Positions 1 through 64,000 of a stretch of 64,000 bases of DNA are shown here, one piece after another (position 1 is the stretch's first letter; the number at the start of each line of letters is the position of its first letter). The translations under genes and the position numbers were made by a program. This DNA is from Fidelibacterota bacterium. GTDB taxonomy: Bacteria > Fidelibacterota > Marinisomatia > Marinisomatales > UBA1611. The stretch is taken from the NCBI GenBank assembly GCA_018658715.1, contig JABHUQ010000034.1:22230-86229 (forward strand). Reading direction: 5' to 3'. Under the pieces are notes generated by a model, which had not been told where the DNA came from, ran no database searches, and saw only the letters and a list, made by a program, of their open reading frames with translations.

Positions 1-49
1 CAATAAACAACATATTATTTCAGTTATATAACGATTTCTTTATTATATC

Positions 50-122
50 CGACCTATTTAGTCCTAATTAAAAAATAGGTTCATAATTTATTTAATTGTA
101 ATATTTAGGACTAAATAGGTCG
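50..122. promoter_or_regulatory. Perfect 18-bp inverted repeat (arms 50-67 and 105-122, 37-nt spacer) ending 5 nt before the Rrf2 start codon. Candidate Rrf2/suf operator or 5' leader hairpin.
   Basis: Read directly: CGACCTATTTAGTCCTAA and TTAGGACTAAATAGGTCG are exact reverse complements. A partial third half-site AAATAGGT lies at 73-80. Rrf2-family regulators commonly autoregulate through palindromic operators. Confidence 0.5.
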
Positions 123-127
123 TATTT

Positions 128-532
128 ATGTTAAAGATTACACGAAAAGTTGAATATGCTCTCATTGCGCTTAGCCAAATGCAATTAAAGGGGAATAAAT
201 CCTTAACATCGGTTAAAGAAATTTCACAACAGAATGGTATCCCATATGAACTATTGGCAAAAACAATGCAATTATTGGCGCGAGCAGAAATTGTTGAGGC
301 TGTAAAAGGACCTCATGGCGGATATCGTTTAAAAAAAGATCCATCCATAATAAAAATGACTACCTTTTTTGAAATCATTGAAGGTCCTATGGGATTTATG
401 GATTGTTCTTTTGATACAGACTGCGACCAAATACAATCTTGTGCGATTCGTACACCTATACAGCGCATAAATGATTCAATCCGAAACATGTTTAATAATA
501 TTTCATTACAAGATATTACGATGTTATCATGA
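128..532 (+). CDS. Rrf2-family transcriptional regulator (IscR/SufR-like)
   Basis: N-terminus MLKITRKVEYALIALSQM is typical of the Rrf2 wHTH. It has a C-terminal Cys cluster (CSFDTDCDQIQSC), is the first gene of the suf operon, and shares an ATGA overlap with the next gene. Confidence 0.85.
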   Translation: MLKITRKVEYALIALSQMQLKGNKSLTSVKEISQQNGIPYELLAKTMQLLARAEIVEAVKGPHGGYRLKKDPSIIKMTTFFEIIEGPMGFMDCSFDTDCDQIQSCAIRTPIQRINDSIRNMFNNISLQDITMLS

Positions 533-894
533 GTGACACATTAAAACTAAAAATTATAGATGTATTAAAACAATGCTACGACCCTGAAATTCCAGTTGAT
601 CTATGGAATCTAGGTCTAATATATAGTATTGATATTATTGATGGGGATGAAAATAAATCAAATATTTCCATTACTATGAGTCTCACAACCCCCGGGTGCA
701 GTATGGGGCATCATATGTCTCAAGATATTGAAACAAAAGTAGGCGCCATGGAAGAGACAGGAGATGTGAATGTAGATGTCACTTTTGACCCCCCTTGGCA
801 ACCTGAAATGATGACAGATGAAGCGCGAACTAAATTAGGTTTTCCTCCAACTCAAGCAAGCCCAAAACCTAAAGAAAGTGAAATGTGGGAATAA
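529..894 (+). CDS. SUF-associated DUF59/MIP18-family Fe-S assembly protein (short form)
   Basis: Motifs CYDPEIPVDLWNLGLIY and LTTPGCSMG are characteristic of DUF59. It lies inside the suf operon. Confidence 0.8.
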   Translation: MSDTLKLKIIDVLKQCYDPEIPVDLWNLGLIYSIDIIDGDENKSNISITMSLTTPGCSMGHHMSQDIETKVGAMEETGDVNVDVTFDPPWQPEMMTDEARTKLGFPPTQASPKPKESEMWE

Positions 895-1253
895 TACAAA
901 TGAACGATGAAACGCCATTAATTGACGGTTCAATTACCGTAACTAAAAAAGCTTCTGATCGCCTAAAAGGCGTCATGTCTTCTGAAGGAAAGGATGGATT
1001 TGCTCTTCGCATGGGCGTGGAAGGTGGTGGATGTTCTGGTATGACTTACAAAATGTCATTTGATGATAAACAAGGGGAATTTGACAAAGTTTTTGAAAGT
1101 AATGGCTTAAAAGTCTATTGTGATTTAAAGAGTTGGCTTTATGTTAAAGATATTACTGTAGATTTTTCTGATGATATGCTTAATGGTGGTTTTAAAATTT
1201 CAAATCCAAATGCAGAACGAACCTGTGGATGTGGAACTAGTTTTTCTGTTTAA
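885..1253 (+). CDS. sufA: A-type Fe-S cluster carrier (HesB/IscA/SufA family)
   Basis: GGGCSGMTY and the C-terminal CGCGTSF motifs. The alternative start at ATG 900 avoids overlap with the upstream stop at 892-894. Confidence 0.82.
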   Translation: MGIIQMNDETPLIDGSITVTKKASDRLKGVMSSEGKDGFALRMGVEGGGCSGMTYKMSFDDKQGEFDKVFESNGLKVYCDLKSWLYVKDITVDFSDDMLNGGFKISNPNAERTCGCGTSFSV

Positions 1254-1274
1254 TAATTATTTATAACTCTTCGT

Positions 1275-2711
1275 ATGACAGATATCATTGAAAAAACAAT
1301 TGAGCAAGATTACAAATATGGTTTTGTAACCAATATTGAGCAAGAAACACTTCCTCCGGGCTTAAGTAAAGATGTAATCCGTACTATTTCTAAACGAAAA
1401 AACGAACCTAAATGGCTATTAGATTGGCGAATTAAAGCATATAATCATTGGCTTAATATGGAAGAGCCTGACTGGGCAAAAGTGGAATATGAGTCTATCA
1501 ATTATCAAAAAATCAGTTATTTTTCTGCTCCAAAAAAGAAAGAACTCAAAAGCCTGGACGAAGTAGACCCAGAATTATTACGTACCTATGATAAATTGGG
1601 TATTCCCCTAGAAGAACAAAAATTGTTAGCCGGTGTAGCTGTGGATGCTGTATTTGATAGTGTATCCATTGCTACAACGTTCAAAGATGAATTAGAAAAA
1701 TATGGTGTCATTTTCATGCCATTTTCAAAAGCAGTCCATAAATATCCAGAATTAATTAAAACATATTTGGGATCTGTTGTACCGTATACTGATAATTATT
1801 TTGCTGCTTTGAATTCTGCTGTATTCAGCGATGGTTCTTTTGTATATATTCCAAAAGGTGTCCGTTGTCCTATGGAATTATCCACCTATTTTAGGATTAA
1901 TGCCCAAAACACAGGACAGTTTGAAAGAACGCTTATTGTTGCTGACAATGATAGTAATGTGAGCTATTTAGAAGGATGTACAGCGCCGCAACGTGATGAA
2001 AATCAACTTCATGCTGCTGTGGTTGAATTGGTCGCTCATAAAAATGCAACCATTAAATATTCCACTGTTCAAAATTGGTATCCAGGAGACCCAAAAACGG
2101 GAAAAGGTGGGATTTATAATTTTGTAACTAAACGTGGTATTTGTAAAGGTGATCATTCTAAAATATCTTGGACACAAGTTGAAACAGGTAGCGCAGTCAC
2201 ATGGAAATACCCTAGTTGTATTTTAAAAGGGAATCATTCTATTGGTGAATTTTATTCAGTTGCTATGGCCAATCATCACCAACAGGCGGATACAGGGACC
2301 AAAATGGTCCATATAGGCACCAATACAAAGAGCACTATTATTTCAAAAGGGATTTCAGCAGGTAAAGGACAAAATACTTATCGCGGTGAAGTAAAAATGA
2401 TGAAAGGTGCTGAAAATGCTCGAAATTTTTCTCAATGTGATTCTATCCTTATTGGTGATGAATGTGGGGCACATACGTTTCCCTATATTGATGTGAGAAA
2501 TCCTACAGCACAAATGGAACATGAAGCAACTACATCTAATATAGGTGAAGACCAACTTTTCTACTGCAATCAAAGGGGCATTTCAACGGAAGATGCTGTT
2601 TCTATGATCGTAAATGGATTTTGCAAAGATGTTTTCGCAGAGTTGCCCATGGAATTTGCAATGGAAGCACAAAAATTAATGGAAATAAGCTTAGAAGGAA
2701 GTGTTGGATAA
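1275..2711 (+). CDS. sufB: Fe-S cluster assembly scaffold SufB
   Basis: 478 aa with typical SufB length and sequence ([24 protein letters not shown]...YRG), followed directly by sufC and sufD. Confidence 0.95.
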
Positions 2712-2714
2712 ACC

Positions 2715-3455
2715 ATGCTAAATATAAAAAGTCTAAAAGCCAGTATTGATGGCAAACCTATTTTAAAAGGAATTAACCTAAATATTAAACCGGGTGAAAT
2801 GCATGCTATCATGGGTTTAAATGGATCAGGTAAAAGTACATTAGCCAACATTATTACAGGAAGAGATTGTTATGATGTATCTGATGGAGATGTTATTTAT
2901 AAGGGAGATTCTCTTTTAGAAAAAAGCCCCGAGACACGAGCTTTAGAAGGTATTTTTATGTCTTTCCAATATCCTGTTGTAATTCCTGGTGTTAATTTAA
3001 CTTACTTTTTAAAAGCCGCATTAAATGCACATCGCAAACATCGAGGTGAAGAAGAGTTAGATGCAATGCGCTTTTTAAAATTTATTCGGGAAAAAATTAA
3101 GCAAGTTGAAATTGATGAAAAATATTTAAAACGAGCTGTAAATGAAGGTTTTTCTGGTGGAGAAAAAAAGCGAAATGAAATCCTTCAAATGATTACACTT
3201 GAACCTTCTCTATCTATATTGGATGAAACAGATTCTGGCTTGGATATTGATGCATTAAAAATTGTCGCCAATGGAGTGAATCAATATCGCAACAAGGATA
3301 ACTCTTTTCTTGTTATTACTCATTATCAACGTCTTTTAAATTATTTAAAACCTGATTTTGTTCATGTACTTATCGATGGAGTAATTGTAAAGTCTGGTGA
3401 TATGACATTAGCGCACAAACTAGAAGAAAAAGGCTATGGTTGGCTAGAGTCATGA
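2715..3455 (+). CDS. sufC: Fe-S cluster assembly ATPase SufC
   Basis: Walker A GLNGSGKST, ABC signature FSGGEKKRNEILQ, Walker B ILDETDSGLD. 246 aa. Confidence 0.95.
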   Translation: MLNIKSLKASIDGKPILKGINLNIKPGEMHAIMGLNGSGKSTLANIITGRDCYDVSDGDVIYKGDSLLEKSPETRALEGIFMSFQYPVVIPGVNLTYFLKAALNAHRKHRGEEELDAMRFLKFIREKIKQVEIDEKYLKRAVNEGFSGGEKKRNEILQMITLEPSLSILDETDSGLDIDALKIVANGVNQYRNKDNSFLVITHYQRLLNYLKPDFVHVLIDGVIVKSGDMTLAHKLEEKGYGWLES

Positions 3456-4714
3456 GTCTTTCCCATTTCCAAGCCGAATTTGAAAAAATGATGAATAGAG
3501 ACTATTTTTCATCAAGCATTCATCCAATGCGAAATGAAGCATTTTCAAAGTTTAATGAGTGTGGATTCCCTACACAAAAATGGGAGGATTGGCAATTCAC
3601 AAACCTTACATCATTACAAAAAGATACTTTCCGTATATCCGAATTGAAGGATGGCCCAACACAAAAAATAGATTTATCTCCCTTTCACATAGATAATGTT
3701 GCCAATATTGTTATTTATAACGGACATTTTCAGAAAGATATATCACATTTTCCTTCTGGCATAAACCTAATGTCTGGTTTAGACTATTTAGAATCGAAAG
3801 AATGGAAATATAATAATACATATGATTCACCCTTCGATTTATTAAATACTGCATTTATGGATAGTGGTATGTCAGTTGTAATTGATGAAAATATGACTAT
3901 TAATACTCCTATTCATATGGTATTTATTTCAAATAGCAATGAACCATTAATGGTAAATCCCAGAGTCCATATAGATGTAGGGGATTCAAGTTCTGCAACA
4001 TTTATTGAGCATCATGTTGGCGTTTCTTCATCCTTTTTTGAAAATGGATCTATTTTTATTAATCTAGAACAAAATGCACAATTAAACCATATTCGCATTC
4101 AATCCAATTCAACAAAAACTATTAGTATGGCTAATATACAGGCGGAACAAAGTTTAGATAGTAAATATACCTTTTTTCAATATGCAGATGGAGGCCAATT
4201 AGGGCGATTAAATATGGTTACTCGTTTGAATGGTGAAGGAGCTGATTGTAACTTAAATGGATTAGCTCTCTCTAAAAACAACCAACATTTAGACCATCAT
4301 ATTATAACAGATCATCGTGTGCCCCATTGCACAAGTTCACAAAATTTTAAATCCATTTTACAAGATAAATCTACTGGTGTCTTTTGTGGAAGAACGATTG
4401 TAAGAGAGCAAGCACAAAAAACAGATTCTAAACAATCCAATAAAAATTTACTCTTATCTAAAAATGCCCTTATGAATTCAAACCCACAGTTGGAAATATA
4501 TGCAGACGATGTAAAATGTTCTCATGGGTCTACAACAGGCGAACTTGACCATGAAGCTCTTTTCTATTTACGTTCTCGTGGCATTGATATGATGGAAGCA
4601 AAAAATTTACTGACCCGTGGTTTTGCAAATGAAATCATGAACGCCATTCGACATAATTGCACTCGTTCATTTATTGATACTAAATTTAAACATTGGTTAG
4701 GGGACGAAGTATGA
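3452..4714 (+). CDS. sufD: Fe-S cluster assembly protein SufD
   Basis: The C-terminal half is SufB/D-like (LEIYADDVKCSHGSTTG, EALFYLRSRGI). I prefer start ATG 3452 because it forms an ATGA overlap with the sufC stop; the ORF opens at 3440. Confidence 0.9.
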   Translation: MSLSHFQAEFEKMMNRDYFSSSIHPMRNEAFSKFNECGFPTQKWEDWQFTNLTSLQKDTFRISELKDGPTQKIDLSPFHIDNVANIVIYNGHFQKDISHFPSGINLMSGLDYLESKEWKYNNTYDSPFDLLNTAFMDSGMSVVIDENMTINTPIHMVFISNSNEPLMVNPRVHIDVGDSSSATFIEHHVGVSSSFFENGSIFINLEQNAQLNHIRIQSNSTKTISMANIQAEQSLDSKYTFFQYADGGQLGRLNMVTRLNGEGADCNLNGLALSKNNQHLDHHIITDHRVPHCTSSQNFKSILQDKSTGVFCGRTIVREQAQKTDSKQSNKNLLLSKNALMNSNPQLEIYADDVKCSHGSTTGELDHEALFYLRSRGIDMMEAKNLLTRGFANEIMNAIRHNCTRSFIDTKFKHWLGDEV

Positions 4715-5130
4715 CAACACTTCCAATTGTTCATCTTCTTCAAGATATTCAAGATTTATTCCAATTTTTTGATGACCCAAAAGATAAGTATGCTCAACTC
4801 ATTGATTTTGGGAAAAAATCTCAAGGGCTTCCAGCTGAAGATTTAATAGAAAAAAATCGCATACATGGTTGTGCTTCAAATGCCTTTGTGAAAATAATTC
4901 AAAACGAAGATCAAACCTTTTTAATTCAAACAGATTCTGATGCACTAATTGTAAAAGGGCTATTAACATTATTAGAAAGAATTTTTCACAACCAACATAA
5001 ATCTGAAATTATGTCTATTAATGGAAGTGATTTATTAAACTCTATTGGTTTGGGGAATTCTATTAGTGGGCAACGTAGTAATGGCTTCACAAATGCAGTA
5101 GAAAAAATTCAAAGAGAAATAGCAAAATGA
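4711..5130 (+). CDS. sufE: Cysteine desulfuration (sulfur acceptor) protein SufE
   Basis: YAQLIDFGKK and the conserved-Cys motif IHGCASNAFV. Start ATG 4711 forms an ATGA overlap with the sufD stop; the ORF opens at 4693. Confidence 0.8.
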   Translation: MTTLPIVHLLQDIQDLFQFFDDPKDKYAQLIDFGKKSQGLPAEDLIEKNRIHGCASNAFVKIIQNEDQTFLIQTDSDALIVKGLLTLLERIFHNQHKSEIMSINGSDLLNSIGLGNSISGQRSNGFTNAVEKIQREIAK

Positions 5131-5669
5131 CACATCCAACAGATTCAATTAAACTTACACGAGATGTGGAAGCTCACCTTGTTCCTTCTGGTGAATCTAT
5201 TACTCTACTTAAAGGGGAACTCGTTAGAATCACCCAATCGCTTGGCGGAAATTATACCGTATTAATTAGTGGTAATATGGCTCAAATACGGGATGAAAAT
5301 GCAGATGCTATTGGCTTTAAGTCTCCAAAAGAAGATATATCAAAAAATAAAAATGAACCTTTTACTGAAGGAATGGTTTGGGACCAAATGAAAACATGTT
5401 ATGATCCTGAAATTCCAGTAAATGTAGTGGATCTTGGGCTTATTTATGGATGTGAAATTTCTGAAATGGATGAAGGGAAATTAGTGGCAATCCAAATGAC
5501 ATTAACAGCTCCCGGATGTGGGATGGGACATATCATAGCTGATGAAGTGAAACGAAAAGTGAATGGGATTCAAGGCGTAGATGATGTCAGTGTAGAGTTG
5601 GTTTGGGAACCACAATGGAATCGCGATATGATGACGGTAGAAGCTCGTCTCGAATTAGGATTATATTAA
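5127..5669 (+). CDS. sufT: Long-form SufT-type Fe-S assembly protein (N-terminal domain plus DUF59)
   Basis: The C-terminal half is CYDPEIPVNVVDLGLIY...LTAPGCGMG (DUF59). About 90 aa of N-terminal extension matches the ~175-aa SufT family. ATGA overlap with sufE. Confidence 0.75.
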   Translation: MTHPTDSIKLTRDVEAHLVPSGESITLLKGELVRITQSLGGNYTVLISGNMAQIRDENADAIGFKSPKEDISKNKNEPFTEGMVWDQMKTCYDPEIPVNVVDLGLIYGCEISEMDEGKLVAIQMTLTAPGCGMGHIIADEVKRKVNGIQGVDDVSVELVWEPQWNRDMMTVEARLELGLY

Positions 5670-5673
5670 TTCG

Positions 5674-6867
5674 ATGCCATCCTTTAAATCAGATTTCCCT
5701 GTTTTTTCTCATGACCCATCTTTAGTTTATCTAGATAGTGCTTCAACCACACAAAAACCAAAAATGGTCATAGATGCATTAAATACATTTTATGAAAAAC
5801 AGAATGCAAATGTTCATCGTGCTTTATATAATTTAGGAGAAGAAGCTACTAATGCTTATGAAAATGCACGCAAAATAGTTGCTCAATTCATCAATGCGCC
5901 ATCCGAAAATACTATTATTTTTACAAAAGGCACCACTGAATCAATCAATCTCGTAGCTTATGCATGGGGCAGGAAATATATTCAAACTGGCGATGAAATT
6001 CTCATTACAGAAATGGAACATCATAGCAACTTAATCCCTTGGCAATTATTAGCAAAAGAGACTGGCGCTAAGCTCAAATACATTCCAATGAAAACAGATG
6101 GACTATTAGACCTAAGCCATTTGGATCATTACTTTTCACCCAAAACAAAACTTTTTTCTATGGTGCATCAGTCCAACGTTTTGGGAACACTCAATCCGAC
6201 TGAAATGCTTATCCAAAAAGCAAAAGAAGTTGGAGCAGTTACAGTATTAGATGCAGCCCAAAGTGTACCACATAAGTCAGTTGATTTTCAAAAACTTGGT
6301 TGCGATTTTATGGCTTTTTCTGGGCATAAAATGTTTGGTCCAACAGGTGTAGGTGTTCTTGTTGGAAATATGAAAATACTTGACAAAATGAATCCATTTC
6401 TTGGTGGTGGAGAAATGATCAATAAAGTTACTTTAAAAGAATCAACGTGGAATAATGTCCCGTATAAATTTGAAGCAGGAACACCCAATATCGCCCAAGC
6501 AGTTGGTTTGGGAGTCGCCATTGATTATATGAATAGTATCGGAATGGATACGATTGAATCAATTGAATACGAACTCACTAAATATGCTTTGGAAAAGATG
6601 AAAAATATTGAGGGAATGATCATCTATGGCCCCAAAGATCGTGGGCCGGTAATTAGCTTTAATATAGCTGGGATCCACGCCCATGATTTAGCCACTTTTT
6701 TAAATCAAGATAATATTGCCATTCGAGTTGGCCACCATTGCGCTCAACCAATTATGGATATATTAGGCGTACCATCCACAGCTCGAGTAAGTTTTCATAT
6801 TTATAATTCTAAAAACGATATTGATATATTTTGTCAAGGTCTTGAAACAACAATTACATATTTTTAG
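5674..6867 (+). CDS. sufS: Cysteine desulfurase SufS (PLP-dependent, class II)
   Basis: SASTTQKP, MEHHSN, PLP lysine in FSGHKMFGPTG, catalytic loop RVGHHCAQP. Confidence 0.92.
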   Translation: MPSFKSDFPVFSHDPSLVYLDSASTTQKPKMVIDALNTFYEKQNANVHRALYNLGEEATNAYENARKIVAQFINAPSENTIIFTKGTTESINLVAYAWGRKYIQTGDEILITEMEHHSNLIPWQLLAKETGAKLKYIPMKTDGLLDLSHLDHYFSPKTKLFSMVHQSNVLGTLNPTEMLIQKAKEVGAVTVLDAAQSVPHKSVDFQKLGCDFMAFSGHKMFGPTGVGVLVGNMKILDKMNPFLGGGEMINKVTLKESTWNNVPYKFEAGTPNIAQAVGLGVAIDYMNSIGMDTIESIEYELTKYALEKMKNIEGMIIYGPKDRGPVISFNIAGIHAHDLATFLNQDNIAIRVGHHCAQPIMDILGVPSTARVSFHIYNSKNDIDIFCQGLETTITYF

Positions 6868-6931
6868 GTGCTGGGAAAATGTCATATTTCCATGAACTCA
6901 ATAGGACATTTTTCAATAATCGGACTAAACA

Positions 6932-7189
6932 ATGGCATTAGAGACAATACATTTAAATGATTTTCTAGATGGTGGCATCTTGAGAGAAAAATCGTTTCGG
7001 AAACAAGTGGCAGAATTAGACTGGTCACAGTATACCAATAAGAAAGTAATCATAAAAGGATGCGCTGATGTTCCTGTTCCAACATGGGCTTATTTAATTA
7101 TTACAGCTCATTTATCTCATTTTGCCAAAAAGATTTATTATGGCGAACCAAGATATGCGGTGGAAATCTTTTCTCAAAAAGAATCCTAA
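6932..7189 (+). CDS. DUF2480-like small protein (short form)
   Basis: ILREKSFR...DWSQY...VPTWAYLIITAHL..FAKK resembles my recollection of the DUF2480 core found downstream of suf genes in FCB bacteria. It is only 85 aa. Confidence 0.45.
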   Translation: MALETIHLNDFLDGGILREKSFRKQVAELDWSQYTNKKVIIKGCADVPVPTWAYLIITAHLSHFAKKIYYGEPRYAVEIFSQKES

Positions 7190-7218
7190 TTCATAATCTG
7201 CTTTCATAAATTCATCCC

Positions 7219-7650
7219 ATGGCAGATAAAAAGAACAGAGCAAGTTGGGAACAATATTTTATGAATATTGCTACCGAAGTGGCCACACGATCCACCTGCG
7301 ATCGTAAACATGTTGGGGCTGTAATTGTTCGGGAAAAAACAATTTTATCCACTGGGTATAATGGAAGTATAAAAGGCCTGCCTCACTGTGATGAAGTTGG
7401 TCACGAAATGGTTGATGATCACTGTGTACGGACCACTCACGCAGAAGCAAATGCTATTGTTCAAGCTGCAAAAAATGGTGTTAGTATTAATGGGTCAGAA
7501 ATATATGTAACAGCATCCCCCTGTTATAATTGTTTTAAACTCATTGCTAATTCTGGTATAAAGACAATTTATTTTGATGAGTTTTATCGAGATGAACGCA
7601 TCATAAACCACGCAAAAGAATCGGGTGTTGAATTAGTCGAGATTGACTAG
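7219..7650 (+). CDS. dCMP (deoxycytidylate) deaminase
   Basis: Zinc motifs HAEANAI and PCYNCFKLI. 143 aa. Confidence 0.85.
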   Translation: MADKKNRASWEQYFMNIATEVATRSTCDRKHVGAVIVREKTILSTGYNGSIKGLPHCDEVGHEMVDDHCVRTTHAEANAIVQAAKNGVSINGSEIYVTASPCYNCFKLIANSGIKTIYFDEFYRDERIINHAKESGVELVEID

Positions 7651-7669
7651 TACATCGGAAGTCATTTTG

Positions 7670-9874
7670 ATGATTCCATCTAGCATTCCATTTCTATTCC
7701 GTTTTTTTGTACCAATTTTCCTTTCCATTGCTTCGGCGCAAATTTATGATATATCTATCCCACCCCAAGATGATGATTCTTACGAATATGCAGATTTCAG
7801 GATATACATCAATGATTCGTTAGAAACAATTCGAGGTGTATACTTTTTTATGCACCCTTGGCATGGAGATTCTCGAAATATTGTTAATGACGAAATGTTA
7901 AAAGCGTTATGTGATTCATCTCAATTTGCATTAATGGGTGCTCATTTTGATAATATGCACATGGAAACCGGTGTGGGTGATGCAGTGATTGATGCGATGA
8001 ATGGATTTGTCGAGATGACAGGGAAAACCGAATTAGCCTACACTCCCTTTTTTATAAATGGATATTCTTGGGGTGGTCAATTTGGCTATCATTTTACTGT
8101 TTGGGATCCAGATAGAGTAATTGGTTTTATCACTCAAAAAGGCGGGTACCACGATACAACAGATGCGGGCGATGCCATTTCTGTCCCTGGACTCATGTTT
8201 ATTGGTGAAGATGATTTGGATTATCGTATTACAAATCTCACGGGTGTTTTCTTAAATCACCGACCTATAGGAGCTCAATGGAGTCTTGCAGTAGAACAGG
8301 GGTCAGGGCATTCTCAGGTTCAAGATTGGGATTTATTAAATGCATTTTTCTACCATACAGTTCAACTACGATTACCTGATTCAACAGAATCAAATCATCC
8401 TGTAGAACTATTACCTATCGACAATCAAGATGCTTGGTATGGCGACCAATCAAGTTGGGTGATTGGATCATATGAATGTTATGATGGTGTGGTAGATTCT
8501 TCTTCCTGGTTCCCATCACAAAAAGTGGGCGAACTTTGGCAAAATTTTGCATCAGAAGGAACTGTGGAAGATACGAGTGAATGTGATGGGCCCCAAAATG
8601 TGAGTATACGCATTCCTGCGGAATGGGAGAGCCAGAAAGCAATATGGCTCCAGTGGCCACTTCAATTTGAACATTGGATGCGCCCTGAAATGGCTAACGT
8701 AATTGCCACGGTTCAAACTTTTGAAGATGTACATTTAATAGTACAAAATGAGAGTCATTTAGCCGATGCACAATCACAAGTTCAAGAGCAAGGTGGGAAT
8801 CCATTTAATTTAAATTATCATATATGGGAGCATAACAACGCTTGGCTCCGAGATAATGGCCCACTGTATGTTAAACAAGAAAATGAATTAACTATTCATA
8901 ATATGCAATTTGATTCTTGGGGTGGTTTAGTCCCCAATTATCAAGAAGATAATGCCATACCCTGCACTATTGCTTACGAGCTAGGATTAGATTGTAATAC
9001 ATTGGATTTTATTATGGAAAGAGGAAACCTCGAATTTAATGGCTCCGGAGCTCTTATCACCAATTGGGATTGTTGGGCAGATAGAAACCCAAATTTAGTT
9101 CAAAATGAATTAGATCTTTATTTAAAACAGATATGGGGATTAGATCAAATCGTGTGGACCTATGGACATTCTGAATGGGATGTAACTACTGGCCATATTG
9201 ACGGTGTGGCGCGATTTGTGAATGATTCTACGGTTCTTGTTGGGAATGTTATCAATGCAAATGATCCCGATGCTTGGATATGTGATTCAGCAGCCGTTGT
9301 TATTGAAAATGCAGGATTTAATGTAGTCAGAATGGATATGCCCGGATACATTGATTATTATAATTGGACTATTCCTGCACTTTATCTTAATTACATCATA
9401 GTGGATGGTGCCATCATTGGGAATGCTTATAACGTTCCTGAATGGGATAATGAAGCTCAATCTTTATTAGAAGTATTATTCCCTCGCTATGAAGTCATTT
9501 TATTATACACACCAGAAGTAAATCTTTCTGGAGGTGGGATTCATTGTATTACTAATGATCAGCCTGAAATCATTGATATTTTGAGTATGAAAAATAATAA
9601 TTTACTCCCTTCACAATTTCAACTTCATAACCCCTACCCAAATCCCTTTAATCCAACAACCATCATCCCATTTTCGGTAGAAACGCAGAGTATAGCATCT
9701 CTACAGTTGTACGAAATAACTGGTCGGTTGGTGGAAATATTATTTGATGGTATTCTTGATCCTGGAAATCATAAAATAAAATGGGATGCTTCAGCACAAT
9801 CCAGCGGGATCTATTTTGTTGTCCTAAAAACCCCTAATAAAACATTATTGAAAAAACTGGTTTTATTAAAATAA
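7670..9874 (+). CDS. Secreted three-part protein: alpha/beta-hydrolase-like domain, agmatine deiminase/PAD_porph-family domain, and T9SS C-terminal sorting domain
   Basis: Signal peptide IPFLFRFFVPIFLSIASAQ. GYSWGG nucleophile elbow with later GEDD and GSGHS. Deiminase motifs IPAEWESQKAIWLQWP, NNAWLRDNGP, GHIDG and catalytic GGGIHCITNDQP. CTD YPNPFNPTT...SGIYFVVLK...LVLLK (nt ~9614-9871). The ORF opens at TTG 7643; ATG 7670 is preferred. Confidence 0.8.
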   Translation: MIPSSIPFLFRFFVPIFLSIASAQIYDISIPPQDDDSYEYADFRIYINDSLETIRGVYFFMHPWHGDSRNIVNDEMLKALCDSSQFALMGAHFDNMHMETGVGDAVIDAMNGFVEMTGKTELAYTPFFINGYSWGGQFGYHFTVWDPDRVIGFITQKGGYHDTTDAGDAISVPGLMFIGEDDLDYRITNLTGVFLNHRPIGAQWSLAVEQGSGHSQVQDWDLLNAFFYHTVQLRLPDSTESNHPVELLPIDNQDAWYGDQSSWVIGSYECYDGVVDSSSWFPSQKVGELWQNFASEGTVEDTSECDGPQNVSIRIPAEWESQKAIWLQWPLQFEHWMRPEMANVIATVQTFEDVHLIVQNESHLADAQSQVQEQGGNPFNLNYHIWEHNNAWLRDNGPLYVKQENELTIHNMQFDSWGGLVPNYQEDNAIPCTIAYELGLDCNTLDFIMERGNLEFNGSGALITNWDCWADRNPNLVQNELDLYLKQIWGLDQIVWTYGHSEWDVTTGHIDGVARFVNDSTVLVGNVINANDPDAWICDSAAVVIENAGFNVVRMDMPGYIDYYNWTIPALYLNYIIVDGAIIGNAYNVPEWDNEAQSLLEVLFPRYEVILLYTPEVNLSGGGIHCITNDQPEIIDILSMKNNNLLPSQFQLHNPYPNPFNPTTIIPFSVETQSIASLQLYEITGRLVEILFDGILDPGNHKIKWDASAQSSGIYFVVLKTPNKTLLKKLVLLK

Positions 9875-9919
9875 GATTTCGTAACGACATTCCTAAATAT
9901 TTTATAGATTCGTCCTAGG

Positions 9920-11059
9920 ATGAGTTGGGTTATGATAAGATTTATTTTACTTTTATTGCCAATCTATTTGTTGGCACAAAATAATGTTTGTTTTGACATT
10001 GAAGATAATCCTTATCCCAACCATCCAGCGTTTGGGGTTTTTTCAAAATATGTCAATGTTTTGGGCACTATTGATATTTATGCTGAGTCCAGTATTTCTG
10101 ATGAAAAGATACTTCATGTAGCTGCAGTTACGGCAGAATTATTAGATAATGATGAAGATGGAAATATTGATGATCCGCTGATTGAATCTTCACTAATTGA
10201 ATTGAATACTGTTATGCCGGTGTTCCAGTATGAGAATGGAAATGCCATTGAAACATTTTTTGATAATCTAGATGACGATGGGTGTACTGGTGCTGTATTA
10301 TTCAAAAATGAAATTGATCCAAACCAACCTGGTCATTGGGGAGACGATGCTACAGTGGAAGAAGTATTACACACTATAAACGCATGCGGTCATGTGGAAG
10401 TTTATCCCTCGCTCTACGCACTCTTGCCAAATTCATCTGAATTGACAGATGCCATGGATGTTGCTCGAGGTGGACAATTTATGTCCATTCCAAATCCATA
10501 TCCAGATGAGGCTTGGTATCATTACGATGACTGGACATGTGATTATGAATGTATGGCTATGGAATATTTATATTGGTGCGTCGTCACAAATATGGGCATT
10601 TTAGCAGATACGGAAACGTGTAATGGCATTGCAAACGAGTGGGAACCTTGCAGCCTGGAATTGTTTGAATCTACCGATATATTAATGTTTAATTTGGTTA
10701 CTAATTCTGAAAATAAACTGCCACAACTTGCGCCGGACGGGAATTACTGTACCGAACAGGTGGATACTGATTCTGAAATTATTCCCGGTGATTATCCGCT
10801 ATTATCGCTGTATCCTAATCCTTTCAACCCCACATCTACTATCCAGTTTCATATTGGTATAGAGGCACAGTTTATCTTATCTCTCCTTCAAATAATCGAT
10901 ATTAATGGTCATATTGTGGAAACGTTGGTAAATGGGAAATTGCACCCTGGTGATCATGAAATAAATTGGGATGCCTCGGACTTTCCCAGCGGTGTGTATT
11001 TTGTTCAATTAAAAACGGGGAATAAAATCAAAACTGAGAAAATAATTCTTTTAAAATAA
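9920..11059 (+). CDS. Secreted Cys-rich protein of unknown function with a T9SS C-terminal sorting domain
   Basis: Signal peptide MIRFILLLLPIYLLAQ, many Cys residues, an acidic DNDEDGNIDD loop, and CTD LYPNPFNPTSTIQF...SGVYFVQLK...IILLK (nt ~10790-11056). Confidence 0.75.
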   Translation: MSWVMIRFILLLLPIYLLAQNNVCFDIEDNPYPNHPAFGVFSKYVNVLGTIDIYAESSISDEKILHVAAVTAELLDNDEDGNIDDPLIESSLIELNTVMPVFQYENGNAIETFFDNLDDDGCTGAVLFKNEIDPNQPGHWGDDATVEEVLHTINACGHVEVYPSLYALLPNSSELTDAMDVARGGQFMSIPNPYPDEAWYHYDDWTCDYECMAMEYLYWCVVTNMGILADTETCNGIANEWEPCSLELFESTDILMFNLVTNSENKLPQLAPDGNYCTEQVDTDSEIIPGDYPLLSLYPNPFNPTSTIQFHIGIEAQFILSLLQIIDINGHIVETLVNGKLHPGDHEINWDASDFPSGVYFVQLKTGNKIKTEKIILLK

Positions 11060-11080
11060 TGGATACTTAAGAGGCTTTTA

Positions 11081-12418
11081 ATGCCAAAACTCACGCTACT
11101 CCCAGATAATAAAGTTATTGAAGTCGAAAGTGGAACACAATTATTGCAGGCTGCGCTTGATGAAGGTATTCATCATGCTCATGCATGCGGTGCTATGGGG
11201 AAATGCACAACTTGCCGTGTCTTAGTATTAGATGGATATAATAATTGTTCTTCACCTACAGATTATGAACTGAAACTTAAGGAAAAAATCCACTCCAACC
11301 AGGAATTCCGTCTTGCATGTCAAACAAAAATTTTAGGTGATATGGTTGTTAGGCGACTTGTTTTAGACTCTGAAGATATAGAAATGACGTCACAAACCAA
11401 TGCTGTACCCATTGGTCGGTTGGGCGAAACTAAAAAATTAGCTATTTTATTTTGTGATATTAGAGGATTTACACCCTTTGCTGAAAAAATCACACCATAT
11501 GACACCGTTTTCATTTTAAATCGTTATTTTAATCGGATGGTAAATGTAATTGAATCTTATGGTGGTCGAGTTGATAATTACATTGGAGACGGATTAATTG
11601 CATTATTCGGAATAAACAATGAACCTGACGCGGCTGTTTCTGCTGTCCAATCCGCTATTGAAATGTGCACAGAAATGGATGAAATGAAACCTTATCTCAA
11701 AACCATGTATGGTGATGCGTTTAATATTGGCATTGGAGTTCATTATGGTGATGCAGTTGTTGGGGATATTGGTTCAGGAAGATCAAAACGATTAACGGCT
11801 ATTGGGGATTCAGTCAATTTTGCCAGTCGCGTAGAAAGCGCCAATAAACAGTTTCATTCTAGGCTACTCATTTCAGAAGATACTCACAACATTGTTAAAG
11901 ATATGGTGAAAATCAAAGATTTTGTTAGAACAAATATTAAGGGGATTGAAGAAAGAGTAACTTTATACGAGGTAGAAGAAGTAACGGCTGACGTTGGTAA
12001 AATTGAAAAGAGTGAATTTATTGAAAATGGACTGATTTGGCGAAAAGTGAATACAGTATCAAGCTTTGATGACGAACCTCATCAGATATTAAAGGTAAAA
12101 AGAGACAAAATTCTCGTTGCAAAATGCAATAATGAAATTGTAGCAATGAATGACCAATGCCCCCACGCCTTTCTCAGTATGAAAGGTAGTGAAATAGATC
12201 TAAGTGAAAATAAAATTAATTGCAGGTGGCATAATAGTAGTTTTTGCTTACAGTCTGGTGAAATTAAGGAATGGATTGATGATGGTATGTTTAAGTTCAT
12301 GGGAAGGTTAGATTCAAGGGCAAAAGAAATAGTAGAATTGGAAAAAAGAAATCTAGATCTATTCACAACTAAGGTCATTGATGACACCGTTTGGGTTGGG
12401 ATGGATCCGGAATACTAA
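11081..12418 (+). CDS. Three-domain signalling protein: [2Fe-2S] ferredoxin domain, class III adenylate/guanylate cyclase domain, and Rieske [2Fe-2S] domain
   Basis: Fer2: CGAMGKCTTC...LAC. Cyclase: LAILFCDIRGFTPFAEK, YIGDGLIALFG, IGIGVHYGDAVVGDIGS, IGDSVNFASRVES. Rieske: CPH-x18-CRWH followed by SSFCLQSGE and VIDDTVWV. Confidence 0.85.
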   Translation: MPKLTLLPDNKVIEVESGTQLLQAALDEGIHHAHACGAMGKCTTCRVLVLDGYNNCSSPTDYELKLKEKIHSNQEFRLACQTKILGDMVVRRLVLDSEDIEMTSQTNAVPIGRLGETKKLAILFCDIRGFTPFAEKITPYDTVFILNRYFNRMVNVIESYGGRVDNYIGDGLIALFGINNEPDAAVSAVQSAIEMCTEMDEMKPYLKTMYGDAFNIGIGVHYGDAVVGDIGSGRSKRLTAIGDSVNFASRVESANKQFHSRLLISEDTHNIVKDMVKIKDFVRTNIKGIEERVTLYEVEEVTADVGKIEKSEFIENGLIWRKVNTVSSFDDEPHQILKVKRDKILVAKCNNEIVAMNDQCPHAFLSMKGSEIDLSENKINCRWHNSSFCLQSGEIKEWIDDGMFKFMGRLDSRAKEIVELEKRNLDLFTTKVIDDTVWVGMDPEY

Positions 12419-12436
12419 TTATTAAGGAATTTTAAA

Positions 12437-13081
12437 ATGAATAAAAAAACTTGGTTTTTCTTAGTATTGCTTCTTGGGGCATCTCTAATGGGGCAGCATA
12501 TTTCTCAAGGTGATATACTCAGCGAAACTCCTTTATATCCCGTCCCTGTAGATATGACATTCGAAGAATATCAAGATATGAATCGTAGACTTACAATTGG
12601 TTTAGCTTTATCTTCCGTCCCAATTCCTGGAATTATTCACCAATATGCAGGAGAAAAGAAAACGGCTAAAAAATTGAGGATGATAGGAGCAGGTGGTTTA
12701 ATTACTATGATTGCAGGTGGGATCATGATGGAAGAAAAAGGATGGGCCGATTCTCCGTATGAAATTTTTACTTTAAATGAAGGACAAGAAAATGAAAAAC
12801 GGTATGAAAAAATCCCCATCAATCAATTCGGTGATGATGTTGGGTATAACCTTGTTCCATTAAATAAAGAGAGTGAAGGATCGGGTGGCGGTCTCATTGT
12901 TTTAGGCGCTACTGTTTTAATCTGTGATATTTTGTATGATTGGCTTCATGGATGGAAAACTATTGTCCATAAAAGAGATGCAGTACGATATAAATATGGT
13001 CAACAATTACTATTTTCTGTAGCACCAGAAATAGACCCTTCATCAAATTTTGCCGGTTTAAATTTTAATTTATATTTCTAA
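12437..13081 (+). CDS. Hypothetical membrane protein with signal peptide and Gly-rich hydrophobic segments
   Basis: MNKKTWFFLVLLLGASLMGQ signal-like N-terminus. Hydrophobic stretches MIGAGGLITMIAGGIMM and GGGLIVLGATVLICDIL. It starts 18 nt after the cyclase gene. I recognise no family. Confidence 0.6.
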   Translation: MNKKTWFFLVLLLGASLMGQHISQGDILSETPLYPVPVDMTFEEYQDMNRRLTIGLALSSVPIPGIIHQYAGEKKTAKKLRMIGAGGLITMIAGGIMMEEKGWADSPYEIFTLNEGQENEKRYEKIPINQFGDDVGYNLVPLNKESEGSGGGLIVLGATVLICDILYDWLHGWKTIVHKRDAVRYKYGQQLLFSVAPEIDPSSNFAGLNFNLYF

Positions 13082-13293
13082 TCCAACGAGGATATCAATT
13101 AATACATTATAATTTCATATGTGGGGATATTTCTCTGGCGACCAGCTACGTACGGTTTACCATTATACCTAAAATGGCCAATAAATTAAGAAAATTCACA
13201 TTTTAATAACCCTTTAGATTTATTAATAGGCATACTGATTAGTGAAATGAGTATATATTTTCATCTCCATTCTTATGTCTAGTAAATTGTATC

Positions 13294-15132
13294 ATGCATA
13301 ATCCTGCTCTTACTGTTGGCCTTGCAATGGCTATAGGAATGGCTGCTCAGGTCATAGCTCGACATATTCGTATTCCCGGCATTGTACTATTACTTGCTTC
13401 TGGAATGCTTTTTGGCCCCGATGTCCTTAATTGGATTCAACCAGAAAGTTTAGGTGAATCATTACACATTATAGTTGGTTTTGCTGTTGCTGTCATTCTT
13501 TTTGAAGGAGGAATGAATCTTAAATTCAGTCGAATTAAGAGAGAAGGACGGTCCATTCAAGGGCTTATTACTTTAGGTGCACTTATTACATTTGTTGGCG
13601 GGACGCTAAGTGCTAAACTTTTGTTGGGATGGGATTGGCGGGTAGCAATTTTATTTGGAACGTTAGTTATTGTAACAGGGCCCACTGTCATCTCTCCATT
13701 ATTAAAGCGTATTCGAGTCCATCATTCTGTCAGTGTTATTTTAGAAGCTGAAGGAATTTTACTCGATGCTATTGGAGCAATTATTGCAGTAGTTGCACTG
13801 GAAATAGCTATTAGTCCGTCTGGGCTGAGTTTCATCTTTGGCATTTGGCATATTCTTACCAGGCTTGTCGTGGGAACTCTTCTAGGTTTAATAGGTGGAT
13901 TTGTCATGAGTTTTATTCTTCGATTTCGCAATCTTGTTTCCGACGGATTAGAAAATGTGTTTATTTTGTCATGGGTTTTTGCTTTATTTCAAATTTCGAA
14001 TACAATTAGTCCGGAAAGTGGCATAGCAGCCGTTACATTTGCAGGAATGGTTTTGGGGAATTCAAAAACATATATCCATCGGGAATTATTAGAATTTAAA
14101 GAACAGTTGACTGTACTTATGATTGGCATGTTATTTGTCATACTAGCAGCAGATGTTAGAATTGCTGAAATTCAATCTCTTGGTATAAAGGGCCTTATGA
14201 CTGTTTTCGCATTAATGTTTATTATTCGCCCATTGAGTGTTTTTATTTCTACTTCTGCCAGTTCACTAAATATGAAACAAAAAACATTAATATCATGGAT
14301 TGCACCACGAGGGATTGTAGCTGCCGCTGTAGCATCCTTTTTTGCATTTGAGTTAAATCTTCATGGTTATGAAGGGAGCCAATTAAGAGCGCTTGTTTTT
14401 CTCGTCATTATGATTTCTGTATTATTTGCAGGATTCACCGGAGGATTAGCCGCATCAATGTTATCTCTGAAGCGGAAAAAAGAATCAGGATGGATTATTC
14501 TTGGGGCCCATGGTGTGGCTCGTTGTCTTGCTCAAATTTTAAAACGTAACGGACAGGAAGTGATATGTATCGATGAAAATCCGCGCGCCTGTAATCAAGC
14601 TGAGAATGAAGGCATTAAGGTATTTTATGGAAATGCACTTGAAGAGCGGGTATTGCAACAAGCCGAACCAGGGACACGTAAAGGGATTATTGCCTTATCA
14701 GGTAATGAAGAAGTGAATTTTATTTTCTCTCAACGAGCCAAATATTTAGAAAAAAATATGACAATTCTTACAGGGATTAAAAATAGATCAGAAGGTATTA
14801 CTCGAAAAATGGTAATGGAAACGGGAGCACGCATACCCTTTGGACGTGCTGCTGATATGGAACAATGGAGTCAATGGCTTCGTCAAGATTCTGCAACATG
14901 TCAAAATTATATTTACCCTGAATCTAAACAAGATCATGAAATATCAGATCCAAATATGATTGGTATTCTTCTTCCACTTACTATTCGTAGAGGAAAATCC
15001 ATAGAACCCATTGACAATCTGTATAAACCAAAAGAAAAGGATATTGTTTATTTTCTGATCAATAAACAAAAACACGAAGAAGCTAATTCATGGCTTCAAA
15101 CCCATAATTGGTTAAAGAATCCTCCAACTTAA
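13294..15132 (+). CDS. Cation:proton antiporter (CPA1/NhaP-like) with a C-terminal RCK/TrkA-N-like domain
   Basis: About 400 aa of multi-TM sequence (FEGGMNL, ILEAEGILLDAIGAI, SWIAPRGIVAAAVA), then the Rossmann-like ILGAHGVARCLAQILKRNGQEVICID. Confidence 0.85.
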   Translation: MHNPALTVGLAMAIGMAAQVIARHIRIPGIVLLLASGMLFGPDVLNWIQPESLGESLHIIVGFAVAVILFEGGMNLKFSRIKREGRSIQGLITLGALITFVGGTLSAKLLLGWDWRVAILFGTLVIVTGPTVISPLLKRIRVHHSVSVILEAEGILLDAIGAIIAVVALEIAISPSGLSFIFGIWHILTRLVVGTLLGLIGGFVMSFILRFRNLVSDGLENVFILSWVFALFQISNTISPESGIAAVTFAGMVLGNSKTYIHRELLEFKEQLTVLMIGMLFVILAADVRIAEIQSLGIKGLMTVFALMFIIRPLSVFISTSASSLNMKQKTLISWIAPRGIVAAAVASFFAFELNLHGYEGSQLRALVFLVIMISVLFAGFTGGLAASMLSLKRKKESGWIILGAHGVARCLAQILKRNGQEVICIDENPRACNQAENEGIKVFYGNALEERVLQQAEPGTRKGIIALSGNEEVNFIFSQRAKYLEKNMTILTGIKNRSEGITRKMVMETGARIPFGRAADMEQWSQWLRQDSATCQNYIYPESKQDHEISDPNMIGILLPLTIRRGKSIEPIDNLYKPKEKDIVYFLINKQKHEEANSWLQTHNWLKNPPT

Positions 15133-16874
15133 ATAAGATTACTTATATACTCTTTTAAATCTATGGGGGCTACGATGCGCTCTGCATGCCCATATTTTTC
15201 CAACCAACTTGTTGTTTGAAAATCTGGTGATGTTTTTTTACCGGTATATTGTTCAATAACCCTTTTCCCAGAAAACCCAATATGTCCTGCATTCTCTTCA
15301 AATAATTGTATCCCGCGAGATGCCATTCCAATGGCGACACCTCCAAGTGTTGGGTCTGTAATAAGAGTAATTACAGGGAGTCCGGCACGCTCTACTCTAG
15401 AAAGTGCTACATGCACTTTTGGAATACTTACCATGGACGAACATCCTTCATGCATTCTAGCTCCACCACCAGCAGCCTGAATAATTAGTGGTGCTTTTTG
15501 TTCGATTGCTTTTATTGCAGCTTGCCATATCTTTTCCCCAATACTCATACAAAAAGATGCACCTAAAAATCCAAAATCAGTGACACACACTACAATATTT
15601 TTACCCATTAAAGTAGCATCCCCGGTCATCATTGCAGACATCATCCCGGTATTTTTTCTAGCTTTAATTAGTTTATCTGGATAATTAGGAAATGATAATA
15701 TATCTTTATCGAGTATGTATCTCGTTTCAGTATGTTCTTTGAATGTATCTTTATCAACAATCCAGGCGAGATAGTCCCATGCTGAAGGTCGAACAATTCG
15801 TTTCCTACATGTTTGGCATACAAAATTATTTTGTTCTAGAAACTCTAATCGAACGGGGTCATACACATGATTCCCTTGTTCATCATAACACCCTCGATGA
15901 CGTTTCACATACCCTGACTCATTTGATTTTGGTAACCGTGATATTGGACGCTGAACAGAAGTAATATCATTATTAGTCCTTTTTTCCCATTGCCCTATTT
16001 TCTCCCATCGTTTTACGCGCTCATCAAAAATTGTTTCTTTAGGTTGGTTTGATAAATTGCGGAGATGTTTCTGAATTATATTCTTAGCTGACGCAAGAGC
16101 AGATTCTTTAAATCGATGTGCAGGTCCTTCTGGTTCAGGAATTAATTCATCCACAATGCCATGATGAAATCCTTCTCTAGATGTAATTTGGGACACTTCA
16201 GCCGCTTCATTGGCTCGAGACCGTGTATGAAATAATATGGAAGAGCATGCCTCTGGCGTAATGACTAAATAAGTTGAATATTCCATAGCAAGTGTTACAT
16301 CACACCCAGTTAATGCAATGGCTCCGCCAGAACATGCTCGATTCATAATAACAGCCATTGTAGAAACGCTAGCGTCAGCTAAAGCATGAATTGTATCTCC
16401 AATTCGCCAAGCAATTCCATTAGACTCTGACCGCTCTGTTGGGTCAGCACCAGGTGTATCCACAAAAATAATAATGATACGATTTTCTTCTTCCGCAAGT
16501 TTGATTGCCTTTACTGCGCGCTCATAAGAATAAGGAACAGGCATTCCCTGATTCCATTTCTCTACAGCATCAGGATCTTTTAATGTATCCATTATTTTTT
16601 GATAATTAGATGAAGGGCCACTTTGTTGACCTAAGAGCATCACGGGGTTTCCATCTAATGAAGCTCGGTGTGTTTGTATTAAACATGCCCCAAATTGATC
16701 ATCACCAAAGACTTCTTCTACATCAGAAAAAAAGGATCTGTAATTTTTATACTTTGGGCGTTCTGGGTGAAAAGATAATTCATATTTTTCATATTCAGAT
16801 AATTGGGAAATAGCTTCTTGGGTATATGAAAAAAGCTCGTCTTTTTCAAATGATAAGGAAAAATGGTTACTCAT
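15129..16874 (-). CDS. Fused carboxyltransferase with an AccA-like N-terminal half and an AccD-like C-terminal half (acetyl-CoA carboxylase CT type)
   Basis: The N-half aligns by eye to E. coli AccA (HPERPKY, IIIFVDTPGADP, CSGGAIAL, YLVITPEACSSIL, IPEPEGPAH). The C-half aligns to AccD (CQTCRKRI, FGFLGASFCMSIGEKI, AAGGGARMHEG, LITDPTLGGVA, IGFSGKRVIEQ). Confidence 0.8.
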   Translation of the reverse strand: MSNHFSLSFEKDELFSYTQEAISQLSEYEKYELSFHPERPKYKNYRSFFSDVEEVFGDDQFGACLIQTHRASLDGNPVMLLGQQSGPSSNYQKIMDTLKDPDAVEKWNQGMPVPYSYERAVKAIKLAEEENRIIIIFVDTPGADPTERSESNGIAWRIGDTIHALADASVSTMAVIMNRACSGGAIALTGCDVTLAMEYSTYLVITPEACSSILFHTRSRANEAAEVSQITSREGFHHGIVDELIPEPEGPAHRFKESALASAKNIIQKHLRNLSNQPKETIFDERVKRWEKIGQWEKRTNNDITSVQRPISRLPKSNESGYVKRHRGCYDEQGNHVYDPVRLEFLEQNNFVCQTCRKRIVRPSAWDYLAWIVDKDTFKEHTETRYILDKDILSFPNYPDKLIKARKNTGMMSAMMTGDATLMGKNIVVCVTDFGFLGASFCMSIGEKIWQAAIKAIEQKAPLIIQAAGGGARMHEGCSSMVSIPKVHVALSRVERAGLPVITLITDPTLGGVAIGMASRGIQLFEENAGHIGFSGKRVIEQYTGKKTSPDFQTTSWLEKYGHAERIVAPIDLKEYISNLI

Positions 16875-16905
16875 GAAGGGTAATTATAACACAAAAATAA
16901 ATAGT

Positions 16906-18942
16906 TTAGGAAGAATGGTTTATCTGTTTCTCATTTAAACCTTCTAATACTAATTCAGCCACATCTTTCACAACCATGTTATCTTCATGTCCTGTGACTT
17001 TTAATCCATCTTCCATCATTATATTGCAGAAATTACATGCTGTTGCGACTGTGGAGGCTTTTGTATTAGCGGCTTCTTTAAAACGTTCATGATTGATTCT
17101 ATCACCGGTATTGATTTCATACCACATATTACCGCCACCCGCACCACAACAAAATCCAGATTCTTTATTGCGCTCCATTTCAATCAGTTTCCCTTCACTA
17201 AGCACTGATTGGATTAACTCTCGGGGCGCATCATATTCTCCATTATGCCTCCCTAAATAACATGCATCATGATATGTTACATCTTCTGTGACTGATGGTT
17301 GGGGTGAAATTTTCCCTTCTTTAACCAAGTCATTAATATATTGAGAATGGTGAACCACATCTAATTCTATTCCCAATTCAGCATAATCATGTTTAAGAGT
17401 CGTTAAACAATGTGGGCATTGTGTTACAATTTTTTTAATTCCGTATTCTTCAAACTTCTCAATATTTTGCATAGCCATCATTTGAAATAAATATTCATTT
17501 CCGATTCGTCTAGCAGAATCTCCCGTACAGATTTCTTCATTCCCTAAACAAGCATAATCTACACCTGCTTTATCTAATATTTGGCTAACAGCACGAGAAA
17601 TATCTTTTCCACGATTATCATAAGCACCAGAACATCCAGCCCAATATAGAACATCTGCTGTCTTCTTTTCTCGCATCAACGGAACATTTAAACCTTCCAT
17701 CCATGCTTCTCGTTCTTGAGGAGATAATCCCCAAGGATTACCGTAGTTTTCCATTTTATTAAATGCATCCATAGCATCTTCTGGAAAACGACTTTCCATC
17801 ATGACTAAATCCTGACGAATACGCAATATATCCACCATAGGTTCATTCCCAACAGGACAAACTTCAACACAGAAACCACATGTGGTACATGACCAAGCAG
17901 CTTCTTCTGTTAACATCCATTTCGTTATTGGGTCATCTAGTTCTTTCCCTATGGAAAAATCATTTAAATGTTCATTTAGATAATAGCGTTTATTGATTTC
18001 AATTGCAGAAGGAGACAATTCTTTCCCAGTCGAATATGCGGGACAAGCATCTTGACATCGACTACACATAATGCATGCATATGCATCCAAAATTTGGGAT
18101 TGGGTTAAATGTTCGAGTCTAGAAGATCCAAATTGTTCAATATCATCATCTTCAAAATCAATTGATTCCAAAACAGCTGGTGACCGACGCTCTTCTCTTG
18201 CCATATAATTCAATGGTCCCATAAATAAATGAGCATGTTTGGAATAGGGAAAATATGGAATAAAAGCAAGAATCAATCCTAAAGCCAACCACCAACATAC
18301 ATGTTCCATATAGATAATAGTTACAGGATCAAATGATTGCCATAACCATGCCAATAAATTCGCTCCAGGTTGGAATGGATCTGGCCCATGACCTGCAATT
18401 TCAAATGAAGCACCCACAAACCGGAATCCAATATGCATGAGAATGAACATTCCTACAATAAATGAATCTTTTTTCATCCCTGTACGGGCAGCTTCACTTA
18501 CAAGAACGGGATCGTTCGTTTTTAACTTTGGGTCATTAGAAATAAATCGACGAGCGACAAAATATTTGACACCAATAATGACAAATATGCTGAATAAATC
18601 AACAAAAATACGATAAAGTTTTCCAATCCACTGCTCATGAAAAAAATGAAACCCAGGAATAAAACCGTAAAGAACATCAATAATATTAACAGCAATGTAA
18701 AATGAAAATCCCCAAGCAACAATTGCATGTATTCCACCTACAATTGGACGTGTTTTAAATAATGTTTGTTGCCCTAGAAACACAGCCAACCCTTTTGGCC
18801 AATTTCTGATAGTTTCTTTCCACTGTATCGGTCGAGATCCTCGGCCAATCGCTTTGAACATTTTCCCAAAATTCTTCCAAGCGAGTCCTGTTGAACCCAC
18901 AGCTAGAAGAAGAAAAACAATTTTTTCTATAAGGGAGAGCAA
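16906..18942 (-). CDS. Membrane-bound Fe-S oxidoreductase (N-terminal multi-TM domain, 2x[4Fe-4S], two CCG domains; HdrD/GlpC-like). Putative ETF:quinone oxidoreductase.
   Basis: The hydrophobic N-terminal ~240 aa is followed by CIMCSRCQDACP and CTTCGFCVEVCP, then the cysteine-rich CCG-type motifs CPHC and FCCGAGGG. It lies immediately downstream of etfBA. Confidence 0.8.
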   Translation of the reverse strand: MLSLIEKIVFLLLAVGSTGLAWKNFGKMFKAIGRGSRPIQWKETIRNWPKGLAVFLGQQTLFKTRPIVGGIHAIVAWGFSFYIAVNIIDVLYGFIPGFHFFHEQWIGKLYRIFVDLFSIFVIIGVKYFVARRFISNDPKLKTNDPVLVSEAARTGMKKDSFIVGMFILMHIGFRFVGASFEIAGHGPDPFQPGANLLAWLWQSFDPVTIIYMEHVCWWLALGLILAFIPYFPYSKHAHLFMGPLNYMAREERRSPAVLESIDFEDDDIEQFGSSRLEHLTQSQILDAYACIMCSRCQDACPAYSTGKELSPSAIEINKRYYLNEHLNDFSIGKELDDPITKWMLTEEAAWSCTTCGFCVEVCPVGNEPMVDILRIRQDLVMMESRFPEDAMDAFNKMENYGNPWGLSPQEREAWMEGLNVPLMREKKTADVLYWAGCSGAYDNRGKDISRAVSQILDKAGVDYACLGNEEICTGDSARRIGNEYLFQMMAMQNIEKFEEYGIKKIVTQCPHCLTTLKHDYAELGIELDVVHHSQYINDLVKEGKISPQPSVTEDVTYHDACYLGRHNGEYDAPRELIQSVLSEGKLIEMERNKESGFCCGAGGGNMWYEINTGDRINHERFKEAANTKASTVATACNFCNIMMEDGLKVTGHEDNMVVKDVAELVLEGLNEKQINHSS

Positions 18943-18948
18943 GTGTAT

Positions 18949-19917
18949 TTATCCGTTAATAGCTTCCGTTAGTTTAGGGACAATTTCTAATATATTACCA
19001 ACAACACCATAATCTGCTATTTCAAAAATAGGGGCATCAGCATCTTTATTAATAGCAATAATATTTTTTGACCCTTTCATACCTACAACATGTTGTATTG
19101 CTCCAGAAATACCCAACGCAATATATAAATTTGGAGAAACAGATTGGCCTGAACTTCCTACTTGATGAGACGATGGTAACCATCCAGCATCTACAACAGG
19201 CCTCGATGAAGCCAATTCGCCATTTATAGCAGACGCAAGATCTTTAACTATTTGAAGATTATTCTCTTTTTCAATTCCTCGTCCCACGCTGACAATTAAA
19301 TCAGCGCTTGATAAATCAATTCCACTCACTTCTTCTTGGATTGGTGCTTCGGATGAAGTTCTAACTTGACTTGACTCTAATTCAATATCAAATGATCTAG
19401 TAGAAGCAGAGCCGGATTCAATATTTTCTTCTGAGAATGCCGCTGCCTGGAAACTGATTAAAGTACACTCCGAATCATTCGATACCACTTTTGACCCCAA
19501 TTTCCCGTTATACACAGTCTTGGTGAATACAAAGAAGTCACCTTCTTTCATTAATGAAACGACATCTGGTATAAAAGGTTTGTCTATACGAGCACTTACT
19601 TTGGGGAAATAATCTCTTGTTTGATATGTATGTCCTACAAATACTAAGCTTGGATTTTCCTTTTCTATTACTTGCTTTACACATTCAGCAAAACCATCTG
19701 CACTGTAAGTAGACAATAAATTATGATTCGCGACCAATACTTCATCCAAATTCATTCCTGAAACAGACGAAGCTATTTGGTCTGTATCAATCCCAATAGC
19801 TAGAGCAGAAATACTTAGCCCATTCTCTGCTGCAATTGATTGAGCTCCAACGATTGCTTCACGACTCATGCGATGAAGAGATCCATTCTTTGATTCTAAT
19901 ACAACTAAAATATCCAT
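18949..19917 (-). CDS. etfA: Electron transfer flavoprotein alpha subunit
   Basis: C-terminal FAD-binding motif SRPVVDAGWLP...QVG.SGQ.V.P.LYIALGISGAIQH..G. 322 aa. Confidence 0.9.
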   Translation of the reverse strand: MDILVVLESKNGSLHRMSREAIVGAQSIAAENGLSISALAIGIDTDQIASSVSGMNLDEVLVANHNLLSTYSADGFAECVKQVIEKENPSLVFVGHTYQTRDYFPKVSARIDKPFIPDVVSLMKEGDFFVFTKTVYNGKLGSKVVSNDSECTLISFQAAAFSEENIESGSASTRSFDIELESSQVRTSSEAPIQEEVSGIDLSSADLIVSVGRGIEKENNLQIVKDLASAINGELASSRPVVDAGWLPSSHQVGSSGQSVSPNLYIALGISGAIQHVVGMKGSKNIIAINKDADAPIFEIADYGVVGNILEIVPKLTEAING

Positions 19918-19926
19918 GATAATCCT

Positions 19927-20697
19927 CTATAACACTTTTACTTCATTTTTTAAAACATCAACTAACCTCGCCACAATGGTATCTGGTTCGCCTTCAATCA
20001 TTTCAGTTTTTTTATTTGTTTTTGGGACAAATACTTTTTGAATAGATTGCTTTTTACCGTCAATATAAAATTCTGATTCAGAAAGAATTTTTAATTCTTT
20101 TTTCTTAGCGCCCATAATTCCCTTTAGGGATGGATAACGCGGCTGGTTCAAACCAGATTGAATACTGATAGATGCTGGTAATGTAAGTGTAACCCATTGG
20201 GACCACCCTGCTTCTAATTCACGTTTTACCTTTAGAGTATTTTCACTTAACTCAGTTCCAACTACTAAAGATGCTGTTGACATATTCAATAATTCACCAA
20301 GGATAATTCCAGTTTGCCCCATTCCAGAATCATCAGATTGAAGTCCAGAAAAGATGAGATCAAATTGCTCGCTTTCCAACGCTTTTGCGAATTGCTTTGC
20401 CAATGTTAATGGATCAGCTAATCCTTTCGCATCTGTTTGTAAATGAATACCACGGTCAGCGCCTTTTGCCAATGCTTCTCTGATAATTTTTTGTACTCTG
20501 TCAGGACCAAGACTTATAGCAACTACTTCACCGTTTCCTCGTGATTCAATAATTTTTTGAGCTTCTTCTAATGCATAACTATCACTTTCATTCATTAAAA
20601 AGGAAGCTTGGTCTTCTTGGATTCCTGTTTCATTATCGTTGATAGGCAAAGCTGATTCTGCGCCTGGGACCTGTTTGATCAGTACGCCGATTTTCAT
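19927..20697 (-). CDS. etfB: Electron transfer flavoprotein beta subunit
   Basis: MKIGVLIKQVP... with typical EtfB length (256 aa). It lies directly upstream of etfA. Confidence 0.9.
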   Translation of the reverse strand: MKIGVLIKQVPGAESALPINDNETGIQEDQASFLMNESDSYALEEAQKIIESRGNGEVVAISLGPDRVQKIIREALAKGADRGIHLQTDAKGLADPLTLAKQFAKALESEQFDLIFSGLQSDDSGMGQTGIILGELLNMSTASLVVGTELSENTLKVKRELEAGWSQWVTLTLPASISIQSGLNQPRYPSLKGIMGAKKKELKILSESEFYIDGKKQSIQKVFVPKTNKKTEMIEGEPDTIVARLVDVLKNEVKVL

Positions 20698-20785
20698 GGG
20701 GAGTGTCCTTTCTTGTAATATTGCAAAATAGTGATAAATTTAACGGGTAAAGTTAATGTTTTTCCCTTAAAGAGTCTTTCAAATT

Positions 20786-20920
20786 ATGTTTGAACTATTT
20801 AAACCATTCCTAAAAAACGATATTGTTTTAGCCAACTTATTGTTCACGCTCGGCATTGTGATTTTATTACTTACAGTCGTTTGGAAAATCAATCCGCGAA
20901 AAAAGAATAATCAAAGATAA
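20786..20920 (+). CDS. Possible small single-pass membrane protein (44 aa), absent from the ORF track
   Basis: My own translation: MFELFKPFLKNDIVLANLLFTLGIVILLLTVVWKINPRKKNNQR. It has a hydrophobic core and a basic tail but no clear RBS. Confidence 0.25.
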   Translation: MFELFKPFLKNDIVLANLLFTLGIVILLLTVVWKINPRKKNNQR

Positions 20921-21065
20921 TTACGCTCTTTTTTTCGTATTGATTTGTCTTGGTTTTCATGCCAATATATTGATAGTTTTAACTATTCAATCTATAAAAG
21001 TACGTGGATTGAATCCTTCAAAGAGAGGTATTTCTTTATTTAACAAACTAAACAGGAGTATATAT

Positions 21066-22847
21066 ATGAAATCATTTGTTAACATTCTATTAGCATCTGT
21101 GATGTTTATCGGTGTTGCTTTTTCTCAATCTATTCAAGGGAACTATCAGTTGAATTATGTGACAGTTCATTATACCTATGAAGTGAGAGAATTTGACAGT
21201 GCTCAAGATAGCGCAGAAGCTTCATATGACATAACGGCATCTTGGCCCAGTTCTGAATATGCTGCCGCAGGTATGGGTGTCACATGGGATTTATTGGGAT
21301 TTGAACCGGGCGATACGCTCGGGACAACGTTAATTCCTCTTATTTCACCAGAATACCTCGCAGGTTTTGGATATATGCTTACGGGCGATCCTACTGCACC
21401 AGGCGTAGCCATCAATATTGATCTTTATGATGATGGAAACTTTACAATCAATGATGGAAGTACTTACCCAACGACAGAAACCATTGATTGCTCTACCACA
21501 GCTGTAATACCTGCTGTCGCAGAAAATGGTACTTGGCAAGGAACGGCTCTTCTTCCGGTCGATGAAGATACATATACACTTGGTTGGGGGATCACACAAT
21601 CTGAAGTATTTGCTCAATTTAATGCTCCTGATTTAGCGACCATGGAATATGGTGTTGATTTTGGATCAGGGACTACTATGGAAAATTGGGGACAAATGAC
21701 TGTGAATTACACAGATAATACATTAGCTCAGACATCTGACGTAGAAATTTATTGGGAAGCTCATGATGGTGTTGGAAGTGCCTTAGGCGTTGATGATAAT
21801 GGATTTCTTAATGGAAGCACTGGTGTCCCAACTTTGGCATCTGATACTGTTACAATTGGTGGGACTGCTGCACTATTAGCATACTATCAGTCTCTTGGTT
21901 ATTATGCAGATGTTGCACCAATTAATGTTGGTACATACCCTATGATTAATGGACCTGGAAGTGAAGAAGTAGATGAAAATGGTGAGACAGTCACTGTGGG
22001 AGTAGTCGATGCAAACTGGGGATATTTATTCGACCCGGTTGGAGGCGATGGAGAACCTTTTACTGGTGACGAATTATTTCAGTTTACTGGTTATTATTTT
22101 ACATACAACTTCTTATCCACTGCTTTGACATTTATGGATACTGCTGAAGCAGTTTTTGATGCAACATCTGGTGATGTGACTGCTGCATATACAGCTGGTT
22201 TTGTTGCTGTTGCAACCATGTGGGGTGTTGATAGTGAAACTGCAGCTGCATATGGAGCTCAAGTAGGGGCTGATTTATATGCCGAATTCCTCAGTTGTTT
22301 TACAACAACAGGAGACTTAGACGGATGTGCGGAAGAAGTAGCATACGCAGGTATTGTTATGTCACTAGGTGCATTAGCACAAATGGGCATTGATGTAGAT
22401 GATTCTGATCATGACTCGCAAGTTGATCCAAGTACTGGAGGTTTCTCTACAGGTCGTCTTATTTGGGAAATAGATAATGTCTGTATCCCTGATAATACTA
22501 CACAGCGTGTGAATCCAAAATTCTATAATACTGCTGTTGTATCTGTTGATAATAATGCTCCCCTTGCTGCTAAATTTGAATTGTTTGGGAACTATCCAAA
22601 CCCGTTCAATCCAACAACTAGTATCAAATTTGCTACTGAAAAATTCACTAATGTGAATTTAACCATCTACTCTATACTTGGTGAAGAAGTAGCTACGGTT
22701 CACAATGGCAAATTAGCGGCAGGTACATATTCCATGTCTTGGAATGGAAAAAATAACTTTGGGAATAATGTTCCAAGTGGAATGTATTTCTACAAAGTGA
22801 AATCTGATAACCGTACTTTAACAGGAAAAATGCTCCTGTTGAAATAA
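21066..22847 (+). CDS. Secreted protein of unknown function with a T9SS C-terminal sorting domain
   Basis: AGGAG lies upstream of ATG 21066. Signal peptide MKSFVNILLASVMFIGVAFSQ. The body is rich in G, T, A and D with no domain I recognise. CTD YPNPFNPTTSIKF...SGMYFYKVK...MLLLK (nt ~22572-22844). The ORF opens at 20940 but that extension looks non-coding. Confidence 0.78.
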   Translation: MKSFVNILLASVMFIGVAFSQSIQGNYQLNYVTVHYTYEVREFDSAQDSAEASYDITASWPSSEYAAAGMGVTWDLLGFEPGDTLGTTLIPLISPEYLAGFGYMLTGDPTAPGVAINIDLYDDGNFTINDGSTYPTTETIDCSTTAVIPAVAENGTWQGTALLPVDEDTYTLGWGITQSEVFAQFNAPDLATMEYGVDFGSGTTMENWGQMTVNYTDNTLAQTSDVEIYWEAHDGVGSALGVDDNGFLNGSTGVPTLASDTVTIGGTAALLAYYQSLGYYADVAPINVGTYPMINGPGSEEVDENGETVTVGVVDANWGYLFDPVGGDGEPFTGDELFQFTGYYFTYNFLSTALTFMDTAEAVFDATSGDVTAAYTAGFVAVATMWGVDSETAAAYGAQVGADLYAEFLSCFTTTGDLDGCAEEVAYAGIVMSLGALAQMGIDVDDSDHDSQVDPSTGGFSTGRLIWEIDNVCIPDNTTQRVNPKFYNTAVVSVDNNAPLAAKFELFGNYPNPFNPTTSIKFATEKFTNVNLTIYSILGEEVATVHNGKLAAGTYSMSWNGKNNFGNNVPSGMYFYKVKSDNRTLTGKMLLLK

Positions 22848-22888
22848 TTGTGTTTATTTACAACGTTTAATTAACAATAACTAAAAAA

Positions 22889-22922
22889 TGAGCAGTCTGA
22901 ATTCAGACTGCTCATTTTTATT
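22889..22922 (+). terminator. Rho-independent terminator after the T9SS protein gene
   Basis: Perfect palindrome TGAGCAGTCTGAATTCAGACTGCTCA (22889-22914) followed by TTTTTATTAT. Confidence 0.75.
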
Positions 22923-22932
22923 ATGGCACCTT

Positions 22933-25900
22933 ATGAAAAAAATCATTCTATTATTCTTATTATTTAACTTTGTTTTTTCACAAAACAGCTCATTATCTGG
23001 CTATGTGAAAGACGAAACAAATGGAGATCCCTTACTCGGTGCAAATGTTGTCCTTTCCGGAACGACTATGGGTGCAGCAACAGGTATGGATGGAAGTTAT
23101 AATATTACAAATATAAAGGCTGGAGATTATAAAATTTTAGTGACCTATATTGGTTTCGAAACATTGGAGTTTAATTTAACCATACCCTATAACGAATCAA
23201 TCCAACAAGATTTTAATTTATCACCTGAAGCAATTCAGATGGAAACATACGTAGTAACTGCTTCTAGAAGGCGCGAACGTGTTGAAGATGCTCCTGCAGC
23301 TATTTCTGTAATTACAAAAAAAGATATTCGTAGAGAAAGTAATACTAATCTCGGAGACTATTTAAAAGGAACAAAAGGAATTGATTTCACCCAATCTGGC
23401 ATTGATAGTTACAATATGACAGCACGAGGATTTAATTCATCCTTTAGCTCACGATTATTAACATTGACCGATGGACGTATGGCAAATGTGCCATCCTTAC
23501 GATTAACGGCCTATAATGTAATTCCAGTATCTTTTGAAGATGTTGAACAAATAGAAGTCGTACTTGGCCCATCATCTGCTTTGTATGGCCCTAATGCTCA
23601 TAGTGGCGTATTAAATATTGTAACAAGTTCCCCGCTTCGTACGCAAGGAACATCTATTAATATTCAAGGTGGTTTTTTAAATCAGGCGGATACAGATTTA
23701 CTGCAAAAATTAACATTTAGGACAGCCCACAAATATAAAGATTTTGGTTTTAAAATTTCTGGTGTCGCATTGCGAGGCCAAGATTGGACGCATTATAATG
23801 CTGATGAATTAGAAGGCCACGATCCTGCCTTTATAGGGCGTCCAAATTTAAAACACAATTTTATAGATAATGGCGGGAATCCCGGTGAAGGGAACAGCCC
23901 ACTTTTTACGGAAGATATGTTAGGATATTTCGACGATGCAAATGAAAGTTGGATTGGTAAAACATTTGGAGATAATATAGCATCTTTTTCATCTGAAACA
24001 GGCTCCCCTATTATTACTGAAGATATGGTCGCTGAGGCCCAAAGTGACCCATTTAACCGATACTTTTTAGATAATGGTATTATTCTTTGGTATGTGACTG
24101 AAGATAAAATTGGTTCACAATATGCTGATGGGATAGACAATAATGGAGATGGCGCTATTGATGAAGGAATTGATCTAGGAATTGATGACGATTCTGAAAT
24201 TTGGTATGACAATGTAGACAATGATGGAGATGGCCTCGTAGATGAAGCAGATGAAATTGGAAGTGCGTGGCTAGATCGATTTGGTAGCACATTTGAAGGG
24301 GATTTAAATTACACAGTGGGCGTTGGGGTTGACTCCACCCATAAATTTGGGTTTGGAGATTATGAGTATGATGATGATGGAAATATTATTTTTGACACAA
24401 ATGGAAATGGTGAATTCAACGATTCCTGGGGAAGTGATGGTTTAGATAATGATGGTGATTGGGATCTTTACGTCGATACTGATGGAATGACCTATGGCGT
24501 AGAAGAAGAAACATTTTCTGACTTGAACGAGAATGGGACTTTAGACGGGAAAGAGCTATTTATTGATGGGAATGGAAATGGAACATGGGAAGATGGTGAA
24601 GTTCTCATTGATTGGGGTCTTGATGGGGTTGATGGAACTGGAGATTTTGGTGAAGGAAATGGAACATGGGATGGTGAAACTTTTACTGATTTAAATGGAA
24701 ATGGAACATGGGATCAGTTTGAGAATAACGATTTAGATGGAGATGGAAAACCCAGCATGGGTGAAGTAGGTGTGGATGAATTCGATGAAAAGGATTTTGT
24801 GATGAATTATGGAGATCTTCCTCGGATCTATAAAGATGCGAATGATGATGGTCTTAATGATTACCCAGACTTTAATGTAAGAAATTATAGGTATGACTTA
24901 AGATTCGATTGGGAACCAAACCCTGATTTTACCCTAAGTCTATCCCATGGATATGCTTGGGCACGAAATATTAATATTACTGGAATTGCTCGTTATTTAG
25001 CCGATGGTTGGGTTTATCGTTATTACCAAGGTAAAATTCGTTGGAAAAATTTCTTTTTACAAACATACCTTAATTCTAGCTATTCCGGCGAATCAGATCA
25101 CCCTACTAGAAATTTAGCTACAGGATCTTTGATTTATGATCGATCAAAAAAATTCAGCGCACAATTCCAGCACGCGATGGAATTATTAAAAGGAGATCTT
25201 CGGTTTGTTTGGGGGGTAGACTATTTCCTCACCATGCCCAATACACGCGGGACTATATTATCAGATAAAGAACTCGTAGATCGGAAAGATAATAATGGAA
25301 CGGGTGAAGCGGGTTCCCCCTATACATTTGCAGATAGGAATGATAATACATTTTATGACGATGGAGAATTTTATTCTACATGGGCAACAGATACACCTGG
25401 AGCATTTGGAGGAACACCTTCTGATACATTAAGTGTAAACAATGATGGTTCGGTTACATATTCTGATAATGTATTTCATGCTTTAGCCGATGGTTTTGAT
25501 AATGATGGTGATAGTGATGATTTTGAGGATTTAAATGGAAATGGTCTACCGGACTTTGATGATGCAGATGGTGATGGACTATACTCTTACGGCGAGACGG
25601 TTGAACCTGGAGTAAAGTGGATTGGTGAAAATATCTTTTTTGTTTATTCAGATGGCATTGATAATGATGGCGATGGGAAAATTGATGAAAATATTGATGA
25701 GGGGATTGATGAAGCATCCGAAGATAATAGATATACCGTAAATGAATTAGGTGCTTATTATCAAGTAAATTGGAAACTAAATGATAAGTTAGAAATTATT
25801 CAAGCTACACGCCTTGATATTCATGATAGACTTACAAACTTAATTGAATTTAATAATCAAGGATATGGGATGGGATATAACCCTTTAGATTGGGAATTTG

Positions 25901-27015
25901 ATGCATCGCAAAAAAATGGTCTACAATTTTCACCTAAAATTGGTTTCTCCTATAGACCAAAAGAGAATCAAAATTTTCGATTAACTTGGGCTACTGCTTT
26001 TAATACACCCACAAACCAAGCTTTATTTTTGGACATATTTGTAACGCGTGTATCCATTTTTAAAGTGTATGCGCGGGGTGCAGATGGAGGCTATAATTTC
26101 CCCAGAAATGAATTGGGAAACCCTTATTATTATGATATAGAAGAATTTGAATATATGCCAGTGGACACTTCAGAAAGTATGTTCTTCTATCCATCTGTTG
26201 ATCCTCGAATTGAAGGATTCTATGGACAAACAGTTATTGACCTTCCTGAAATTGAAGCAGAAATTGTTAATTCATGGGAAGTGGGATATAAGGGTCGATT
26301 GAATAACAGACTTTTTGGGACACTAGATTTATATACAAGCCATTATAGCAGTTTTGTTAGCCCTGTAACTTTTATTACTCCTATTGTTCTAGAAAGATCT
26401 ATTCTTGAAACGGATTATAATAATGATGGTGTAATGAATACGATTGAAGATTTCAATAATGATATTATTTTAGATCAAGATGATTATGATAAATCTTTTG
26501 ATCATTGGAGAGATGGCATTCAAGGTGTAACGGCAATGGATACAATTGCCGGATTAGCACCTCCTGTTGTGGTTGGCTATATCAACTATGGGGAAGTCGA
26601 TATGTGGGGAATGGATGCAAGTTTAACTTGGTTTATTAACCGTGAATGGAATTTAGATGTTACATACTCACATCTCAGCATGACTGAATTCTTTAATCCA
26701 ATAACTAAAGCAAAAGATCCCATTAATGCGCCAAAACATAAAGGAAGTTTAAAATTACAATATGCACCTCGTAGATGGCCTGTTTCTACATCTTTAAATG
26801 CACGATATGTGGATGGATATAATTGGTCATCTGGAATCTATTTTGGGAAAATTGATCCATATACCATTTTGGATCTTCACGTTGGATATACATTCAACGA
26901 TAATCTTTCTGGTAATTTGACAGTCAATAATTTATTAGATAATCGTCATACAGAAATTATTGGCGGTCCATCATTAGGGCGTGTAGTTGTATTTAGATTA
27001 TCGACAAAATTATAA
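22933..27015 (+). CDS. Very large TonB-dependent receptor (CarboxypepD_reg-like domain, plug, barrel) with two long acidic Ca-binding-type repeat inserts
   Basis: Signal peptide MKKIILLFLLFNFVFSQ. GYVKDETNGDPLLGANVVLSG. TonB box and plug ETYVVTASRRRERVEDAPAAISVI...LTDGRMANVP...VEVVLGPSSALYGPNAHSGVLNIV. Barrel-like C-terminal part. Inserts are listed as separate features. The track start at 22888 lies inside the upstream terminator hairpin, so ATG 22933 is preferred. Confidence 0.85.
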   Translation: MKKIILLFLLFNFVFSQNSSLSGYVKDETNGDPLLGANVVLSGTTMGAATGMDGSYNITNIKAGDYKILVTYIGFETLEFNLTIPYNESIQQDFNLSPEAIQMETYVVTASRRRERVEDAPAAISVITKKDIRRESNTNLGDYLKGTKGIDFTQSGIDSYNMTARGFNSSFSSRLLTLTDGRMANVPSLRLTAYNVIPVSFEDVEQIEVVLGPSSALYGPNAHSGVLNIVTSSPLRTQGTSINIQGGFLNQADTDLLQKLTFRTAHKYKDFGFKISGVALRGQDWTHYNADELEGHDPAFIGRPNLKHNFIDNGGNPGEGNSPLFTEDMLGYFDDANESWIGKTFGDNIASFSSETGSPIITEDMVAEAQSDPFNRYFLDNGIILWYVTEDKIGSQYADGIDNNGDGAIDEGIDLGIDDDSEIWYDNVDNDGDGLVDEADEIGSAWLDRFGSTFEGDLNYTVGVGVDSTHKFGFGDYEYDDDGNIIFDTNGNGEFNDSWGSDGLDNDGDWDLYVDTDGMTYGVEEETFSDLNENGTLDGKELFIDGNGNGTWEDGEVLIDWGLDGVDGTGDFGEGNGTWDGETFTDLNGNGTWDQFENNDLDGDGKPSMGEVGVDEFDEKDFVMNYGDLPRIYKDANDDGLNDYPDFNVRNYRYDLRFDWEPNPDFTLSLSHGYAWARNINITGIARYLADGWVYRYYQGKIRWKNFFLQTYLNSSYSGESDHPTRNLATGSLIYDRSKKFSAQFQHAMELLKGDLRFVWGVDYFLTMPNTRGTILSDKELVDRKDNNGTGEAGSPYTFADRNDNTFYDDGEFYSTWATDTPGAFGGTPSDTLSVNNDGSVTYSDNVFHALADGFDNDGDSDDFEDLNGNGLPDFDDADGDGLYSYGETVEPGVKWIGENIFFVYSDGIDNDGDGKIDENIDEGIDEASEDNRYTVNELGAYYQVNWKLNDKLEIIQATRLDIHDRLTNLIEFNNQGYGMGYNPLDWEFDASQKNGLQFSPKIGFSYRPKENQNFRLTWATAFNTPTNQALFLDIFVTRVSIFKVYARGADGGYNFPRNELGNPYYYDIEEFEYMPVDTSESMFFYPSVDPRIEGFYGQTVIDLPEIEAEIVNSWEVGYKGRLNNRLFGTLDLYTSHYSSFVSPVTFITPIVLERSILETDYNNDGVMNTIEDFNNDIILDQDDYDKSFDHWRDGIQGVTAMDTIAGLAPPVVVGYINYGEVDMWGMDASLTWFINREWNLDVTYSHLSMTEFFNPITKAKDPINAPKHKGSLKLQYAPRRWPVSTSLNARYVDGYNWSSGIYFGKIDPYTILDLHVGYTFNDNLSGNLTVNNLLDNRHTEIIGGPSLGRVVVFRLSTKL
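23790..24880 (+). repeat. Intragenic repeat region 1 of the receptor: reiterated DxDxDG / DxNxNGxxD acidic loops
   Basis: DGIDNNGDGAIDEGID, DNVDNDGDGLVDEADE, DGLDNDGDWD, DLNENGTLDGKE, DGNGNGTWEDGE, EGNGTWDGE, DLNGNGTWDQ, DLDGDGKPS. Near-identical nucleotide units (aatggaaatggaacatggga) recur around 24570-24710. Confidence 0.7.
25264..25725 (+). repeat. Intragenic repeat region 2 of the receptor: acidic Ca-binding-type loops
   Basis: DRKDNNGTGE, DGFDNDGDSDDFEDLNGNGLPDFDDADGDGLY, DGIDNDGDGKIDENIDEGIDE. Confidence 0.65.
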
Positions 27016-27212
27016 TTAATCTTATAATCCCCCTTCCACATAAAAAAATAAGCAGGATATTTTAAAACCTGGGAGCGGGGGAACAACCAGATTTCTTTTT
27101 CATTATCCTGCTTAAAATCTTGTCGAAAAAATTAGGCTAAATCGATTCCTTCAGCAAGTGTTTTCTTTTTGTCTCTATTCAATTAAATGAATCTCTGTTA
27201 ATTTCTATTGTA

Positions 27213-27809
27213 ATGATTGAATATTTAATTTCGCTTGACGTATCACTTTTTCAATTTATGAATTCAGGATTATCAAATACTTTATTTGATATCTTGATGC
27301 CAAAAATAACACACCAAAATAATTGGATAATTCCACTTTGTATACTTTTCTATATACTGCTATTTAAGACAGGGAAAAGAGGGAAAATTGCATTTATAAT
27401 ATTATTAATTGGATTTGGAATTACTGATTATTTTTCAGCTCAATATATTAAACCTTTCATTGGCCGTATTAGACCATCACACTCAATGCTGGATTCTATT
27501 CATCTTTTAGTTAATAAGGGGGGGAAATGGAGTTTCCCATCAAATCACGCAGCAAATAGTTTTGTTCTCGCTACCATTCTAAGTTATTTTTTTTCACAAT
27601 GGAAGTACCCGCTCTTTATATTAGCATCTCTCATTGGATTTTCAAGAATTTATGTGGGTGTTCATTACCCTGGGGATGTTGTCTTTGGAGCTTTACTTGG
27701 TTATTGTATTGCTTGGATATTATTAAGTATTTGGGTTATCCTAAAAATGAGAGAATTAAAACGCGGACGTACCTGGGTGTGGTATACCAGCGATACTATA
27801 AATAAGTAA
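27213..27809 (+). CDS. PAP2-family membrane phosphatase (lipid phosphate / undecaprenyl-diphosphate phosphatase type)
   Basis: The three PAP2 motifs are present: KPFIGRIRP, PSNHA, SRIYVGVHYPGD. Multi-TM. Confidence 0.85.
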   Translation: MIEYLISLDVSLFQFMNSGLSNTLFDILMPKITHQNNWIIPLCILFYILLFKTGKRGKIAFIILLIGFGITDYFSAQYIKPFIGRIRPSHSMLDSIHLLVNKGGKWSFPSNHAANSFVLATILSYFFSQWKYPLFILASLIGFSRIYVGVHYPGDVVFGALLGYCIAWILLSIWVILKMRELKRGRTWVWYTSDTINK

Positions 27810-27813
27810 ATAA

Positions 27814-28140
27814 TTAATTTGGAAGTTTGTCAGATGGCGGCTTTACACCAAAAGCAGAAAAACCATCTTCTCGGTTTGGCATTTTAATTTCACCATTTTT
27901 TGCTTCAAATTTTCTAATGTTGTCTTGAAGTGCATTCGAAAAAGCTTTTACATGCTGAGGTGCCATAATAATTCTTGAATGAACTTTTGCTTTTGGGACG
28001 CCTGGTAGAATACGAGTAAAATCCATTACAAATTCCGCTGGAGAATGAGTAACCACAACAAAATTTGCATATTCTCCATTACTAACTTCTGCATCTAATT
28101 CAATATTTATTTGTTGGACATTTTTTTTATTGTCAGCCAT
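27814..28140 (-). CDS. DUF3467-like small protein
   Basis: YANFVVVTHSPAEFVMDF resembles the DUF3467 core as I recall it. 108 aa. Confidence 0.55.
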   Translation of the reverse strand: MADNKKNVQQINIELDAEVSNGEYANFVVVTHSPAEFVMDFTRILPGVPKAKVHSRIIMAPQHVKAFSNALQDNIRKFEAKNGEIKMPNREDGFSAFGVKPPSDKLPN

Positions 28141-28157
28141 AATAAAATCCTATTTGG

Positions 28158-28547
28158 TTATTTTTTATTAAAATCGCGCTCATTGAAGTCTTCCCAATCT
28201 TCTTCAATTCCCTCAAATTCGGTGTAGTCTGTGGTATCTTCTTCTTTTTTATTATTATGAATTACTTCATTTTCGTAAATATTAAACAAATCTTTTTTCT
28301 TTTCATACTGAGATGGATCGCCTTCTTCTTGTTCTGTTTGGTCTAAGTCTTCTACATCTTCGCTATAGATTTCCGCATCGAAAAAGTCGAGATTTTCGAC
28401 AATACCATTTGTCATAAGGTGTTCTAGAAAATCAAGATATTCCCTATCTCTCAAGTCTGTTTTGCAGTTAATGCAAACAAGAGAATCTTTTAAATCAACG
28501 TCTTGTAATGTTGATTCGCATTTGGGGCAAATAATTCCTTCAAGCAT
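28158..28547 (-). CDS. Zinc-ribbon protein with a highly acidic C-terminal tail (unknown function)
   Basis: CPKC-x15-CINC at the N-terminus, then an E/D-rich tail (EDVEDLDQTEQEEGD, EGIEEDWEDFNERD). Confidence 0.55.
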   Translation of the reverse strand: MLEGIICPKCESTLQDVDLKDSLVCINCKTDLRDREYLDFLEHLMTNGIVENLDFFDAEIYSEDVEDLDQTEQEEGDPSQYEKKKDLFNIYENEVIHNNKKEEDTTDYTEFEGIEEDWEDFNERDFNKK

Positions 28548-28609
28548 TTGTAATCTCCATAAAAATCGGGGGTCAATATATACAGCAGACGAGAGTTCGT
28601 CAACTGGTT

Positions 28610-29773
28610 TTATTGCTTATTATAAATACGCTCTAATACATCCATTTCTACGGGGGTTAAAAATTGATTTCGTCTTGATTTAACAATTGATGTCGATTCT
28701 ATAAAAGAATCCCAATTCATTTTCCGTTTTTTCCCGTTTAAATAAAAAGTAAATGGCTTAATGTTTTTCATTGGGAAAGAGTGAGCCAATATATTACAAC
28801 CTGTCCCAATAACTGTTCCAGTATTAAGCTGAGTGCCAATAGCTGTTTTTGTATGATCCCCTATTAAAGAGCCTAAAAACAAACCACCAGAATCTCTTTT
28901 AGCTCCATTAACATCTATAACAACATTTGAATAATCATTTTTTAAATTACTATTAGTTGTACCTGCTCCAAGATTGACCCATTCACCAATAAATGAATCA
29001 CCAAGGTGTCCATCATGAACCTTATTCGAATAAGATTGAAATATACAACTATGAATTTCTCCCCCTAGTTTACATTGTGGACCAAATATAGATTCTTTAA
29101 TGTGGCTGTGAGGTTTTACAATTGTTCCTTTCCCTAAATATAGTGGTCCCTCAAGTAATGTAAATGGATGAATTTCTACATTTTCATCTATAATGATTGG
29201 ACCCAGTTTTGAGTTTAATATAACTTGATCATGGATAATGCTTGTGGGATGAATGTATGTATCATCATTCTCTGTTGAACCAATAGAAATAGTGTCAATT
29301 GCTGAAGATATGGATTTTGGAATATGTCTTATGATATCCCATAGGAATCGTACCGAATAAACATTGATATTTTTTTCATTCAATCCTTGAATATCATTAT
29401 TAAGTGGACCACCCTTTTCAATCCATTCTTTTGCCTGGAAGCCAGTAATATTTGCACCGACCGTTCGCCCTTTTGATTTAAATACTGTATTAGGCGAATC
29501 ATGAATTAGCTGAATCGTTTCGGACGTCCAATAAGTACAACCGAGTAGCCAAATACCATCTCCAAAAGAAGATGGATTTACACTCATCGTTGGATAATTA
29601 TTTTGTACTATTAATTCAATATCTTTTCTAACGATACCAGAGACAGGACCATCTATAAGTTGAATTAATTGTTCATAAAATGTTTCTGGTCCAGACCGAA
29701 TCCCAAATGAAGGTCGAGTGAATACAATTGGTTCTAAGTCTAATGTAAATTGATCTTCAAAAATATATATCAT
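28610..29773 (-). CDS. Left-handed beta-helix (hexapeptide repeat) protein with a nucleotidyltransferase-like N-terminal region; putative sugar nucleotidyltransferase/acyltransferase
   Basis: The C-terminal half shows hexapeptide-type periodicity (IGEWVNLGAGTTNSNL, IGDHTKTAIGTQLNTGTVIGTGCNI). The N-terminus IFEDQ...LEPIVFTRP resembles the alternative GlmU-like family of FCB bacteria (from memory). Confidence 0.6.
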   Translation of the reverse strand: MIYIFEDQFTLDLEPIVFTRPSFGIRSGPETFYEQLIQLIDGPVSGIVRKDIELIVQNNYPTMSVNPSSFGDGIWLLGCTYWTSETIQLIHDSPNTVFKSKGRTVGANITGFQAKEWIEKGGPLNNDIQGLNEKNINVYSVRFLWDIIRHIPKSISSAIDTISIGSTENDDTYIHPTSIIHDQVILNSKLGPIIIDENVEIHPFTLLEGPLYLGKGTIVKPHSHIKESIFGPQCKLGGEIHSCIFQSYSNKVHDGHLGDSFIGEWVNLGAGTTNSNLKNDYSNVVIDVNGAKRDSGGLFLGSLIGDHTKTAIGTQLNTGTVIGTGCNILAHSFPMKNIKPFTFYLNGKKRKMNWDSFIESTSIVKSRRNQFLTPVEMDVLERIYNKQ

Positions 29774-30360
29774 ATTAATCCTAATATTTTATTCAAATTA
29801 TCAAAACTTTTTTCTAAAAATGCTCCTTTTTGATGATCAATAATAATATTATAATAATCATCTGATCCATAAGTATTAAAACCAATTTTTAACGGAGACT
29901 TAATTGAACAACTTAGTTCATGGTATAAGAAATAGTCCTTTAGATTTAAATCTATAAGGGCATCAATACTAATTTTTTCTATTCTATTCCGAAATGAATT
30001 ATCCGAAATAATGCCCCACCAGTTTATTTCCTTATCAGAAAAAGTGATTATATTCCCTTGTAATTCATTTGGAAAAACATGCTTTACTTTCTCATGACAA
30101 ATAAAATGAACAGCTACATTACCTGTTAATGATTTAATAAAATGGCTCATAATGCGCGCATCTTCTATATTATCAGGAAGAAAAATAAGTAATGCATTTA
30201 ATCTTTCACCATCTTGGGAAAGAGAAAGCGTTGGGATTGGCTCTATTTTTCTCTTTTGAAACTTCCGCCACATTAACAGAGCTTTTGTTCTCGTAGGAAT
30301 TTTCATATCTGAATATAACTGAACCTGTGTAGCTTTAGCCAATATTCTCACTTGTTTCAT
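29770..30360 (-). CDS. Hypothetical protein translationally coupled (ATGA) to the beta-helix gene
   Basis: 196-aa ORF. The stop/start overlap at 29770-29773 reads ATGA on the minus strand. I recognise no motif. Confidence 0.5.
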   Translation of the reverse strand: MKQVRILAKATQVQLYSDMKIPTRTKALLMWRKFQKRKIEPIPTLSLSQDGERLNALLIFLPDNIEDARIMSHFIKSLTGNVAVHFICHEKVKHVFPNELQGNIITFSDKEINWWGIISDNSFRNRIEKISIDALIDLNLKDYFLYHELSCSIKSPLKIGFNTYGSDDYYNIIIDHQKGAFLEKSFDNLNKILGLI

Positions 30361-30381
30361 TTAAATTAAAGAAAGAAAATA

Positions 30382-31107
30382 ATGACTGTAGGAAAAAAAT
30401 TACTTTGGGGTGGTCTTGGATGGGCCTTAGCAGGACCCATCGGCGGTATAATTGGATATGCCATTGCGGGTATGTCTGATAACCAATCATCATACTCCTA
30501 TACACAAACCGGAAAACCGCACACACAACCTGGCGACTTTATTGTATCTATTTTAGTTCTGTTAGCCAAAGTCATGAAGGCGGATGGAAAACTTTTAAAA
30601 TCCGAATTAGATTTTGTGAAAAAATTTCTGTCAGGGCAATTTCCAAATCATCAAGTCCAACAATTCATGGATCTTTTCAAGGATATTTTAGATAAAAATT
30701 ATCCTCTCAAAGATGTATGTCGGCAAATCCAAAGGCAAATGGATCATCCAAGTCGGTTGGAATTAGTCCACGTATTATTTGGTCTATCTGCTGCAGACGG
30801 CCATGTCGATGAAACTGAAATACGCGTAATTCATACCATTGCAGGCTATTTGAATATTAATCCAAATGATTTTGAATCTATTAAAGCTATGTTTGTCCCA
30901 AATACGACTGCATCCTATACTATTTTAGAAATAGCCCCAAGTGCTTCTAATGATGAAATAAAAAAAGCTTATCGAAAAATGGCTAATAAATATCATCCGG
31001 ATAAAGTCACTCACCTCGGAGATGATTTTCAAAAATTAGCTGAAGAAAAATTCAAAGCAGTTAATGACGCATATCATTCGATTAAAAAAGAACGGGGAAT
31101 TAAATAG
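30382..31107 (+). CDS. DjlA-like co-chaperone: Gly-rich TM segment, TerB-like domain and C-terminal J domain
   Basis: N-terminal [21 protein letters not shown]. Middle [15 protein letters not shown] / [10 protein letters not shown] (TerB-like). C-terminal J domain [30 protein letters not shown]. Confidence 0.8.
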
Positions 31108-31116
31108 GATTTATTT

Positions 31117-32604
31117 ATGATGAAAAATAAACCGGGGCACTTTCCATTTACGCGTGGTATATATAAAAATATGTACAAAGATAGATTGTGGACCATGCGT
31201 CAATATGCTGGTTTTACCACTGCTGAAGAGTCAAATAAACGATATCAATATTTGTTAGACAATGGTGTATCTGGACTTTCGGTTGCCTTTGATCTTCCTA
31301 CACAAATAGGATATGATTCTGACCACCCAATGGCTGATGGAGAAGTTGGAAAAGTTGGCGTCCCTATTTCTTCCATTGATAATATGAATACATTATTTAA
31401 TAATATAGCTTTGGATCAAGTATCTACATCCATGACTATAAATGCGACGGCCGCAACCATGTTAGCTCTTTATATAGCAGTTGCAGAGAATAAAGGTATT
31501 TCTTCTCATAAATTACGTGGAACAATTCAAAATGATATACTAAAGGAATATGTAGCACGGGGAACCTATATCTATTCCCCTGATTTTTCGATGCGTCTGA
31601 TTACAGATGTATTTGAATTTTGTGATACACATATTCCCAAGTGGAATACCATTTCTATTTCTGGCTATCATATTCGTGAAGCAGGTTCAACTGCATCTCA
31701 AGAATTAGCATTTACATTTGCTAATGCTATTGCTTATGTAGAAGCTGCTATGTCAAAAGGACTCGACCCCAACCAATTTGGGCAACGATTATCTTTCTTT
31801 TTCAATGCGCATAATGATTTTATTACAGAAGTATCCAAATTTCGTGCAGCTCGATTTATGTGGGCTACAATTATGAAAGAGAGATTTGGAGTCACAAATG
31901 AAAAAGCACTGGTATGTCGTTTCCATGTACAAACAGGTGGATCTACATTGACTGCATCTCAAATCGACAATAATGTAGTCCGGACAACTATTCAAGCTAT
32001 GTCAGCTGTTATAGGTGGCACACAATCTTTACATACAAATAGTAAGGATGAAGCACTTGCACTCCCAACGGATGATTCTGTTCGGTTAGCTTTAAGGACA
32101 CAACAAATTATAGCACATGAATCAGGGATTTCCAATCACCCCGATCCTTTTGGTGGAAGTTATGTAGTTGAAGCATTAACTGAAGAATTGGCGAATGATG
32201 CATTCAAGCTCATAGAGAAAATTGATAATTTGGGTGGAACTATTTCTGCTATAGAGCAAGGATGGATTCAAAATGAGATTTCCAACAGTGCATATTCTTA
32301 TCAAAAAGATGTGGACTCCGGAGAACGAATCATTGTGGGTGTTAACAAATTAAAAACAGAAGAATCTTCCGATCCAGAAATATTAAAAATCGATCCAAAA
32401 GAAACGCAAAAACAAGTCGATGGATTGAAAACATTTAAAGCATCTAGAAATAATGATTTAATTGAATCAAAATTATCCATTTTGAAAAATAGTGCATCTG
32501 GGAAAGATAATGTGATGCCATTACTTATTGATTGTGTAAAAAATGGTTGCACTCTAGGTGAAGTGGCGGATATTTTGCGGTTGGTCGCCGGTGAATATAA
32601 GTAA
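31117..32604 (+). CDS. Methylmalonyl-CoA mutase-type acyl-CoA mutase, catalytic (substrate-binding TIM barrel) chain, without a B12-binding domain
   Basis: FTRGIY, WTMRQYAGF, GLSVAFDLPTQIGYDSDHP, SISGYHIREAGS. The Y in RQYAGF and the R in YHIREAG favour MCM over ICM specificity (by-eye alignment). Confidence 0.88.
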   Translation: MMKNKPGHFPFTRGIYKNMYKDRLWTMRQYAGFTTAEESNKRYQYLLDNGVSGLSVAFDLPTQIGYDSDHPMADGEVGKVGVPISSIDNMNTLFNNIALDQVSTSMTINATAATMLALYIAVAENKGISSHKLRGTIQNDILKEYVARGTYIYSPDFSMRLITDVFEFCDTHIPKWNTISISGYHIREAGSTASQELAFTFANAIAYVEAAMSKGLDPNQFGQRLSFFFNAHNDFITEVSKFRAARFMWATIMKERFGVTNEKALVCRFHVQTGGSTLTASQIDNNVVRTTIQAMSAVIGGTQSLHTNSKDEALALPTDDSVRLALRTQQIIAHESGISNHPDPFGGSYVVEALTEELANDAFKLIEKIDNLGGTISAIEQGWIQNEISNSAYSYQKDVDSGERIIVGVNKLKTEESSDPEILKIDPKETQKQVDGLKTFKASRNNDLIESKLSILKNSASGKDNVMPLLIDCVKNGCTLGEVADILRLVAGEYK

Positions 32605-33202
32605 CGACTATTCTCCTAAATTGATTCTTTTAGCAAAAGGATTCTCACTCCTTTTACACCCTATGCTATTGTCGTTTTTTGTTTATATATATTTTATTTT
32701 TTATTACCTAAGTATCAAGTCAAACCCGTGGATATTAACAGGAATTTCATTCGTTTTTTTAAACTTACTTCCAATAGTAACCTTCATTTATTTAAAATAT
32801 TTAGGTAAAATCAGCGATCTTGATGCATCAAATAGAGAGCAAAGAATATACCCATTAATACTCGGTGTTGTTTATGCGGCTATTGGATTTGGTAGTCTAT
32901 ATATAGTGAAAGCACCACCTTTGATCCAAGGGTTCATGTTTTGTTTCATGACCAACACTATATTCACTTTGGGTGTAACCTATTATTGGAAAATATCCAT
33001 TCATGCGATTGGCGTAACTGGCCCTATGGCTGCCCTTTGGATATCAGGGATTCATACACCCATTATAATGGCATTATTTGTTGTTATTATTTCTATGTCT
33101 CGCATCATATTGAAAGCACATACCATTGCTCAAGTTACAATTGGTTCTATTGCTGGGTTTATTCTTACTTATATTCAATTACATTATATTTTTTTCATCT
33201 AA
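32591..33202 (+). CDS. Multi-TM membrane protein, possibly a distant PAP2-superfamily member
   Basis: Hydrophobic throughout. The ISIHAIGVTGP and MSRIILKAHTIAQVTIGS motifs resemble the last PAP2 motifs. The start is uncertain: the ORF opens at 32558, with candidate starts GTG 32591 and ATG 32663. Confidence 0.5.
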   Translation: MNISNDYSPKLILLAKGFSLLLHPMLLSFFVYIYFIFYYLSIKSNPWILTGISFVFLNLLPIVTFIYLKYLGKISDLDASNREQRIYPLILGVVYAAIGFGSLYIVKAPPLIQGFMFCFMTNTIFTLGVTYYWKISIHAIGVTGPMAALWISGIHTPIIMALFVVIISMSRIILKAHTIAQVTIGSIAGFILTYIQLHYIFFI

Positions 33203-33208
33203 ATATTT

Positions 33209-34003
33209 ATGCTATTTACTCAATTAGTTCAAGCAAACCTAACCACAGCCGAGTACGGTAGAACAATTGAATATTTTACAAAAACAGAATCAACCAATGA
33301 TGATGCATGGGAGCTATATCAAGAAGATGCTCCATCTGGGAGTATTATTATTGCAGAAATCCAATCGAAAGGTCGTGGACGCCAAGGGAATAAATGGCAT
33401 ACATCACCAAATAAAGGATTGGCTTTTTCAATCCTTTTACGTCCAAAGATTTCTGTTCCTGATTCTGGAATCTTTTCTATTGCTACGGCTATTGCCATTT
33501 ACAAAGCTTTAAAAGAATATGAAATAGAAACTAAAACAAAATGGCCAAATGACATTTTAATTGATGATAAAAAAATTGCAGGGATTTTATGTGAATCTAG
33601 AATTTCAGGAAACCAAATCACTGGACTTGTTATTGGCGTTGGGTTAAATGTGAATCAAAGTTTAGATGATTTTTCAGAAGATATCGCTGATTTATCTACT
33701 TCTTTGTTCATAGAAAAAGGAGTACCTTTCCAAAGAGAACGAATTTTAGCTTCAATTATAAATCAACTAGAAAGTGTTGTTACACAAATTATAAATAATG
33801 AAATAGATGAAATAATTCATGACTGGGAATCCAATTGTCATCATATGTTAAAAGATATTTCAATCCGTGATAATGATAAAACTCATTTTGGAAAATTTAT
33901 GGGGATTAATACAAAAGGCAGTGCCCTTTTAAATGCGGCCGGAAATCAAAAAGAATTCAATTCAGGAATAGTGATTAAAACTGGTGAAGACCAGACGATT
34001 TAA
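33209..34003 (+). CDS. birA: Biotin-[acetyl-CoA-carboxylase] ligase (group I, no HTH)
   Basis: GRGRQGNKWHTSP, KWPNDILIDDKKIAGILCE. 264 aa. Confidence 0.88.
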   Translation: MLFTQLVQANLTTAEYGRTIEYFTKTESTNDDAWELYQEDAPSGSIIIAEIQSKGRGRQGNKWHTSPNKGLAFSILLRPKISVPDSGIFSIATAIAIYKALKEYEIETKTKWPNDILIDDKKIAGILCESRISGNQITGLVIGVGLNVNQSLDDFSEDIADLSTSLFIEKGVPFQRERILASIINQLESVVTQIINNEIDEIIHDWESNCHHMLKDISIRDNDKTHFGKFMGINTKGSALLNAAGNQKEFNSGIVIKTGEDQTI

Positions 34004-35141
34004 TCATGACTTCAAATTCTGGGAAAAAGTCTAAGATTCCTATTTCAATATTTTGCTGACATTTTATGGCCAGCTTTTGGGTTGTTCCTGGTTTAAAGTT
34101 TATTCCGAATAAAATTACATGATGTTCTTCTGTATCTACAATTCGAATATCGTGGAAGTTAGATAACCATTCATGGTCGCTATAATGTGTATCTAAATAG
34201 GCGCGTACTTCTTGTACTTTTGGATGATTTGGATAGATAGGATCCACATGAACCGTAGGCGATATACCCAATTTTTCTTTTAAAGTATTTTCTACATTTT
34301 CAGAAATATCATGTGCAGAAGCAGGAGATTCATTTCCATCAATTTCAATATGAATACTAATATATTTATCTTTCCCATAACTATGAATGGCAATATCGTG
34401 TGCACCCAAAACACCCTTAATATGCTCTACGCTATGTCTTACTTCTTTGATTTCATCTTCTGTTGGTGGTTTCCCAAGTAAATCATCAATAGCGGATTTT
34501 GCAATTTCAAATCCCGTCCACATAATAAATAGGGCTACACCAAGCCCGGCCCATCCATCTACTTGATAATAACCATATCTCCCAGCAATCATTGCACCTA
34601 GAACAAGCAATGATGAAATCGCATCTGTCCGATGGTGCCACGCATCTGCATGTAATGTGCCTGAAGCTATTTTTTGTGACAAAAATTCCCCATATCTTGC
34701 TGTGAGTTCCTTTAAGAGAATCGTTAATCCAATAAGCCCAATCATCCACCATTCAGAAACGATTGGTTCTGGATTCATTAACCGACTAATAGATGATTCA
34801 ATAAATTCAATCCCAGCAACTGCTAATAAAATAGCAATAATCAGGGTAGCAATATATTCTGCTCGTCCATGCCCATATGGATGGTCTTCATCTGCGGGTT
34901 TTTCGGCTTCATTAAACCCCCAAATCACAACAGCAGAAGAAATTAGATCAGATAAGGTATGAATGGCATCTGCTAATAAACTTATTGAGCCTACAACTAA
35001 ACTCAATCCCATTTTTATAATAAAAAGAATGCCATTAATAATAACAGACACCCATCCTTGGAATTTTCCAATTCGGGTTCTATAAATTCGGGCTGGTTCT
35101 TTCCCTTTGGGAACAAATATATTGGTAATGGATTCAAACAT
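33975..35141 (-). CDS. Cation diffusion facilitator (CDF) metal efflux transporter with an extra C-terminal domain
   Basis: TM region with LLADAIHTLSDL and HADAWHHRTDA metal-site motifs. A cytoplasmic domain is followed by a second, similar ~85-aa segment. Confidence 0.85.
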   Translation of the reverse strand: MFESITNIFVPKGKEPARIYRTRIGKFQGWVSVIINGILFIIKMGLSLVVGSISLLADAIHTLSDLISSAVVIWGFNEAEKPADEDHPYGHGRAEYIATLIIAILLAVAGIEFIESSISRLMNPEPIVSEWWMIGLIGLTILLKELTARYGEFLSQKIASGTLHADAWHHRTDAISSLLVLGAMIAGRYGYYQVDGWAGLGVALFIMWTGFEIAKSAIDDLLGKPPTEDEIKEVRHSVEHIKGVLGAHDIAIHSYGKDKYISIHIEIDGNESPASAHDISENVENTLKEKLGISPTVHVDPIYPNHPKVQEVRAYLDTHYSDHEWLSNFHDIRIVDTEEHHVILFGINFKPGTTQKLAIKCQQNIEIGILDFFPEFEVMIKSSGLHQF

Positions 35142-35246
35142 TAATAATTTTTTGTGGTATGACTATACGATTATAACACAATTATAAATTAGAGACTAAA
35201 CTCGCTAAACGCAATATTAGGTTTAGCCAGACGTTACCTGCAAACT

Positions 35247-36383
35247 ATGAAAACGATAAGCGTTGTACTTTTAATGATGACTTTTTTAAGTTCTTGCAAT
35301 TCACAAACAGCAAAAATGAATGAAATTGAAACCATTCTATCCAAACAAATTGAAAAGAACAAAACACCTTCTGTTCAATATTTGATTTTCAATAAAGACA
35401 GTATCATTTATCAATTTAGTAGAGGTTTTGCCGATATAAAGAACAAAAAGAAAGTAAATGAAAACACTACATACAATGCATATTCTGTAACCAAGACATT
35501 TACTGCATTAGCCATTTTACAACTAGCAGAACAGGGAAAAATTGATATTGAACAACCCGTCATTAATTATTTACCTGAATTTCCATATCAATCTGAAATA
35601 ACCATAAGGCAATTATTGAATCATTCAAGTGGAATACCAAATCCGATTCCTTTAAGTTGGATTCATTTAGCGGATGAACATAAATCGTTTAACAGGAATA
35701 TTTTTTTTAATCAAATCCTTACCAAAAACAACAAGACAAAATCAAAACCGAATGAAAAATACGCTTATTCCAACCTTGGTTATGTTCTACTTGGGCAACT
35801 AATTGAAAAAATTTCTAAAATCAGTTATGAAGAATTTATTCACTCAAATATTTTACAGCCTTTGGGAATTGAAAATGGCGAAATGGATTTTACAATAGCC
35901 GAGACAAATCAGCACGCAAAAGGCTATCATAAAAAATACAGTTTCTCAAATGCTATTTTGGGCTTTATGATTGACAAATCAAAATTTGTAGATACAACTG
36001 AAGGAAAATGGAACTCATTTAATAATTTATATGTCAACGGTATTTCTTACGGTGGTTTAATCGGAACTTCTGATGTTTTTGTAAAATACATTCAGGAATT
36101 ATTAAAGCCGAATTGTAAACTGATAACAGATGAATATAAGAAAATACTTTTCACTGAAAACCTCACAAATCAGGGAAAACCGACAGGAATGTGTTTGTCT
36201 TGGTTTAGCGGACAATTGTACGGAAATCAATATTTTGCACACGCAGGAGGCGGAGGTGGTTACTATTGCGAAATTAGAGTGTATCCCGACAAAGGAATTG
36301 GAAGTGTTATTATGTTTAATCGAACAGGAATGACTGATGAACGATTTTTAGATAAATTGGACAAATACGCACTGAATGAATAG
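35247..36383 (+). CDS. Serine hydrolase of the beta-lactamase/transpeptidase-like (class C/esterase) family, exported
   Basis: Signal/lipobox-like MMTFLSSC. SxxK motif YSVTKTF. YSNLGY (the YxN motif). Confidence 0.85.
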   Translation: MKTISVVLLMMTFLSSCNSQTAKMNEIETILSKQIEKNKTPSVQYLIFNKDSIIYQFSRGFADIKNKKKVNENTTYNAYSVTKTFTALAILQLAEQGKIDIEQPVINYLPEFPYQSEITIRQLLNHSSGIPNPIPLSWIHLADEHKSFNRNIFFNQILTKNNKTKSKPNEKYAYSNLGYVLLGQLIEKISKISYEEFIHSNILQPLGIENGEMDFTIAETNQHAKGYHKKYSFSNAILGFMIDKSKFVDTTEGKWNSFNNLYVNGISYGGLIGTSDVFVKYIQELLKPNCKLITDEYKKILFTENLTNQGKPTGMCLSWFSGQLYGNQYFAHAGGGGGYYCEIRVYPDKGIGSVIMFNRTGMTDERFLDKLDKYALNE

Positions 36384-37008
36384 AAATATATTATTATTTG
36401 GCGCTACAGGAAATACTGGAGTTGAAATATGTAAAGAATTGAATACGTTGAACATTCAGCATTCAGCTTTTGTTAGAAAAGGATCTGAAAGCAAAGTAAA
36501 CACTAATCTTACAGAAATTATTTCGGGTGATGTGCTCCAAAAGAAGGATGTAGAAAATGGGATTTTAACTCACGATTTTACAGATATAATTATTGCATTA
36601 GGAAGTCGCGATCTTAAAGGAGGAAATATCCGATCTTTGGGAACAAAAAATATTGTAGATACACTAAAGTCGAATTCATTAAAATGTAAAATTCATATAA
36701 TTAGTGCTCATGGGATAGGGAATAGTTGGAATAATTTAAAATGGTATGAAAAATTAATCTCTAAACTATTTATTGGAAAAACAATGAAAGATCATGAATT
36801 ACAGGAACTAACAATTAAACAGAACCTCAGTAGCTTCCATATTATTAGGCCTGTTGCTTTAAAGAATGGAGAAGCTACAGAGAAGATCTATTCATGTTCT
36901 AAAGGAAGCTTACCAAATGGATCAATTATACGAGCTGATGTTGCCAAATTTCTAGTCAAAAGTATGATAGAAGACACATCAGGAATAAGTTCAATTTGTA
37001 ACTCTTAA
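36376..37008 (+). CDS. NAD(P)H-binding, NmrA/atypical-SDR-like protein
   Basis: N-terminal Rossmann motif ILLFGATGNTG. 8-nt overlap with the upstream hydrolase gene. Confidence 0.75.
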   Translation: MNRNILLFGATGNTGVEICKELNTLNIQHSAFVRKGSESKVNTNLTEIISGDVLQKKDVENGILTHDFTDIIIALGSRDLKGGNIRSLGTKNIVDTLKSNSLKCKIHIISAHGIGNSWNNLKWYEKLISKLFIGKTMKDHELQELTIKQNLSSFHIIRPVALKNGEATEKIYSCSKGSLPNGSIIRADVAKFLVKSMIEDTSGISSICNS

Positions 37009-37134
37009 TCCATGACAATTACTTTGATTACCATTATTATTTTCTTTAGCATTGTAGAAGTTGGCACTAGTTCTTTCATACTTTTTTCTGCGTAGAACTG
37101 GATAGAATCATAATATTATAGGTAACTTTTTTGT

Positions 37135-37350
37135 ATGCATATTGCTAATACAATTCGTGGTTTCATTTTCCTTTCCGCTGGATTAGCACTTTTTCTTACA
37201 CCAGATAAAGTATTTCAATTTCAAAAGTATGTACTCAAAAAATTGCCTTTCAAATATAATTTAGAAAAAGAACAAAAAAATTATCTAATCATCGGAATCA
37301 TCTTCTTTATTATTTCAATATTCTTATTTGTAGTTTCTTTCTCTAAATAA
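37135..37350 (+). CDS. Small two-TM hypothetical membrane protein
   Basis: 71-aa ORF with two hydrophobic segments (GFIFLSAGLALFL and LIIGIIFFIISIFLFVV). No family recognised. Confidence 0.4.
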   Translation: MHIANTIRGFIFLSAGLALFLTPDKVFQFQKYVLKKLPFKYNLEKEQKNYLIIGIIFFIISIFLFVVSFSK

Positions 37351-37368
37351 TCCTTTAGAATCAATATT

Positions 37369-37857
37369 ATGGCTATTCAAATATTATTAACTGGCGGCAC
37401 ATTTGATAAAGAGTATAACGAATTAACAGGAAAATTATTTTTTAAAGATTCCCACCTTCCAGAAATGCTTTCTTTGGGTCGATCTAGGTTAGACATTCAG
37501 GTGGAAGCGCTCATGATGATTGATAGTTTAGATATGTCTGAACAAGATCGCGAAAATATTGCTCAACATTGTATATCGTCCCAATATAATCATATTGTGG
37601 TTACACACGGAACTGATACATTAGTACGCACAGCTGGTATCATAGCCAAACTTGTACAAAACAAAACTATCGTAATAACAGGCGCAATGGTTCCCTATAA
37701 ATTTGGCAGTTCGGATGGAATGTTTAATCTAGGAAGTGCGCTTGCGTTTGTTCAAACATTGGAACCGGGCGTATACATTGCTATGAATGGGCAATACTTT
37801 CGTCATGATAATTGCCATAAAAATAAAGAAACAGGCGAATTCGAAGAATTAGTTTAA
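37369..37857 (+). CDS. Single-domain asparaginase-family protein (N-terminal asparaginase domain only)
   Basis: LLTGGTFDK (TGGT nucleophile motif) and VVTHGTDTL (HGTDT). Only 162 aa, versus about 330 aa for full asparaginases. Confidence 0.7.
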   Translation: MAIQILLTGGTFDKEYNELTGKLFFKDSHLPEMLSLGRSRLDIQVEALMMIDSLDMSEQDRENIAQHCISSQYNHIVVTHGTDTLVRTAGIIAKLVQNKTIVITGAMVPYKFGSSDGMFNLGSALAFVQTLEPGVYIAMNGQYFRHDNCHKNKETGEFEELV

Positions 37858-37955
37858 TAGTACCAAGGTAATATGGAGATTTGATCATATTTCTTTTTAT
37901 TGATTAAATAATTCTGTACTTTTTTAAGGATTTAAAAATAAAAAGGAGTATTAAT

Positions 37956-38147
37956 ATGCCAATTACTACTATTAAAATTGTCCGAGGCATTTTTACCGAA
38001 GAGCAGAAATCTGCGATGATTCAAGAGGTTACAGAGGCTATGGTCAAAGTAACTGGAGAAGAAAAACGTAATGGTAACTGGGTTCTCATCGAAGAAACAA
38101 ATCCTGGAGAATGGGCAATTGGAGGAAAACCCGTCGGCCTCCCTTGA
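37956..38147 (+). CDS. 4-oxalocrotonate tautomerase family protein
   Basis: 63 aa beginning MPITTIKI (Pro-1 after Met removal). AAGGAG RBS upstream. Confidence 0.8.
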   Translation: MPITTIKIVRGIFTEEQKSAMIQEVTEAMVKVTGEEKRNGNWVLIEETNPGEWAIGGKPVGLP

Positions 38148-38216
38148 TTACATATTGCAGCTAATTAGTAAATATTTCTACCATCCAATAACTAAAAAGT
38201 GATAAAGGAGATGCAA

Positions 38217-38531
38217 ATGAAGAAATCATTAATAATTCAAGCAATCCTAGCCTTGCTTTTTATTTTTATGACTGGTTGTGCAAGTAAAAAGATTTATCCA
38301 GTGATAGATACTAAATTCAAGTTACACGAATATGATTATGCTCACGTTAAGGATTTAGCTTTTATCAAAATTGGCACAACAACTCAGCTGTACTGTATTA
38401 AACATTCTGATTGGGAAAATATTAAAGTAAAAAAGTACCATCATGAGGATACAGATTTTACAATATCTGACCCATATCCAAATCAAGGTACACCAGAACA
38501 AGATACGTTTAATAGTCAGCGGGGTAATTAA
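38217..38531 (+). CDS. Small lipoprotein of unknown function
   Basis: MKKSLIIQAILALLFIFMTGC contains a lipobox. AAGGAG lies 6 nt upstream of ATG 38217. The ORF opens at GTG 38199. Confidence 0.6.
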   Translation: MKKSLIIQAILALLFIFMTGCASKKIYPVIDTKFKLHEYDYAHVKDLAFIKIGTTTQLYCIKHSDWENIKVKKYHHEDTDFTISDPYPNQGTPEQDTFNSQRGN

Positions 38532-38555
38532 AAAGAGCTGAATTCATTGCTCTTT
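38532..38555. terminator. Possible bidirectional hairpin between convergent genes
   Basis: AAAGAGC (38532-38538) pairs with GCTCTTT (38549-38555) around a 10-nt loop, with A/T runs on both sides. The stem is short. Confidence 0.4.
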
Positions 38556-38570
38556 ACAAAGTTTTAAAAT

Positions 38571-39743
38571 TTATGAATCGTAGGCAGCCATCCCTGTTTC
38601 TTGCTGGCCAATAATCAAAGTATGCATCTCGTGGGTGCCTTCGTAAGTATAAACCGATTCAATATTGGCCATGTGGCGCATAATAGGGTAATCTTCCGTC
38701 ACCCCGTTGGCCCCTAACATTCCACGTGAAATCTTGGCAATATCTCTGGCCAATTCACAATTGTTCCGCTTCGCCATGGATACCTGCTGAAAGGTCATTT
38801 TCCCTTCATCTTTTAAACGTCCCAGTCGGTAGACTAATAATTGTGCTTCAGTAATTCGAGTTACCATATCTGCTAATTTTTTCTGTGTAAGTTGATACCC
38901 GCCAATAGGCTTGGAAAATTGCTTCCGCTCTTTAGAATATTCCAAAGCTGTATTGTAGCAATCCACCGCACAGCCAACCATTCCCCAAGAAATGCCATAA
39001 CGCGCTTGAGTCAAACAACCTAATGGGCCTTTTAATCCTTCAATATTAGGGAGTCGTGCTGAATCGGGCACTTTTACATTCACCATTGAAAGTTCAGATG
39101 TAACGGATGCTCTTAAACTTAATTTTCCATGAATATCGCTAGATGTAAATCCATCCATTCCTTTTTCTAATAAAAATCCACGAACGAGTCCATCTTCATC
39201 TCTCGCCCAAACCACGGCTACATCAGCCAAAGATCCATTGGTGATCCACATTTTATTCCCATTAATGATCCACCCATCACCATCGCGCTTACATCGTGTT
39301 GCCATATCACCAGGATTTGAACCAAAATTTGGTTCGGTAAGTCCAAAACATCCAATTAGTGTCCCTGCACCCAATCCAGGAAGCCATTTGGCTTTTTGTT
39401 CATCTGAACCATAAGCATGAATTGGATACATAACTAATGCGCCTTGAACACTGGCAAAAGATCGAAGGCCAGAATCGCCCCGTTCTAATTCATGAAGAAT
39501 AAGCCCATAGGCAACATTGCTTACACCGGCACCGGCACTTTCTTCAGGGAGTGCTGAACCCATAAATCCTAATTCCCCTAATTTGGGGACCAATTCCATG
39601 GGGAAGGTTGATTTTTCATAATGCTCATTAATGAGTGGCATAAATTCTGATTGGACAAAATCGTATGCCGTTTGTTGTATAAGTAATTCTTCTTCTGATA
39701 GCAAATCTGTTATGTTATAAAAATCTGGTCCAAACTGTTTCAT
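38571..39743 (-). CDS. gcdH: Glutaryl-CoA dehydrogenase-type acyl-CoA dehydrogenase
   Basis: 390 aa. LTEPNFGSNP, KMWITNG, C-terminal YTYEGTHEMHTLIIG (GCDH-like NTYEGTHDIH signature). Confidence 0.8.
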   Translation of the reverse strand: MKQFGPDFYNITDLLSEEELLIQQTAYDFVQSEFMPLINEHYEKSTFPMELVPKLGELGFMGSALPEESAGAGVSNVAYGLILHELERGDSGLRSFASVQGALVMYPIHAYGSDEQKAKWLPGLGAGTLIGCFGLTEPNFGSNPGDMATRCKRDGDGWIINGNKMWITNGSLADVAVVWARDEDGLVRGFLLEKGMDGFTSSDIHGKLSLRASVTSELSMVNVKVPDSARLPNIEGLKGPLGCLTQARYGISWGMVGCAVDCYNTALEYSKERKQFSKPIGGYQLTQKKLADMVTRITEAQLLVYRLGRLKDEGKMTFQQVSMAKRNNCELARDIAKISRGMLGANGVTEDYPIMRHMANIESVYTYEGTHEMHTLIIGQQETGMAAYDS

Positions 39744-39880
39744 AAAATATCCTTTGTTATTTCAAGGAGCAAAATTACATCTATAAATGTGTTGAATTAA
39801 CCAAAAGTAACAACAATTTCTATACTTTACTTTTCGACAACTCTTTAATTTCCTTGCTTATTAATTACGGATTTACAATC

Positions 39881-40975
39881 ATGATTAAAAAAAGAGAAAT
39901 GGTGGATGGTGCAGCTGCCATTGCACGTGGTGCTTTAGATGCAGGATGTAACTATTATGCCGGTTACCCTATCACACCAGCATCAGGTATTTTGACCCAC
40001 ATGCTTCGTGAACTCCCCAAAGTGGGCGGTATTGGATTCCAAGGAGAAGATGAAATATCATCTCTTGGACATTGTATTGGCGCAGCTATGACTGGTGCAA
40101 CTGTTTTTACCGCCACGAGTGGACCTGGGTTATCCCTTTATTCAGAAAATCTTGGGCTTGCTATTATGATGGAAGTTCCAATAGTGATTGCTATTTCTCA
40201 AAGATTGGGCCCATCTACGGGTGCTGCTACTGCATCTGCTCAGGGCGATATTCAATTTATGAGATGGGGAACGACAGGTGGATACCCAATGATTGTCCTT
40301 GCTCCTACAAATATTTCAGAATGTTATCATTTAACAAAACGTGCATTTCAATTGGCTAAACGATTCCGAACACCTGTATTTCTAGCAACGGATAAAGATA
40401 CCGTTATGACCACAGAATCTGTTTCTGTAAATGATATGAAGAATGCCCCAGATTGGCCAAAGATTCCAAATGGTGGAGTTGGAAAAGAATTAGATCCATA
40501 TCAAATCGATGGTGAAATCCATCATTATACAGGATCAAGCCATAATGAAGAAGGACATATCACAAAAGATCCTGATATTATTGCCGAATTAAATGAACGA
40601 TTAAGAACAAAAATTGAATCAAATCTTAATGAGCTATCACTTGTGAAAAATGATCTTCAGCATGGTGCAGACACATTAATATTAAGTTATGGAATATCAG
40701 CCCGTTCTATGGAAGCTGCGGTAAAAGAGATTCGTGACGGAGGGGATCAAGTATCATCCATAACAATATATTCTCTCTGGCCTGTTCCTGAAAAGGCAAT
40801 CCAAGAAAGTTTAGTTGGAATAAAACGTATCATTGTTCCTGAATTAAATCACGGGCAATATCTTCGAGAAATTGAACGACTTGTAAATCGTGATGTCGAA
40901 TTGATTGGTGTAAATCGTGTAGATACTATTTTGCTAACACCCGATGAAATTATGCGAGCCTATCATGGATCCTAA
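39881..40975 (+). CDS. 2-oxoacid:ferredoxin oxidoreductase alpha subunit
   Basis: MVDGAAAIARGALDAGCNYYAGYPITPAS, GFQGEDEISS, TATSGPGLSL. The ORF opens at TTG 39854; ATG 39881 is preferred. Confidence 0.85.
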   Translation: MIKKREMVDGAAAIARGALDAGCNYYAGYPITPASGILTHMLRELPKVGGIGFQGEDEISSLGHCIGAAMTGATVFTATSGPGLSLYSENLGLAIMMEVPIVIAISQRLGPSTGAATASAQGDIQFMRWGTTGGYPMIVLAPTNISECYHLTKRAFQLAKRFRTPVFLATDKDTVMTTESVSVNDMKNAPDWPKIPNGGVGKELDPYQIDGEIHHYTGSSHNEEGHITKDPDIIAELNERLRTKIESNLNELSLVKNDLQHGADTLILSYGISARSMEAAVKEIRDGGDQVSSITIYSLWPVPEKAIQESLVGIKRIIVPELNHGQYLREIERLVNRDVELIGVNRVDTILLTPDEIMRAYHGS

Positions 40976-42287
40976 ACATTTAGATACATATATAGCCAAG
41001 GAAAATCTTCCATATGCTTTTTGCCCTGGATGCAGTCATGGGAAAATTCTAGGTGCATTAAGTGATAGCTTAAAAAGACAAAATTTAGACCCATCTGAAG
41101 TTGTTATAGTAACAGACATTGGATGTGTTGGATTATCTGATAAATATTTTATTACACACGCATTTCATGGTTTACATGGACGTGCAATTACATATGCTTC
41201 CGGTATTAAAATGCAGAATCCTGATTTAAATGTTGTTGTCCTTATTGGTGATGGTGGCTGCGGTATTGGCGGGCATCATTTATTAAATGCAGCCCGACTT
41301 AATTCCGATATTAATGTATTGGTATTCAATAATTTTAATTTCGGCATGACAGGTGGACAACATTCTGTTACAACTCCCCTAGATAGTATTACTGCAACTA
41401 CAGCATTAGGAAGTATCGATGCACCCATGGATATTGCAGGAACAGCGCAAGTGAATGGTGGCGGATTTATCGCCAGAGCTACTGCCTTTGATAAAGATTT
41501 GCCAGAATTAATTGAAAAATCGATGAGACACGATGGGTTTTCGTTAATCGATATTTGGGAATTATGTACAGCATATTATGTCCCAAGAAATGATTTTGGA
41601 CGAAAAGATATGATGGTATATATGGATGGCATGGAAATGGCCTCTGGCATTCTTCAAGAAACTAACCGACCAAGTTTCCAAACAAGTTATAAAAATATTC
41701 AAGAAAAGGCAAGTGTCCAAAATCCTATAAGTGGATTAGAATTAGAAACGATTTTTGAACATTCATTAACAAAACCGATCAGAATTGTATTAGCTGGAGC
41801 TGCAGGTCAAAAAGTAGTTTCAGCTGGTAATCTACTCGCTTCAGCAGCCACATTATCTGGGTTGTGGGTAAGTCGTCGCGCTGATTTCCCCATTACTATA
41901 CAGACGGGTTTTTCTGTAGCTGAAATTGTGATTAGTCCAGAACCTGTCCTTTATTCTGGCATTGTTAAACCTGATGTTGTGGCTATTATTGCATCAGAAG
42001 GAAAATCGAAAGTTTCACGCCTAACATTAGCCATGGATGACAGTGGTGTTATTTACCATTCCGATGGATTAGGCAATATTGAATCTGAAGCACAGATTTC
42101 ACCATTAGATTTCCCTGAAGATGTACAACAAGATATACGAAAAAATCTTTCTGCCTTAACAGCTGCATTCCTAACAAAAAAATTAAATATGTTCCCATTC
42201 GAGGCTTTAAAAGAAGCTTCTCGGCAAATTCAAAAACCAAAAATAACTGAAATCAATCTAGGCATTTTTGAATATTTTGAAGATTAA
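40965..42287 (+). CDS. 2-oxoacid:ferredoxin oxidoreductase beta subunit fused to a gamma-type domain
   Basis: FCPGCSHG, DIGCVG and TPP motif GDGGCGIGGHHLLNAAR..NINV..FNN. The C-terminal IRIVLAGAAGQKVVSAGNLLASAA is gamma (POR) domain-like. ATG 40965 overlaps the alpha-subunit stop. Confidence 0.85.
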   Translation: MDPKHLDTYIAKENLPYAFCPGCSHGKILGALSDSLKRQNLDPSEVVIVTDIGCVGLSDKYFITHAFHGLHGRAITYASGIKMQNPDLNVVVLIGDGGCGIGGHHLLNAARLNSDINVLVFNNFNFGMTGGQHSVTTPLDSITATTALGSIDAPMDIAGTAQVNGGGFIARATAFDKDLPELIEKSMRHDGFSLIDIWELCTAYYVPRNDFGRKDMMVYMDGMEMASGILQETNRPSFQTSYKNIQEKASVQNPISGLELETIFEHSLTKPIRIVLAGAAGQKVVSAGNLLASAATLSGLWVSRRADFPITIQTGFSVAEIVISPEPVLYSGIVKPDVVAIIASEGKSKVSRLTLAMDDSGVIYHSDGLGNIESEAQISPLDFPEDVQQDIRKNLSALTAAFLTKKLNMFPFEALKEASRQIQKPKITEINLGIFEYFED

Positions 42288-42330
42288 ATGGAATATTATT
42301 TTAATAATAACAAACAATAATTGAGTGGAC

Positions 42331-43953
42331 ATGGGTCAATTAACATCATCCCATATATGGGCAAAACTAAAATCACACCAAAAAGATATAGTTGAAAAAT
42401 CGGCTCATAATCTATTTAATAATGCATCTCGATTCGAAAAATTTTCAATTATAAATGATGATTTCCTTTTTGATTATAGTAAAAATATAATTGATGAATC
42501 ATCCATGTCTTTGCTATTCGAATTAGCAGAGCAGTCTGATTTAAAAGCAGCCCAAAAGTCCATGTTGCAGGGAGAACCCATTAATTGGACTGAAAATAGA
42601 TCCGTGCTTCATACATCATTAAGGGATAAATCTAACAATAATATTCATGTTAATAGTGATGATGTTAAAGTTCATATTGAGAATGTATTGAAGAAAATGA
42701 AATACTTTTCTGAACAAGTACGTTCTGGGCATTGGACTGGTTATACAAATAAACCCATTAAAACTGTCGTAAATATTGGGATCGGAGGTTCTGACCTTGG
42801 CCCAAAAATGGTTGTAAATGCCTTAAAATACTATGCAGATGGCCCAGATATTTTATTTGTAAGTAATGTAGATGGAACTGATATTTTTGAAACATTGCAG
42901 TCCATTGATCCTGCAACAACTCTTTTCCTCATAGCTTCTAAAACATTTACCACCCAGGAAACAATGACAAATGCTTACACTGCGAGGGATTGGATAATTA
43001 ACTCATTTGATGAAAAAGCAGTTAAAAATCATTTTGTTGCTCTTTCAACCAGCACACAGAAAGTAAAAGAATTTGGCATTGATACCAATAATATTTTTGA
43101 ATTTTGGGACTTTATTGGTGGCCGATATTCTACTTGGTCAGCGATTGGAATGCCCATTGCTCTTTCAATTGGATTTGAAAATTTTGATGAATTTCTTAGG
43201 GGTGGATATGAGATGGATTGTCATTTTTTCAATACACCTTTTGAAGAGAACATTCCTGTCATTATGGGATTATTAGGCATCTGGTATAATAATTTCTTCA
43301 ATGCTGAAAGTCATGCGATACTACCCTATGATCAATATTTAAAATATTTTTCAGCACATCTGCAACAAGTGGATATGGAAAGTAATGGTAAATACATTGA
43401 TAAAGATGGTAATAAAGTAGATTATCAGACAGGGCCTGTGATCTGGGGAGAGCCCGGCACAAATGGGCAACATGCTTTTTACCAGCTAATCCATCAAGGG
43501 ACTAAATTTATACCAGCAGATTTTATTGGGTTTAAAAAACCATTACACCCCCATGAAGATCATCATCATAAACTCATGTCAAATTATTTTGCCCAAACAA
43601 AAGCCTTATTTTTCGGATTGGATAAGGATGATGTTATCAGTCAATTGGAATCAGATGGTTTAAGCCAAGATGAAGTTGATCAATTAGCGCCGCATAAAGT
43701 TTTTGAAGGTCAGCGGCCTACGAATTCCATATTGATTGAAAAATTGACGCCCAATAGTCTTGGGAGATTATTGGCGCTTTATGAACATAAAATATTTGTC
43801 CAGGGAGTCATTTGGAGAATCAATAGCTTTGATCAATGGGGGGTTGAATTAGGGAAAAAACTCGCTAACCAAATATTGCCGGAAATTGAATCCCAAAAAG
43901 TTGGTTCACATGATTCTTCAACAGAAGGTTTGTTGAACCATTTCCTAAAATAA
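42331..43953 (+). CDS. pgi: Glucose-6-phosphate isomerase
   Basis: [48 protein letters not shown]. The ORF opens at GTG 42325. Confidence 0.93.
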
Positions 43954-44022
43954 TAAATCAATTTTATTTTTGGCTTTTCTGTCCAAAGTTATTGCCATTA
44001 GTGATACTGAGCCTCATTACAT

Positions 44023-45768
44023 TCAAATGGACTCCAGTACATCCTTTAAACTATTTGCCAGTTCTTTTTCTACGTATGGTTGAGAGTCAAGAAACTGATT
44101 TATGGTTTGTTCATTGATCGCAATTGCTTCATTTATTTTTTCTTTGGCTAATTTTTTATCACCTTTTTTAGCATAGGTAGCTGCTAAATAAAATATATGC
44201 CAGTTTAACACTTTTATTGTTTTAAAACTTTCAATTGCTTCGTCATAATTCCCTAACCAATAGTGGCAAAAAGCTAATGGACCAAATAACATATCATGAG
44301 AAAATGGGTCAAGCCTTTTAGCTCGTTCTAATTCTGCTAATGATTTTTCAAATTCGCCAAAATAAATCAACATTTGAGCGTACCGAGAAATAATAAAAAC
44401 ATCACTGGGGCATAATTCTACAGATTTTTCAAAATGGTATTTTCCTAACGTATAATCATGCTCCAAATAAAATTTAATGGAACCCATTATTCGATGGATT
44501 TCTGGTTCGGATGGGTCTAACTCTAGCGCTCTATTAGCCGCTTTAAGGCACCTATCTAATAAATCAGAATCATCTTCATCTTCCCAATCCATTAAGTTTG
44601 CTAAACTACAAGCCTGCCAAGCATGAGCCCGTCCATAATTAGGATCAACATTAATAGCTTGTTCAAAAAGTTTTACGGCAGCTTCTGAGTTTTCCTTAAA
44701 TATGTTCCCATTTTTAGCATATTCTAACCCCTTTAACACCAGGTCATAAGAATTCATATTTTCTGGTCTCTTTGACTTAATTGATTTAAGCAAATCATCT
44801 TCCACTCTACCAACAATTGTAGATACAATTTCTTCAGCTATTTGGTCTTGTACATCAAAAACTTCTTCCACCGATAAATCAAAAGAATTAGACCAAACAG
44901 AAGTTTCATTTTTGGTAGAAACTAAATTTGCACTGATACGCATTTTTGATCCCAGTTTTCTCACACTACCATGTATAATATATCTAACGCCAAGTTCTTT
45001 CCCTATTTCCTTAAAACTCTTGGATTTTTCTTTATAAGAAAAACTTGCGTGGCTAGACATAACAACCAATTTATTATAACGAGAAAGCATGGATAATAGA
45101 TCTTCTGAAAATCCCTCACAGAAGTAATCCTGTTCTTCATCTTTACTAAGATTTTTAAAAAACATGACGGCTACAGAACCCGGTTCTGCTGCTTTTACTT
45201 CTGTATAAATTTTTTCGGAATCTTGTGTGAACCTTACTATTCCTTTATTTTCAATAACGTGAAATGCCTTGATAGGAACTTCTATATTTTTCAATTCTAA
45301 TTCACCTGCATCTTCAAAGGAAACCAAAATTTTCCGATTTATCATATCGAATACAGTTTTTGATACGCAAATACCTGAAGGCCGAGCTGACGCTTCTAAT
45401 CGAGCCGCAATATTGACCGTATCTCCAAATAAATTATCATCAGAAATCATTACATCTCCAATATTGATTCCAACCCGAAATGTCATTTGATCTGATTCAT
45501 CTTTATCCACATTCATTGTTTTCATTTTTTGTTGAATTGCAATAGCGGCTTCCGCTGCTTTAATAGGACTTGCAAATTCAGCTATAACGCTATCTCCTGC
45601 GCTCCCAAAAATGACACCATCATGATCATCTATAATTGAATCAATTGCTTCCCGGCGTTCTTTTAAAATGTTCAGCGTTTTGACTTCATTGTCGCCCATC
45701 ATTTTACTGAACCCTACAACATCTGAAGCAAAAATAGTGGTTAGTTTTCTTTCCATACTCTTCCTCAA
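44023..45768 (-). CDS. Class III adenylate/guanylate cyclase domain protein with a TolB-N-like middle region and C-terminal TPR repeats
   Basis: LTTIFASDVVGFSKMM, GSAGDSVIAEF, FRVGINIGDV, FGDTVNIAARLEA. The C-terminal third has TPR-like A/Y/L periodicity. Confidence 0.8.
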   Translation of the reverse strand: MRKSMERKLTTIFASDVVGFSKMMGDNEVKTLNILKERREAIDSIIDDHDGVIFGSAGDSVIAEFASPIKAAEAAIAIQQKMKTMNVDKDESDQMTFRVGINIGDVMISDDNLFGDTVNIAARLEASARPSGICVSKTVFDMINRKILVSFEDAGELELKNIEVPIKAFHVIENKGIVRFTQDSEKIYTEVKAAEPGSVAVMFFKNLSKDEEQDYFCEGFSEDLLSMLSRYNKLVVMSSHASFSYKEKSKSFKEIGKELGVRYIIHGSVRKLGSKMRISANLVSTKNETSVWSNSFDLSVEEVFDVQDQIAEEIVSTIVGRVEDDLLKSIKSKRPENMNSYDLVLKGLEYAKNGNIFKENSEAAVKLFEQAINVDPNYGRAHAWQACSLANLMDWEDEDDSDLLDRCLKAANRALELDPSEPEIHRIMGSIKFYLEHDYTLGKYHFEKSVELCPSDVFIISRYAQMLIYFGEFEKSLAELERAKRLDPFSHDMLFGPLAFCHYWLGNYDEAIESFKTIKVLNWHIFYLAATYAKKGDKKLAKEKINEAIAINEQTINQFLDSQPYVEKELANSLKDVLESI

Positions 45769-45840
45769 TAATGACTAATATGAGTAGTACCTATTTACTC
45801 TAGTATTTCTATCCAATTATAATAGATAGTAGAATTTAAA

Positions 45841-46515
45841 TCAAATTAATCCATGGTCTGCAAATGAATACACATCATTCCCAGCAATAATAAGATGGTC
45901 ATGGACAGAAACATCAATGGCAAGAGCTGCTTCCTTTAATTTTTTTGTAATGGAAATATCATCTTGGCTTGGGTTTGGGTTGCCACTAGGGTGATTATGA
46001 ACAAAAACCAATGCAGCTGCATTATTATTTAAAGCATGTTTTACAACTTCACGCGGATAAACAGCTGATGTGTTGAGTGTCCCCTTAAATAGTTCATCCA
46101 TTTTAATAATTTGATTCCGACCATTGAGGTAAATAACCATAAATAGTTCTTTATTTTTATCTCTCAAATTATGCTGTAGGTATTCAATAATATCATTGGA
46201 AGATTGGGCATAATCCTTATCAATAATTCTATCAGATAAATACCTGCGAGCTACATCTTGTGATAATTTCAAACCAAATACATTTTTGTCACCAATACCT
46301 TTAATTATTTTTAAATCTTTAGGGTCTGCCTCCAAAACAGCCTTAAGTGATCCAAACTTTTTTAAAACATCTTTGGCAGGTTGTTTACAATCAGAGCGGG
46401 GGGTACCCAAAGTTAAAAGTAATTCAATGATTTCATAATCATGAAATCCATCTAGACCGCTTTTTAGAAATTTATCCCGGAGACGTTGTCGGTGACCTTT
46501 ATTGGCGTTATCCAC
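45841..46515 (-). CDS. radC: RadC-family JAB-domain protein
   Basis: HRQRLR N-terminus, HhH region, and JAMM motif VHNHPSGNPNPSQDD. Confidence 0.9.
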   Translation of the reverse strand: MDNANKGHRQRLRDKFLKSGLDGFHDYEIIELLLTLGTPRSDCKQPAKDVLKKFGSLKAVLEADPKDLKIIKGIGDKNVFGLKLSQDVARRYLSDRIIDKDYAQSSNDIIEYLQHNLRDKNKELFMVIYLNGRNQIIKMDELFKGTLNTSAVYPREVVKHALNNNAAALVFVHNHPSGNPNPSQDDISITKKLKEAALAIDVSVHDHLIIAGNDVYSFADHGLI

Positions 46516-46570
46516 ACTAATTATAAAATTGAATTAATAGTTGACTGTGCATACTATTGACGTGGATGAA

Positions 46571-47533
46571 TTATGGTTTTAGACTTTCCAACTTCTCTCT
46601 GAATTCCCGAAGTTCACGAATATTGCCAATTTCAATTTCTCCTGATTCCCATTTTAGTTTGAAATCAAATTCTGAATCAGATCCGCCTTGTTTTTGGTAT
46701 AAAGGATAAAGATCATTATCATTTCTTGGCTTCCCTTTATGGAGAGTGGCAGTAATTTGATAAGCAATATCTTCAAAAATATCATCAATCACTCTTGGTG
46801 GAAGTTGTTTTTCCAATAATCCTTGCTCCACTCTAGAAAAACGCATGCCATGAACTACATAATCTTGATATGCTTCCCATGCGAATGGTGCTTTTTCTTT
46901 TACATAATGAGCCATAGCGTCTGAAAATACTCGTATTTCATATTGGGCATGTCCATCTGAGCGCAACCCAATAAAATGTAAAAGATTGTGTAAATCATTT
47001 TTCCAATACCATTCAGTATAAATATTCACAGGCAATAAGGATCTAGCTAATTCTCGTGCAACGCCCGCTTCATTCAATTCTTGGTATAAAGCAAAACTTC
47101 TCTCTGAGTTTTTTTTAAAATAATCGAATACTTTTTGTTTCAATTCTACTGGAACTTCCCCAGATCTCCCTTGTTTATTCAATGCGCTTTGGAATTGAAT
47201 ATGTTCAGGTTCGGGCATGTAAAATTCATCTCGAGCTTCAGAATATCTTAAAGAATATTCATTAATATTAGCTGTTCTATGGCGGACCCATTGTCGGGCG
47301 ACAAAAATTGGCATTTTGCAATGGAATTTGAATTCCACCATTTCAAAAGGGGTCGTATGGCGGTGTCGCATAAGGTAGCGAATTAATCCGCGATCTTGAG
47401 ATACTTTACTCGTCCCCTGTCCATAACTCACACGAGCAGCTTGAACAATAGCATCATCGCCACCCATTGAATCCACAAGCCGGACAAATCCTTTATCTAA
47501 ACATTTTATGGCATCTTCTGGTAATCGAATCAT
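46571..47533 (-). CDS. thyX: FAD-dependent thymidylate synthase ThyX
   Basis: ThyX motif RHRTANINEYSLRYS (RHRxxSxxxxSxR) and HTTPFEMV. 320 aa. Confidence 0.9.
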   Translation of the reverse strand: MIRLPEDAIKCLDKGFVRLVDSMGGDDAIVQAARVSYGQGTSKVSQDRGLIRYLMRHRHTTPFEMVEFKFHCKMPIFVARQWVRHRTANINEYSLRYSEARDEFYMPEPEHIQFQSALNKQGRSGEVPVELKQKVFDYFKKNSERSFALYQELNEAGVARELARSLLPVNIYTEWYWKNDLHNLLHFIGLRSDGHAQYEIRVFSDAMAHYVKEKAPFAWEAYQDYVVHGMRFSRVEQGLLEKQLPPRVIDDIFEDIAYQITATLHKGKPRNDNDLYPLYQKQGGSDSEFDFKLKWESGEIEIGNIRELREFREKLESLKP

Positions 47534-47602
47534 TTTTTCTCCACACCGCAGGGTACGCGAAGTATACTACAGCTATATCTATCATTAATTATTTTTTGCG
47601 CT

Positions 47603-48379
47603 CTAAGCAGTAAGAATATTATGTGTTTTATTCACAGCATCAATTTCACCTGCAATTAAGCCTGGCGTAATCAATGTATTTTCTTGATTATAAATTCTTT
47701 GTTTTCCATTTAAATCAATTAATTTGCCACCAGCCTCATTGATTATACAATTTCCAGCGCAAATGTCCCATTCGTTTTTTGGCCGCAGTGAAGCAAATAT
47801 ATCCGCTAGCCCAGCAGCCGTTAATCCTAACTTATAAGCAACAGAACCGATAGCTTTTAATTCACCAAATGTTTTATCAAAAGGCTCCCAAAGACCACGG
47901 CGTGTTTCGGATCGACTATTCAAAATAACCATTTCATTAACATTTTCTTTTGTAATACACTGAATTGGTTTACCATCTAGAAAAGCACCATCTCCATCAG
48001 ATGCTGTGAATGTTTCTTTTGTCACCGGATTAAATAAAACACCTACAATGGGTTTTCCATTTTCTACTAGAGCTACGCTCACAACAAAATTGGGAACACC
48101 TTCAACAAATTCTTTTGTCCCGTCCAAAGGATCCACAACCCAAACTCTTTCTTTATTCAAGCGATCGGGAGAATCAACCGTTTCTTCTGAAAGCCATCCA
48201 TATTCTGGACGTGCTTCCATGAGTGTTTTTTTCAAATAGGAGTCCGCTGCAAAGTCAGCTGTTGTAACGGGGTTATGATAACCCTTATCTTTAATTTCAT
48301 AATCCGCTTTATAATAATTTAGAATTAATGATCCTGCTTCTTTCGCGGCATGGATTGCAATATTTAGGTTTGAATTCAT
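47603..48379 (-). CDS. Inositol monophosphatase / CysQ-family phosphatase
   Basis: WLSEE, WVVDPLDGTKEF, WDICAG motifs. 258 aa. Confidence 0.85.
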   Translation of the reverse strand: MNSNLNIAIHAAKEAGSLILNYYKADYEIKDKGYHNPVTTADFAADSYLKKTLMEARPEYGWLSEETVDSPDRLNKERVWVVDPLDGTKEFVEGVPNFVVSVALVENGKPIVGVLFNPVTKETFTASDGDGAFLDGKPIQCITKENVNEMVILNSRSETRRGLWEPFDKTFGELKAIGSVAYKLGLTAAGLADIFASLRPKNEWDICAGNCIINEAGGKLIDLNGKQRIYNQENTLITPGLIAGEIDAVNKTHNILTA

Positions 48380-48504
48380 AGCACGGAAATTATATCCAAT
48401 TGACCATGAATCGAAGTATCCATCTCGAAATAATTGATAAAATTTTGTAAATCACATTTAGAACATCGAATTATTTTACATAATCAACGAACGATTATTT
48501 TTCA

Positions 48505-49131
48505 TTAATTAAGATTTTTAAAAATAATTAATTTTTCTCGATCTTTTCTTGGAGATATGGATAAAGTAGGCCATTCTTCTTTTTCGATTTCCCAACCAGA
48601 ATTAAAGAGAGATTTAACTTCTTCAAGGCTTGTTGCCCAAGGCGGACCCCCTTCTTCTATTGTTTTATCTAAAGGAAACCAAAGTCCAATTAACTGACCT
48701 CCGGGTTTTAAAATTGATTGAACAACATGTGCGTAATCTTCTCTTTGAATTAGCGGTATGGCACAAAAACACGTTTGTTCTATAACATAGTCGAATGTGT
48801 TATTATACTCGGGTAACATGGAAAAAAGATCAATTTGAATTGTATCAATTTTCACATTGGCTTTTGTTGCCAATTCATTCACAGCTTTAATGGCAGAAGG
48901 AGCAAAATCTACTGCAGTTACATGAAATCCTTTTTTGGCAAACATGATTGCATCATGTCCAAGACCACACCCCACAATACAGATTTCCCCCGGACTTATT
49001 TCTTCTGAAATTTGGCAAAATATAGGTGTGGGGCCACCCAGATCCCAACCAAGACTATCCTCCAAATATTTGGCTTCCCAAATCTGAGCTTGATCTTCTT
49101 TATATGACATACATTTTTTTTGTATCTTCAT
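48505..49131 (-). CDS. TPMT/HOL-family SAM-dependent methyltransferase (thiol/halide methyltransferase type)
   Basis: WEAKYLEDSLGWDLGGPTP followed by the SAM motif ICIVGCGLGHDAIMFA. An alternative start at Met-8 (49110) is possible. Confidence 0.72.
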   Translation of the reverse strand: MKIQKKCMSYKEDQAQIWEAKYLEDSLGWDLGGPTPIFCQISEEISPGEICIVGCGLGHDAIMFAKKGFHVTAVDFAPSAIKAVNELATKANVKIDTIQIDLFSMLPEYNNTFDYVIEQTCFCAIPLIQREDYAHVVQSILKPGGQLIGLWFPLDKTIEEGGPPWATSLEEVKSLFNSGWEIEKEEWPTLSISPRKDREKLIIFKNLN

Positions 49132-49819
49132 TCACTACATTATTGGCGCAAGATACATAATGAACTAAAGAATTTGGATAAAATTGAATGGATTTAAAAT
49201 ATTCACCATTTTTAAAATGGACTGCAGCACCCCCATCAATCGCCCAACCTGGTCCTGATTCCCCATTCTTTAACATTTCATGAACACTGGGCCTTCGATC
49301 TTTTTCCTCTTGATAATGGGGACATGCCATTTCAGGTAAAAAGCCTAAACATTCCATGGTATTTAAATTGCTCGCCCAAGAATCTGTAATCCCTTCTTCA
49401 AACCAACAAATAGCACCTGCACTTACACCACATAAAATTGTACCCTTATTGTACGCTTTTAATAAAAGTTTATCCAATTTCCATTCGCGCCATACGGCTA
49501 ACATACTTTTTGTATTTCCACCTCCTACATAAATCACATCTGCTTTATTGATAATGCTATCTAATCTTGGTGTTCTTTTGAATAAAGTAACATGACTTGG
49601 TTCACAATTTAATTTTGAAAAACAGGAATAATAATTAACAATATATCCCGCATCTTCTGCGCTGGCTGTTGGGAAAAAAATGATGTTAGGATTTTCTTTT
49701 CTGGTTAAATCTAATATGTATTGTTCAATTTTTTGATGATTTGGATTTCGCCCAAAACCACCCCCGCCAATGGCTACAATATGTTTATCAATTACTGGTG
49801 ATTCAGTTTGTTTATTCAT
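49100..49819 (-). CDS. Peptidase S51 (dipeptidase E / cyanophycinase-like) family protein
   Basis: IIFFPTAS, VIYVGGGNT, nucleophile context CGVSAGAICW. 8-nt overlap with the gltB 3' end. Confidence 0.72.
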   Translation of the reverse strand: MNKQTESPVIDKHIVAIGGGGFGRNPNHQKIEQYILDLTRKENPNIIFFPTASAEDAGYIVNYYSCFSKLNCEPSHVTLFKRTPRLDSIINKADVIYVGGGNTKSMLAVWREWKLDKLLLKAYNKGTILCGVSAGAICWFEEGITDSWASNLNTMECLGFLPEMACPHYQEEKDRRPSVHEMLKNGESGPGWAIDGGAAVHFKNGEYFKSIQFYPNSLVHYVSCANNVVNEDTKKMYVI

Positions 49820-52800
49820 TTAAATAAATCCCTAATCGATCTTTTATTTTTTCATTATAGATTTTTTCAAAATCAATATTTCCCGAAGAGTGGGGTATAA
49901 TTTTATGAAAGTTATTTTTTTCATCTTCCCAATTCTTCAATATTTTTTTAGCAATAGGAGATCGAGTATGATAATCATGATTTCTAATTAATCGTTTTAC
50001 CATTCTTTTATCATTTACGTTTAATGAACCATCCAAAACAAAATCAATATTTAAGGAGGATGCTATTGATTTTCTTTTTGAATAAATAAAAGCAAGCCCT
50101 CCTGTCATACCAGCTCCAAAGTTGATACCAATATCGCCCAAAATAATAATGGTTCCACGAGTCATATATTCACACCCATGATTCCCAATACCTTCAACAA
50201 CTGCTGATGCACCACTATTTCTTACAGCAAAACGCTCCCCGCATCTTCCGGAGACATATAAAGAACCTCCTGTGGCGCCATATAATGCTACATTTCCCAT
50301 TACTGTAAATTCTTTTTTCCTTAATCGTACTTCTTTTGGCATTCGAATCGTTATCCGTCCTCCAGACATACCTTTTCCTACAAAATCATTGGCAATGCCT
50401 TTTAACCTCAACTCCACACCATCTGTTAAAAATGCTCCAAAACTTTGGCCACCAACACCCGACATTAAACATTGCACTTCTCCCTTAAATCCACTTCTAC
50501 CATGAATAAATGTTATTTCACCAGATAATCGTGTTCCCACTGATCTATCTTTATTTTGAATATGTCTACTAATAATAGCATGCCCGTGCGTTAATAAAGC
50601 AGGACGAGCTTCATCAAGAATAGTTTCATCGATCGACTTTTTATGTTGACTCTCGATAAAGTGAATTTTCTTATCACTCTTTAAAGGTAGTCCCTTTTTA
50701 TTACTTTTGTTAAGGATTTTCGATAAATCAATTCCACGTTTATTAATATACTTTCTATAATCTTTATCTATAAATAATAAATCTGTTCGCCCTATAAGCG
50801 ATTGAATTTTTGTAAACCCTAATTGGCTTAATTGATTTTGAATGTCTTCCGCCACATGATTTAAATAGATTTGAACATGTTCCGCCTTTCCTTTGAATTT
50901 TTTCAAAAAGGCTTCATCCTGGGTTGCAATTCCTGCTGGGCATGTGTTAAGATGACATTGTCTCGCCATCACGCATCCAAGAGCCACGAGTAAAGATGTA
51001 CCAAAATCAAACTCTTCTGCTCCAAAAAGTGCAGCCGTTATTATATCTTTTCCTGATTTTAATCCACCATCAACCCGAAGAATGGTTTGGTCCCTTAACT
51101 GATTGTCACATAATGTTTGATGAACTTCTGCCAATCCATATTCCCATGGAAATCCTGTATGCACTAAAGATGTTAATGGGCTCGCACCCGTCCCACCATC
51201 ACCGCCGGAAACGAGGACAATATCTGCACCGGCTTTGACTACACCTGATGCAATAATACCAATCCCAGGTTGAGATACTAATTTCACGGATATTTTAGCT
51301 CGCGGATTGACTTCCTTTAAATCATGAATTAATTGTTTAATATCTTCGATACTATAAATATCATGATGTGGGGGAGGTGATATTAAAGGAATGCCTGGCG
51401 TAGCAAAACGTGCATTCGCAATTTGCAAAGAAACTTTATGTCCGGGTAATTGTCCCCCTTCTCCCGGTTTTGCACCTTGAGCCATTTTAATCTGAATTTC
51501 TTGGCCAGCCGATAAATATTCAGATGATACGCCAAATCGACCACTGGCGACTTGCTTTACAAAAGAATTCGTACTTTTGTCGGGATTGGTTAAACTATAT
51601 CTGTCAACCATTTCACCGCCTTCGCCTGTGTTGCTCCGACCTCCTATAAGATACATTCCGCGAGATAATTCTCTATGTGATTCATCTGAAATGGCTCCAA
51701 ATGAAATGGCTCCAGATCCAAATCTTCTTAAAATATTTTCAAGTGATTCTACTTGTTCGCGGTCTATGGAATTCCTTTTGGACTTTATTTTAAATAGGTC
51801 ACGAATATATACTGGAGCGATATCTTTTGGTTGATTTACATTTTTCTGGCGGATTGCTTGACGAATCCATTTAAAATGCTTTGGAGCAAATCCGTGCAAT
51901 TCTCCATTATTTCTAAATCGATATAACCCTTTTTCTGCAAGCGATGGCTCAGGTGAATCGAATGCTTTTTCATTTCTATTTAATAAGATAGAATGAATAT
52001 CGCTGAAAGTATGACCACCCAAATGACTTTCTAAAGAAGGAAAATGTTTTTGTGCAATTTTTTCATTCAAACCAACAATATTAAATAACATACTCCCCTG
52101 GTAGCTACTTATGGTAGATATACCCATTTTAGACATTATTTTTAATAATCCTTTCTCAAGGGCATATCGGTAATTTGATAAATGCTCAACCCAATCTGCT
52201 TCACGAAAATACTCGCGAATTAATTCATAAGCCATATAGGGGAAAATCGCACTTGCTCCCAAGCCAACCAATACAGCAATATGATGATCTTCTACTACAT
52301 CCCCTGTATAACAGATTATTGATACTTTACTACGTACTTTCTTTTCAACCAAAAAGTGATGGATGCCCGAAACGACAATTGGCATTGGAATCGGTAATAA
52401 ATGCTCTTTCAAATTTTCATCACTGAGGATAATCATTTTAGCGCCTTCATTAACCGCGTTTAGGCATTTATTTCTAATTCGTCCTAGTCGCCCTTCAATA
52501 CTGCTATCTTTTCTATAGTGGCAGAATATTTTTTCCTGGGGAAAGTCATTTTGATAACTTGAAAGTCTATCGCAATCAGATGGAGATAAGATTGGGCTAA
52601 GTGTTCTCATGGCTCCTTTAAACCGAGGATTCCTTTTTAATAAATTTTCTTCACTTCCAATATAATTAAATAATGCCATCACTTTTTGTTCGCGAATAGG
52701 ATCAATTGGCGGATTCGTCACTTGAGCAAACATTTGTTTAAAATGATCATAAAACCTTCGCCCAATTTCAGACATCATTGGCAAGGGAGTATCATCCCCC

Positions 52801-54275
52801 ATTGAACCAATAGACTCTCTGGCGCTTGTTGCCATAGGGATTAAGAATCGAGTCATATCTTCTTTTGACCACCCAAGAGCGACTCTAAGCCTTTGATCAA
52901 ACCCACTTTCAGGAAGATGAAATTGCCCAAATTCCTTTTCATTCGTTTTTCGATCTAAAGTAATCAGGTTTTTATTTACCAATTTGGAATAGGGGCGAAG
53001 TGTAGCTATCTCTGTTTTAATATCATGATTTTTTAATACTTTTTTCCCAGAAATAGATACACCAAATATTTCGCTTGAAGCCATATGGTGGTGGACCAAT
53101 AAATCTTCATCATCAATATCAATGATACCCGCTTCCGACGCCATAACAACCAACCCGCTTTTTGTAATGGAATAACGTAACGGCCTCAATCCATTTCTAT
53201 CCATTTTTGCCCCAACTATTTCGCCATCAGTGAAAACAATAGCAGCTGGCCCATCCCATGGTTCCATGATATTCTCATGATATATATAAAAATCTCGTAA
53301 AGACTTTTTCATTTTTTTATTATAAAAATGTGGATCTGGAATTAACATCAATAAACTATGAAATAGTTTACGACTACTACGCGTTAAAAATTCGATAGCC
53401 TGATCAAAACTCTGGGAATCGCTTCCTTTTAAATTAACAATCGGAAATAATGATTTTAACTGATTCCCCCAATATTTTGATTTCAGTTCATTCTCTCTAG
53501 CTTCCATCCATAATCGATTACCTTTGATTGTGTTAAATTCACCATTATGTGCAACCATTCTAAAAGGTTGAGCCATTTCCCATGTTGATTGGGTGTTTGT
53601 CGAAAATCGTTCATGAAACATAGCCATTTTAACAACAAAGTTTGGGTGGCGGAGGTCTGGGTAAAATTTATCTAACTGGTCCGAAGACATTAATCCTTTA
53701 TACACAATTGTTTTTGAAGATAAAGAACAAAAATAGCTTTTCTTTTTTCGGGAGATTGTTTCGCCCTCTATTAATTTTCTTAATAGATATAATCTAGATT
53801 CAATATTTTTTTCACTTCGAGATGATTTTAGTGAAAATAAATATTGAAGAATTATTGGTTTTGATTTTTTAGCAAGTTCGCCTAAATGATTTAAATTGGT
53901 TGGAACAACCCTAACTCCAATTAAAGATATATTTAATTCTTTAGCTTTATCTTTAACTGTTTTTTCAAGCCATTTATTTTCACGTCCATATGTGAAAACC
54001 ATTCCAACTGCTAATTTTGTTGATTTCGGGATTGAGTAATTGAATTCATCAGTTAGTATATCTCTAAGAAATTTAGAAGGAATATCTGTCAAAATACCTG
54101 AACCGTCTCCTGTTTTCCCATCTGCTGAAATAGCTCCTCTATGAGATAACCTTTTTAATCCCTGCAAAGCGGATGGCAAAATTCGTTTATCTGCTCTTCC
54201 GTTTAGAGTTACAATAAACCCTGTCCCACATGCATCATGAAATTTTTCTCTATTGACTAAAGGCCCTTGTTTCAT
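49812..54275 (-). CDS. gltB: Glutamate synthase large subunit
   Basis: Ntn amidotransferase start HDACGTGFI, FMN/Fe-S central domain, C-terminal GXGXG beta-helix region. 1487 aa. Confidence 0.95.
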   Translation of the reverse strand: MKQGPLVNREKFHDACGTGFIVTLNGRADKRILPSALQGLKRLSHRGAISADGKTGDGSGILTDIPSKFLRDILTDEFNYSIPKSTKLAVGMVFTYGRENKWLEKTVKDKAKELNISLIGVRVVPTNLNHLGELAKKSKPIILQYLFSLKSSRSEKNIESRLYLLRKLIEGETISRKKKSYFCSLSSKTIVYKGLMSSDQLDKFYPDLRHPNFVVKMAMFHERFSTNTQSTWEMAQPFRMVAHNGEFNTIKGNRLWMEARENELKSKYWGNQLKSLFPIVNLKGSDSQSFDQAIEFLTRSSRKLFHSLLMLIPDPHFYNKKMKKSLRDFYIYHENIMEPWDGPAAIVFTDGEIVGAKMDRNGLRPLRYSITKSGLVVMASEAGIIDIDDEDLLVHHHMASSEIFGVSISGKKVLKNHDIKTEIATLRPYSKLVNKNLITLDRKTNEKEFGQFHLPESGFDQRLRVALGWSKEDMTRFLIPMATSARESIGSMGDDTPLPMMSEIGRRFYDHFKQMFAQVTNPPIDPIREQKVMALFNYIGSEENLLKRNPRFKGAMRTLSPILSPSDCDRLSSYQNDFPQEKIFCHYRKDSSIEGRLGRIRNKCLNAVNEGAKMIILSDENLKEHLLPIPMPIVVSGIHHFLVEKKVRSKVSIICYTGDVVEDHHIAVLVGLGASAIFPYMAYELIREYFREADWVEHLSNYRYALEKGLLKIMSKMGISTISSYQGSMLFNIVGLNEKIAQKHFPSLESHLGGHTFSDIHSILLNRNEKAFDSPEPSLAEKGLYRFRNNGELHGFAPKHFKWIRQAIRQKNVNQPKDIAPVYIRDLFKIKSKRNSIDREQVESLENILRRFGSGAISFGAISDESHRELSRGMYLIGGRSNTGEGGEMVDRYSLTNPDKSTNSFVKQVASGRFGVSSEYLSAGQEIQIKMAQGAKPGEGGQLPGHKVSLQIANARFATPGIPLISPPPHHDIYSIEDIKQLIHDLKEVNPRAKISVKLVSQPGIGIIASGVVKAGADIVLVSGGDGGTGASPLTSLVHTGFPWEYGLAEVHQTLCDNQLRDQTILRVDGGLKSGKDIITAALFGAEEFDFGTSLLVALGCVMARQCHLNTCPAGIATQDEAFLKKFKGKAEHVQIYLNHVAEDIQNQLSQLGFTKIQSLIGRTDLLFIDKDYRKYINKRGIDLSKILNKSNKKGLPLKSDKKIHFIESQHKKSIDETILDEARPALLTHGHAIISRHIQNKDRSVGTRLSGEITFIHGRSGFKGEVQCLMSGVGGQSFGAFLTDGVELRLKGIANDFVGKGMSGGRITIRMPKEVRLRKKEFTVMGNVALYGATGGSLYVSGRCGERFAVRNSGASAVVEGIGNHGCEYMTRGTIIILGDIGINFGAGMTGGLAFIYSKRKSIASSLNIDFVLDGSLNVNDKRMVKRLIRNHDYHTRSPIAKKILKNWEDEKNNFHKIIPHSSGNIDFEKIYNEKIKDRLGIYLNE

Positions 54276-54279
54276 TGGT

Positions 54280-55422
54280 TTATGCTTTTTCTAATGCTTG
54301 TTCTAAATCAGAAATAATATCTATTACATTTTCAATCCCAACGGAAAGACGAACCAACCCATCCGAGAATCCTCGGGCTAATCTCTGATCTTTAGGGACA
54401 TCAACATGTGTCATTGTTGCCGGATGAGTAATCATTGATTCAACCGCTCCAAGGCTTTCCGCAAGTAAACAAAGGTCTACATTATTCATTAATGCTTTTC
54501 CTGATTCTAGTCCACCTTTAAGCTCAAAAGAAATCATGCCGGAATACCCAGACATTTGTTCCTTTGCAATTTGATGCATTGGGTGAGATTCTAAACCAGG
54601 ATATATAACATGCTTCACCTTTGGGTGAGATTCAAGATATGTGGCGATCTCCATGCCATTCTCATTATGTTTATTCATTCTAAGGTCTAATGTTTTTAGC
54701 CCTAAAAGAGTAAGCCAACAATCAAATGGGCCTGGAACAGCACCCACTGTTTTTTGAATAAATTTCAATGATTCAAATAAATCTTCTCTATCTGTAATAA
54801 CGGCTCCACCTATGAGTTGATTATGCCCGCTTAAGTATTTAGTTGTGCTATGCATAACTAAATCTGCACCAAAATTTAAAGGACGTAAGAATACAGGTGT
54901 TGCAAAAGTTGAATCCACACCAAAAAGAATATTATGTGATTTTGCAATTCTACCCACAGTTTCCAAATCTGTGATTTTTAAGAGTGGATTAGTTGGTGTT
55001 TCTATCCAAATCATTTTTGTATTTGGCTGAATGGCTGCTTCAATATTGGAAACAATTTGTGAATCCACGTATGTGAATTCAAGATTGTAATTGTTTAAAA
55101 TTTGATTAAAGTGACGGGAAACACCTCCATAAACATCATCAGAACAAATAATATGATCTCCAGCTTTCAATAGTTTTAGACAACTGTCTACTGCGGCCAT
55201 TCCACTTGAAAAGGCAACTCCATATTTACCGCCTTCAATTATAGCTAAATATTCCTCCATCGTTTGTCTTGTAGGATTGGCTGATCGGGTGTAATCAAAA
55301 CCTTTATCTTTGCCTACTTCTTCTAATGCATATGTAGCTGTTTGATAAATAGGTGGAATAATCGCTCCTGTGGTTGGGTCTGGCTGTATCTTTCCCCTAA
55401 CAATTAATGTATCTTTCTTCAT
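54280..55422 (-). CDS. Trans-sulfuration PLP enzyme (cystathionine gamma-synthase / beta-lyase family)
   Basis: YTRSANPT, PLP lysine in HSTTKYLSGHN, C-terminal LVRLSVGIE. Confidence 0.85.
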   Translation of the reverse strand: MKKDTLIVRGKIQPDPTTGAIIPPIYQTATYALEEVGKDKGFDYTRSANPTRQTMEEYLAIIEGGKYGVAFSSGMAAVDSCLKLLKAGDHIICSDDVYGGVSRHFNQILNNYNLEFTYVDSQIVSNIEAAIQPNTKMIWIETPTNPLLKITDLETVGRIAKSHNILFGVDSTFATPVFLRPLNFGADLVMHSTTKYLSGHNQLIGGAVITDREDLFESLKFIQKTVGAVPGPFDCWLTLLGLKTLDLRMNKHNENGMEIATYLESHPKVKHVIYPGLESHPMHQIAKEQMSGYSGMISFELKGGLESGKALMNNVDLCLLAESLGAVESMITHPATMTHVDVPKDQRLARGFSDGLVRLSVGIENVIDIISDLEQALEKA

Positions 55423-55443
55423 AATGATGCCATTCTAATTTAA

Positions 55444-56736
55444 TTAAGCAGTAAGTAAAAATTCTTTAACATCCGACATTCGATTTGACATTTCTATCTT
55501 TTGCATTTCTCTTCCTATAAAATGCTGTAATCGTTTTGGAATAGAAATTTTTTCTCCGATTGCGGGTTCAACACTTTCGATAAATTTTGCTGGATGGGCT
55601 GTTGAGAGCACAACACCTGGGTTCATACTATTAAATTCTTTTTTATAATCTAATAATCCTGCATACCCAACAGCAGTATGTGGATCTAAAATTATTTGAT
55701 TTTCTGAAAATATTTTTGAAATAGAATCAATTGTTTCATCATCTGTATAAGCAATACCCATTATATTATTTCTTATGTTTTTCATGTCATAATTATGCAA
55801 TTTTTGGATGCGTGATAAATTGCTCGGGTCACCCACATCCATTGCATTTGATAATGTACGAACGGATGGCCTTGGTTGAAATTTACCTGAATCCAAATAT
55901 TCAGGTACAACATCATTTTTGTTTGTTGATGCAATAAACTTTTCTATTGGTAACCCCATTTTCTTAGCCAATAGTCCTCCAGTTAGGTTCCCAAAATTCC
56001 CGGAAGGGACACTAACTATAATAGGTTCATTCCTAGATATTTGTTTATGTGCCCAAAAGTAATACACACTTTGCGGTAGCAGACGAGCAATATTTATTGA
56101 ATTAGCAGAACTTAAATGTATTGATTCATTCAAATCTTTATCTTGGAATGCCATTTTAACAATTAATTGGCAGTCATCAAAACTTCCATCAATCTCTAGA
56201 GCTGTTATATTATCGCCAAGTGATGTTAATTGCCTCTCTTGAATTGGAGTTACACGTCCTTTTGGATACAAAATAACAACGCGAATACCATCTACATTAT
56301 GAAATCCACTTGCAACAGCACTTCCTGTATCTCCAGACGTGGCCACAAGCACCGTTAATTCTTTAGAATTATTATCTAAAAAATATTCCATTGATCTTGC
56401 CATAAAACGAGCAGCAAAATCTTTAAAGGCTAGAGTAGGACCATGAAATAATTCTAAAATATAGTGATCCTTTTTTATTTTATTTACAGGCACAATAAAA
56501 GAAAAAGCATTTTGGCAGATATCTGCTAAAGATAATTTTGGAATTTCTCCATCAACATAAGGATGTAATATTTCAAATGCTAATTCAGGATAAGACAAAT
56601 CTTTATATTTTAATTTATCCCAAAGAATTGGAATATTTTCTGGAAGATATAGCCCGCCATCTGGCGCCAATCCTTGAAATAGGGCATCCCTAAATCCAAC
56701 TAAACTTGACTTTTTGTTTGTGCTAAAATATTGCAC
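55444..56736 (-). CDS. thrC: Threonine synthase
   Basis: PLP lysine context GPTLAFKDFA, ATSGDTGSA. 430 aa, following thrB. Confidence 0.92.
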   Translation of the reverse strand: MQYFSTNKKSSLVGFRDALFQGLAPDGGLYLPENIPILWDKLKYKDLSYPELAFEILHPYVDGEIPKLSLADICQNAFSFIVPVNKIKKDHYILELFHGPTLAFKDFAARFMARSMEYFLDNNSKELTVLVATSGDTGSAVASGFHNVDGIRVVILYPKGRVTPIQERQLTSLGDNITALEIDGSFDDCQLIVKMAFQDKDLNESIHLSSANSINIARLLPQSVYYFWAHKQISRNEPIIVSVPSGNFGNLTGGLLAKKMGLPIEKFIASTNKNDVVPEYLDSGKFQPRPSVRTLSNAMDVGDPSNLSRIQKLHNYDMKNIRNNIMGIAYTDDETIDSISKIFSENQIILDPHTAVGYAGLLDYKKEFNSMNPGVVLSTAHPAKFIESVEPAIGEKISIPKRLQHFIGREMQKIEMSNRMSDVKEFLLTA

Positions 56737-56739
56737 TCA

Positions 56740-57672
56740 TTATCCTAATATTTCTGGTGGATTGGTATGGATAGGAGAGCTATAAGCTTGACTTGATAAT
56801 CCTACTGCTTTGAATTGCTTTACCATGGCATTACCAATCAATTGCGCTTTTTCTAATGAATCCGATAGCGCAAACACAGCCGGGCCTGATCCTGAAATCC
56901 CACACCCAATAGCGCCCATATCTAAAGCAGAGCCTCTTACTTCTTCATAACCGGGAATGAGTTTGGCGCGGTGAGTTTCAGCAAAATGATCTACCATCGA
57001 CCGCCCCAATAAATCATAATCTGACTCATGAAGACCTAAGGTGAATCCAGATAAATTACCTGCCTGTTCTACGGCATTTTTAAGTGGAACCATTTCTGGA
57101 AGGATTTTTCGAGCTTCCATAGTATTAATTGTCATTTTTGGTAACACAGCCGAACTAAATAAATTTCCTGGTACAGGTAAATTCAAAATATCCAATGGAT
57201 CATAACTTCGAACCAAAATAATACCCCCGAAAAGAGCTGGAGCAATATTATCCGCATGAAACCCACCTGATGCAACAGCTTCTCCTGCCATACCGTGGAT
57301 TAAAAGTTCATTCAATGAGAATGGATTACCTAATAATTCATTCGCTCCAAATACGGCTGCTGCCGCACTCGCAGAACTGGAACCAATGCCACTTCCCGGC
57401 GGAATTCCTTTTTCGATATGAAGTTTGAATCCTTGGTTACTTTTTAATGCATCAAGCAATGAAAGAACTGCTTTACCTCCTGTATTATTGTTTGGGTTAC
57501 AAGAAATAGAATCAGAACCAAATCCTGACATTGTAATATCTATACCAGGCGTATTTTTCCTAATTAAAGTTATAATATCGCCTGGGTCAGAAATAGCATA
57601 CCCAATACAGTCAAACCCACAGGATACATTTGCAACAGATGCATTTCCTTTTATGCGTATAGATTCATTCAA
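56740..57672 (-). CDS. thrB: Homoserine kinase
   Basis: GHMP kinase motif PPGSGIGSSSASAAAAV. 310 aa. ATGA overlap with asd. Confidence 0.92.
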   Translation of the reverse strand: MNESIRIKGNASVANVSCGFDCIGYAISDPGDIITLIRKNTPGIDITMSGFGSDSISCNPNNNTGGKAVLSLLDALKSNQGFKLHIEKGIPPGSGIGSSSASAAAAVFGANELLGNPFSLNELLIHGMAGEAVASGGFHADNIAPALFGGIILVRSYDPLDILNLPVPGNLFSSAVLPKMTINTMEARKILPEMVPLKNAVEQAGNLSGFTLGLHESDYDLLGRSMVDHFAETHRAKLIPGYEEVRGSALDMGAIGCGISGSGPAVFALSDSLEKAQLIGNAMVKQFKAVGLSSQAYSSPIHTNPPEILG

Positions 57673-58769
57673 GAGATAAACCCTTTCTCAATCAATAATT
57701 CAGCGACTAAAATAGCACCGCCGGAGGCACCACGAACCGTATTATGAGATAAACCGATAAATCTGATATCAAAAAATGTGTCTATAGCAATTCTTCCAAC
57801 CGTTACAGCCATTCCCTTTCCAGAATCTCGATCTAATTTTGGTTGGGGACGATCGACATCATCCAAAACTAAAATGGGTAGATTTGGCGATGATGGTAAC
57901 TTCAATGATTGCGGCTCAGCTGTAAAAGATGATAAAATTGATTTGAATTCATCTAACGATGGCGCTTCATTCGAAAACCCTAAATGGACAACAGCTGTGT
58001 GGCCATCTACAACGGGGACACGCGTACATACTGCATTAACATTCAATTCTGTAGATTGAATAATTCCATCATCCGTGATTTTACCAAATATTTTTAAAGG
58101 TTCTTTTTCAGTCTTTTCTTCTTCCCCACCAATATATGGAACTACATTTTCTTTTAAGTCTAGGTTCGTTAATGCTTTATACCCAGCACCAGATAATGCT
58201 TGTAAAGTCGTTACCTGAACTCGATCTACTAGATAACCAGCTTGTTTTAACGCTTCCAAAACAACAATATAAGATTGGATGGAACAATTGGGCTTTACAG
58301 CAACAAAGCCAGAACTTGGTAAGTTACGGTTTTTCTGTTGGATTGGGATTACATCAGCATGCTTAGCATTAATTTCAGGAATAATCATAGGCACATCAAT
58401 TGTTTGACGATTTGCAGAGCTGGTTGAAATAACTGCAAATCCTTTTTCTGCATACCCAAATTCAAAATCGCGTGTGTCTTGTTTTTCATTTAGGTCTAAA
58501 GCAGAAAATACACATGTTACATTATCAGGGATTGATCCATAATCATGTACATTTCTTACGATTAAATTTGAAATTGTATCAGGAATTTCTGCATCCATGT
58601 ACCATTTTTTCCCTACTGCTTCCTTATATGTTTTACCAGATGACCGCTCAGAAGCTGCCACATCAACTACTTGAAACCATGGATGGTTTTCCAATAATCG
58701 TAAACAATTTTGGCCTACCATTCCAGTGGCACCCAAAACGCTGACTTTAATATTTTTTTCTACTGACAT
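57669..58769 (-). CDS. asd: Aspartate-semialdehyde dehydrogenase
   Basis: VLGATGMVGQ Rossmann motif, active-site KPNCSIQ, and SHNTVRGA near the C-terminus. Confidence 0.9.
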   Translation of the reverse strand: MSVEKNIKVSVLGATGMVGQNCLRLLENHPWFQVVDVAASERSSGKTYKEAVGKKWYMDAEIPDTISNLIVRNVHDYGSIPDNVTCVFSALDLNEKQDTRDFEFGYAEKGFAVISTSSANRQTIDVPMIIPEINAKHADVIPIQQKNRNLPSSGFVAVKPNCSIQSYIVVLEALKQAGYLVDRVQVTTLQALSGAGYKALTNLDLKENVVPYIGGEEEKTEKEPLKIFGKITDDGIIQSTELNVNAVCTRVPVVDGHTAVVHLGFSNEAPSLDEFKSILSSFTAEPQSLKLPSSPNLPILVLDDVDRPQPKLDRDSGKGMAVTVGRIAIDTFFDIRFIGLSHNTVRGASGGAILVAELLIEKGFIS

Positions 58770-61150
58770 TTTAAAATATCGCCTAAAACACCAGCAGCTG
58801 TCACTTCGGCTCCGGCTCCATGTCCTTTAATTATCATTGGGGTATCTTTATATCTTTTTGTAGTAAAAACAATGAAATTTTCTCTTCCACTCTGATGGTA
58901 AAATGGATTGTCTCCTCCAATAGCTTTTAGTTCAACAACCGCCTTTTGTCCATCCCATGATGCAATATATCGCAATACTTTATTCTTATTTTTTGCTGAT
59001 GTATACGTATTTAAATATTGATCATCAAATTGAGGTAATTGATCTAAGAATTCATCAATAGATAATGTGGGGCTCAATTCTTCCGGGATTAGATTCTGAA
59101 TTGATACATTATCAATTTCTAGTTTTGCACCCGTTTCTCTCGCTAAAATAAGAATTTTCCTTCCTACATCCATTCCATTTAAATCATCTCTTGGGTCCGG
59201 TTCTGTGTATCCTTGAGATCTAGCATTTTTTACTAATTCGCTAAATGGGAGTGAACCATCAAATTGACTAAATAAGTAACTTAATGTCCCTGACATAATG
59301 CCTTCAATTTTCTCAACGGTATCACCGGTATTCAATAATGTTTGAAGTGTTTCCATGATAGGAAGACCAGCACCAACATTTGTTTCATACTTGAATGTAG
59401 ATTGTCCTTGTTTTTCACTTTGACGAATTTGATTATAATAATCTTGATTCATGCTATTTGCTAATTTGCTTGCCGATACAACAGAAATGCCTTTTTGAAG
59501 AATGTTTGCAGTTTTTTCAGCAATGATCGATGATGATGTAACATCTACAAAAACTGCATTTCGTGATTGAGCAGCAGTTAAAATAAAAGTATCCACATCT
59601 GCTGGCTCTCCATTATTTAATTCTTCTGTATAGAGATTTGGATCAACCCCATTCTGGTTTATAACCATTTTACTACTATTCAGAATTCCACAAATATTAA
59701 TGGATGATTGATCTTGGATTAATCGAATTAAACTAGACCCAACTAAACCTACGCCAGCTATAAAAACATTTATTTTATCATAGTCTGAAAAAATATAATT
59801 ATGTAAAGAACGAATTGCTGATTTCACTTCATCGTTTTTAATAATAAAAGAAATGTTTCTTTCAGAAGATCCTTGAGCAATAGCAATTACATTCACATTT
59901 TGCTCACCTAAAACACTAAATAATTTTCCTGAAATGCCTGGAGTGTGGCGCATTCCCTCCCCAACAACTGCAATAAGAGATAAGTCATTTTCAATTTTGA
60001 TAGAATCAATAAACCTATTTTCAAGTTCAAAAGTAAATTCTTCCTTTAGCAGAGTTTCTGCTTTACCCACTTCAGATGGTTGAATGGCAAAACAAATGGA
60101 ATGTTCACTAAAAACTTGAGATACGAGAATAATATTAATTTTCTTTTGAGCTAATGCTTCAAACACACGACCAATAACACCATACCGCCCCACCATTCCA
60201 GCACCTTGAAATCGTATGAGAGACACATTATATAAAGATGAAATGCCAACTGCAAAATTATTATCTGTTTCCCGATTTTGTGTTATAACTGTTCCGGGGT
60301 TTCCTGGCTCAAACGTATTTCTTATTCGTATGGGAATTGATTTATATAAGGCTGGAATCATGGTGGGCGGAAAAATCACTTTGGCGCCTGCATGAGCTAA
60401 TTCCATCGCTTCTTCATATGTAATATTTAAAATTGTTTTCGCATTAGGAACCACATTGGGATCTGCAGATAAAATTCCATTAACATCTGTCCATATTTCC
60501 ACTTCATCCACATGAAGTGCAGCACCAAAGATAGCTGCTGTATAATCCGAACCGCTACGCCCAAATGTGGTTGTTTCACCTGACTCAGTCGCTCCTATAA
60601 ATCCTGTTATAATTCGAGTTTTTGATTTATCAATCCACTCATTTCGAATATTATTATACGATTTTTGGTAATGAACAAAAGCGCTCCCGAAATGATCATC
60701 TGTTACAATAACTTTCCTTGCGTCTAGATAATCAGCATTTAACCCATTTTCAATACATGCTTCTCTGATAATATTTGCTGAAAATCTTTCGCCAGCACTT
60801 AGAACTGTATCTTTTAATTTGGGTGTGTCCTGTTTCTTATCAGAAATGATTTTTAATGATTGTTGTAATTCATTTCCAATTGTTTGGATAGATTTATGTA
60901 TCGAATCTAGATTGGTCAAAAGTTGAAGTCCACTGACCGTTTCCAAATGTCTATCCAGAAAAGCATTTAATACATCATTATAATCTAATCCACTTTCCGC
61001 AAGATTGATCAGTTCAATCAATTGGTCTGTCACTCCACCAAAAGCAGAAACAACAACACCACATGGATGCTCTGCTGCTATAAGACACACCACGTGTTCA
61101 ATCCTTTCAGTTGTTTTTAGGGAAGATCCGCCAAATTTGAGAATTTTCAT
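58760..61150 (-). CDS. thrA: Bifunctional aspartokinase / homoserine dehydrogenase
   Basis: MKILKFGGSSL kinase start, ACT region, and C-terminal homoserine dehydrogenase (AGVGLVGSSL...GHGAGAEVTAAGV). 796 aa. Confidence 0.92.
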   Translation of the reverse strand: MKILKFGGSSLKTTERIEHVVCLIAAEHPCGVVVSAFGGVTDQLIELINLAESGLDYNDVLNAFLDRHLETVSGLQLLTNLDSIHKSIQTIGNELQQSLKIISDKKQDTPKLKDTVLSAGERFSANIIREACIENGLNADYLDARKVIVTDDHFGSAFVHYQKSYNNIRNEWIDKSKTRIITGFIGATESGETTTFGRSGSDYTAAIFGAALHVDEVEIWTDVNGILSADPNVVPNAKTILNITYEEAMELAHAGAKVIFPPTMIPALYKSIPIRIRNTFEPGNPGTVITQNRETDNNFAVGISSLYNVSLIRFQGAGMVGRYGVIGRVFEALAQKKINIILVSQVFSEHSICFAIQPSEVGKAETLLKEEFTFELENRFIDSIKIENDLSLIAVVGEGMRHTPGISGKLFSVLGEQNVNVIAIAQGSSERNISFIIKNDEVKSAIRSLHNYIFSDYDKINVFIAGVGLVGSSLIRLIQDQSSINICGILNSSKMVINQNGVDPNLYTEELNNGEPADVDTFILTAAQSRNAVFVDVTSSSIIAEKTANILQKGISVVSASKLANSMNQDYYNQIRQSEKQGQSTFKYETNVGAGLPIMETLQTLLNTGDTVEKIEGIMSGTLSYLFSQFDGSLPFSELVKNARSQGYTEPDPRDDLNGMDVGRKILILARETGAKLEIDNVSIQNLIPEELSPTLSIDEFLDQLPQFDDQYLNTYTSAKNKNKVLRYIASWDGQKAVVELKAIGGDNPFYHQSGRENFIVFTTKRYKDTPMIIKGHGAGAEVTAAGVLGDILKCQ

Positions 61151-61180
61151 AAGTATTTTTCCAACGCCAAAATAAGCAAC

Positions 61181-64000
61181 TTAACCAGTTTGTCCCACGC
61201 CAAAATAAATAGATTTTGGATGAGAAAAATACCATCCGCTCACTGATGCTACCGGTAACATTGCTCTAGATTCCGTTAAGGATACTCCAATTTTTTCTTC
61301 AACATTCAATAATGACCAAATTTTATCTTTTTCACTATGATCAGGGCAAGCAGGATATCCAGGAGCTGGGCGAATTCCCTGATATTTTTCCAAAATTAAT
61401 TTTTCATTATTCAATGTTTCGTGTGGCGAATATCCCCAATATTCTTTCCGAACTTTATAATGTAAATGTTCTGAAAATGCTTCAGCTAATCGATCGGCTA
61501 TTGATTGGGCTAAAATTGCATTATAATCATCATTTTGCGCTTTAAATTCAGAAACAAGCGCCTCTAATCCATGTCCAGCTGTAACTGCAAAAACACCTAA
61601 CCAATCATTCTTATTTTCAGCTTCAGGACAAATGAAATCAGATAAACATCGGTTAGGTCTGTCCTTCCCTTTATCAAAGAGTTGTCTTTGAAAAGAAAAA
61701 GAAGTATCATGATTTCGATAATTTACTATAATATTTTCATTCACTGACTTAGCTGGGAAAATACCAAACAATCCTCTTGCCACTAATCGACGATTTTGGA
61801 TAATATTTTCAAGCAAAGATTGCGCATCATTAAATAATTTATTTGCTTCATTGCCTACTTTCTTATCATTTAAAATATTTGGATATTTTCCTTTTAATTC
61901 CCAAGTTGAAAAGAAAGGTGACCAATCTATAAATGGGACCAAATCATTCAATGAATAATCTTCTAAAATCTGAATACCTTCTTTTTTAGGTTTGGATGAC
62001 TCAAATGATTTCCAGTTAATAAAATATTTTCTACTTCGAGCTTCTTCAATTGATAAAAGGTTTTTTTGTTGAGTAGAATTTTTTTCTCTTATGGAAACAT
62101 ATTCATTTGTAATAGATTGGATGAAATCTTTCTTTTTGTCATTTGATAATAATTTTTGCACAACTCCCACCGCTCGAGAGGCATCCTGTATATAAATGGT
62201 AGGACCGGAATACACTTCATCAATTTTAATGGAAGTGTGTTTTTTACTTGTTGTTGCGCCGCCAATTAATAATGGAATATCCAATTTTTCTCTTTCCATT
62301 TCTGTTGCTACATGAACCATTTCATCCAAGCTCGGCGTTATGAGTCCAGATAAACCAATTATGTTTGCGTTTAATTTTTTTGCTTCTTTGAGAATTTGAT
62401 TTGCAGGAATCATAACACCCAAATCATGAATATCGTATCCATTGCACCCGAGGACGACGCCAACAATATTTTTTCCAATATCGTGTACATCCCCTTTGAC
62501 GGTCGCCATTACAATTGATCCTTTTGTTTGGGCTCCATTCTTTTCTTTCTCGATATATGGTTCGAGTATGGCAACTGCTTTTTTCATCACTCGAGCTGAT
62601 TTAATAACCTGCGGTAAAAACATTTTGCCATCACCAAACAAATCTCCTACAACAGACATACCATCCATTAATGGACCTTCAATCACATCCAAAGGTTGAT
62701 GTGCATTTTCTCTTGCTTCTTCTGTATCTATATCGATGAATTCAGTTATACCTTCTACTAAAGCATGAATAAGTCGATCTTTAACGGGGTTTTCTCTCCA
62801 GGATAAATCTTTAGCACTTTTTTTCTTTGTCCCCACAACAGAATCTGCAATGTCTAATAATCGATCTGTAGCATCATCTCGGCGATTAAATAAAACATCT
62901 TCAACTCTATTTTTAACTCTTTCATCAAGGTCAGAATAAATAGCTAATTGGCCTGCATTTACAATACCCATATCCATCCCAGCTTTAATGGCATGATATA
63001 AAAAGCATGAATGCATTGCTTCACGAATTCCATTATTACCACGGAAAGAGAAAGATAGGTTGCTAACACCACCACTAATGTGAACGCCAGCTAAAGTTTC
63101 CTTAATTGTTTTAGTTGCTCTAATAAAATCATTGGCATAATTATTATGTTCTTCAATTCCAGTAGCAACTGCAAAAATATTTGGATCAAAAATAATATCT
63201 TCTGGCGGAAAGCCCACTTTATTAACGAGTAAACTATAAGCTCGTGTGCAAATATCCACTTTTGTTTGATAGGAATCAGCTTGACCTTCTTCATCAAAAG
63301 CCATTACAATTACTGACGCTCCGTATTTCTTGATTATTTTAGCGCGGTCAATAAATAAATCTTCACCATCTTTTAATGAAATTGAATTAACAATTCCTTT
63401 TCCTTGAAGGTTTTTTAATCCTGTTTCTATAACATTCCATTTAGATGAATCAATCATTACTGGAACACGAGCAATATCAGGCTCAGATGCAATCATGCGC
63501 AAAAAAGTTTCCATCGCATTTTCAGAATCCAACAACCCTTCATCCATATTAATATCAATAATTTGAGCACCATTTTCGATTTGTTGCTTTGCCACAGATA
63601 ATGCGTCTTCATATGCTTCAGTCAAAATAAGACGTTTAAATTTTGCAGAACCCGCTACATTTGTCCTCTCACCCACATTCACAAAATTACTATTAGGGAA
63701 AAAAGTAAAAGGTTCTAAGCCGCTTAATTGAGTATATTTTGGTTTTTCTAATATAATTCTTGGGGAAATGTTTTCTACAACCTTTTTCATGGCAACAATG
63801 TGTTCTGGTGATGTGCCACAACAGCCACCAACCATATTTACCATTCCGGATTCTGCGAATTCTTGAATAAAGGAAGCCATTGATTCGGGTGTTTCGTCAT
63901 ATCCGCCCAGTTCATTTGGTAGTCCTGCATTTGGGTAAACAAACGTTGGTATATTGGCCAATTGGGATAATGCATCTAAATGTGGACGAATTTCTTCTGC
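61181..64000 (-). CDS. metH: Cobalamin-dependent methionine synthase (5' end lies beyond the window edge)
   Basis: Pterin-binding region, B12 motif [11 protein letters not shown], and AdoMet-activation domain ending [19 protein letters not shown]. The reading frame stays open upstream of Met 63961 to nt 64000 ([14 protein letters not shown]), so the gene is truncated by the window. Confidence 0.93.

Follow-up and report, generated by a model that had tools for sequence, protein, structure and literature searches.

A 64-kb stretch of Marinimicrobia (SAR406) DNA, referred to here as the window, encodes a protein that appears to join a serine esterase module of an unannotated family to a relative of the agmatine deiminases, and the altered pocket of the latter suggests a guanidino substrate other than agmatine. 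We lean towards the view that this protein is an exported cargo of the type IX secretion system (T9SS) bearing two co-localised, uncoupled catalytic modules, and that its deiminase probably prefers a non-agmatine guanidino compound. No account of such a hydrolase-deiminase domain pair or fusion was found in the literature; to our knowledge, and in the literature searched, the pairing of these two catalytic domains is apparently undescribed. The initial annotation of the sequence had proposed a signal peptide, an alpha/beta-hydrolase, a deiminase of the agmatine deiminase/peptidylarginine deiminase (PPAD) family and a T9SS tail. All four parts were confirmed, with PF04371 present at full length and the tail of type A (Table 1), and the motifs quoted with that proposal were all found: GYSWGG (aa 131-136), IPAEWESQKAIWLQWP (aa 315-330), AWLRDNGP (aa 391-398), GHIDG (aa 508-512) and GGGIHCITNDQP (aa 621-632).

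Table 1. Features of the fusion gene, in positions of the window.
Feature	Position	Strand	Basis
Whole fusion gene	7670..9874	+	ATG start; 734 aa plus stop; ORF list
Sec-type signal peptide, aa 1-23 (MIPSSIPFLFRFFVPIFLSIASA, cut before Q)	7670..7738	+	sequence; homologue alignment; by eye
Alpha/beta-hydrolase (serine esterase-like) domain, aa 24-306 (~283 aa)	7739..8587	+	AF2, Foldseek, conserved triad
Codon of predicted nucleophile Ser133	8066..8068	+	invariant column; after beta5 in model
Asp182 codon	8213-8215	+	invariant column; predicted triad residue, after beta7
His214 codon	8309-8311	+	invariant column; predicted triad residue, after beta8
Inter-domain linker, aa 307-312 (~6 aa)	8588..8605	+	pLDDT <50 at aa 306-309
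Pentein guanidino-group deiminase domain (PF04371, exported clade), aa 313-635	8606..9574	+	Pfam, PDB, Foldseek, conservation
Catalytic Asp395 codon	8852-8854	+	aligned to solved agmatine deiminases
Catalytic His509 codon	9194-9196	+	aligned to solved agmatine deiminases
Codon of catalytic Cys626 (in GGGIHCITNDQP)	9545..9547	+	aligned to solved agmatine deiminases
Flexible linker, aa 636-655	9575..9634	+	pLDDT <50 at aa 636-650 and 655-658
T9SS type-A C-terminal sorting domain (CTD), aa 656-734	9635..9871	+	PF18962, TIGR04183, AF2 beta-sandwich

The N-terminus (MIPSSIPFLFRFFVPIFLSIASA followed by QIYD) is hydrophobic and has an AxA cleavage site (ASA, with Q after the cut) ahead of the conserved domain start. 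The signal peptide call is a heuristic one, made by eye and from the alignment with homologues, which begins at about aa 21-24; aa 1-13 have a pLDDT <50 in the AF2 model. At the other end of the protein, the CTD matches PF18962 over aa 656-731 (35.4 bits vs. a Pfam cut-off of 27) and TIGR04183, the NCBIfam T9SS type A sorting domain (37.7 bits vs. a cut-off of 23), and is modelled as a confident beta-sandwich. Two other CTD-bearing ORFs are present in the window, and no T9SS machinery genes (PorU/V, SprA, etc.) were found among the ORFs scanned in it. The export route, which we infer from these signals alone, would be passage by Sec first and then by the type IX system via the CTD, after which the protein would be set free or remain attached to the cell surface.

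It is extremely improbable that the fusion is an artefact, be it of chimeric contigs, of a frameshift that merged two genes or of a misplaced start codon that yields a spurious signal peptide. A database protein from an independent ENA assembly (P0001) is identical to the 734-aa product from ATG 7670, and at least seven more protein clusters have the same architecture (61-67% identity, 727-755 aa). The locus encoding one of these, P0007 (62% identical), has the order SUF operon, DUF2480, dCMP deaminase, fusion gene, Na/H exchanger and ACC carboxyltransferase, the same as around the fusion gene of the window; a syntenic orthologue is present in L001, and synteny was seen with a 46-kb contig. 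The frame is unbroken and all domains fold confidently in the AF2 model. The sole ambiguity is an in-frame TTG at 7643, an alternative start that overlaps the stop of the upstream gene and is not favoured; from the stop of that gene, encoding a dCMP deaminase, to the ATG is 20 nt. Since related Marinimicrobia have the fusion as well, in a conserved gene order, we do not consider it an artefact, and a frameshift or chimeric origin was ruled out. The signal peptide and CTD, for which a wrong start or frameshift had been a concern, appear genuine.

The esterase-like alpha/beta-hydrolase assignment of the N-terminal domain is upheld by its predicted structure. The AF2 model (pLDDT 91.2, pTM 0.91) gave >1000 Foldseek matches in the PDB at E<=1e-3, the best 50 of which were all alpha/beta-hydrolases, with a probability of 1.0 to esterases. 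The top folds were FrmB/esterase D, CE1 feruloyl esterases and PETase, with E ~1e-9 and a likeness at the fold level only (TM ~0.5, 11-14% identity). Placement of the domain is by fold comparison only, sequence and profile searches being blank: there was no Pfam match at E<=10, no NCBIfam match at E<=1 and no PDB sequence match at E<=10, while a profile search against the PDB matched no alpha/beta-hydrolase, the CTD region alone matching FlgD Ig-like domains. Membership in the described esterase families (Pfam DLH, Esterase, PHB-depolymerase, cutinase, CE1) was not found with Pfam or NCBIfam. The conservation of a Ser/Asp/His triad, a check named in the initial annotation, was borne out: Ser133, which lies in the nucleophile elbow G131-Y-S133-W-G-G-Q, Asp182 and His214 are invariant in 115/115 homologues, and in the model all three occupy the topological places that are canonical for the fold. 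This invariance argues against an inactive pro-domain, which we had considered as a candidate. Cys270 and Cys305 are also invariant among the homologues, a pair that fits an extracellular protein.

The N-domain family spans 45-84% identity across phyla. It is most often found as a stand-alone protein, and also occurs fused to LRR, BNR/sortilin, BP74_N, PF00756 and ASST domains. We propose that this first module represents a serine alpha/beta-hydrolase family that had no annotation before, and that Ser133-Asp182-His214 is its triad; the family would be a widespread stand-alone secreted enzyme in the FCB group (Fibrobacterota-Chlorobiota-Bacteroidota) and related phyla and, in Marinimicrobia, an exchangeable N-terminal unit common to many cargo proteins. 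Judging from the nearest folds of the model, of CE1/esterase D and cutinase types, it would most likely hydrolyze an ester on extracellular organic matter. A predicted secreted serine hydrolase family this highly conserved merits the Pfam model that it lacks, and its use as a swappable 5' module provides a neat example of how the T9SS cargo repertoire can be diversified.

The second catalytic domain matches PF04371 over aa 314-632 (profile positions 1-321 of 321, E 2e-66, 224.9 bits vs. a cut-off of 25) and PDB entry 1xkn by sequence (E 1e-43). With residue roles taken from the papers on Medicago AIH (PMC6447857) and PPAD (PMC4893104), Cys626, His509, Asp395, Asp511 and Asn574 coincide in the alignments with catalytic residues of the solved enzymes and are >=90% conserved in both the canonical clade and the exported clade described below; the Cys626, His509 and Asp395 positions are invariant in the two clades. 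The domain falls below the AguA equivalog level with both models (TIGR03380, 143.4 bits vs. a cut-off of 381.8; NF010070, 142.3 vs. 483). In the proposed agmatine deiminase/PPAD assignment, the agmatine deiminase part stands and the PPAD-like part does not. Foldseek TM values were 0.79-0.86 for agmatine deiminases (rmsd 2.4-3.6 A) vs. 0.64 for PPAD; a profile of the exported clade matched agmatine deiminases at E 1e-62 to 1e-98 vs. 1e-24 for PPAD; phmmer with the deiminase gave no PPAD match even at E<=10; and PPAD ranked 12th or lower among the matches. PPAD is remote by phmmer, clade profile and TM alike, and orthology to it was rejected. Proteins of this kind are currently labelled automatically as 'agmatine deiminase' or 'peptidyl-arginine deiminase'; the JGI auto-annotation of P0002 is the former.

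The substrate pocket appears to differ from that of canonical agmatine deiminases. In the Medicago enzyme (MtAIH), Asp220, four residues before the catalytic His (His-4), and Asp89 bind the terminal amine of agmatine (PMC6447857). Canonical representatives have Asp, His or Glu at the position of residue 505 in 90/91 cases and Asp at that of residue 390 in 78/91. The equivalents here are Val505 and Asn390, both conserved across the exported clade; the acidic amine-binding residues of agmatine deiminases are thus absent from this protein. A third conserved canonical Asp is replaced by Thr507, and Lys420 by Leu, Gly451 by Arg and QQ629-630 by ND. Differential conservation identified Asn390, Leu420, Arg451, Asn453, Val505, Thr507, Gly512, Leu571 and Asn629-Asp630 as candidate clade-specific pocket residues. 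With a hydrophobic residue at His-4 taken as the mark of the clade, Arg or Lys occurs at 451 in 24/32 representatives. Since the acids that hold the amine are replaced and Arg451 is gained, the substrate of the exported clade may not be agmatine. Asp504 (His-5), which is invariant in both clades, might nevertheless stand in for the missing Asp, leaving agmatine as a possible substrate.

Export is no peculiarity of this particular protein; our comparisons indicate that it is the rule across a multi-phylum clade of PF04371. A signal peptide was found in 28/32 representatives with Arg or Lys at 451 vs. 7/108 of those with Gly at this position (Fisher p = 8e-19), the remaining four of the Arg/Lys-451 group having RTX repeats or dockerin, or being truncated. 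Genome copies in Alpha-/Gammaproteobacteria, Planctomycetes, Myxococcota and Bacteroidales all begin with a signal or lipoprotein peptide and share the motifs, and the accessory domains of the clade are of extracellular types (RTX, dockerin, PKD, CTD). By sequence, the deiminase is a member of this coherent clade of predicted exported proteins, so its export is not a one-off. The clade can be recognized by the motifs E-[RK]-G-N, D-phi-T-x-G-H-[IV]-D-G and HC-x-T-N-D-Q-P. The exported deiminase also occurs without the N-domain, the unfused relatives starting the domain at RIPAEWE right after the signal peptide, and in a scan of GTDB genomes the best relative among the matches listed was <=43% identical. 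A description of an exported agmatine deiminase-like clade was not found in the literature, and look-ups of cluster names for its deiminases returned none.

The neighbourhoods of nine clade members were mostly uninformative on substrate. There were three exceptions: in Thiomargarita the deiminase is fused to Amidohydro_3, in Puniceispirillales an Amidohydro_3 gene adjoins it, and in one relative (L012) a flavin amine oxidase gene lies directly downstream, in keeping with a substrate or product that carries an amine. One clade member has a Kunitz protease-inhibitor domain. We tentatively suggest, as a possibility short of probable, that the pentein deiminases of this clade form an extracellular family, spread over several phyla and so far unrecognised, with a pocket re-tooled from agmatine; in Marinimicrobia it would be carried on a novel esterase module swapped as a cassette between T9SS cargo genes. 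The substrate might then be, for example, arginine, an arginine at a C-terminus, a guanidino acid or a conjugate, and SAR406 and other marine bacteria would gain a cell-surface route for stripping ammonia from dissolved guanidino compounds.

Two other readings of the substrate have to be weighed. The plainest is an exported agmatine deiminase that converts agmatine from seawater to N-carbamoylputrescine and NH3 at the cell surface for nitrogen scavenging, with the esterase as an unrelated passenger; in essence, this is the main interpretation given in the initial annotation. Every one of the nearest solved and characterized relatives is an agmatine deiminase, no member of the catalytic set is missing and the JGI label of P0002 agrees; the invariant Asp504 next to the substituted position and the amine oxidase gene adjoining one clade member would also fit. 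We nonetheless consider this rather doubtful, given the TIGR03380 score of 143 bits vs. an equivalog cut-off of 382, the loss of the amine-holding acids, the third Asp and Lys420, and the gain of Arg451. The gene context argues in the same direction: neither N-carbamoylputrescine amidase nor putrescine carbamoyltransferase genes were found nearby in the window or in L001, whereas canonical-type enzymes elsewhere are fused to CN_hydrolase. A functional analogue of PPAD, citrullinating at the surface free Arg or the C-terminal Arg of peptides produced by extracellular proteases, is the other reading. The loss of the acids and gain of Arg451 would suit a carboxylate-bearing substrate, by analogy with Arg152/Arg154 of PPAD (PMC4893104). 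PPAD is likewise reported to be a T9SS cargo (PMC5955434), and contacts its substrate through Tyr233 and Ile234 of the same pre-His loop (PMC4893104); the Kunitz domain on one clade member is also in keeping with this idea. It is, however, unlikely, since the protein is distant from PPAD in sequence and structure, lacks an Ig-like fold domain between catalytic domain and CTD, and has no protease partner gene adjoining.

The initial annotation also raised the possibility that the esterase and deiminase halves cooperate, and here our data point the other way. The full-length AF2 model consists of three independently folded modules, with a pTM of 0.54 despite domain pLDDT values >90, and does not fix their relative geometry; as only eight full-length sequences were available for co-evolution, this low pTM is still compatible with a real interface. 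The N-domain of the window is 78-84% identical to paralogue types lacking the deiminase vs. 60-63% to the N-domains of other fusions, and the deiminase domains of the fusions share 67-76% identity. The two identity matrices are incongruent, which suggests at the sequence level that the halves have different histories. Because the N-domain is promiscuous and its history separate, a dedicated esterase-deiminase partnership is unsupported. Sequential action on one molecule, with the esterase freeing a guanidino compound from an ester conjugate or the hydrolase processing the ureido product, would be in keeping with the short (~6 aa) linker, the retention of the fusion in at least eight clusters, the independent hydrolase pairings in Thiomargarita and Puniceispirillales, and the fusion of canonical enzymes to the next enzyme of their pathway, CN_hydrolase. 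We judge such coupling to be quite improbable in view of the many unrelated partners of the N-domain and its frequent stand-alone state, the near relatives of the deiminase that lack it, the identity values above and the lack of a fixed interface in the model.

Our preferred reading is of two catalytic modules that fold independently and are connected by short flexible linkers, co-localised and not mechanistically coupled. The second module would be a cysteine-dependent pentein deiminase of a distinct exported PF04371 clade. By the standard mechanism, Asp395 and Asp511 would hold the guanidinium while Cys626 attacks its carbon and His509 serves as general acid/base, converting the guanidino group to a ureido group and releasing NH3 outside the cell. 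With its distal pocket apparently rebuilt by loss of the amine-binding acids and gain of Arg451, the preferred substrate would be a guanidino compound whose distal end lacks a cationic amine, and probably not free agmatine.

SAR406/Marinimicrobia are abundant, uncultured ocean bacteria whose cell-surface activities are known largely by inference. Should extracellular guanidino compounds indeed be substrates of the exported clade, its reaction would constitute an unrecognised step in the turnover of marine dissolved organic nitrogen, with ammonia freed outside the cell, and a nitrogen-scavenging role is plausible. The clade would then also represent a new specificity class in an enzyme superfamily that has been studied in depth, and clear sequence markers would allow its members to be annotated.

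The protein shares features with several known systems. Its first module resembles CE1 feruloyl/acetyl esterases, esterase D/FrmB and cutinase/PETase (5vol, 7l0a, 7b5v, 6eqe) in the alpha/beta-hydrolase fold, the G-x-S-x-G-G elbow (GYSWGG here), the Ser-Asp-His order and secretion, and differs from them in an extra C-terminal subdomain of ~90 aa with the conserved Cys pair. The elbow of IsPETase is GWSMGG. T9SS tails are also reported on some Bacteroidota PETase-like esterases (PMC8767016). With AguA/AIH (EC 3.5.3.12; 1xkn, 6nib, 6b2w, 2jer, 3hvm), the second module has in common the pentein fold, full-length PF04371, the Cys/His/Asp/Asp/Asn catalytic set and, as expected, a covalent thiouronium mechanism. 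The identity is only 22-28%, however, and those enzymes are cytoplasmic, whereas the fusion protein begins with a signal peptide, ends in a T9SS CTD and shows no link to genes for N-carbamoylputrescine amidase or putrescine carbamoyltransferase. Porphyromonas gingivalis PPAD (4yt9, 4ytb, 5ak7) is also a PF04371 protein and T9SS cargo with a C-terminal sorting domain, and its action at the surface or outside the cell, freeing ammonia from a guanidino group, is what we predict for the fusion protein. In contrast to the latter, PPAD is remote in sequence (16-18% identity), has no alpha/beta-hydrolase domain, and carries an Ig-like fold domain before its CTD where the fusion protein has only ~20 low-confidence residues. 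Finally, the overall plan is that of the T9SS type-A cargo of the Bacteroidota/FCB superphylum, with a signal peptide, catalytic domain(s), a type-A CTD of ~75 aa and several such genes within one genome region; the difference is that the host here belongs to the Marinimicrobia.

The fusion protein is encoded by a single unbroken ORF on the + strand of the window, running from 7643 (TTG) or 7670 (ATG) to 9874. The ATG at 7670, from which residues are numbered here, starts 20 nt past the stop (7650) of the upstream dCMP deaminase gene, and the resulting 734-aa product is identical to the database protein P0001. Its N-terminus (MIPSSIPFLFRFFVPIFLSIASA, followed by Q) resembles a Sec signal peptide, with conserved sequence starting directly after it in the homologue alignment. 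The layout is common to at least seven further protein clusters (61-67% identical, 727-755 aa), and the homologues bearing names are from Candidatus (Neo)Marinimicrobia. The homologue P0007 lies on a 46-kb contig with the gene order of the window (SUF operon, DUF2480, dCMP deaminase, fusion gene, Na/H exchanger, ACC carboxyltransferase). It follows that the fusion is genuine, conserved and located on the chromosome. Every motif quoted in the initial annotation was found in the protein, and the similar clusters and the P0007 synteny show that its architecture is no assembly or frameshift artefact.

Residues 1-313 had no match in Pfam (E<=10), NCBIfam (E<=1) or PDB sequences (E<=10). A 38-sequence profile of the N-domain found no alpha/beta-hydrolase either, its sole matches being FlgD Ig-like domains, reached via the CTD columns. 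The AlphaFold2 model built from the 38-sequence alignment (pLDDT 91.2, pTM 0.91) has the beta-alpha-beta pattern of an alpha/beta-hydrolase. At E<=1e-3, Foldseek matched this model to over 1000 PDB chains. The best 50 listed were all alpha/beta-hydrolases, the top folds being esterase D/FrmB, CE1 feruloyl esterases and PETase/cutinases (TM only about 0.5, 11-14% identity). Across 115 aligned homologous domains, G131-x-S133-W-G-G-Q, Asp182 and His214 are invariant, and in the model Ser133, Asp182 and His214 follow the strands expected for the nucleophile, acid and histidine of this fold. Conservation of the Ser/Asp/His triad among homologues, a test proposed in the initial annotation, thus held in 115 of 115 cases. 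The Cys270/Cys305 pair is likewise invariant in these domains, which fits an extracellular protein.

The deiminase domain has a complete catalytic set (Asp395, His509, Asp511, Asn574 and Cys626). All 11 of its PDB sequence relatives are of the agmatine deiminase type (best 1xkn, E 1e-43), and PPAD was not found in this search up to E<=10. A profile built from the clade gave E-values of 1e-98 to 1e-62 for agmatine deiminases, compared to 1e-24 for PPAD. Structural comparison gave the same order: agmatine deiminases superpose on the modelled domain with TM 0.79-0.86 and 22-28% identity, whereas PPAD reaches only TM 0.64 and 16-18% identity. The domain nonetheless misses the AguA equivalog threshold (143 vs. 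382 bits). It is expected to share the agmatine deiminase mechanism, but does not qualify as an AguA equivalog or as an orthologue of PPAD.

Searching the full set of 1.84 billion cluster representatives yielded 4433 members of the PF04371 family, and groups were compared on 140 near-complete domains among the best 150 of these. They split cleanly in two. The canonical group (91 representatives, about 325-360 aa, no leader) carries the motifs N-D-x-W-x-R-D, W-G-G-K, E-G-G, G-D-[DHE]-T-D-G-H-x-D-[NDT] and HC-x-T-Q-Q-Q-P. In the group of the window protein, position 390 is Asn or otherwise non-acidic, position 420 varies, and the motifs are E-[RK]-G-N, D-phi-T-x-G-H-[IV]-D-G and HC-x-T-N-D-Q-P. 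Among the 140 domains, a signal peptide was predicted in 28 of the 32 representatives with Arg or Lys at 451 (the other four have RTX repeats, a dockerin or are truncated), vs. only 7 of the 108 with Gly (Fisher p = 8e-19); Asp at 390 is absent from all of the 32. Among the matches listed, the reference-genome copies of the clade (33-43% identical) occur in Rickettsiales, Planctomyces, Haliangium, Puniceispirillales, Thiomargarita, Oleiphilus, Thalassospiraceae, Roseibium, Arenicellales and Bacteroidales. Each of them carries a signal or lipoprotein peptide together with the clade motifs; the next-best canonical copies (<=31% identity) have neither leader peptides nor clade motifs. Accessory domains within the clade include PKD, dockerin, RTX and the T9SS CTD. 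These sequence patterns indicate that export is a property of the entire subfamily, not of the fusion protein alone. No description of this clade was found in the literature searched.

In Medicago AIH, Asp220 (catalytic His-4) binds the terminal amine of agmatine directly and Asp89 does so via water (PMC6447857). The corresponding residues are Val505 and Asn390 in the fusion protein and in every close homologue. Overall, three acidic positions and Lys420 are lost in the exported clade and Arg451 is gained, giving a distal pocket that appears systematically different. From these changes we infer a preferred substrate without the cationic distal amine of agmatine. The lost acidic residues might conceivably be made up for by Asp504, which does not vary in either group. 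Two canonical-type deiminases with cytoplasmic motifs, P0172 and P0204, are fused N-terminally to a CN_hydrolase of the N-carbamoylputrescine-amidase type, the enzyme that follows in the agmatine pathway, and served as an internal control showing that canonical motifs go with this pathway. The deiminase of the fusion protein probably has a guanidino substrate other than agmatine, and a role in nitrogen acquisition, through ammonia set free outside the cell, would be reasonable.

The initial annotation had also raised the possibility that the esterase and deiminase halves cooperate. The linker between them is short, the fusion is conserved across clusters, and a second hydrolase is paired with an exported deiminase elsewhere, as an Amidohydro_3 fusion in Thiomargarita and an adjoining Amidohydro_3 gene in Puniceispirillales; this partner may perform a second step on the ureido product or act on a conjugated substrate. 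We nevertheless consider coupled function improbable. The N-domain is promiscuous, being 45-84% identical across a broad set of proteins other than the deiminase fusion. It occurs with only a sorting domain in ~405-420 aa proteins of Marinimicrobia and of bins labelled Gemmatimonadetes, Krumholzibacteria, Eisenbacteria and Planctomycetes. In Marinimicrobia it also precedes BP74_N, LRR, BNR/sortilin or PF00756 esterase domains, or follows arylsulfotransferase domains. In P0008 (1161 aa) and P0033/P0038, an arylsulfotransferase-like beta-propeller (PF05935/PF14269) is followed by the alpha/beta-hydrolase domain, with or without a deiminase behind it, an architecture that adds to the sequence evidence for modular shuffling. 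Conversely, the close Marinimicrobia-type relatives P0012-P0015 have a signal peptide immediately before the deiminase domain and no alpha/beta-hydrolase. (P0013, P0014 and P0015 end in an internally repeated ~150-aa region, EGWNLIGLPLE...GxGYWxR, that replaces the T9SS CTD and has no Pfam match; P0015 also has a Kunitz/BPTI domain.) In the full-length AlphaFold2 model the domains are confident, yet pTM is 0.54 and the linkers (aa 306-309 and 636-658) are modelled with low confidence.

The domain histories, judged from identity comparisons, are also incongruent. The window deiminase domain is 76% identical to that of P0002 and 73% to that of P0003 (77% between these two). For the N-domain, the corresponding values are only 61% and 63%, with 83% between P0002 and P0003. 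Compared with the other fusions, the window N-domain is only about 60-63% identical; its closer counterparts are the non-deiminase proteins P0009, P0010 and P0011 (78-84%). In other fusions, the N-domain shares 93-97% identity with proteins that are stand-alone or of another architecture (pairs P0003/P0016, P0006/P0024 and P0008/P0033). This incongruence suggests that the N-domain (window 7739-8587) is a shared 5′ module subject to cassette exchange or gene conversion among Marinimicrobia T9SS cargo paralogues.

The N-terminal ~280 aa of the adjoining cargo protein (9920-11059) had no Pfam or NCBIfam match, and its gene is absent at the syntenic locus L001. The third CTD protein and the TonB-dependent receptor may form a surface-capture and uptake unit, and the unusual ferredoxin-cyclase-Rieske polypeptide is possibly a redox-sensing cyclase. 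Further window genes are housekeeping, e.g. GOGAT, MetH, PGI and methylmalonyl-CoA mutase.

Features of the fusion protein, the window and loci (L) of relatives
Feature	Location	Strand	Details
PF04371 domain	aa 314-632		Complete, profile positions 1-321 of 321; Pfam, E 2e-66
T9SS sorting domain	aa 656-731		Pfam match; type A per NCBIfam
Second T9SS cargo	9920-11059	+	379 aa, adjoins fusion gene; CTD 55% identical to that of fusion protein
2Fe-2S ferredoxin, class III adenylate/guanylate cyclase and Rieske domains	11081-12418	+	One polypeptide
Third T9SS CTD protein	20940-22847	+	635 aa, no recognised catalytic domain
TonB-dependent receptor	22888-27015	+	1375 aa, CarboxypepD_reg N-domain; directly downstream of 20940-22847
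Second cyclase	44023-45768		With TPR repeats
Amidohydro_3-deiminase fusion, Candidatus Thiomargarita nelsonii	L010 2357-5023		888 aa, signal peptide
Exported-clade deiminase, Puniceispirillales MAG	L008 1718-3190 beside 3875-5011		Divergently transcribed Amidohydro_3 gene; TRAP DctM gene
Exported deiminase without the N-domain (P0013, P0014, P0015)	L003 8001-9461		Divergent from 336-aa glutamine-synthetase-like gene
Exported-clade deiminase, Thalassospiraceae MAG	L012 4938-6398		Flavin-containing amine oxidase gene directly downstream, slight overlap; dienelactone-hydrolase-family gene ~2 kb upstream, two ORFs intervening

Globally, the observation made in the initial annotation is confirmed and its interpretation is supported in part. 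On sequence and model evidence, the fusion protein is most aptly seen as a beads-on-a-string enzyme exported by T9SS, in which a putative serine esterase module of a novel family is joined to a pentein deiminase of the exported clade. The value of the analysis lies in two unannotated families delimited with clear markers, and in a question of specificity that is open to experiment. The fusion protein is a variation on known kinds and not a system of a new type.

Follow-up and report, generated by a model that had tools for sequence, protein, structure and literature searches.

The analysed window, a stretch of DNA of 64,000 nt, carries on its forward strand an intact open reading frame that runs from ATG to stop and encodes a protein of 445 aa; stops abound on the opposite strand. 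A Pfam search of this protein revealed three domains, Fer2 (aa 7-84), Guanylate_cyc (aa 117-296) and Rieske (aa 320-397), each above its gathering score, and no further Pfam domain (Table 1). This agrees with a first-pass annotation of the bare sequence, which had read the frame as a nucleotide cyclase between a ferredoxin-type and a Rieske-type module. Every motif it had quoted was found, namely C36-x5-C42-x2-C45...C80, FCDIRGFT, IGDGLIALFG, GVHYGDAVVGDIG and IGDSVNFASRVES, as well as, on the Rieske side, C360-P-H362-x18-C381-R-W-H384, SSFCLQSGE and DDTVWV. Its description of a soluble protein with neither a transmembrane segment nor an additional sensor domain was likewise borne out by the Pfam search and by a Kyte-Doolittle scan of the 445-aa protein, where the highest 19-residue mean was 0.94 and no transmembrane segment was detected. 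The AF2 model of the protein had a pTM of 0.58.

Table 1. Features of the cyclase gene (positions in the window; residue numbers of the encoded protein).
Feature	Position (nt)	Strand	Remark
Whole gene, Fer2 - class III cyclase - Rieske	11081..12418	+	445 aa, stop codon included
N-terminal [2Fe-2S] ferredoxin domain (predicted), aa 1-95	11081..11365	+	Fer2 match aa 7-84; adrenodoxin/ISC-type Cys spacing
Fer2 ligand codons	C36 11186-11188, C42 11204-11206, C45 11213-11215, C80 11318-11320	+	Conserved Cys
Short Fer2-to-cyclase linker, aa 96-114	11366..11422	+	RRLVxDxxD(I) motif at start; long helical transducer absent
Class III (IIIb-like) cyclase homology domain, aa 115-300	11423..11980	+	Pfam Guanylate_cyc, 76 bits
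Metal Asp	D126 11456-11458, D170 11588-11590	+	Aligned to Cya2/CyaB
Specificity pair	N166 11576-11578, T239 11795-11797	+	HMMER alignments
Transition-state residues	N246 11816-11818, R250 11828-11830	+	Aligned to Cya2/CyaB
Poorly conserved cyclase-to-Rieske tether, aa 301-319	11981..12037	+	Low identity
C-terminal Rieske [2Fe-2S] module (predicted), Rieske-ferredoxin type, aa 320-445	12038..12415	+	Pfam Rieske
Rieske ligand codons	C360 12158-12160, H362 12164-12166, C381 12221-12223, H384 12230-12232	+	Conserved ligands
Family-specific insertion of ~39 residues after Rieske box II, aa 387-425	12239..12355	+	Invariant W398, A414

An assembly chimera or a frameshift, either of which the first-pass annotation had considered as a source of the fusion, was rejected, since the identical protein is present on many independent contigs and more than 100 clusters (90% identity) match the query in length and in the three domains. 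The assembly collection indexes the identical protein in 206 blocks, and among the 24 contigs examined was a 110-kb scaffold with matching neighbours. The gene is real and conserved in Marinimicrobia (SAR406). Conservation is reported below for a family sample of 118 members with 53-80% identity and for a wider-family sample of 131 representatives.

The N-terminal domain matched Pfam Fer2 (PF00111) with an E-value of 4.8e-12 and 46.1 bits against a cut-off of 21. Its four Cys follow the spacing C-x5-C-x2-C-x34-C of the adrenodoxin/ISC type, align with the Cys of the nearest solved chain, E. coli Fdx (1i7h, E 2e-12), and were found to be invariant in 118/118 family members and 131/131 representatives of the wider family. 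The domain has its own family motif, CGGxxRCsTCR...RLACQ, and reached 51.9 bits with the fdx_isc equivalog model of NCBIfam (TIGR02007), for which the cut-off is 132.1 bits. It is accordingly classified here as a fused domain and not as an ISC ferredoxin orthologue.

Between the ferredoxin and the cyclase domain, AF2 predicted a single helix of eight residues (97-104) followed by coil. Residues R91, R92, L93, L95, D99 and I100 in this region are invariant in the family, and both the RRLVxDxxD(I) motif and the distance from C80 to D126, mostly 43-47 residues, are conserved across the 131 representatives.

For the central domain, Pfam Guanylate_cyc (PF00211) gave an E-value of 3.4e-21 and 76.1 bits (cut-off 21.9), and the PDB chains matched in sequence included Cya2 (2w01, E 2e-27) and CyaB (3r5g, E 1e-26). 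In a Foldseek comparison, the AF2 model of the domain superposed on Cya2 with a TM score of 0.88 and an rmsd of 1.8 Å, and it also superposed on CyaB and CyaC, the TM scores for the three enzymes ranging from 0.82 to 0.88; the predicted fold is thus that of a class III cyclase. The complete catalytic set claimed at first pass was confirmed, with D126, D170, N246 and R250 all in place and, together with N166 and T239, invariant in the 118 members. In the wider family, D126 is kept in 129/131, D170 in 130/131, N246 in 131/131 and R250 in 127/131 representatives.

The specificity pair, which had been read by eye as Asn and Thr and hence as non-canonical, was recovered by HMMER, where VDN166YIGDG aligned with IDEFMGDG of Cya2 and IDKFVGD of CyaB, and RLT239AIG with DYTIIG of CyaB. 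Neither the Lys of adenylyl cyclases nor the Glu of guanylyl cyclases is thus present at the first position. Lys occupies it in 73 and Asn in 31 of the 131 wider-family representatives, and Thr is found at the second position in 107 of them. According to Linder and Schultz, subclass IIIb is reportedly defined by Thr in place of Asp at this second position, a hallmark carried by T239, and on its residues the enzyme classifies as a class IIIb-type nucleotide cyclase. cAMP is its probable product, although the assignment is uncertain because an invariant Asn stands in for the adenine-specifying Lys.

That same replacement makes it conceivable that the enzyme is redox-regulated but forms a product other than cAMP, i.e. 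cGMP, a pyrimidine cNMP or another nucleotide product. Consistent with this, N166 is invariant in the family, Asn is enriched in Rieske-bearing members (6/9 versus 25/122; Fisher p 0.006, uncorrected for phylogeny), the best solved sequence match is the guanylyl cyclase Cya2, and PADLOC PycC models matched with up to 88.7 bits. The PycC matches are, however, explained by generic homology of cyclase domains, the Glu/Gly pair of Cya2 is absent from the query, and Thr239 is kept in the query, the canonical IIIb adenylyl pair Lys-Thr being present in 70/131 representatives of the wider family. Moreover, an Asn at the Lys position does not keep Rv1900c of M. tuberculosis from acting mainly as an adenylyl cyclase. 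We consider a product other than cAMP rather unlikely.

The C-terminal module is separated from the cyclase by the least conserved part of the protein, as evident from mean identities to the query of 20% for the tether, 46% for the Rieske module, 61% for the ferredoxin domain and 72% for the cyclase. Pfam Rieske (PF00355) matched with an E-value of 3.4e-10 and 40.2 bits against a cut-off of 20.3, so that both Fe-S assignments made at first pass have profile support (46 and 40 bits versus cut-offs of 21 and 20.3). The four ligands, C360, H362, C381 and H384, vary in none of the 118 members and are also kept in three-domain relatives at 32-43% identity and in a stand-alone paralogue; the cluster ligands of both domains are therefore conserved in homologues, a point on which the first-pass reading had been made to depend. 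Conservation of Fe-S ligands as such fits sensing by cluster loss or a purely structural role equally well. The insertion after box II was modelled by AF2 with a pLDDT of only 32-41, yet its pairwise identity within the family is 78%, and it recurs in the stand-alone Rieske paralogue and in distant relatives.

In high-potential Rieske proteins of the bc1/b6f type, each box carries a second Cys and the two form a disulfide (CTHLGC/CPCHGS). The boxes of the query, CPHAFL and CRWHNS, are without this second Cys, box II being atypical also in reading CRWHN instead of CPxHG, and the closest solved chains are the ferredoxins BphA3, BphF, TodB and CarAc, with E-values of 2e-4 at best. A high-potential Rieske centre was rejected on these grounds, the nearest solved relatives being low-potential Rieske ferredoxins. 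The statement that the protein combines two clusters with normally very different potentials was not supported and is probably wrong; with a Rieske module of the low-potential type, the potential gap to an adrenodoxin/ISC-type ferredoxin is expected to be modest. No oxygenase or reductase gene was detected near the cyclase gene, either among its neighbours in the window or at the Marinimicrobia loci.

The cyclase gene is syntenic across Marinimicrobia. The part of the window upstream of the gene contains, at a distance of 4-11 kb, a complete suf operon together with an Rrf2 regulator. A functional link to this operon was rejected as it is not conserved in 32 other Marinimicrobia loci, and the linkage looks fortuitous. 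Directly downstream, a small membrane protein of 214 aa is encoded, which has no Pfam match and is not consistently adjacent across the Marinimicrobia loci. The neighbours are lineage-specific, with no redox partner, cNMP receptor or phosphodiesterase conserved beside the gene across phyla. A search of the window and the homologue flanks by regular expression and by phmmer with E. coli CRP, which is a weak test, yielded no CRP-like cNMP receptor, and scans for promoters and terminators, tRNAs and Rfam families gave nothing informative.

Within the GTDB species representatives, Marinimicrobia alone yielded the full three-domain form; rarer forms exist outside this group, e.g. in a Pseudomonadota MAG. 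The gene is part of a far larger Fer2-cyclase family, comprising 993 clusters (50% identity) at E ≤ 1e-30 against the query, in which a core of Fer2 and cyclase homology domain (Fer2-CHD) carries at least five different redox modules. This core is joined to four CDGSH domains in one representative (P0122), to a haem peroxidase (PF00141) in another from Leptospira fluminis (P0134) and to His-bearing anchors of 5-6 TM segments in others. The Rieske domain stands at the N-terminus in one relative (P0220), and in 16 Marinimicrobia loci one or two stand-alone Rieske paralogues, 40% identical over the whole module including the insertion, are encoded directly downstream. These paralogues and the N-terminal placement mark the Rieske domain as a mobile module. 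A crude NJ tree, drawn up to test for a single origin of the Rieske fusion, did not resolve the Rieske-bearing members as monophyletic.

Taken together, the architecture suggests a soluble IIIb-type cyclase in which the ferredoxin domain serves as proximal redox switch and the Rieske module as exchangeable electron input or output module, a reading to which we assign a probability of about 0.5. Gating of cNMP output by redox state, as suggested at first pass, receives indirect support from the comparison with relatives, in which other redox modules (a haem-b-like anchor, CDGSH, haem peroxidase or a Rieske domain at the opposite end) are fused to the Fer2-cyclase core. The enzyme would most likely act as a homodimer. 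In it, the ferredoxin domain, which the short, length-conserved linker connects to the first catalytic-domain strand, would alter the packing of the two catalytic domains upon a change in the oxidation state of its presumed cluster, and thereby alter cNMP synthesis. The Rieske module, held on its poorly conserved tether, would be the exchangeable partner through which the ferredoxin cluster is coupled to one particular redox pool of the cell or to an oxidant such as O2 or H2O2, and electrons could pass in either direction. The output of the cyclase would then report the balance of electron supply versus oxidant, which would be useful to Marinimicrobia because they live across oxygen gradients. 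The more specific proposal, that an intramolecular electron relay from the ferredoxin-type to the Rieske-type cluster or back sets the activity of a class III cyclase, making this the first Fe-S-gated nucleotide cyclase, is put forward tentatively, at somewhat less than even odds.

The Fe-S regulators FNR, IscR and NsrR work by cluster integrity, and the cyclase might do likewise, its activity differing between apo and holo form when one or both [2Fe-2S] clusters are lost, damaged or left unassembled owing to O2, NO, ROS or limitation of iron or sulfur. The ligand conservation would fit such a sensor just as well, the cluster loops are of low confidence in the AF2 model, which lacks the cofactor, and the nearby suf operon with its Rrf2 regulator would suit it; this neighbourhood is, however, not conserved in the 32 other Marinimicrobia loci. 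Ferredoxin- and Rieske-type [2Fe-2S] clusters are, furthermore, generally sturdier than the [4Fe-4S] clusters of O2 sensors, and the repeated fusion of the core to electron-transfer modules (haem-b anchor, CDGSH, peroxidase) favours electron flow. We therefore regard sensing of cluster integrity as unlikely.

Less probable still is that the Fe-S domains do not regulate the cyclase at all and have a structural or dimerisation role or act as a separate electron carrier, the cyclase being constitutive or controlled by bicarbonate, pH or a partner. AF2 predicted no coiled-coil or transducer helix between ferredoxin and cyclase domain, no functionally linked neighbour is conserved, and class IIIb enzymes are often bicarbonate-responsive, all of which would be compatible with this explanation. 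Against bicarbonate control, the Lys implicated in the activation of class IIIb enzymes by bicarbonate gives way to Asn in the query. The motif and length of the Fer2-CHD junction are conserved across phyla, which would be hard to explain otherwise and favours functional coupling of the two domains, and the occurrence of at least five different redox modules on one Fer2-CHD core likewise argues for a regulatory role. A Pycsar-type antiphage cyclase (PycC), to which 12 matching PADLOC PycC models (best E 1e-25) and the small membrane protein encoded directly downstream might point, was rejected, as the PycC matches reflect the shared cyclase fold, the gene is phylum-wide and syntenic rather than a sporadic island gene, no TIR or cNMP-binding effector was found among the neighbours examined, and the downstream protein has no Pfam match, hence no cNMP-binding domain, and is not consistently adjacent.

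Class III cyclases are known to respond to light, gas, pH, bicarbonate and ligands via PAS, GAF, BLUF, H-NOX, globin and membrane domains. To our knowledge, no Fe-S-regulated nucleotide cyclase has been characterised, and a full-text literature search of limited coverage, in which PMC4821796 was the one relevant paper, returned none, nor a characterised Fe-S input to a class III cyclase, nor, as the first-pass annotation had surmised, a characterised cyclase of Fer2-cyclase-Rieske architecture. With a product that is soluble, highly conserved and, at 445 aa, small, the gene would serve as a test case for the control of cNMP synthesis by redox state and as a concrete handle on how uncultured Marinimicrobia may sense oxygen or redox gradients. 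It would also open the way to a large family, among whose members are the haem-b/ferredoxin membrane cyclases of the 2016 prediction and the Leptospira forms fused to a peroxidase. If the proposed electron relay between the two clusters holds, one of the most abundant bacterial lineages of the dark ocean and of oxygen-minimum zones would turn its redox or O2 status straight into a cyclic-nucleotide signal, which in view of the invariant Asn may not be cAMP. The enzyme would then belong to a broad signalling superfamily built on a Fer2-cyclase core into which different redox modules (Rieske, CDGSH, haem peroxidase, haem-b anchor) are plugged.

The proposed logic, in which a metal cofactor would drive a signalling output, resembles that of SoxR and AirS, both with [2Fe-2S] clusters, of soluble guanylyl cyclase with its H-NOX domain and of globin-coupled cyclases, all of which are cofactor-based redox or gas sensors driving signalling outputs. 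The likeness is one of analogy, since the sensor parts of these proteins have no homology to those of the query. With the class IIIb catalytic domains of Cya2 (2W01, a guanylyl cyclase from Synechocystis), CyaB (P. aeruginosa, 3R5G) and CyaC (Spirulina, 1WC0), the query shares the predicted fold, the metal Asp pair and the transition-state Asn/Arg, and Thr239 is as in CyaB. It differs from them in having Asn where they have Lys (adenylyl) or Glu (guanylyl), and two Fe-S domains take the place of their regulatory domains, which are of the GAF/PAS, MASE, CHASE and other types.

The ferredoxin domain has the Cys spacing of ISC/adrenodoxin-type ferredoxins (E. coli Fdx 1I7H, putidaredoxin, adrenodoxin), which also gave its best PDB and NCBIfam matches; unlike these, it is fused, carries its own family motif and stays far below the fdx_isc equivalog cut-off. 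The Rieske ferredoxins BphA3 (2E4P), BphF (1FQT), TodB (3DQY) and CarAc (1VCK) have in common with the query the CxH...CxxH pattern, the absence of the disulfide Cys and a Phe after box II (Phe388 in the query), and the residue matching C389 is a Cys in BphA3 too. They belong to ring-hydroxylating dioxygenase systems, whereas the Rieske module of the query is fused to a cyclase, would serve no oxygenase, reads CRWHN and not CPxHG in box II and continues into the insertion of ~39 residues.

The closest precedent is the Fer2-cyclase core itself, which was noted earlier by bioinformatics in membrane-anchored form (Beltz et al. 2016, PMC4821796). Those ferredoxin-associated class IIIb adenylate cyclases, e.g. 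Q132R4 of Rhodopseudomonas palustris, have a cytochrome-b-like 6TM anchor with four His that was predicted, by sequence analysis only, to bind two haems (PMC4821796). In both groups, the [2Fe-2S] ferredoxin domain lies directly N-terminal to the class IIIb domain, and proteins of this type were recovered as relatives of the query with about 36-42% identity over Fer2 and CHD and a matching conserved junction. Where the cyclases of PMC4821796 sit in the membrane by their predicted di-haem anchor and have no Rieske domain, the Marinimicrobia protein is soluble, is without a 6TM anchor, starts with the ferredoxin domain and ends in a C-terminal Rieske module.

The cyclase gene is an uninterrupted 445-codon open reading frame with an ATG start, and the strand opposite to it is rich in stops. 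A Pfam scan of the product revealed a Fer2, a Guanylate_cyc and a Rieske domain, all above their gathering cut-offs, and nothing beyond these. The Fer2 cysteines follow the spacing C36-x5-C42-x2-C45-x34-C80 and the Rieske ligands C360-P-H362-x18-C381-R-W-H384. The observation made in the first-pass annotation, a class III cyclase homology domain (CHD) between two different [2Fe-2S] domains, is confirmed, with every motif quoted there found at its spacing and both Fe-S assignments supported by profile scores above curated cut-offs. Its statement that the protein has neither a transmembrane segment nor another sensor domain also holds, as evident from the absence of a hydrophobic segment (maximum 19-residue Kyte-Doolittle mean of 0.94) and of a fourth Pfam domain.

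Features of the cyclase gene, its product and its surroundings (nucleotide positions in the window unless marked)
Feature	Position	Strand	Remark
Complete suf Fe-S assembly cluster	128..6867	+	4-11 kb upstream of cyclase
Rrf2-family regulator	128-532	+	precedes suf genes
FeS_assembly_P	529-894	+	
SufA-like	885-1253	+	
SufB, SufC, SufD		+	
SufE	4693-5130	+	
Second FeS_assembly_P	5127-5669	+	
SufS	5674-6867	+	
PAD_porph family (peptidyl-arginine/agmatine deiminase)	7643..9874	+	type IX sorted (Por_Secre_tail); upstream of cyclase
Type IX sorted (Por_Secre_tail) protein	9920..11059	+	upstream of cyclase
Cyclase gene	11081..12418	+	445 codons
Fer2 domain	aa 7-84		E 4.8e-12; 46.1 bits (cut-off 21)
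Guanylate_cyc domain	aa 117-296		E 3.4e-21; 76.1 bits (cut-off 21.9)
Rieske domain	aa 320-397		E 3.4e-10; 40.2 bits (cut-off 20.3)
581-aa polypeptide, ACCA + Carboxyl_trans	15129..16874	-	
ETF-associated genes	16906..20697	-	
678-aa CCG / 4Fe-4S dicluster oxidoreductase	16906-18942	-	after ETF subunits
Electron transfer flavoprotein (ETF) alpha	18949-19917	-	
Electron transfer flavoprotein (ETF) beta	19927-20697	-	
Third type IX sorted (Por_Secre_tail) protein	20940..22847	+	
Stand-alone Rieske gene, locus L008	L008 9353..9769		directly downstream of cyclase

An index of the assembly collection lists the identical protein in 206 blocks, for instance on a 110-kb scaffold with the neighbours seen in the window, and a homologue search returned over 100 clusters (443-452 aa, 53-80% identity) with the same three Pfam domains; a frameshift or chimera of separate genes is therefore not the case. 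The organisms named for these clusters are Candidatus Marinimicrobia or unclassified bacterial MAGs, and pipelines annotate the family as 'adenylate/guanylate cyclase domain-containing protein' or with a string of COG names, nothing more. The cluster ligands proposed earlier proved invariant: all 118 full-length members keep the four ferredoxin cysteines and the four Rieske ligands, together with the metal-binding D126/D170, the transition-state N246/R250 and the specificity pair N166/T239. The architecture and the capacity for cofactor binding are very likely. On several JGI contigs of one cluster (P0131), the three-domain gene appears split into a 235-aa 'adenylate cyclase' and a 169-199-aa Rieske reading frame, which may reflect frameshifting, errors of sequencing or true fission of the gene.

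In sequence and modelled fold, the CHD is nearest to class IIIb enzymes, with Cya2 (2W01) leading (E 2e-27; model TM 0.88, rmsd 1.8 Å), followed by CyaB (3R5G) and CyaC (1WC0). HMMER alignments paired VDN166YIGDG with IDEFMGDG in Cya2, a guanylyl cyclase, and IDKFVGD in CyaB, an adenylyl cyclase, and T239 with the CyaB Thr, upholding the Asn/Thr pair that had been assigned by eye; in the Linder and Schultz classification, Thr at the second position is reportedly a class IIIb hallmark. Of 131 Fer2-CHD representatives, 70 have Lys-Thr as the pair and 22 have Asn-Thr, with other combinations making up the remainder, and Asn takes the Lys position in 6 of 9 Rieske-bearing proteins versus 25 of 122 others (Fisher p 0.006, phylogeny not corrected for). 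Given a family that belongs to class IIIb and has Lys-Thr in most members, the predicted product is most likely cAMP, though the invariant Asn166 allows others; a different product, which would be compatible with redox control, is a possibility of clearly lower rank.

The ferredoxin domain is of the adrenodoxin/ISC type, with E. coli Fdx (1I7H) as its best solved relative (E 2e-12, all four cysteines aligned with cysteines). Its ISC-ferredoxin equivalog score of 51.9 bits is far below the cut-off of 132.1 and it is therefore a fused relative, not an orthologue. Its junction to the cyclase is kept in sequence (RRLVxDxxD) and length across 131 representatives from many phyla, the C80-to-D126 spacing being mostly 43-47 residues; in the AF2 model it is a short helix only, and no long coiled-coil transducer is predicted between the two domains.

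Relatives were present at 227 loci of GTDB species representatives. Among the best 80, full-length three-domain matches were confined to Marinimicrobia/Neomarinimicrobiota MAGs or SAGs and unclassified marine MAGs (L001-L032), and the next-best loci match residues 1-298 only (Fer2 and cyclase, 40-51% identity), in Acidobacteriota, cyanobacteria (Microcoleus, Tychonema), Anaerolineae, Polyangium, Gallionella, Dadabacteria and Actinomycetota. In an exhaustive HMMER search covering 1.84 billion representatives, 993 clusters reached E<=1e-30. Nearly all of the best 150 have the Fer2-CHD core and about nine carry a C-terminal Rieske domain, one of these (160 members) including the Pseudomonadota MAG protein MDA0320304.1. 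Other forms combine four CDGSH [2Fe-2S] motifs with Fer2-CHD-Rieske (P0122, 347 members), place the Rieske domain at the N-terminus of the core (P0220) or add a C-terminal haem peroxidase domain (PF00141; P0134, Leptospira fluminis WP_135813298.1), many ~540-aa forms among the best 150 being candidates for the latter type; yet others have N-terminal 5-6TM anchors with His within the helices (P0184/P0260) or a soluble Cys-rich N-terminal region without Pfam match (P0153/P0147). All four ferredoxin cysteines are present in 131/131 representatives, D126 in 129, D170 in 130, N246 in 131 and R250 in 127.

The cyclase-Rieske tether is the least conserved segment, with 20% identity to the query compared with 72% for the cyclase, 61% for Fer2 and 46% for Rieske. 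A ~39-residue insertion after Rieske box II is family-conserved and modelled with low confidence. In sixteen Marinimicrobia loci (L008 and L007, L010-L016, L018-L021, L023, L030, L031), the cyclase gene is immediately followed by a single stand-alone Rieske gene of 134-153 aa or, in L023 and L030, by two in tandem. The encoded proteins share 40% identity with the fused module from end to end, the insertion included; the lineage to which the window belongs (window, L001, L003-L006) lacks such genes. The MAG NAT52 (NZWG01) has two syntenic cyclase loci, L019 and L022, a stand-alone Rieske gene lying at one only, either through strain mixing in the bin or true duplication. Taken together, the conserved junction, the variable tether, the stand-alone genes, the variant with Rieske at the N-terminus and the other redox modules suggest that Fer2-CHD may be a fixed unit to which redox partners are attached loosely and interchangeably.

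We propose that the cyclase domains would pair head to tail in the usual way, as a homodimer whose interface holds two active sites, and that the ferredoxin domain would pack on the catalytic domain and bias the dimer towards an active or inactive form through the redox state of its cluster. The Rieske module would exchange electrons both with this cluster and with a donor or acceptor outside the protein, setting the redox pool or oxidant sensed. Rieske ferredoxins usually have a higher potential than adrenodoxin-type ferredoxins; given this order, if valid here, electrons would tend to pass from Fer2 to Rieske, the latter being the oxidising, O2- or acceptor-facing side. We put the probability of the overall mechanism at about one half. 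The interpretation offered in the first-pass annotation is supported in part.

The cyclase gene runs in the same direction as its neighbours, from which gaps of 21 and 18 nt separate it, and a scan for promoters and terminators gave no signal that exceeded background. Genes downstream of it encode a 214-aa membrane protein for which Pfam gave no match and a Na+/H+ exchanger that includes a TrkA_N domain. The gene order differs in most other Marinimicrobia loci, where it is conserved: PLP enzyme, 1060-aa secreted protein, glyoxalase/VOC protein, cyclase, sometimes stand-alone Rieske, small protein, DUF5683 protein and type IX secretion-sorted protein. No partner gene is conserved beside the cyclase across phyla, and a CRP-like receptor was not found in the window or flanks (a weak test). 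The glyoxalase/VOC-family gene (~139 aa) directly precedes the cyclase in most of L001-L032; by sequence inspection, an MBL-fold, glyoxalase-II-like hydrolase does so in the Anaerolineae/Chloroflexota loci L060-L075 and lies three genes downstream in L005, an arrangement that may be fortuitous or connected with methylglyoxal or thiol stress. The three type IX sorting domains are consistent with an FCB-group (Marinimicrobia) origin of the window, the ETF-associated genes together resemble a unit for an ETF-linked Fe-S oxidoreductase, and the 581-aa polypeptide is an acetyl-CoA carboxylase carboxyltransferase in which alpha and beta are fused. Window GC is 32-39% throughout, and no tRNA genes or Rfam families at gathering score were found within the 64 kb.

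Sensing of O2, NO, ROS or iron through cluster integrity would fit the ligand conservation, but the suf operon is not conserved near the cyclase in related loci, and we consider this reading unlikely. Fe-S domains without a regulatory role are somewhat more doubtful still, being hard to square with the conserved Fer2-CHD junction and the repeated redox fusions. A Pycsar-type defence cyclase is highly improbable, as the matches to PycC models reflect the common cyclase fold, no effector was found and synteny of the gene extends across the phylum.

Full-text searches of a limited literature library revealed no characterised Fe-S-containing cyclase, in agreement with the first-pass annotation, whose author knew of no characterised cyclase with such an architecture. 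The Fer2-CHD core is already known from the sequence analysis of Beltz et al. (2016; PMC4821796), in a form whose 6TM anchors resemble di-haem cytochrome b as it occurs in fumarate reductase or succinate dehydrogenase. The soluble Fer2-CHD-Rieske form and the other fusions were not found described within the literature searched. We conclude that the protein is an uncharacterised class III cyclase in which two Fe-S input domains form a novel pair, from a large Fer2-cyclase family noted once before in different form, and worth experimental study.

In high-potential bc1/b6f Rieske proteins, a second cysteine in each ligand box forms a disulfide, whereas the boxes of the cyclase lack these cysteines. 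The module is closest to BphA3, BphF, TodB and CarAc, the soluble Rieske ferredoxins of dioxygenase systems, and its Phe388 matches their Phe. On these three grounds it is probably of the low-potential type, and the 'very different potentials' earlier ascribed to the two clusters are, from sequence and general knowledge, probably overstated.

Follow-up and report, generated by a model that had tools for sequence, protein, structure and literature searches.

Adjacent genes for a T9SS-type secreted acidic protein and a giant TonB-dependent receptor form a conserved unit in Marinimicrobia

In the SusC/SusD and RagA/RagB systems, a TonB-dependent transporter with a CarboxypepD_reg-like extension is encoded beside a surface-exposed accessory protein, and this adjacency is conserved across a phylum. 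In TbpA/TbpB and HasR/HasA of Proteobacteria, ligand capture falls to a second protein, extracellular or on the surface, that assists a TonB receptor; these accessories are lipoproteins or T1SS-secreted, have known folds and ligands and, in the has system, are made in excess. Another kind of pair is formed by SprB/SprF and PG1035/PorP, in which the gene of a type B T9SS cargo protein adjoins that of an outer-membrane beta-barrel, a 14-strand FadL-like PorP barrel by which the cargo is retained on the cell surface (PMC9143113). Oar of Myxococcus has the domain order CarboxypepD_reg, plug and barrel in a non-Bacteroidota host without SusD (PMC6434023). Genomes of Marinimicrobia (SAR406) are known to encode Por-CTD proteins and TonB receptors in large numbers (10.1101/095471). 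Here, we analysed a 64-kb stretch of DNA (the window) in which a gene for a secreted protein, gene X, lies directly upstream of a giant TonB-dependent receptor gene, and we find that the two constitute a two-gene unit across all sampled Marinimicrobia. Judged from genome sequence, X and the receptor are probably functional partners at the cell surface. Like SusC/SusD and RagA/RagB, the locus has a transporter with a CarboxypepD_reg-like extension, a neighbouring gene whose product would be a surface-exposed accessory, and phylum-wide adjacency. The upstream gene comprises the following parts.

21066 to 22847, + strand: gene X (ATG at 21066, stop at 22847; 593 aa)
21066 to 21125, + strand: Sec signal peptide of X (aa 1-20, cleavage predicted before Gln21)
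21126 to 22580, + strand: X body (aa 21-505, roughly 485 aa; unrecognised fold)
22593 to 22847, stop codon included, + strand: type A T9SS C-terminal sorting domain (CTD) of X (aa 510-593)

The initial annotation had described a secreted protein of 593 aa with a T9SS CTD, and the reading frame, length and CTD were all verified. The ATG is preceded by an AGGAG Shine-Dalgarno site, and orthologs use the same start Met. Read directly from the sequence, the N-terminus (MKSFVNILLASVMFIGVAFS followed by QS) is a Sec signal peptide, in which no lipobox Cys was found; the signal peptide is kept in orthologs and Q21 is conserved in at least 90%. In Pfam and NCBIfam, the sole family matches of X are to the C-terminal sorting domain, at aa 510-589: 40.8 bits for the type A model TIGR04183 (cut-off 23), 35.4 for PF18962 (cut-off 27) and 48.1 for PF13860. 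A type B CTD was rejected, given that TIGR04131 scores 14.9, below its cut-off of 35. In an AF2 model, aa 517-591 form seven strands (pLDDT about 75-85), for which Foldseek returned the RemA CTD in SprA complexes (8gl6_D and 8gl8_D, TMt 0.54-0.59) as well as FlgD, PorU and PorZ; the CTD is thus predicted to adopt the Ig-like beta-sandwich known from bound T9SS substrates. No part of X is better conserved than the CTD, which was present in all 26 diverse family members scanned. The predicted route of X is therefore through Sec and then across the outer membrane by its type A T9SS CTD. Cargo with a type A CTD may be released instead of anchored. Two further CTD cargo genes lie in the window, which makes three in 64 kb, and no T9SS machinery gene (SprA/Sov, PorV, PorU, GldKLMN) was found among the window ORFs scanned.

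The body of X was previously said to have no recognisable domain, and indeed aa 1-505 have no match in Pfam or NCBIfam. It was also said to be rich in G, T, A and D, which agrees with a content of 11.4% T, 11.0% G, 10.5% A and 8.9% D. The body is strongly acidic, with 70 D+E against 5 K+R (K+R about 1%), and across the family the body medians are 1.25% K+R and 14% D+E. We found 77 family representatives among 1.84 billion proteins searched, and the body domain is restricted to Marinimicrobia. The AF2 model of X (pLDDT 81.2, pTM 0.65) has a core rich in beta structure, into which a four-helix bundle (aa 347-439) is inserted, and nothing in PDB or BFVD matched it except at the CTD. No ligand-binding family or fold was matched by the body. 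X diverges faster than its neighbours (mean p-distance 0.41 versus 0.25-0.30 for the receptor or etfB), as expected of an exposed protein.

These data also bear on the possibility that X acts as an enzyme of new fold, secreted or at the surface, whose product, freed from a polymer or a particle, would be what the receptor takes up; in Bacteroidota, uptake systems are supplied in this way by hydrolases secreted through the T9SS. Hydrolases are also common among cargo proteins with a type A CTD. Another cargo protein of the window (7643-9874) has an agmatine-deiminase-like core, lamin-tail domains occur in two X family members and CBM_4_9 in one, and the invariant or near-invariant acidic residues D328, D335, E336, D446 and D450 could supply an acid pair. 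However, X matches no enzyme family, and no hydrolase, lyase or esterase fold was matched outside the CTD, so that a check for a known enzyme came out negative. Furthermore, no invariant set of His, Ser, Lys or Glu was found across the diverse alignment, and H233 (EAHDG motif) and H449 (DDSDHD) differ in distant members. The invariant positions are mostly Gly, Pro, aromatics, Asp and two Cys, and hence look structural or cation-binding. We consider an enzymatic role quite improbable.

The second gene and its two large inserts are located as follows.

22933 to 27015, + strand: giant TonB-dependent receptor (1360 aa)
23920 to 25092, + strand: receptor insert 1 (aa ~330-720, acidic, pI 4.05)
25330 to 25812, + strand: receptor insert 2 (aa ~800-960, acidic)

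The receptor has a signal peptide at aa 1-16 with Q at +1, a CarboxypepD_reg-like N-terminal extension (CarbopepD_reg_2 in Pfam, aa 21-108), a plug at aa 117-226 (PF07715, 72.5 bits) and a barrel (PF00593, 96.2 bits) whose match reaches aa 1334 and which forms the end of the protein. A TonB box, ETYVVTAS at aa 104-111, aligns to ETMVVTAS of CirA (2hdf; E = 1.3e-21 over TonB box and plug). By its profile matches, the protein is a TonB-dependent transporter with a plug and a predicted 22-strand-type barrel. A motif scan found nine DxDxDG-type motifs, seven in insert 1 (aa 402, 429, 488, 530, 545, 586 and 635) and two in insert 2 (aa 866 and 910), to which DNA repeat families correspond. All receptor orthologs are 1170-1387 aa long and carry 5-10 DxDxDG loops each. 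The inserts would be extracellular. Against the Pfam families TSP_3, dockerin and EF-hand they gave no match at E up to 0.1, and because the pattern alone was found and no curated repeat family, calcium binding by the loops is something we infer from the motif. Oar is comparable by its shared domains, but it is not known to have a conserved upstream T9SS cargo partner and has no calcium-loop inserts.

The apparent lack of a SusD-like gene, on which the initial annotation remarked, holds for the positions beside the pair, for the window ORFs scanned and for 10 orthologous loci with gene calls; the window neighbours of the receptor or pair are X, PAP2, DUF3467 and etfBA. X itself is a poor SusD candidate, with no Cys lipobox, no SusD Pfam match and a predicted fold that is mostly beta with one four-helix bundle and not all-alpha and TPR-like. 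The reasoning that made the absence noteworthy did not survive. It took Bacteroidota as its premise, but the named relatives are 'Candidatus Marinimicrobia' or Neomarinimicrobiota, and the taxon is therefore not Bacteroidota. It also assumed a SusC-type receptor in need of SusD, but the receptor fails the SusC/RagA models, with 96.8 for TIGR04056 (cut-off 368, N-terminal part matched only) and 13.1 for TIGR04057 (cut-off 46.2). Since the receptor is not SusC-type, the absence of SusD is expected and is no anomaly. Thus, the locus differs from SusC/SusD in host and receptor, and in its partner, which is not a lipoprotein, bears a T9SS CTD, is encoded first and is separated from the receptor gene by a conserved terminator. 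It likewise resembles TbpA/TbpB and HasR/HasA in the proposed combination of a receptor with a ligand-capturing protein, from whose accessories X differs by its T9SS route and unrecognised fold.

Three elements around X point to its mode of expression.

22884 to 22924, + strand: intrinsic-terminator-type hairpin (16-bp stem, 4-nt loop, T-run)
20947 to 20981, + strand: candidate FCB-type promoter of X (-33-like CTTGG, -7-like TAGTTTT)
20986 to 21013, + strand: predicted 5'-proximal stem-loop in the mRNA leader of X

The 85-nt gap noted earlier corresponds to a spacer at 22848-22932, after which the receptor ATG follows at 22933. A hairpin had been placed in it at 22889-22922; its existence stands and its coordinates were a few bases off at each end. 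The stem spans 22884-22919 (a perfect 16 bp with 6 G-C pairs), begins 37 nt past the X stop and has an A5 run on one side and a T5 run (TTTTT tail) on the other, with a folding energy of -25.9 kcal/mol (z = -6.2; none of 200 shuffles as stable). Of 61 distinct spacers from orthologous loci, 57 have a hairpin in this position by a strict scan. Each of the 14 pairs in the consensus stem has undergone compensatory change, and no Rfam family matched. By its sequence features the hairpin is an intrinsic (rho-independent) terminator, with termination itself predicted. The initial caveat that the genes may be differentially expressed or attenuated is strengthened by this conservation and covariation, which make differential expression look like a designed feature of the pair and argue for much X and little receptor. 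The receptor gene begins 10-35 nt downstream of the hairpin, which leaves scant room for a promoter of its own, and its expression is therefore probably by read-through from X. A strong intergenic terminator is equally compatible with two independent genes.

Of 64 distinct regions upstream of X orthologs, 51 have a TTTG-N17-23-TAnnTT[TC] motif in the corresponding position, from which a 5'UTR of about 62 nt is predicted; in the window the -33 element is degenerate and the strict pattern was not matched. The leader folds at -11.4 kcal/mol (RNAfold, z = -3.5), and a 5'-proximal hairpin with z < -1.5 was found in 57% of the 51 regions bearing the motif, which is only suggestive of a conserved 5' stem-loop. 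The predicted arrangement recalls the fimA and papA operons, in which an abundant surface protein is encoded first and a stem-loop then lowers downstream output; this likeness is one of gene design without homology, and attenuation here is predicted from sequence.

The expected excess of X is also relevant to a reverse dependence, in which the receptor-like barrel would serve X as a surface anchor or in export, and not in import. Cargo proteins paired with, and held by, the barrel of an adjacent gene have the precedents SprB-SprF and PG1035-PorP (PMC9143113). The receptor shares its N-terminal domain with Oar, a CarboxypepD_reg-type TonB receptor needed for PopC secretion in Myxococcus (PMC6434023), and its calcium-loop inserts could be docking modules. 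On the other hand, the CTD of X is type A and not type B as in SprB, and the barrel is a full, 22-strand-type TonB receptor with plug and canonical TonB box and not a 14-strand FadL-type PorP. In addition, a 1:1 anchor fits poorly with the large excess of X over barrel that the terminator implies. We regard this dependence as very improbable.

The initial annotation had proposed synteny across relatives as a check on the pair, and the order X then receptor is retained family-wide while the outer neighbours vary. X is directly followed by the receptor on the same strand in the window and 11 other loci (L001-L006, L007 and L167-L170), as well as in 65 of 66 informative metagenome loci; X identity over the paired loci spans about 28% to 85%, and every spacer measures 63-99 nt. 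As a background, among 79 loci of unrelated T9SS cargo in related phyla, only 2 have a receptor gene immediately 3'. Upstream of X, etfB is usually divergent, although L001 and L169 have an inserted Na/sulfate-type symporter, and in L167 and L168 the etf cluster is inverted and co-directional with the pair. Downstream of the receptor lie, depending on lineage, PAP2, DUF3467, a cation-efflux gene, Ni-SOD, AtuA, a PKD protein, an NMO-like gene or a 3-hydroxyacyl-CoA dehydrogenase accompanied by MaoC hydratases. Hence, both outer junctions of the pair are rearranged in some lineages and the inner junction never is. However, gene order is also largely kept in the phylum across the wider block (etfBA, DUF3467, TerB-DnaJ, methylmalonyl-CoA mutase), so that the synteny supports a link and falls short of proof, given that the adjacency could be inherited order in small genomes.

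This collinearity is one argument for X as an independent, very abundant coat protein of the S-layer kind without a mechanistic link to transport, through which the long receptor inserts either reach or to which they are unrelated. Tannerella has T9SS-exported S-layer proteins, and a cheap, acidic composition poor in K/R is typical of abundant extracellular proteins; X is T/G/A/D-rich and nearly K/R-free. The promoter, the leader often bearing a 5' hairpin, the strong Shine-Dalgarno site and the conserved terminator amount to a monocistronic design, and the ends of several short contigs fall 12-80 nt from the X boundaries, which would fit full-length monocistronic transcripts. Nevertheless, an independent coat protein does not account well for an inner junction and spacer length held fixed while the outer junctions are repeatedly rearranged, or for probable read-through into a receptor gene so close to the hairpin, and profile and fold searches gave no lattice-forming or S-layer family signal in X. 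We see an independent coat as somewhat unlikely.

Our best, still tentative, reading is that X is an abundant, strongly acidic surface protein that partners the receptor as a capture or docking protein for substrate import. Once exported, X would accumulate at the cell surface. Because gene X combines a strong ribosome-binding site with a putative promoter of its own and is followed by a conserved terminator, the majority of transcripts would end after X and a minority would continue into the receptor gene, giving much X and little receptor, an excess that would parallel the has system. Surface X would then capture or dock the substrate that the receptor imports by TonB. The likeliest contact of X would be the large acidic inserts with their calcium-loop-like motifs, and since X and the receptor are each strongly acidic, they could bind directly only through bridging cations, for which calcium may serve. 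In mirror-tree partial correlations, X is no closer to the inserts (0.37) than to the unrelated etfB (0.39). The gene neighbourhoods hint at iron or another metal, or a compound feeding beta-oxidation, as the substrate. The most specific version, in which a T9SS-delivered, calcium-bridged X of new fold docks in large excess on the calcium-loop extensions of the receptor and hands over the substrate, is in our view unlikely.

If X and the receptor are indeed partners, they would represent a further form of receptor-plus-accessory system. If the specific mechanism is true as well, Marinimicrobia, which rank among the most abundant bacteria of the dark ocean, would have a previously undescribed nutrient-capture machine, a counterpart of SusCD that is phylum-wide and uses no lipoprotein.

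We examined a gene for a 593-aa protein with an unassigned body, hereafter X, and the TonB-dependent receptor gene that follows it. The open reading frame and the Pfam and NCBIfam searches bear out the initial annotation of X as a secreted protein with a type IX secretion system (T9SS) C-terminal sorting domain (CTD), 85 nt from the receptor gene. All named sources of full-length X relatives are ‘Candidatus Marinimicrobia’ or Neomarinimicrobiota, so the window belongs to the SAR406 group and not to Bacteroidota. Still uncultured, Marinimicrobia (SAR406) rank with the most numerous mesopelagic and oxygen-minimum-zone bacteria, and their uptake substrates and routes are mostly guesswork from annotation. 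Many Por-CTD proteins and TonB receptors are found in SAR406 genomes (10.1101/095471), and the X-receptor pair is undescribed in the literature found on Marinimicrobia, SAR406, TonB and T9SS.

Features of the pair (window coordinates; aa, residues of the receptor)
21066-22847, + strand: gene X, open reading frame of 593 aa
22933-27015, + strand: TonB-dependent receptor, 1360 aa, starting 85 nt after X
aa 21-108: CarboxypepD_reg-like N-terminal domain
TonB box: ETYVVTA, aligning to the CirA TonB box
aa 117-226: plug, followed by the barrel
aa ~330-720 and ~800-960: two acidic inserts, pI about 4

X is followed directly by the receptor in the fetched orthologous loci L001-L006 and L007, in the distant loci L167-L170 (28-33% identity) and in 65 of 66 informative metagenome-scan loci, so the neighbourhood conservation that the initial annotation had proposed as a check holds, and the pair occurs in every lineage sampled. 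A further 14 uninformative contigs stop before the X stop codon or at most 201 nt after it, with the receptor start already visible on three of them. In the sole exception (L155, 1-5414), no receptor follows. The X fragment there ends at about its residue 350 and runs into panC and genes of Bacteroidota type; the contig, of 2.3x coverage, is probably an assembly chimera. The spacer measures 63-99 nt in every case. The outer junctions vary: upstream, most loci have etfB (electron-transfer flavoprotein) in divergent orientation, L001 and L169 carry an additional symporter gene, and L167 and L168 show an inversion of the etf cluster; downstream, PAP2, DUF3467, cation-efflux, Ni-SOD, beta-oxidation, AtuA, NMO-like, MerR or PKD-protein genes follow according to lineage. 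A contig scan with the full-length X alignment was dominated by the CTD motif PNPFNPxT, and 79 of its 80 loci, from related phyla, are unrelated T9SS cargo; taken as a background, only 2 of these 79 have a receptor gene immediately 3'. Part of the adjacency signal is small-genome collinearity, given that etfBA, DUF3467, TerB-DnaJ and methylmalonyl-CoA mutase also remain near the pair in most lineages. Here and in many, not all, lineages, the receptor is followed by a phosphatase gene; in P. gingivalis, a lipid A phosphatase of the PAP2 family reportedly depends on T9SS (PMC12704123).

27213-27809, + strand: PAP2-family phosphatase

The receptor carries nine DxDxDG-type loop motifs across both inserts, visible in the DNA as diverged repeats, and its complete orthologs are all 1170-1387 aa long with 5-10 such motifs each. 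It scores below the cut-offs of the SusC/RagA models (TIGR04056, 96.8 versus 368; TIGR04057 signature, 13.1 versus 46.2). The earlier observation that no SusD-like gene is present was correct for the window ORFs scanned; because the receptor is not SusC-type, the rule that SusC needs SusD is inapplicable and the absence is expected. A SusC/SusD reading (NCBIfam models) and a type B/PorP reading of the pair were both discarded, as the features that define these families were looked for and are lacking. The pair resembles SusCD, TbpAB and HasRA in joining a receptor to an accessory protein, and SprB/SprF (PMC9143113) in the logic of a cargo gene with an adjacent barrel, yet is a member of none of them. 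By the latter likeness the barrel could serve X in anchoring or export; with the type B/PorP features lacking, we regard this as very unlikely.

The N terminus of X, MKSFVNILLASVMFIGVAFS before the cut and QS after it, is a Sec signal peptide without a lipobox Cys. Gln directly follows the predicted cut in both proteins (Q21 of X, at least 90% conserved; receptor aa 17, 14 of 16 orthologs). Gln at +1 after the cut, the ‘Q-rule’, is a pattern of Bacteroidota exported proteins, and is seen here in another phylum. Family matches in X are confined to the CTD at aa 510-589 (TIGR04183 type A, 40.8 bits versus a cut-off of 23; PF18962, 35.4; PF13860, 48.1), leaving ~485 residues without a match in Pfam or NCBIfam, and a query with the body, the residues between signal peptide and CTD, returned just 77 matches among 1.84 billion representative proteins. 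The CTD is kept in all 26 diverse full-length members scanned, two of which also have lamin-tail domains and one a CBM_4_9 domain. Some lineages have an extra 200-330 residues between body and CTD or inside the body, and X reaches ~906-929 aa in L150, L157 and L163-L165, 807 aa in L131 and 764 aa in L170.

An AlphaFold2 model of X from a 144-sequence alignment (pLDDT 81.2, pTM 0.65) replaced one from 26 sequences that was unusable (pLDDT 47.9). Its core is mainly beta; the first and last long strands (aa 25-40 and 472-488) lie on either side of an inserted four-helix bundle (aa 347-439), and a linker and an Ig-like CTD complete the chain. Foldseek against PDB and BFVD gave matches to the CTD only (the RemA CTD in the SprA translocon, FlgD, PorU and PorZ) and none to the body, and a profile search of PDB sequences found the FlgD Ig domain alone; as modelled, the body is an unrecognised fold. 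Such a fold could belong to a new enzyme feeding the receptor. Across the diverse alignment, a hydrolase-suggesting invariant set of His, Ser, Glu and Lys was not found and the invariant positions are mostly Gly, Pro, aromatics, Asp, two Cys and two Arg, and we consider an enzyme quite improbable. The conserved motifs are STYPTT.T.NC.T, WG.GI..S.VFA.F, YWEA.DG, GY.FDP.G.DG.PF.GDE..Q.TGYYFT.NF, DDSDHD and GRL.FE.DN.CIP...TQ. Family-wide, the body is poor in basic residues (median K+R 1.25%, range 0.8-5.4%) and contains 14% D+E. Of the parts compared, X evolves fastest, with a mean p-distance of 0.41 versus 0.25-0.27 for parts of the receptor and 0.30 for etfB.

Between the two genes, the strong hairpin of the initial annotation is present, with its stem a few bases from where it had been placed; the other facts given there are right.

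22884-22919: hairpin in the X-receptor spacer, perfect 16-bp stem and T-run
about 20947-21013: candidate promoter of X and predicted hairpin at the 5' end of its leader

The spacer hairpin folds at -25.9 kcal/mol (z = -6.2). Of 61 distinct spacers, 57 have a strong hairpin at the same position by a strict scan, and folding energies in the remaining four are -22 to -27 kcal/mol; an alignment of 22 diverse hairpins shows compensatory changes on both sides at all 14 consensus stem pairs. Rfam returned neither a riboswitch nor another known RNA around the pair, and a sub-threshold Rfam match of the hairpin to a miRNA was dismissed as chance. From the hairpin to the start codon of the receptor is a distance of 10-35 nt, into which a promoter of its own would hardly fit. 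The motif TTTG-N17-23-TAnnTT[TC] occurs ~60-90 nt ahead of the X start codon in 51 of 64 distinct loci, giving a predicted leader of ~62 nt, and a strong Shine-Dalgarno site follows; a hairpin at the predicted 5' end of the leader (z < -1.5) occurs in 57% of these 51 loci. We take the motif to be the promoter type of Bacteroidota/FCB, and its occurrence suggests that Marinimicrobia use a Bacteroidota-type promoter. The layout predicts plentiful product from the first gene and attenuated read-through to the receptor gene. A small ORF at about 20786-20921, in the gap between etfB and X, lacks conservation and was dropped. Four short contigs (L105, L154, L159 and L160) have their beginning 18-65 nt ahead of gene X or their end 12-79 nt beyond its stop codon, with L159 ending at the exact foot of the spacer hairpin; such boundaries would be expected of assembled monocistronic X transcripts, for which the contigs are candidates.

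Two sets of neighbours give weak hints about the substrate. Iron or metal handling is hinted at by suf genes in the window and L168, Fe-S assembly in L169, Ni-SOD in L170 and CDF efflux in L167 and L168. Iron limitation raises Marinimicrobia TonB-dependent transporter transcripts (PMC11069385), the gene family there being generic. Acyl-CoA catabolism is hinted at by the ETF and its oxidoreductase, which always adjoin the pair, the ETF genes upstream, by a nearby carboxyltransferase, and by genes that come straight after the receptor, and in its orientation, in several lineages (3-hydroxyacyl-CoA dehydrogenase, two MaoC hydratases, a FadB-like fusion, AtuA, NMO-like and MerR).

Metal-related operon in the window
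1275-6867, + strand: sufB-sufC-sufD-(ORF)-sufS operon, ~14 kb upstream of the pair

Beta-oxidation/acyclic-terpene genes 3' of the receptor (positions in each locus)
L094, 7858-9993
L126, 9097-11019
L103, 13050-14846
L132, 14313-15434
L111, 13026-14012
L110, 11757-12137

Beyond the anatomy, signals, adjacency, terminator and composition observed here, we infer a mechanism in which X would leave the cell by Sec and then T9SS, would be plentiful on the cell surface and would act as a capture or docking partner of the receptor, which would import the substrate with TonB. We put this forward tentatively, at somewhat less than even odds. The most economical guess for the contact is a calcium bridge between X and the receptor inserts. 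Mirror-tree partial correlations are 0.37 for X with the inserts and 0.39 for X with the etfB control, and do not separate cooperation from its rivals. The foremost of these, that X is an independent coat protein whose adjacency is inherited, has the collinearity of the block on its side and the constancy of the X-receptor junction, beside variable outer ones, against it; we think it doubtful, if plausible. The pair of the initial annotation is real, and its interpretation as a two-component uptake module is partly supported, with the function a reading of genomic context.

The window holds two further T9SS type A cargo genes, and receptor-plus-CTD cassettes were also met in two unrelated T9SS-cargo loci.

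7643-9874, + strand: second T9SS type A cargo, agmatine-/peptidylarginine-deiminase-like core (aa 315-557) and CTD
9920-11059, + strand: third T9SS type A cargo, 379 aa, CTD alone recognised
L053, 1427-8083: cassette in an Ignavibacteriales MAG
L076, 3192-13874: cassette in a Bacteroidota MAG

In both cassettes a CTD protein comes first, then a receptor of CarboxypepD_reg-plug-barrel type (1083 and 1053 aa) and a ~700-aa protein with no Pfam match and a CTD-like tail (IRIVPNPY...IYSE.GELV...SG.YIAV...FVV.R). The proteins adjoining these receptors were rejected as X homologs (hhalign probability 0.2), and the cassettes are possibly a different SusD-less type. Hence, the theme of a receptor with a CTD protein may extend across SusD-poor relatives of Bacteroidota.

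The pair is phylum-wide and, judged from its sequence features, apparently highly expressed in a globally abundant uncultured group, and X represents a family without recognised relatives. Should X be a coat protein instead, it would remain a good candidate for the phylum's main surface protein. If the two proteins cooperate, they would form the first accessory-plus-receptor uptake system with a T9SS-delivered accessory, which would account for the giant calcium-loop receptor and provide a concrete marker for metaproteomics and metatranscriptomics.
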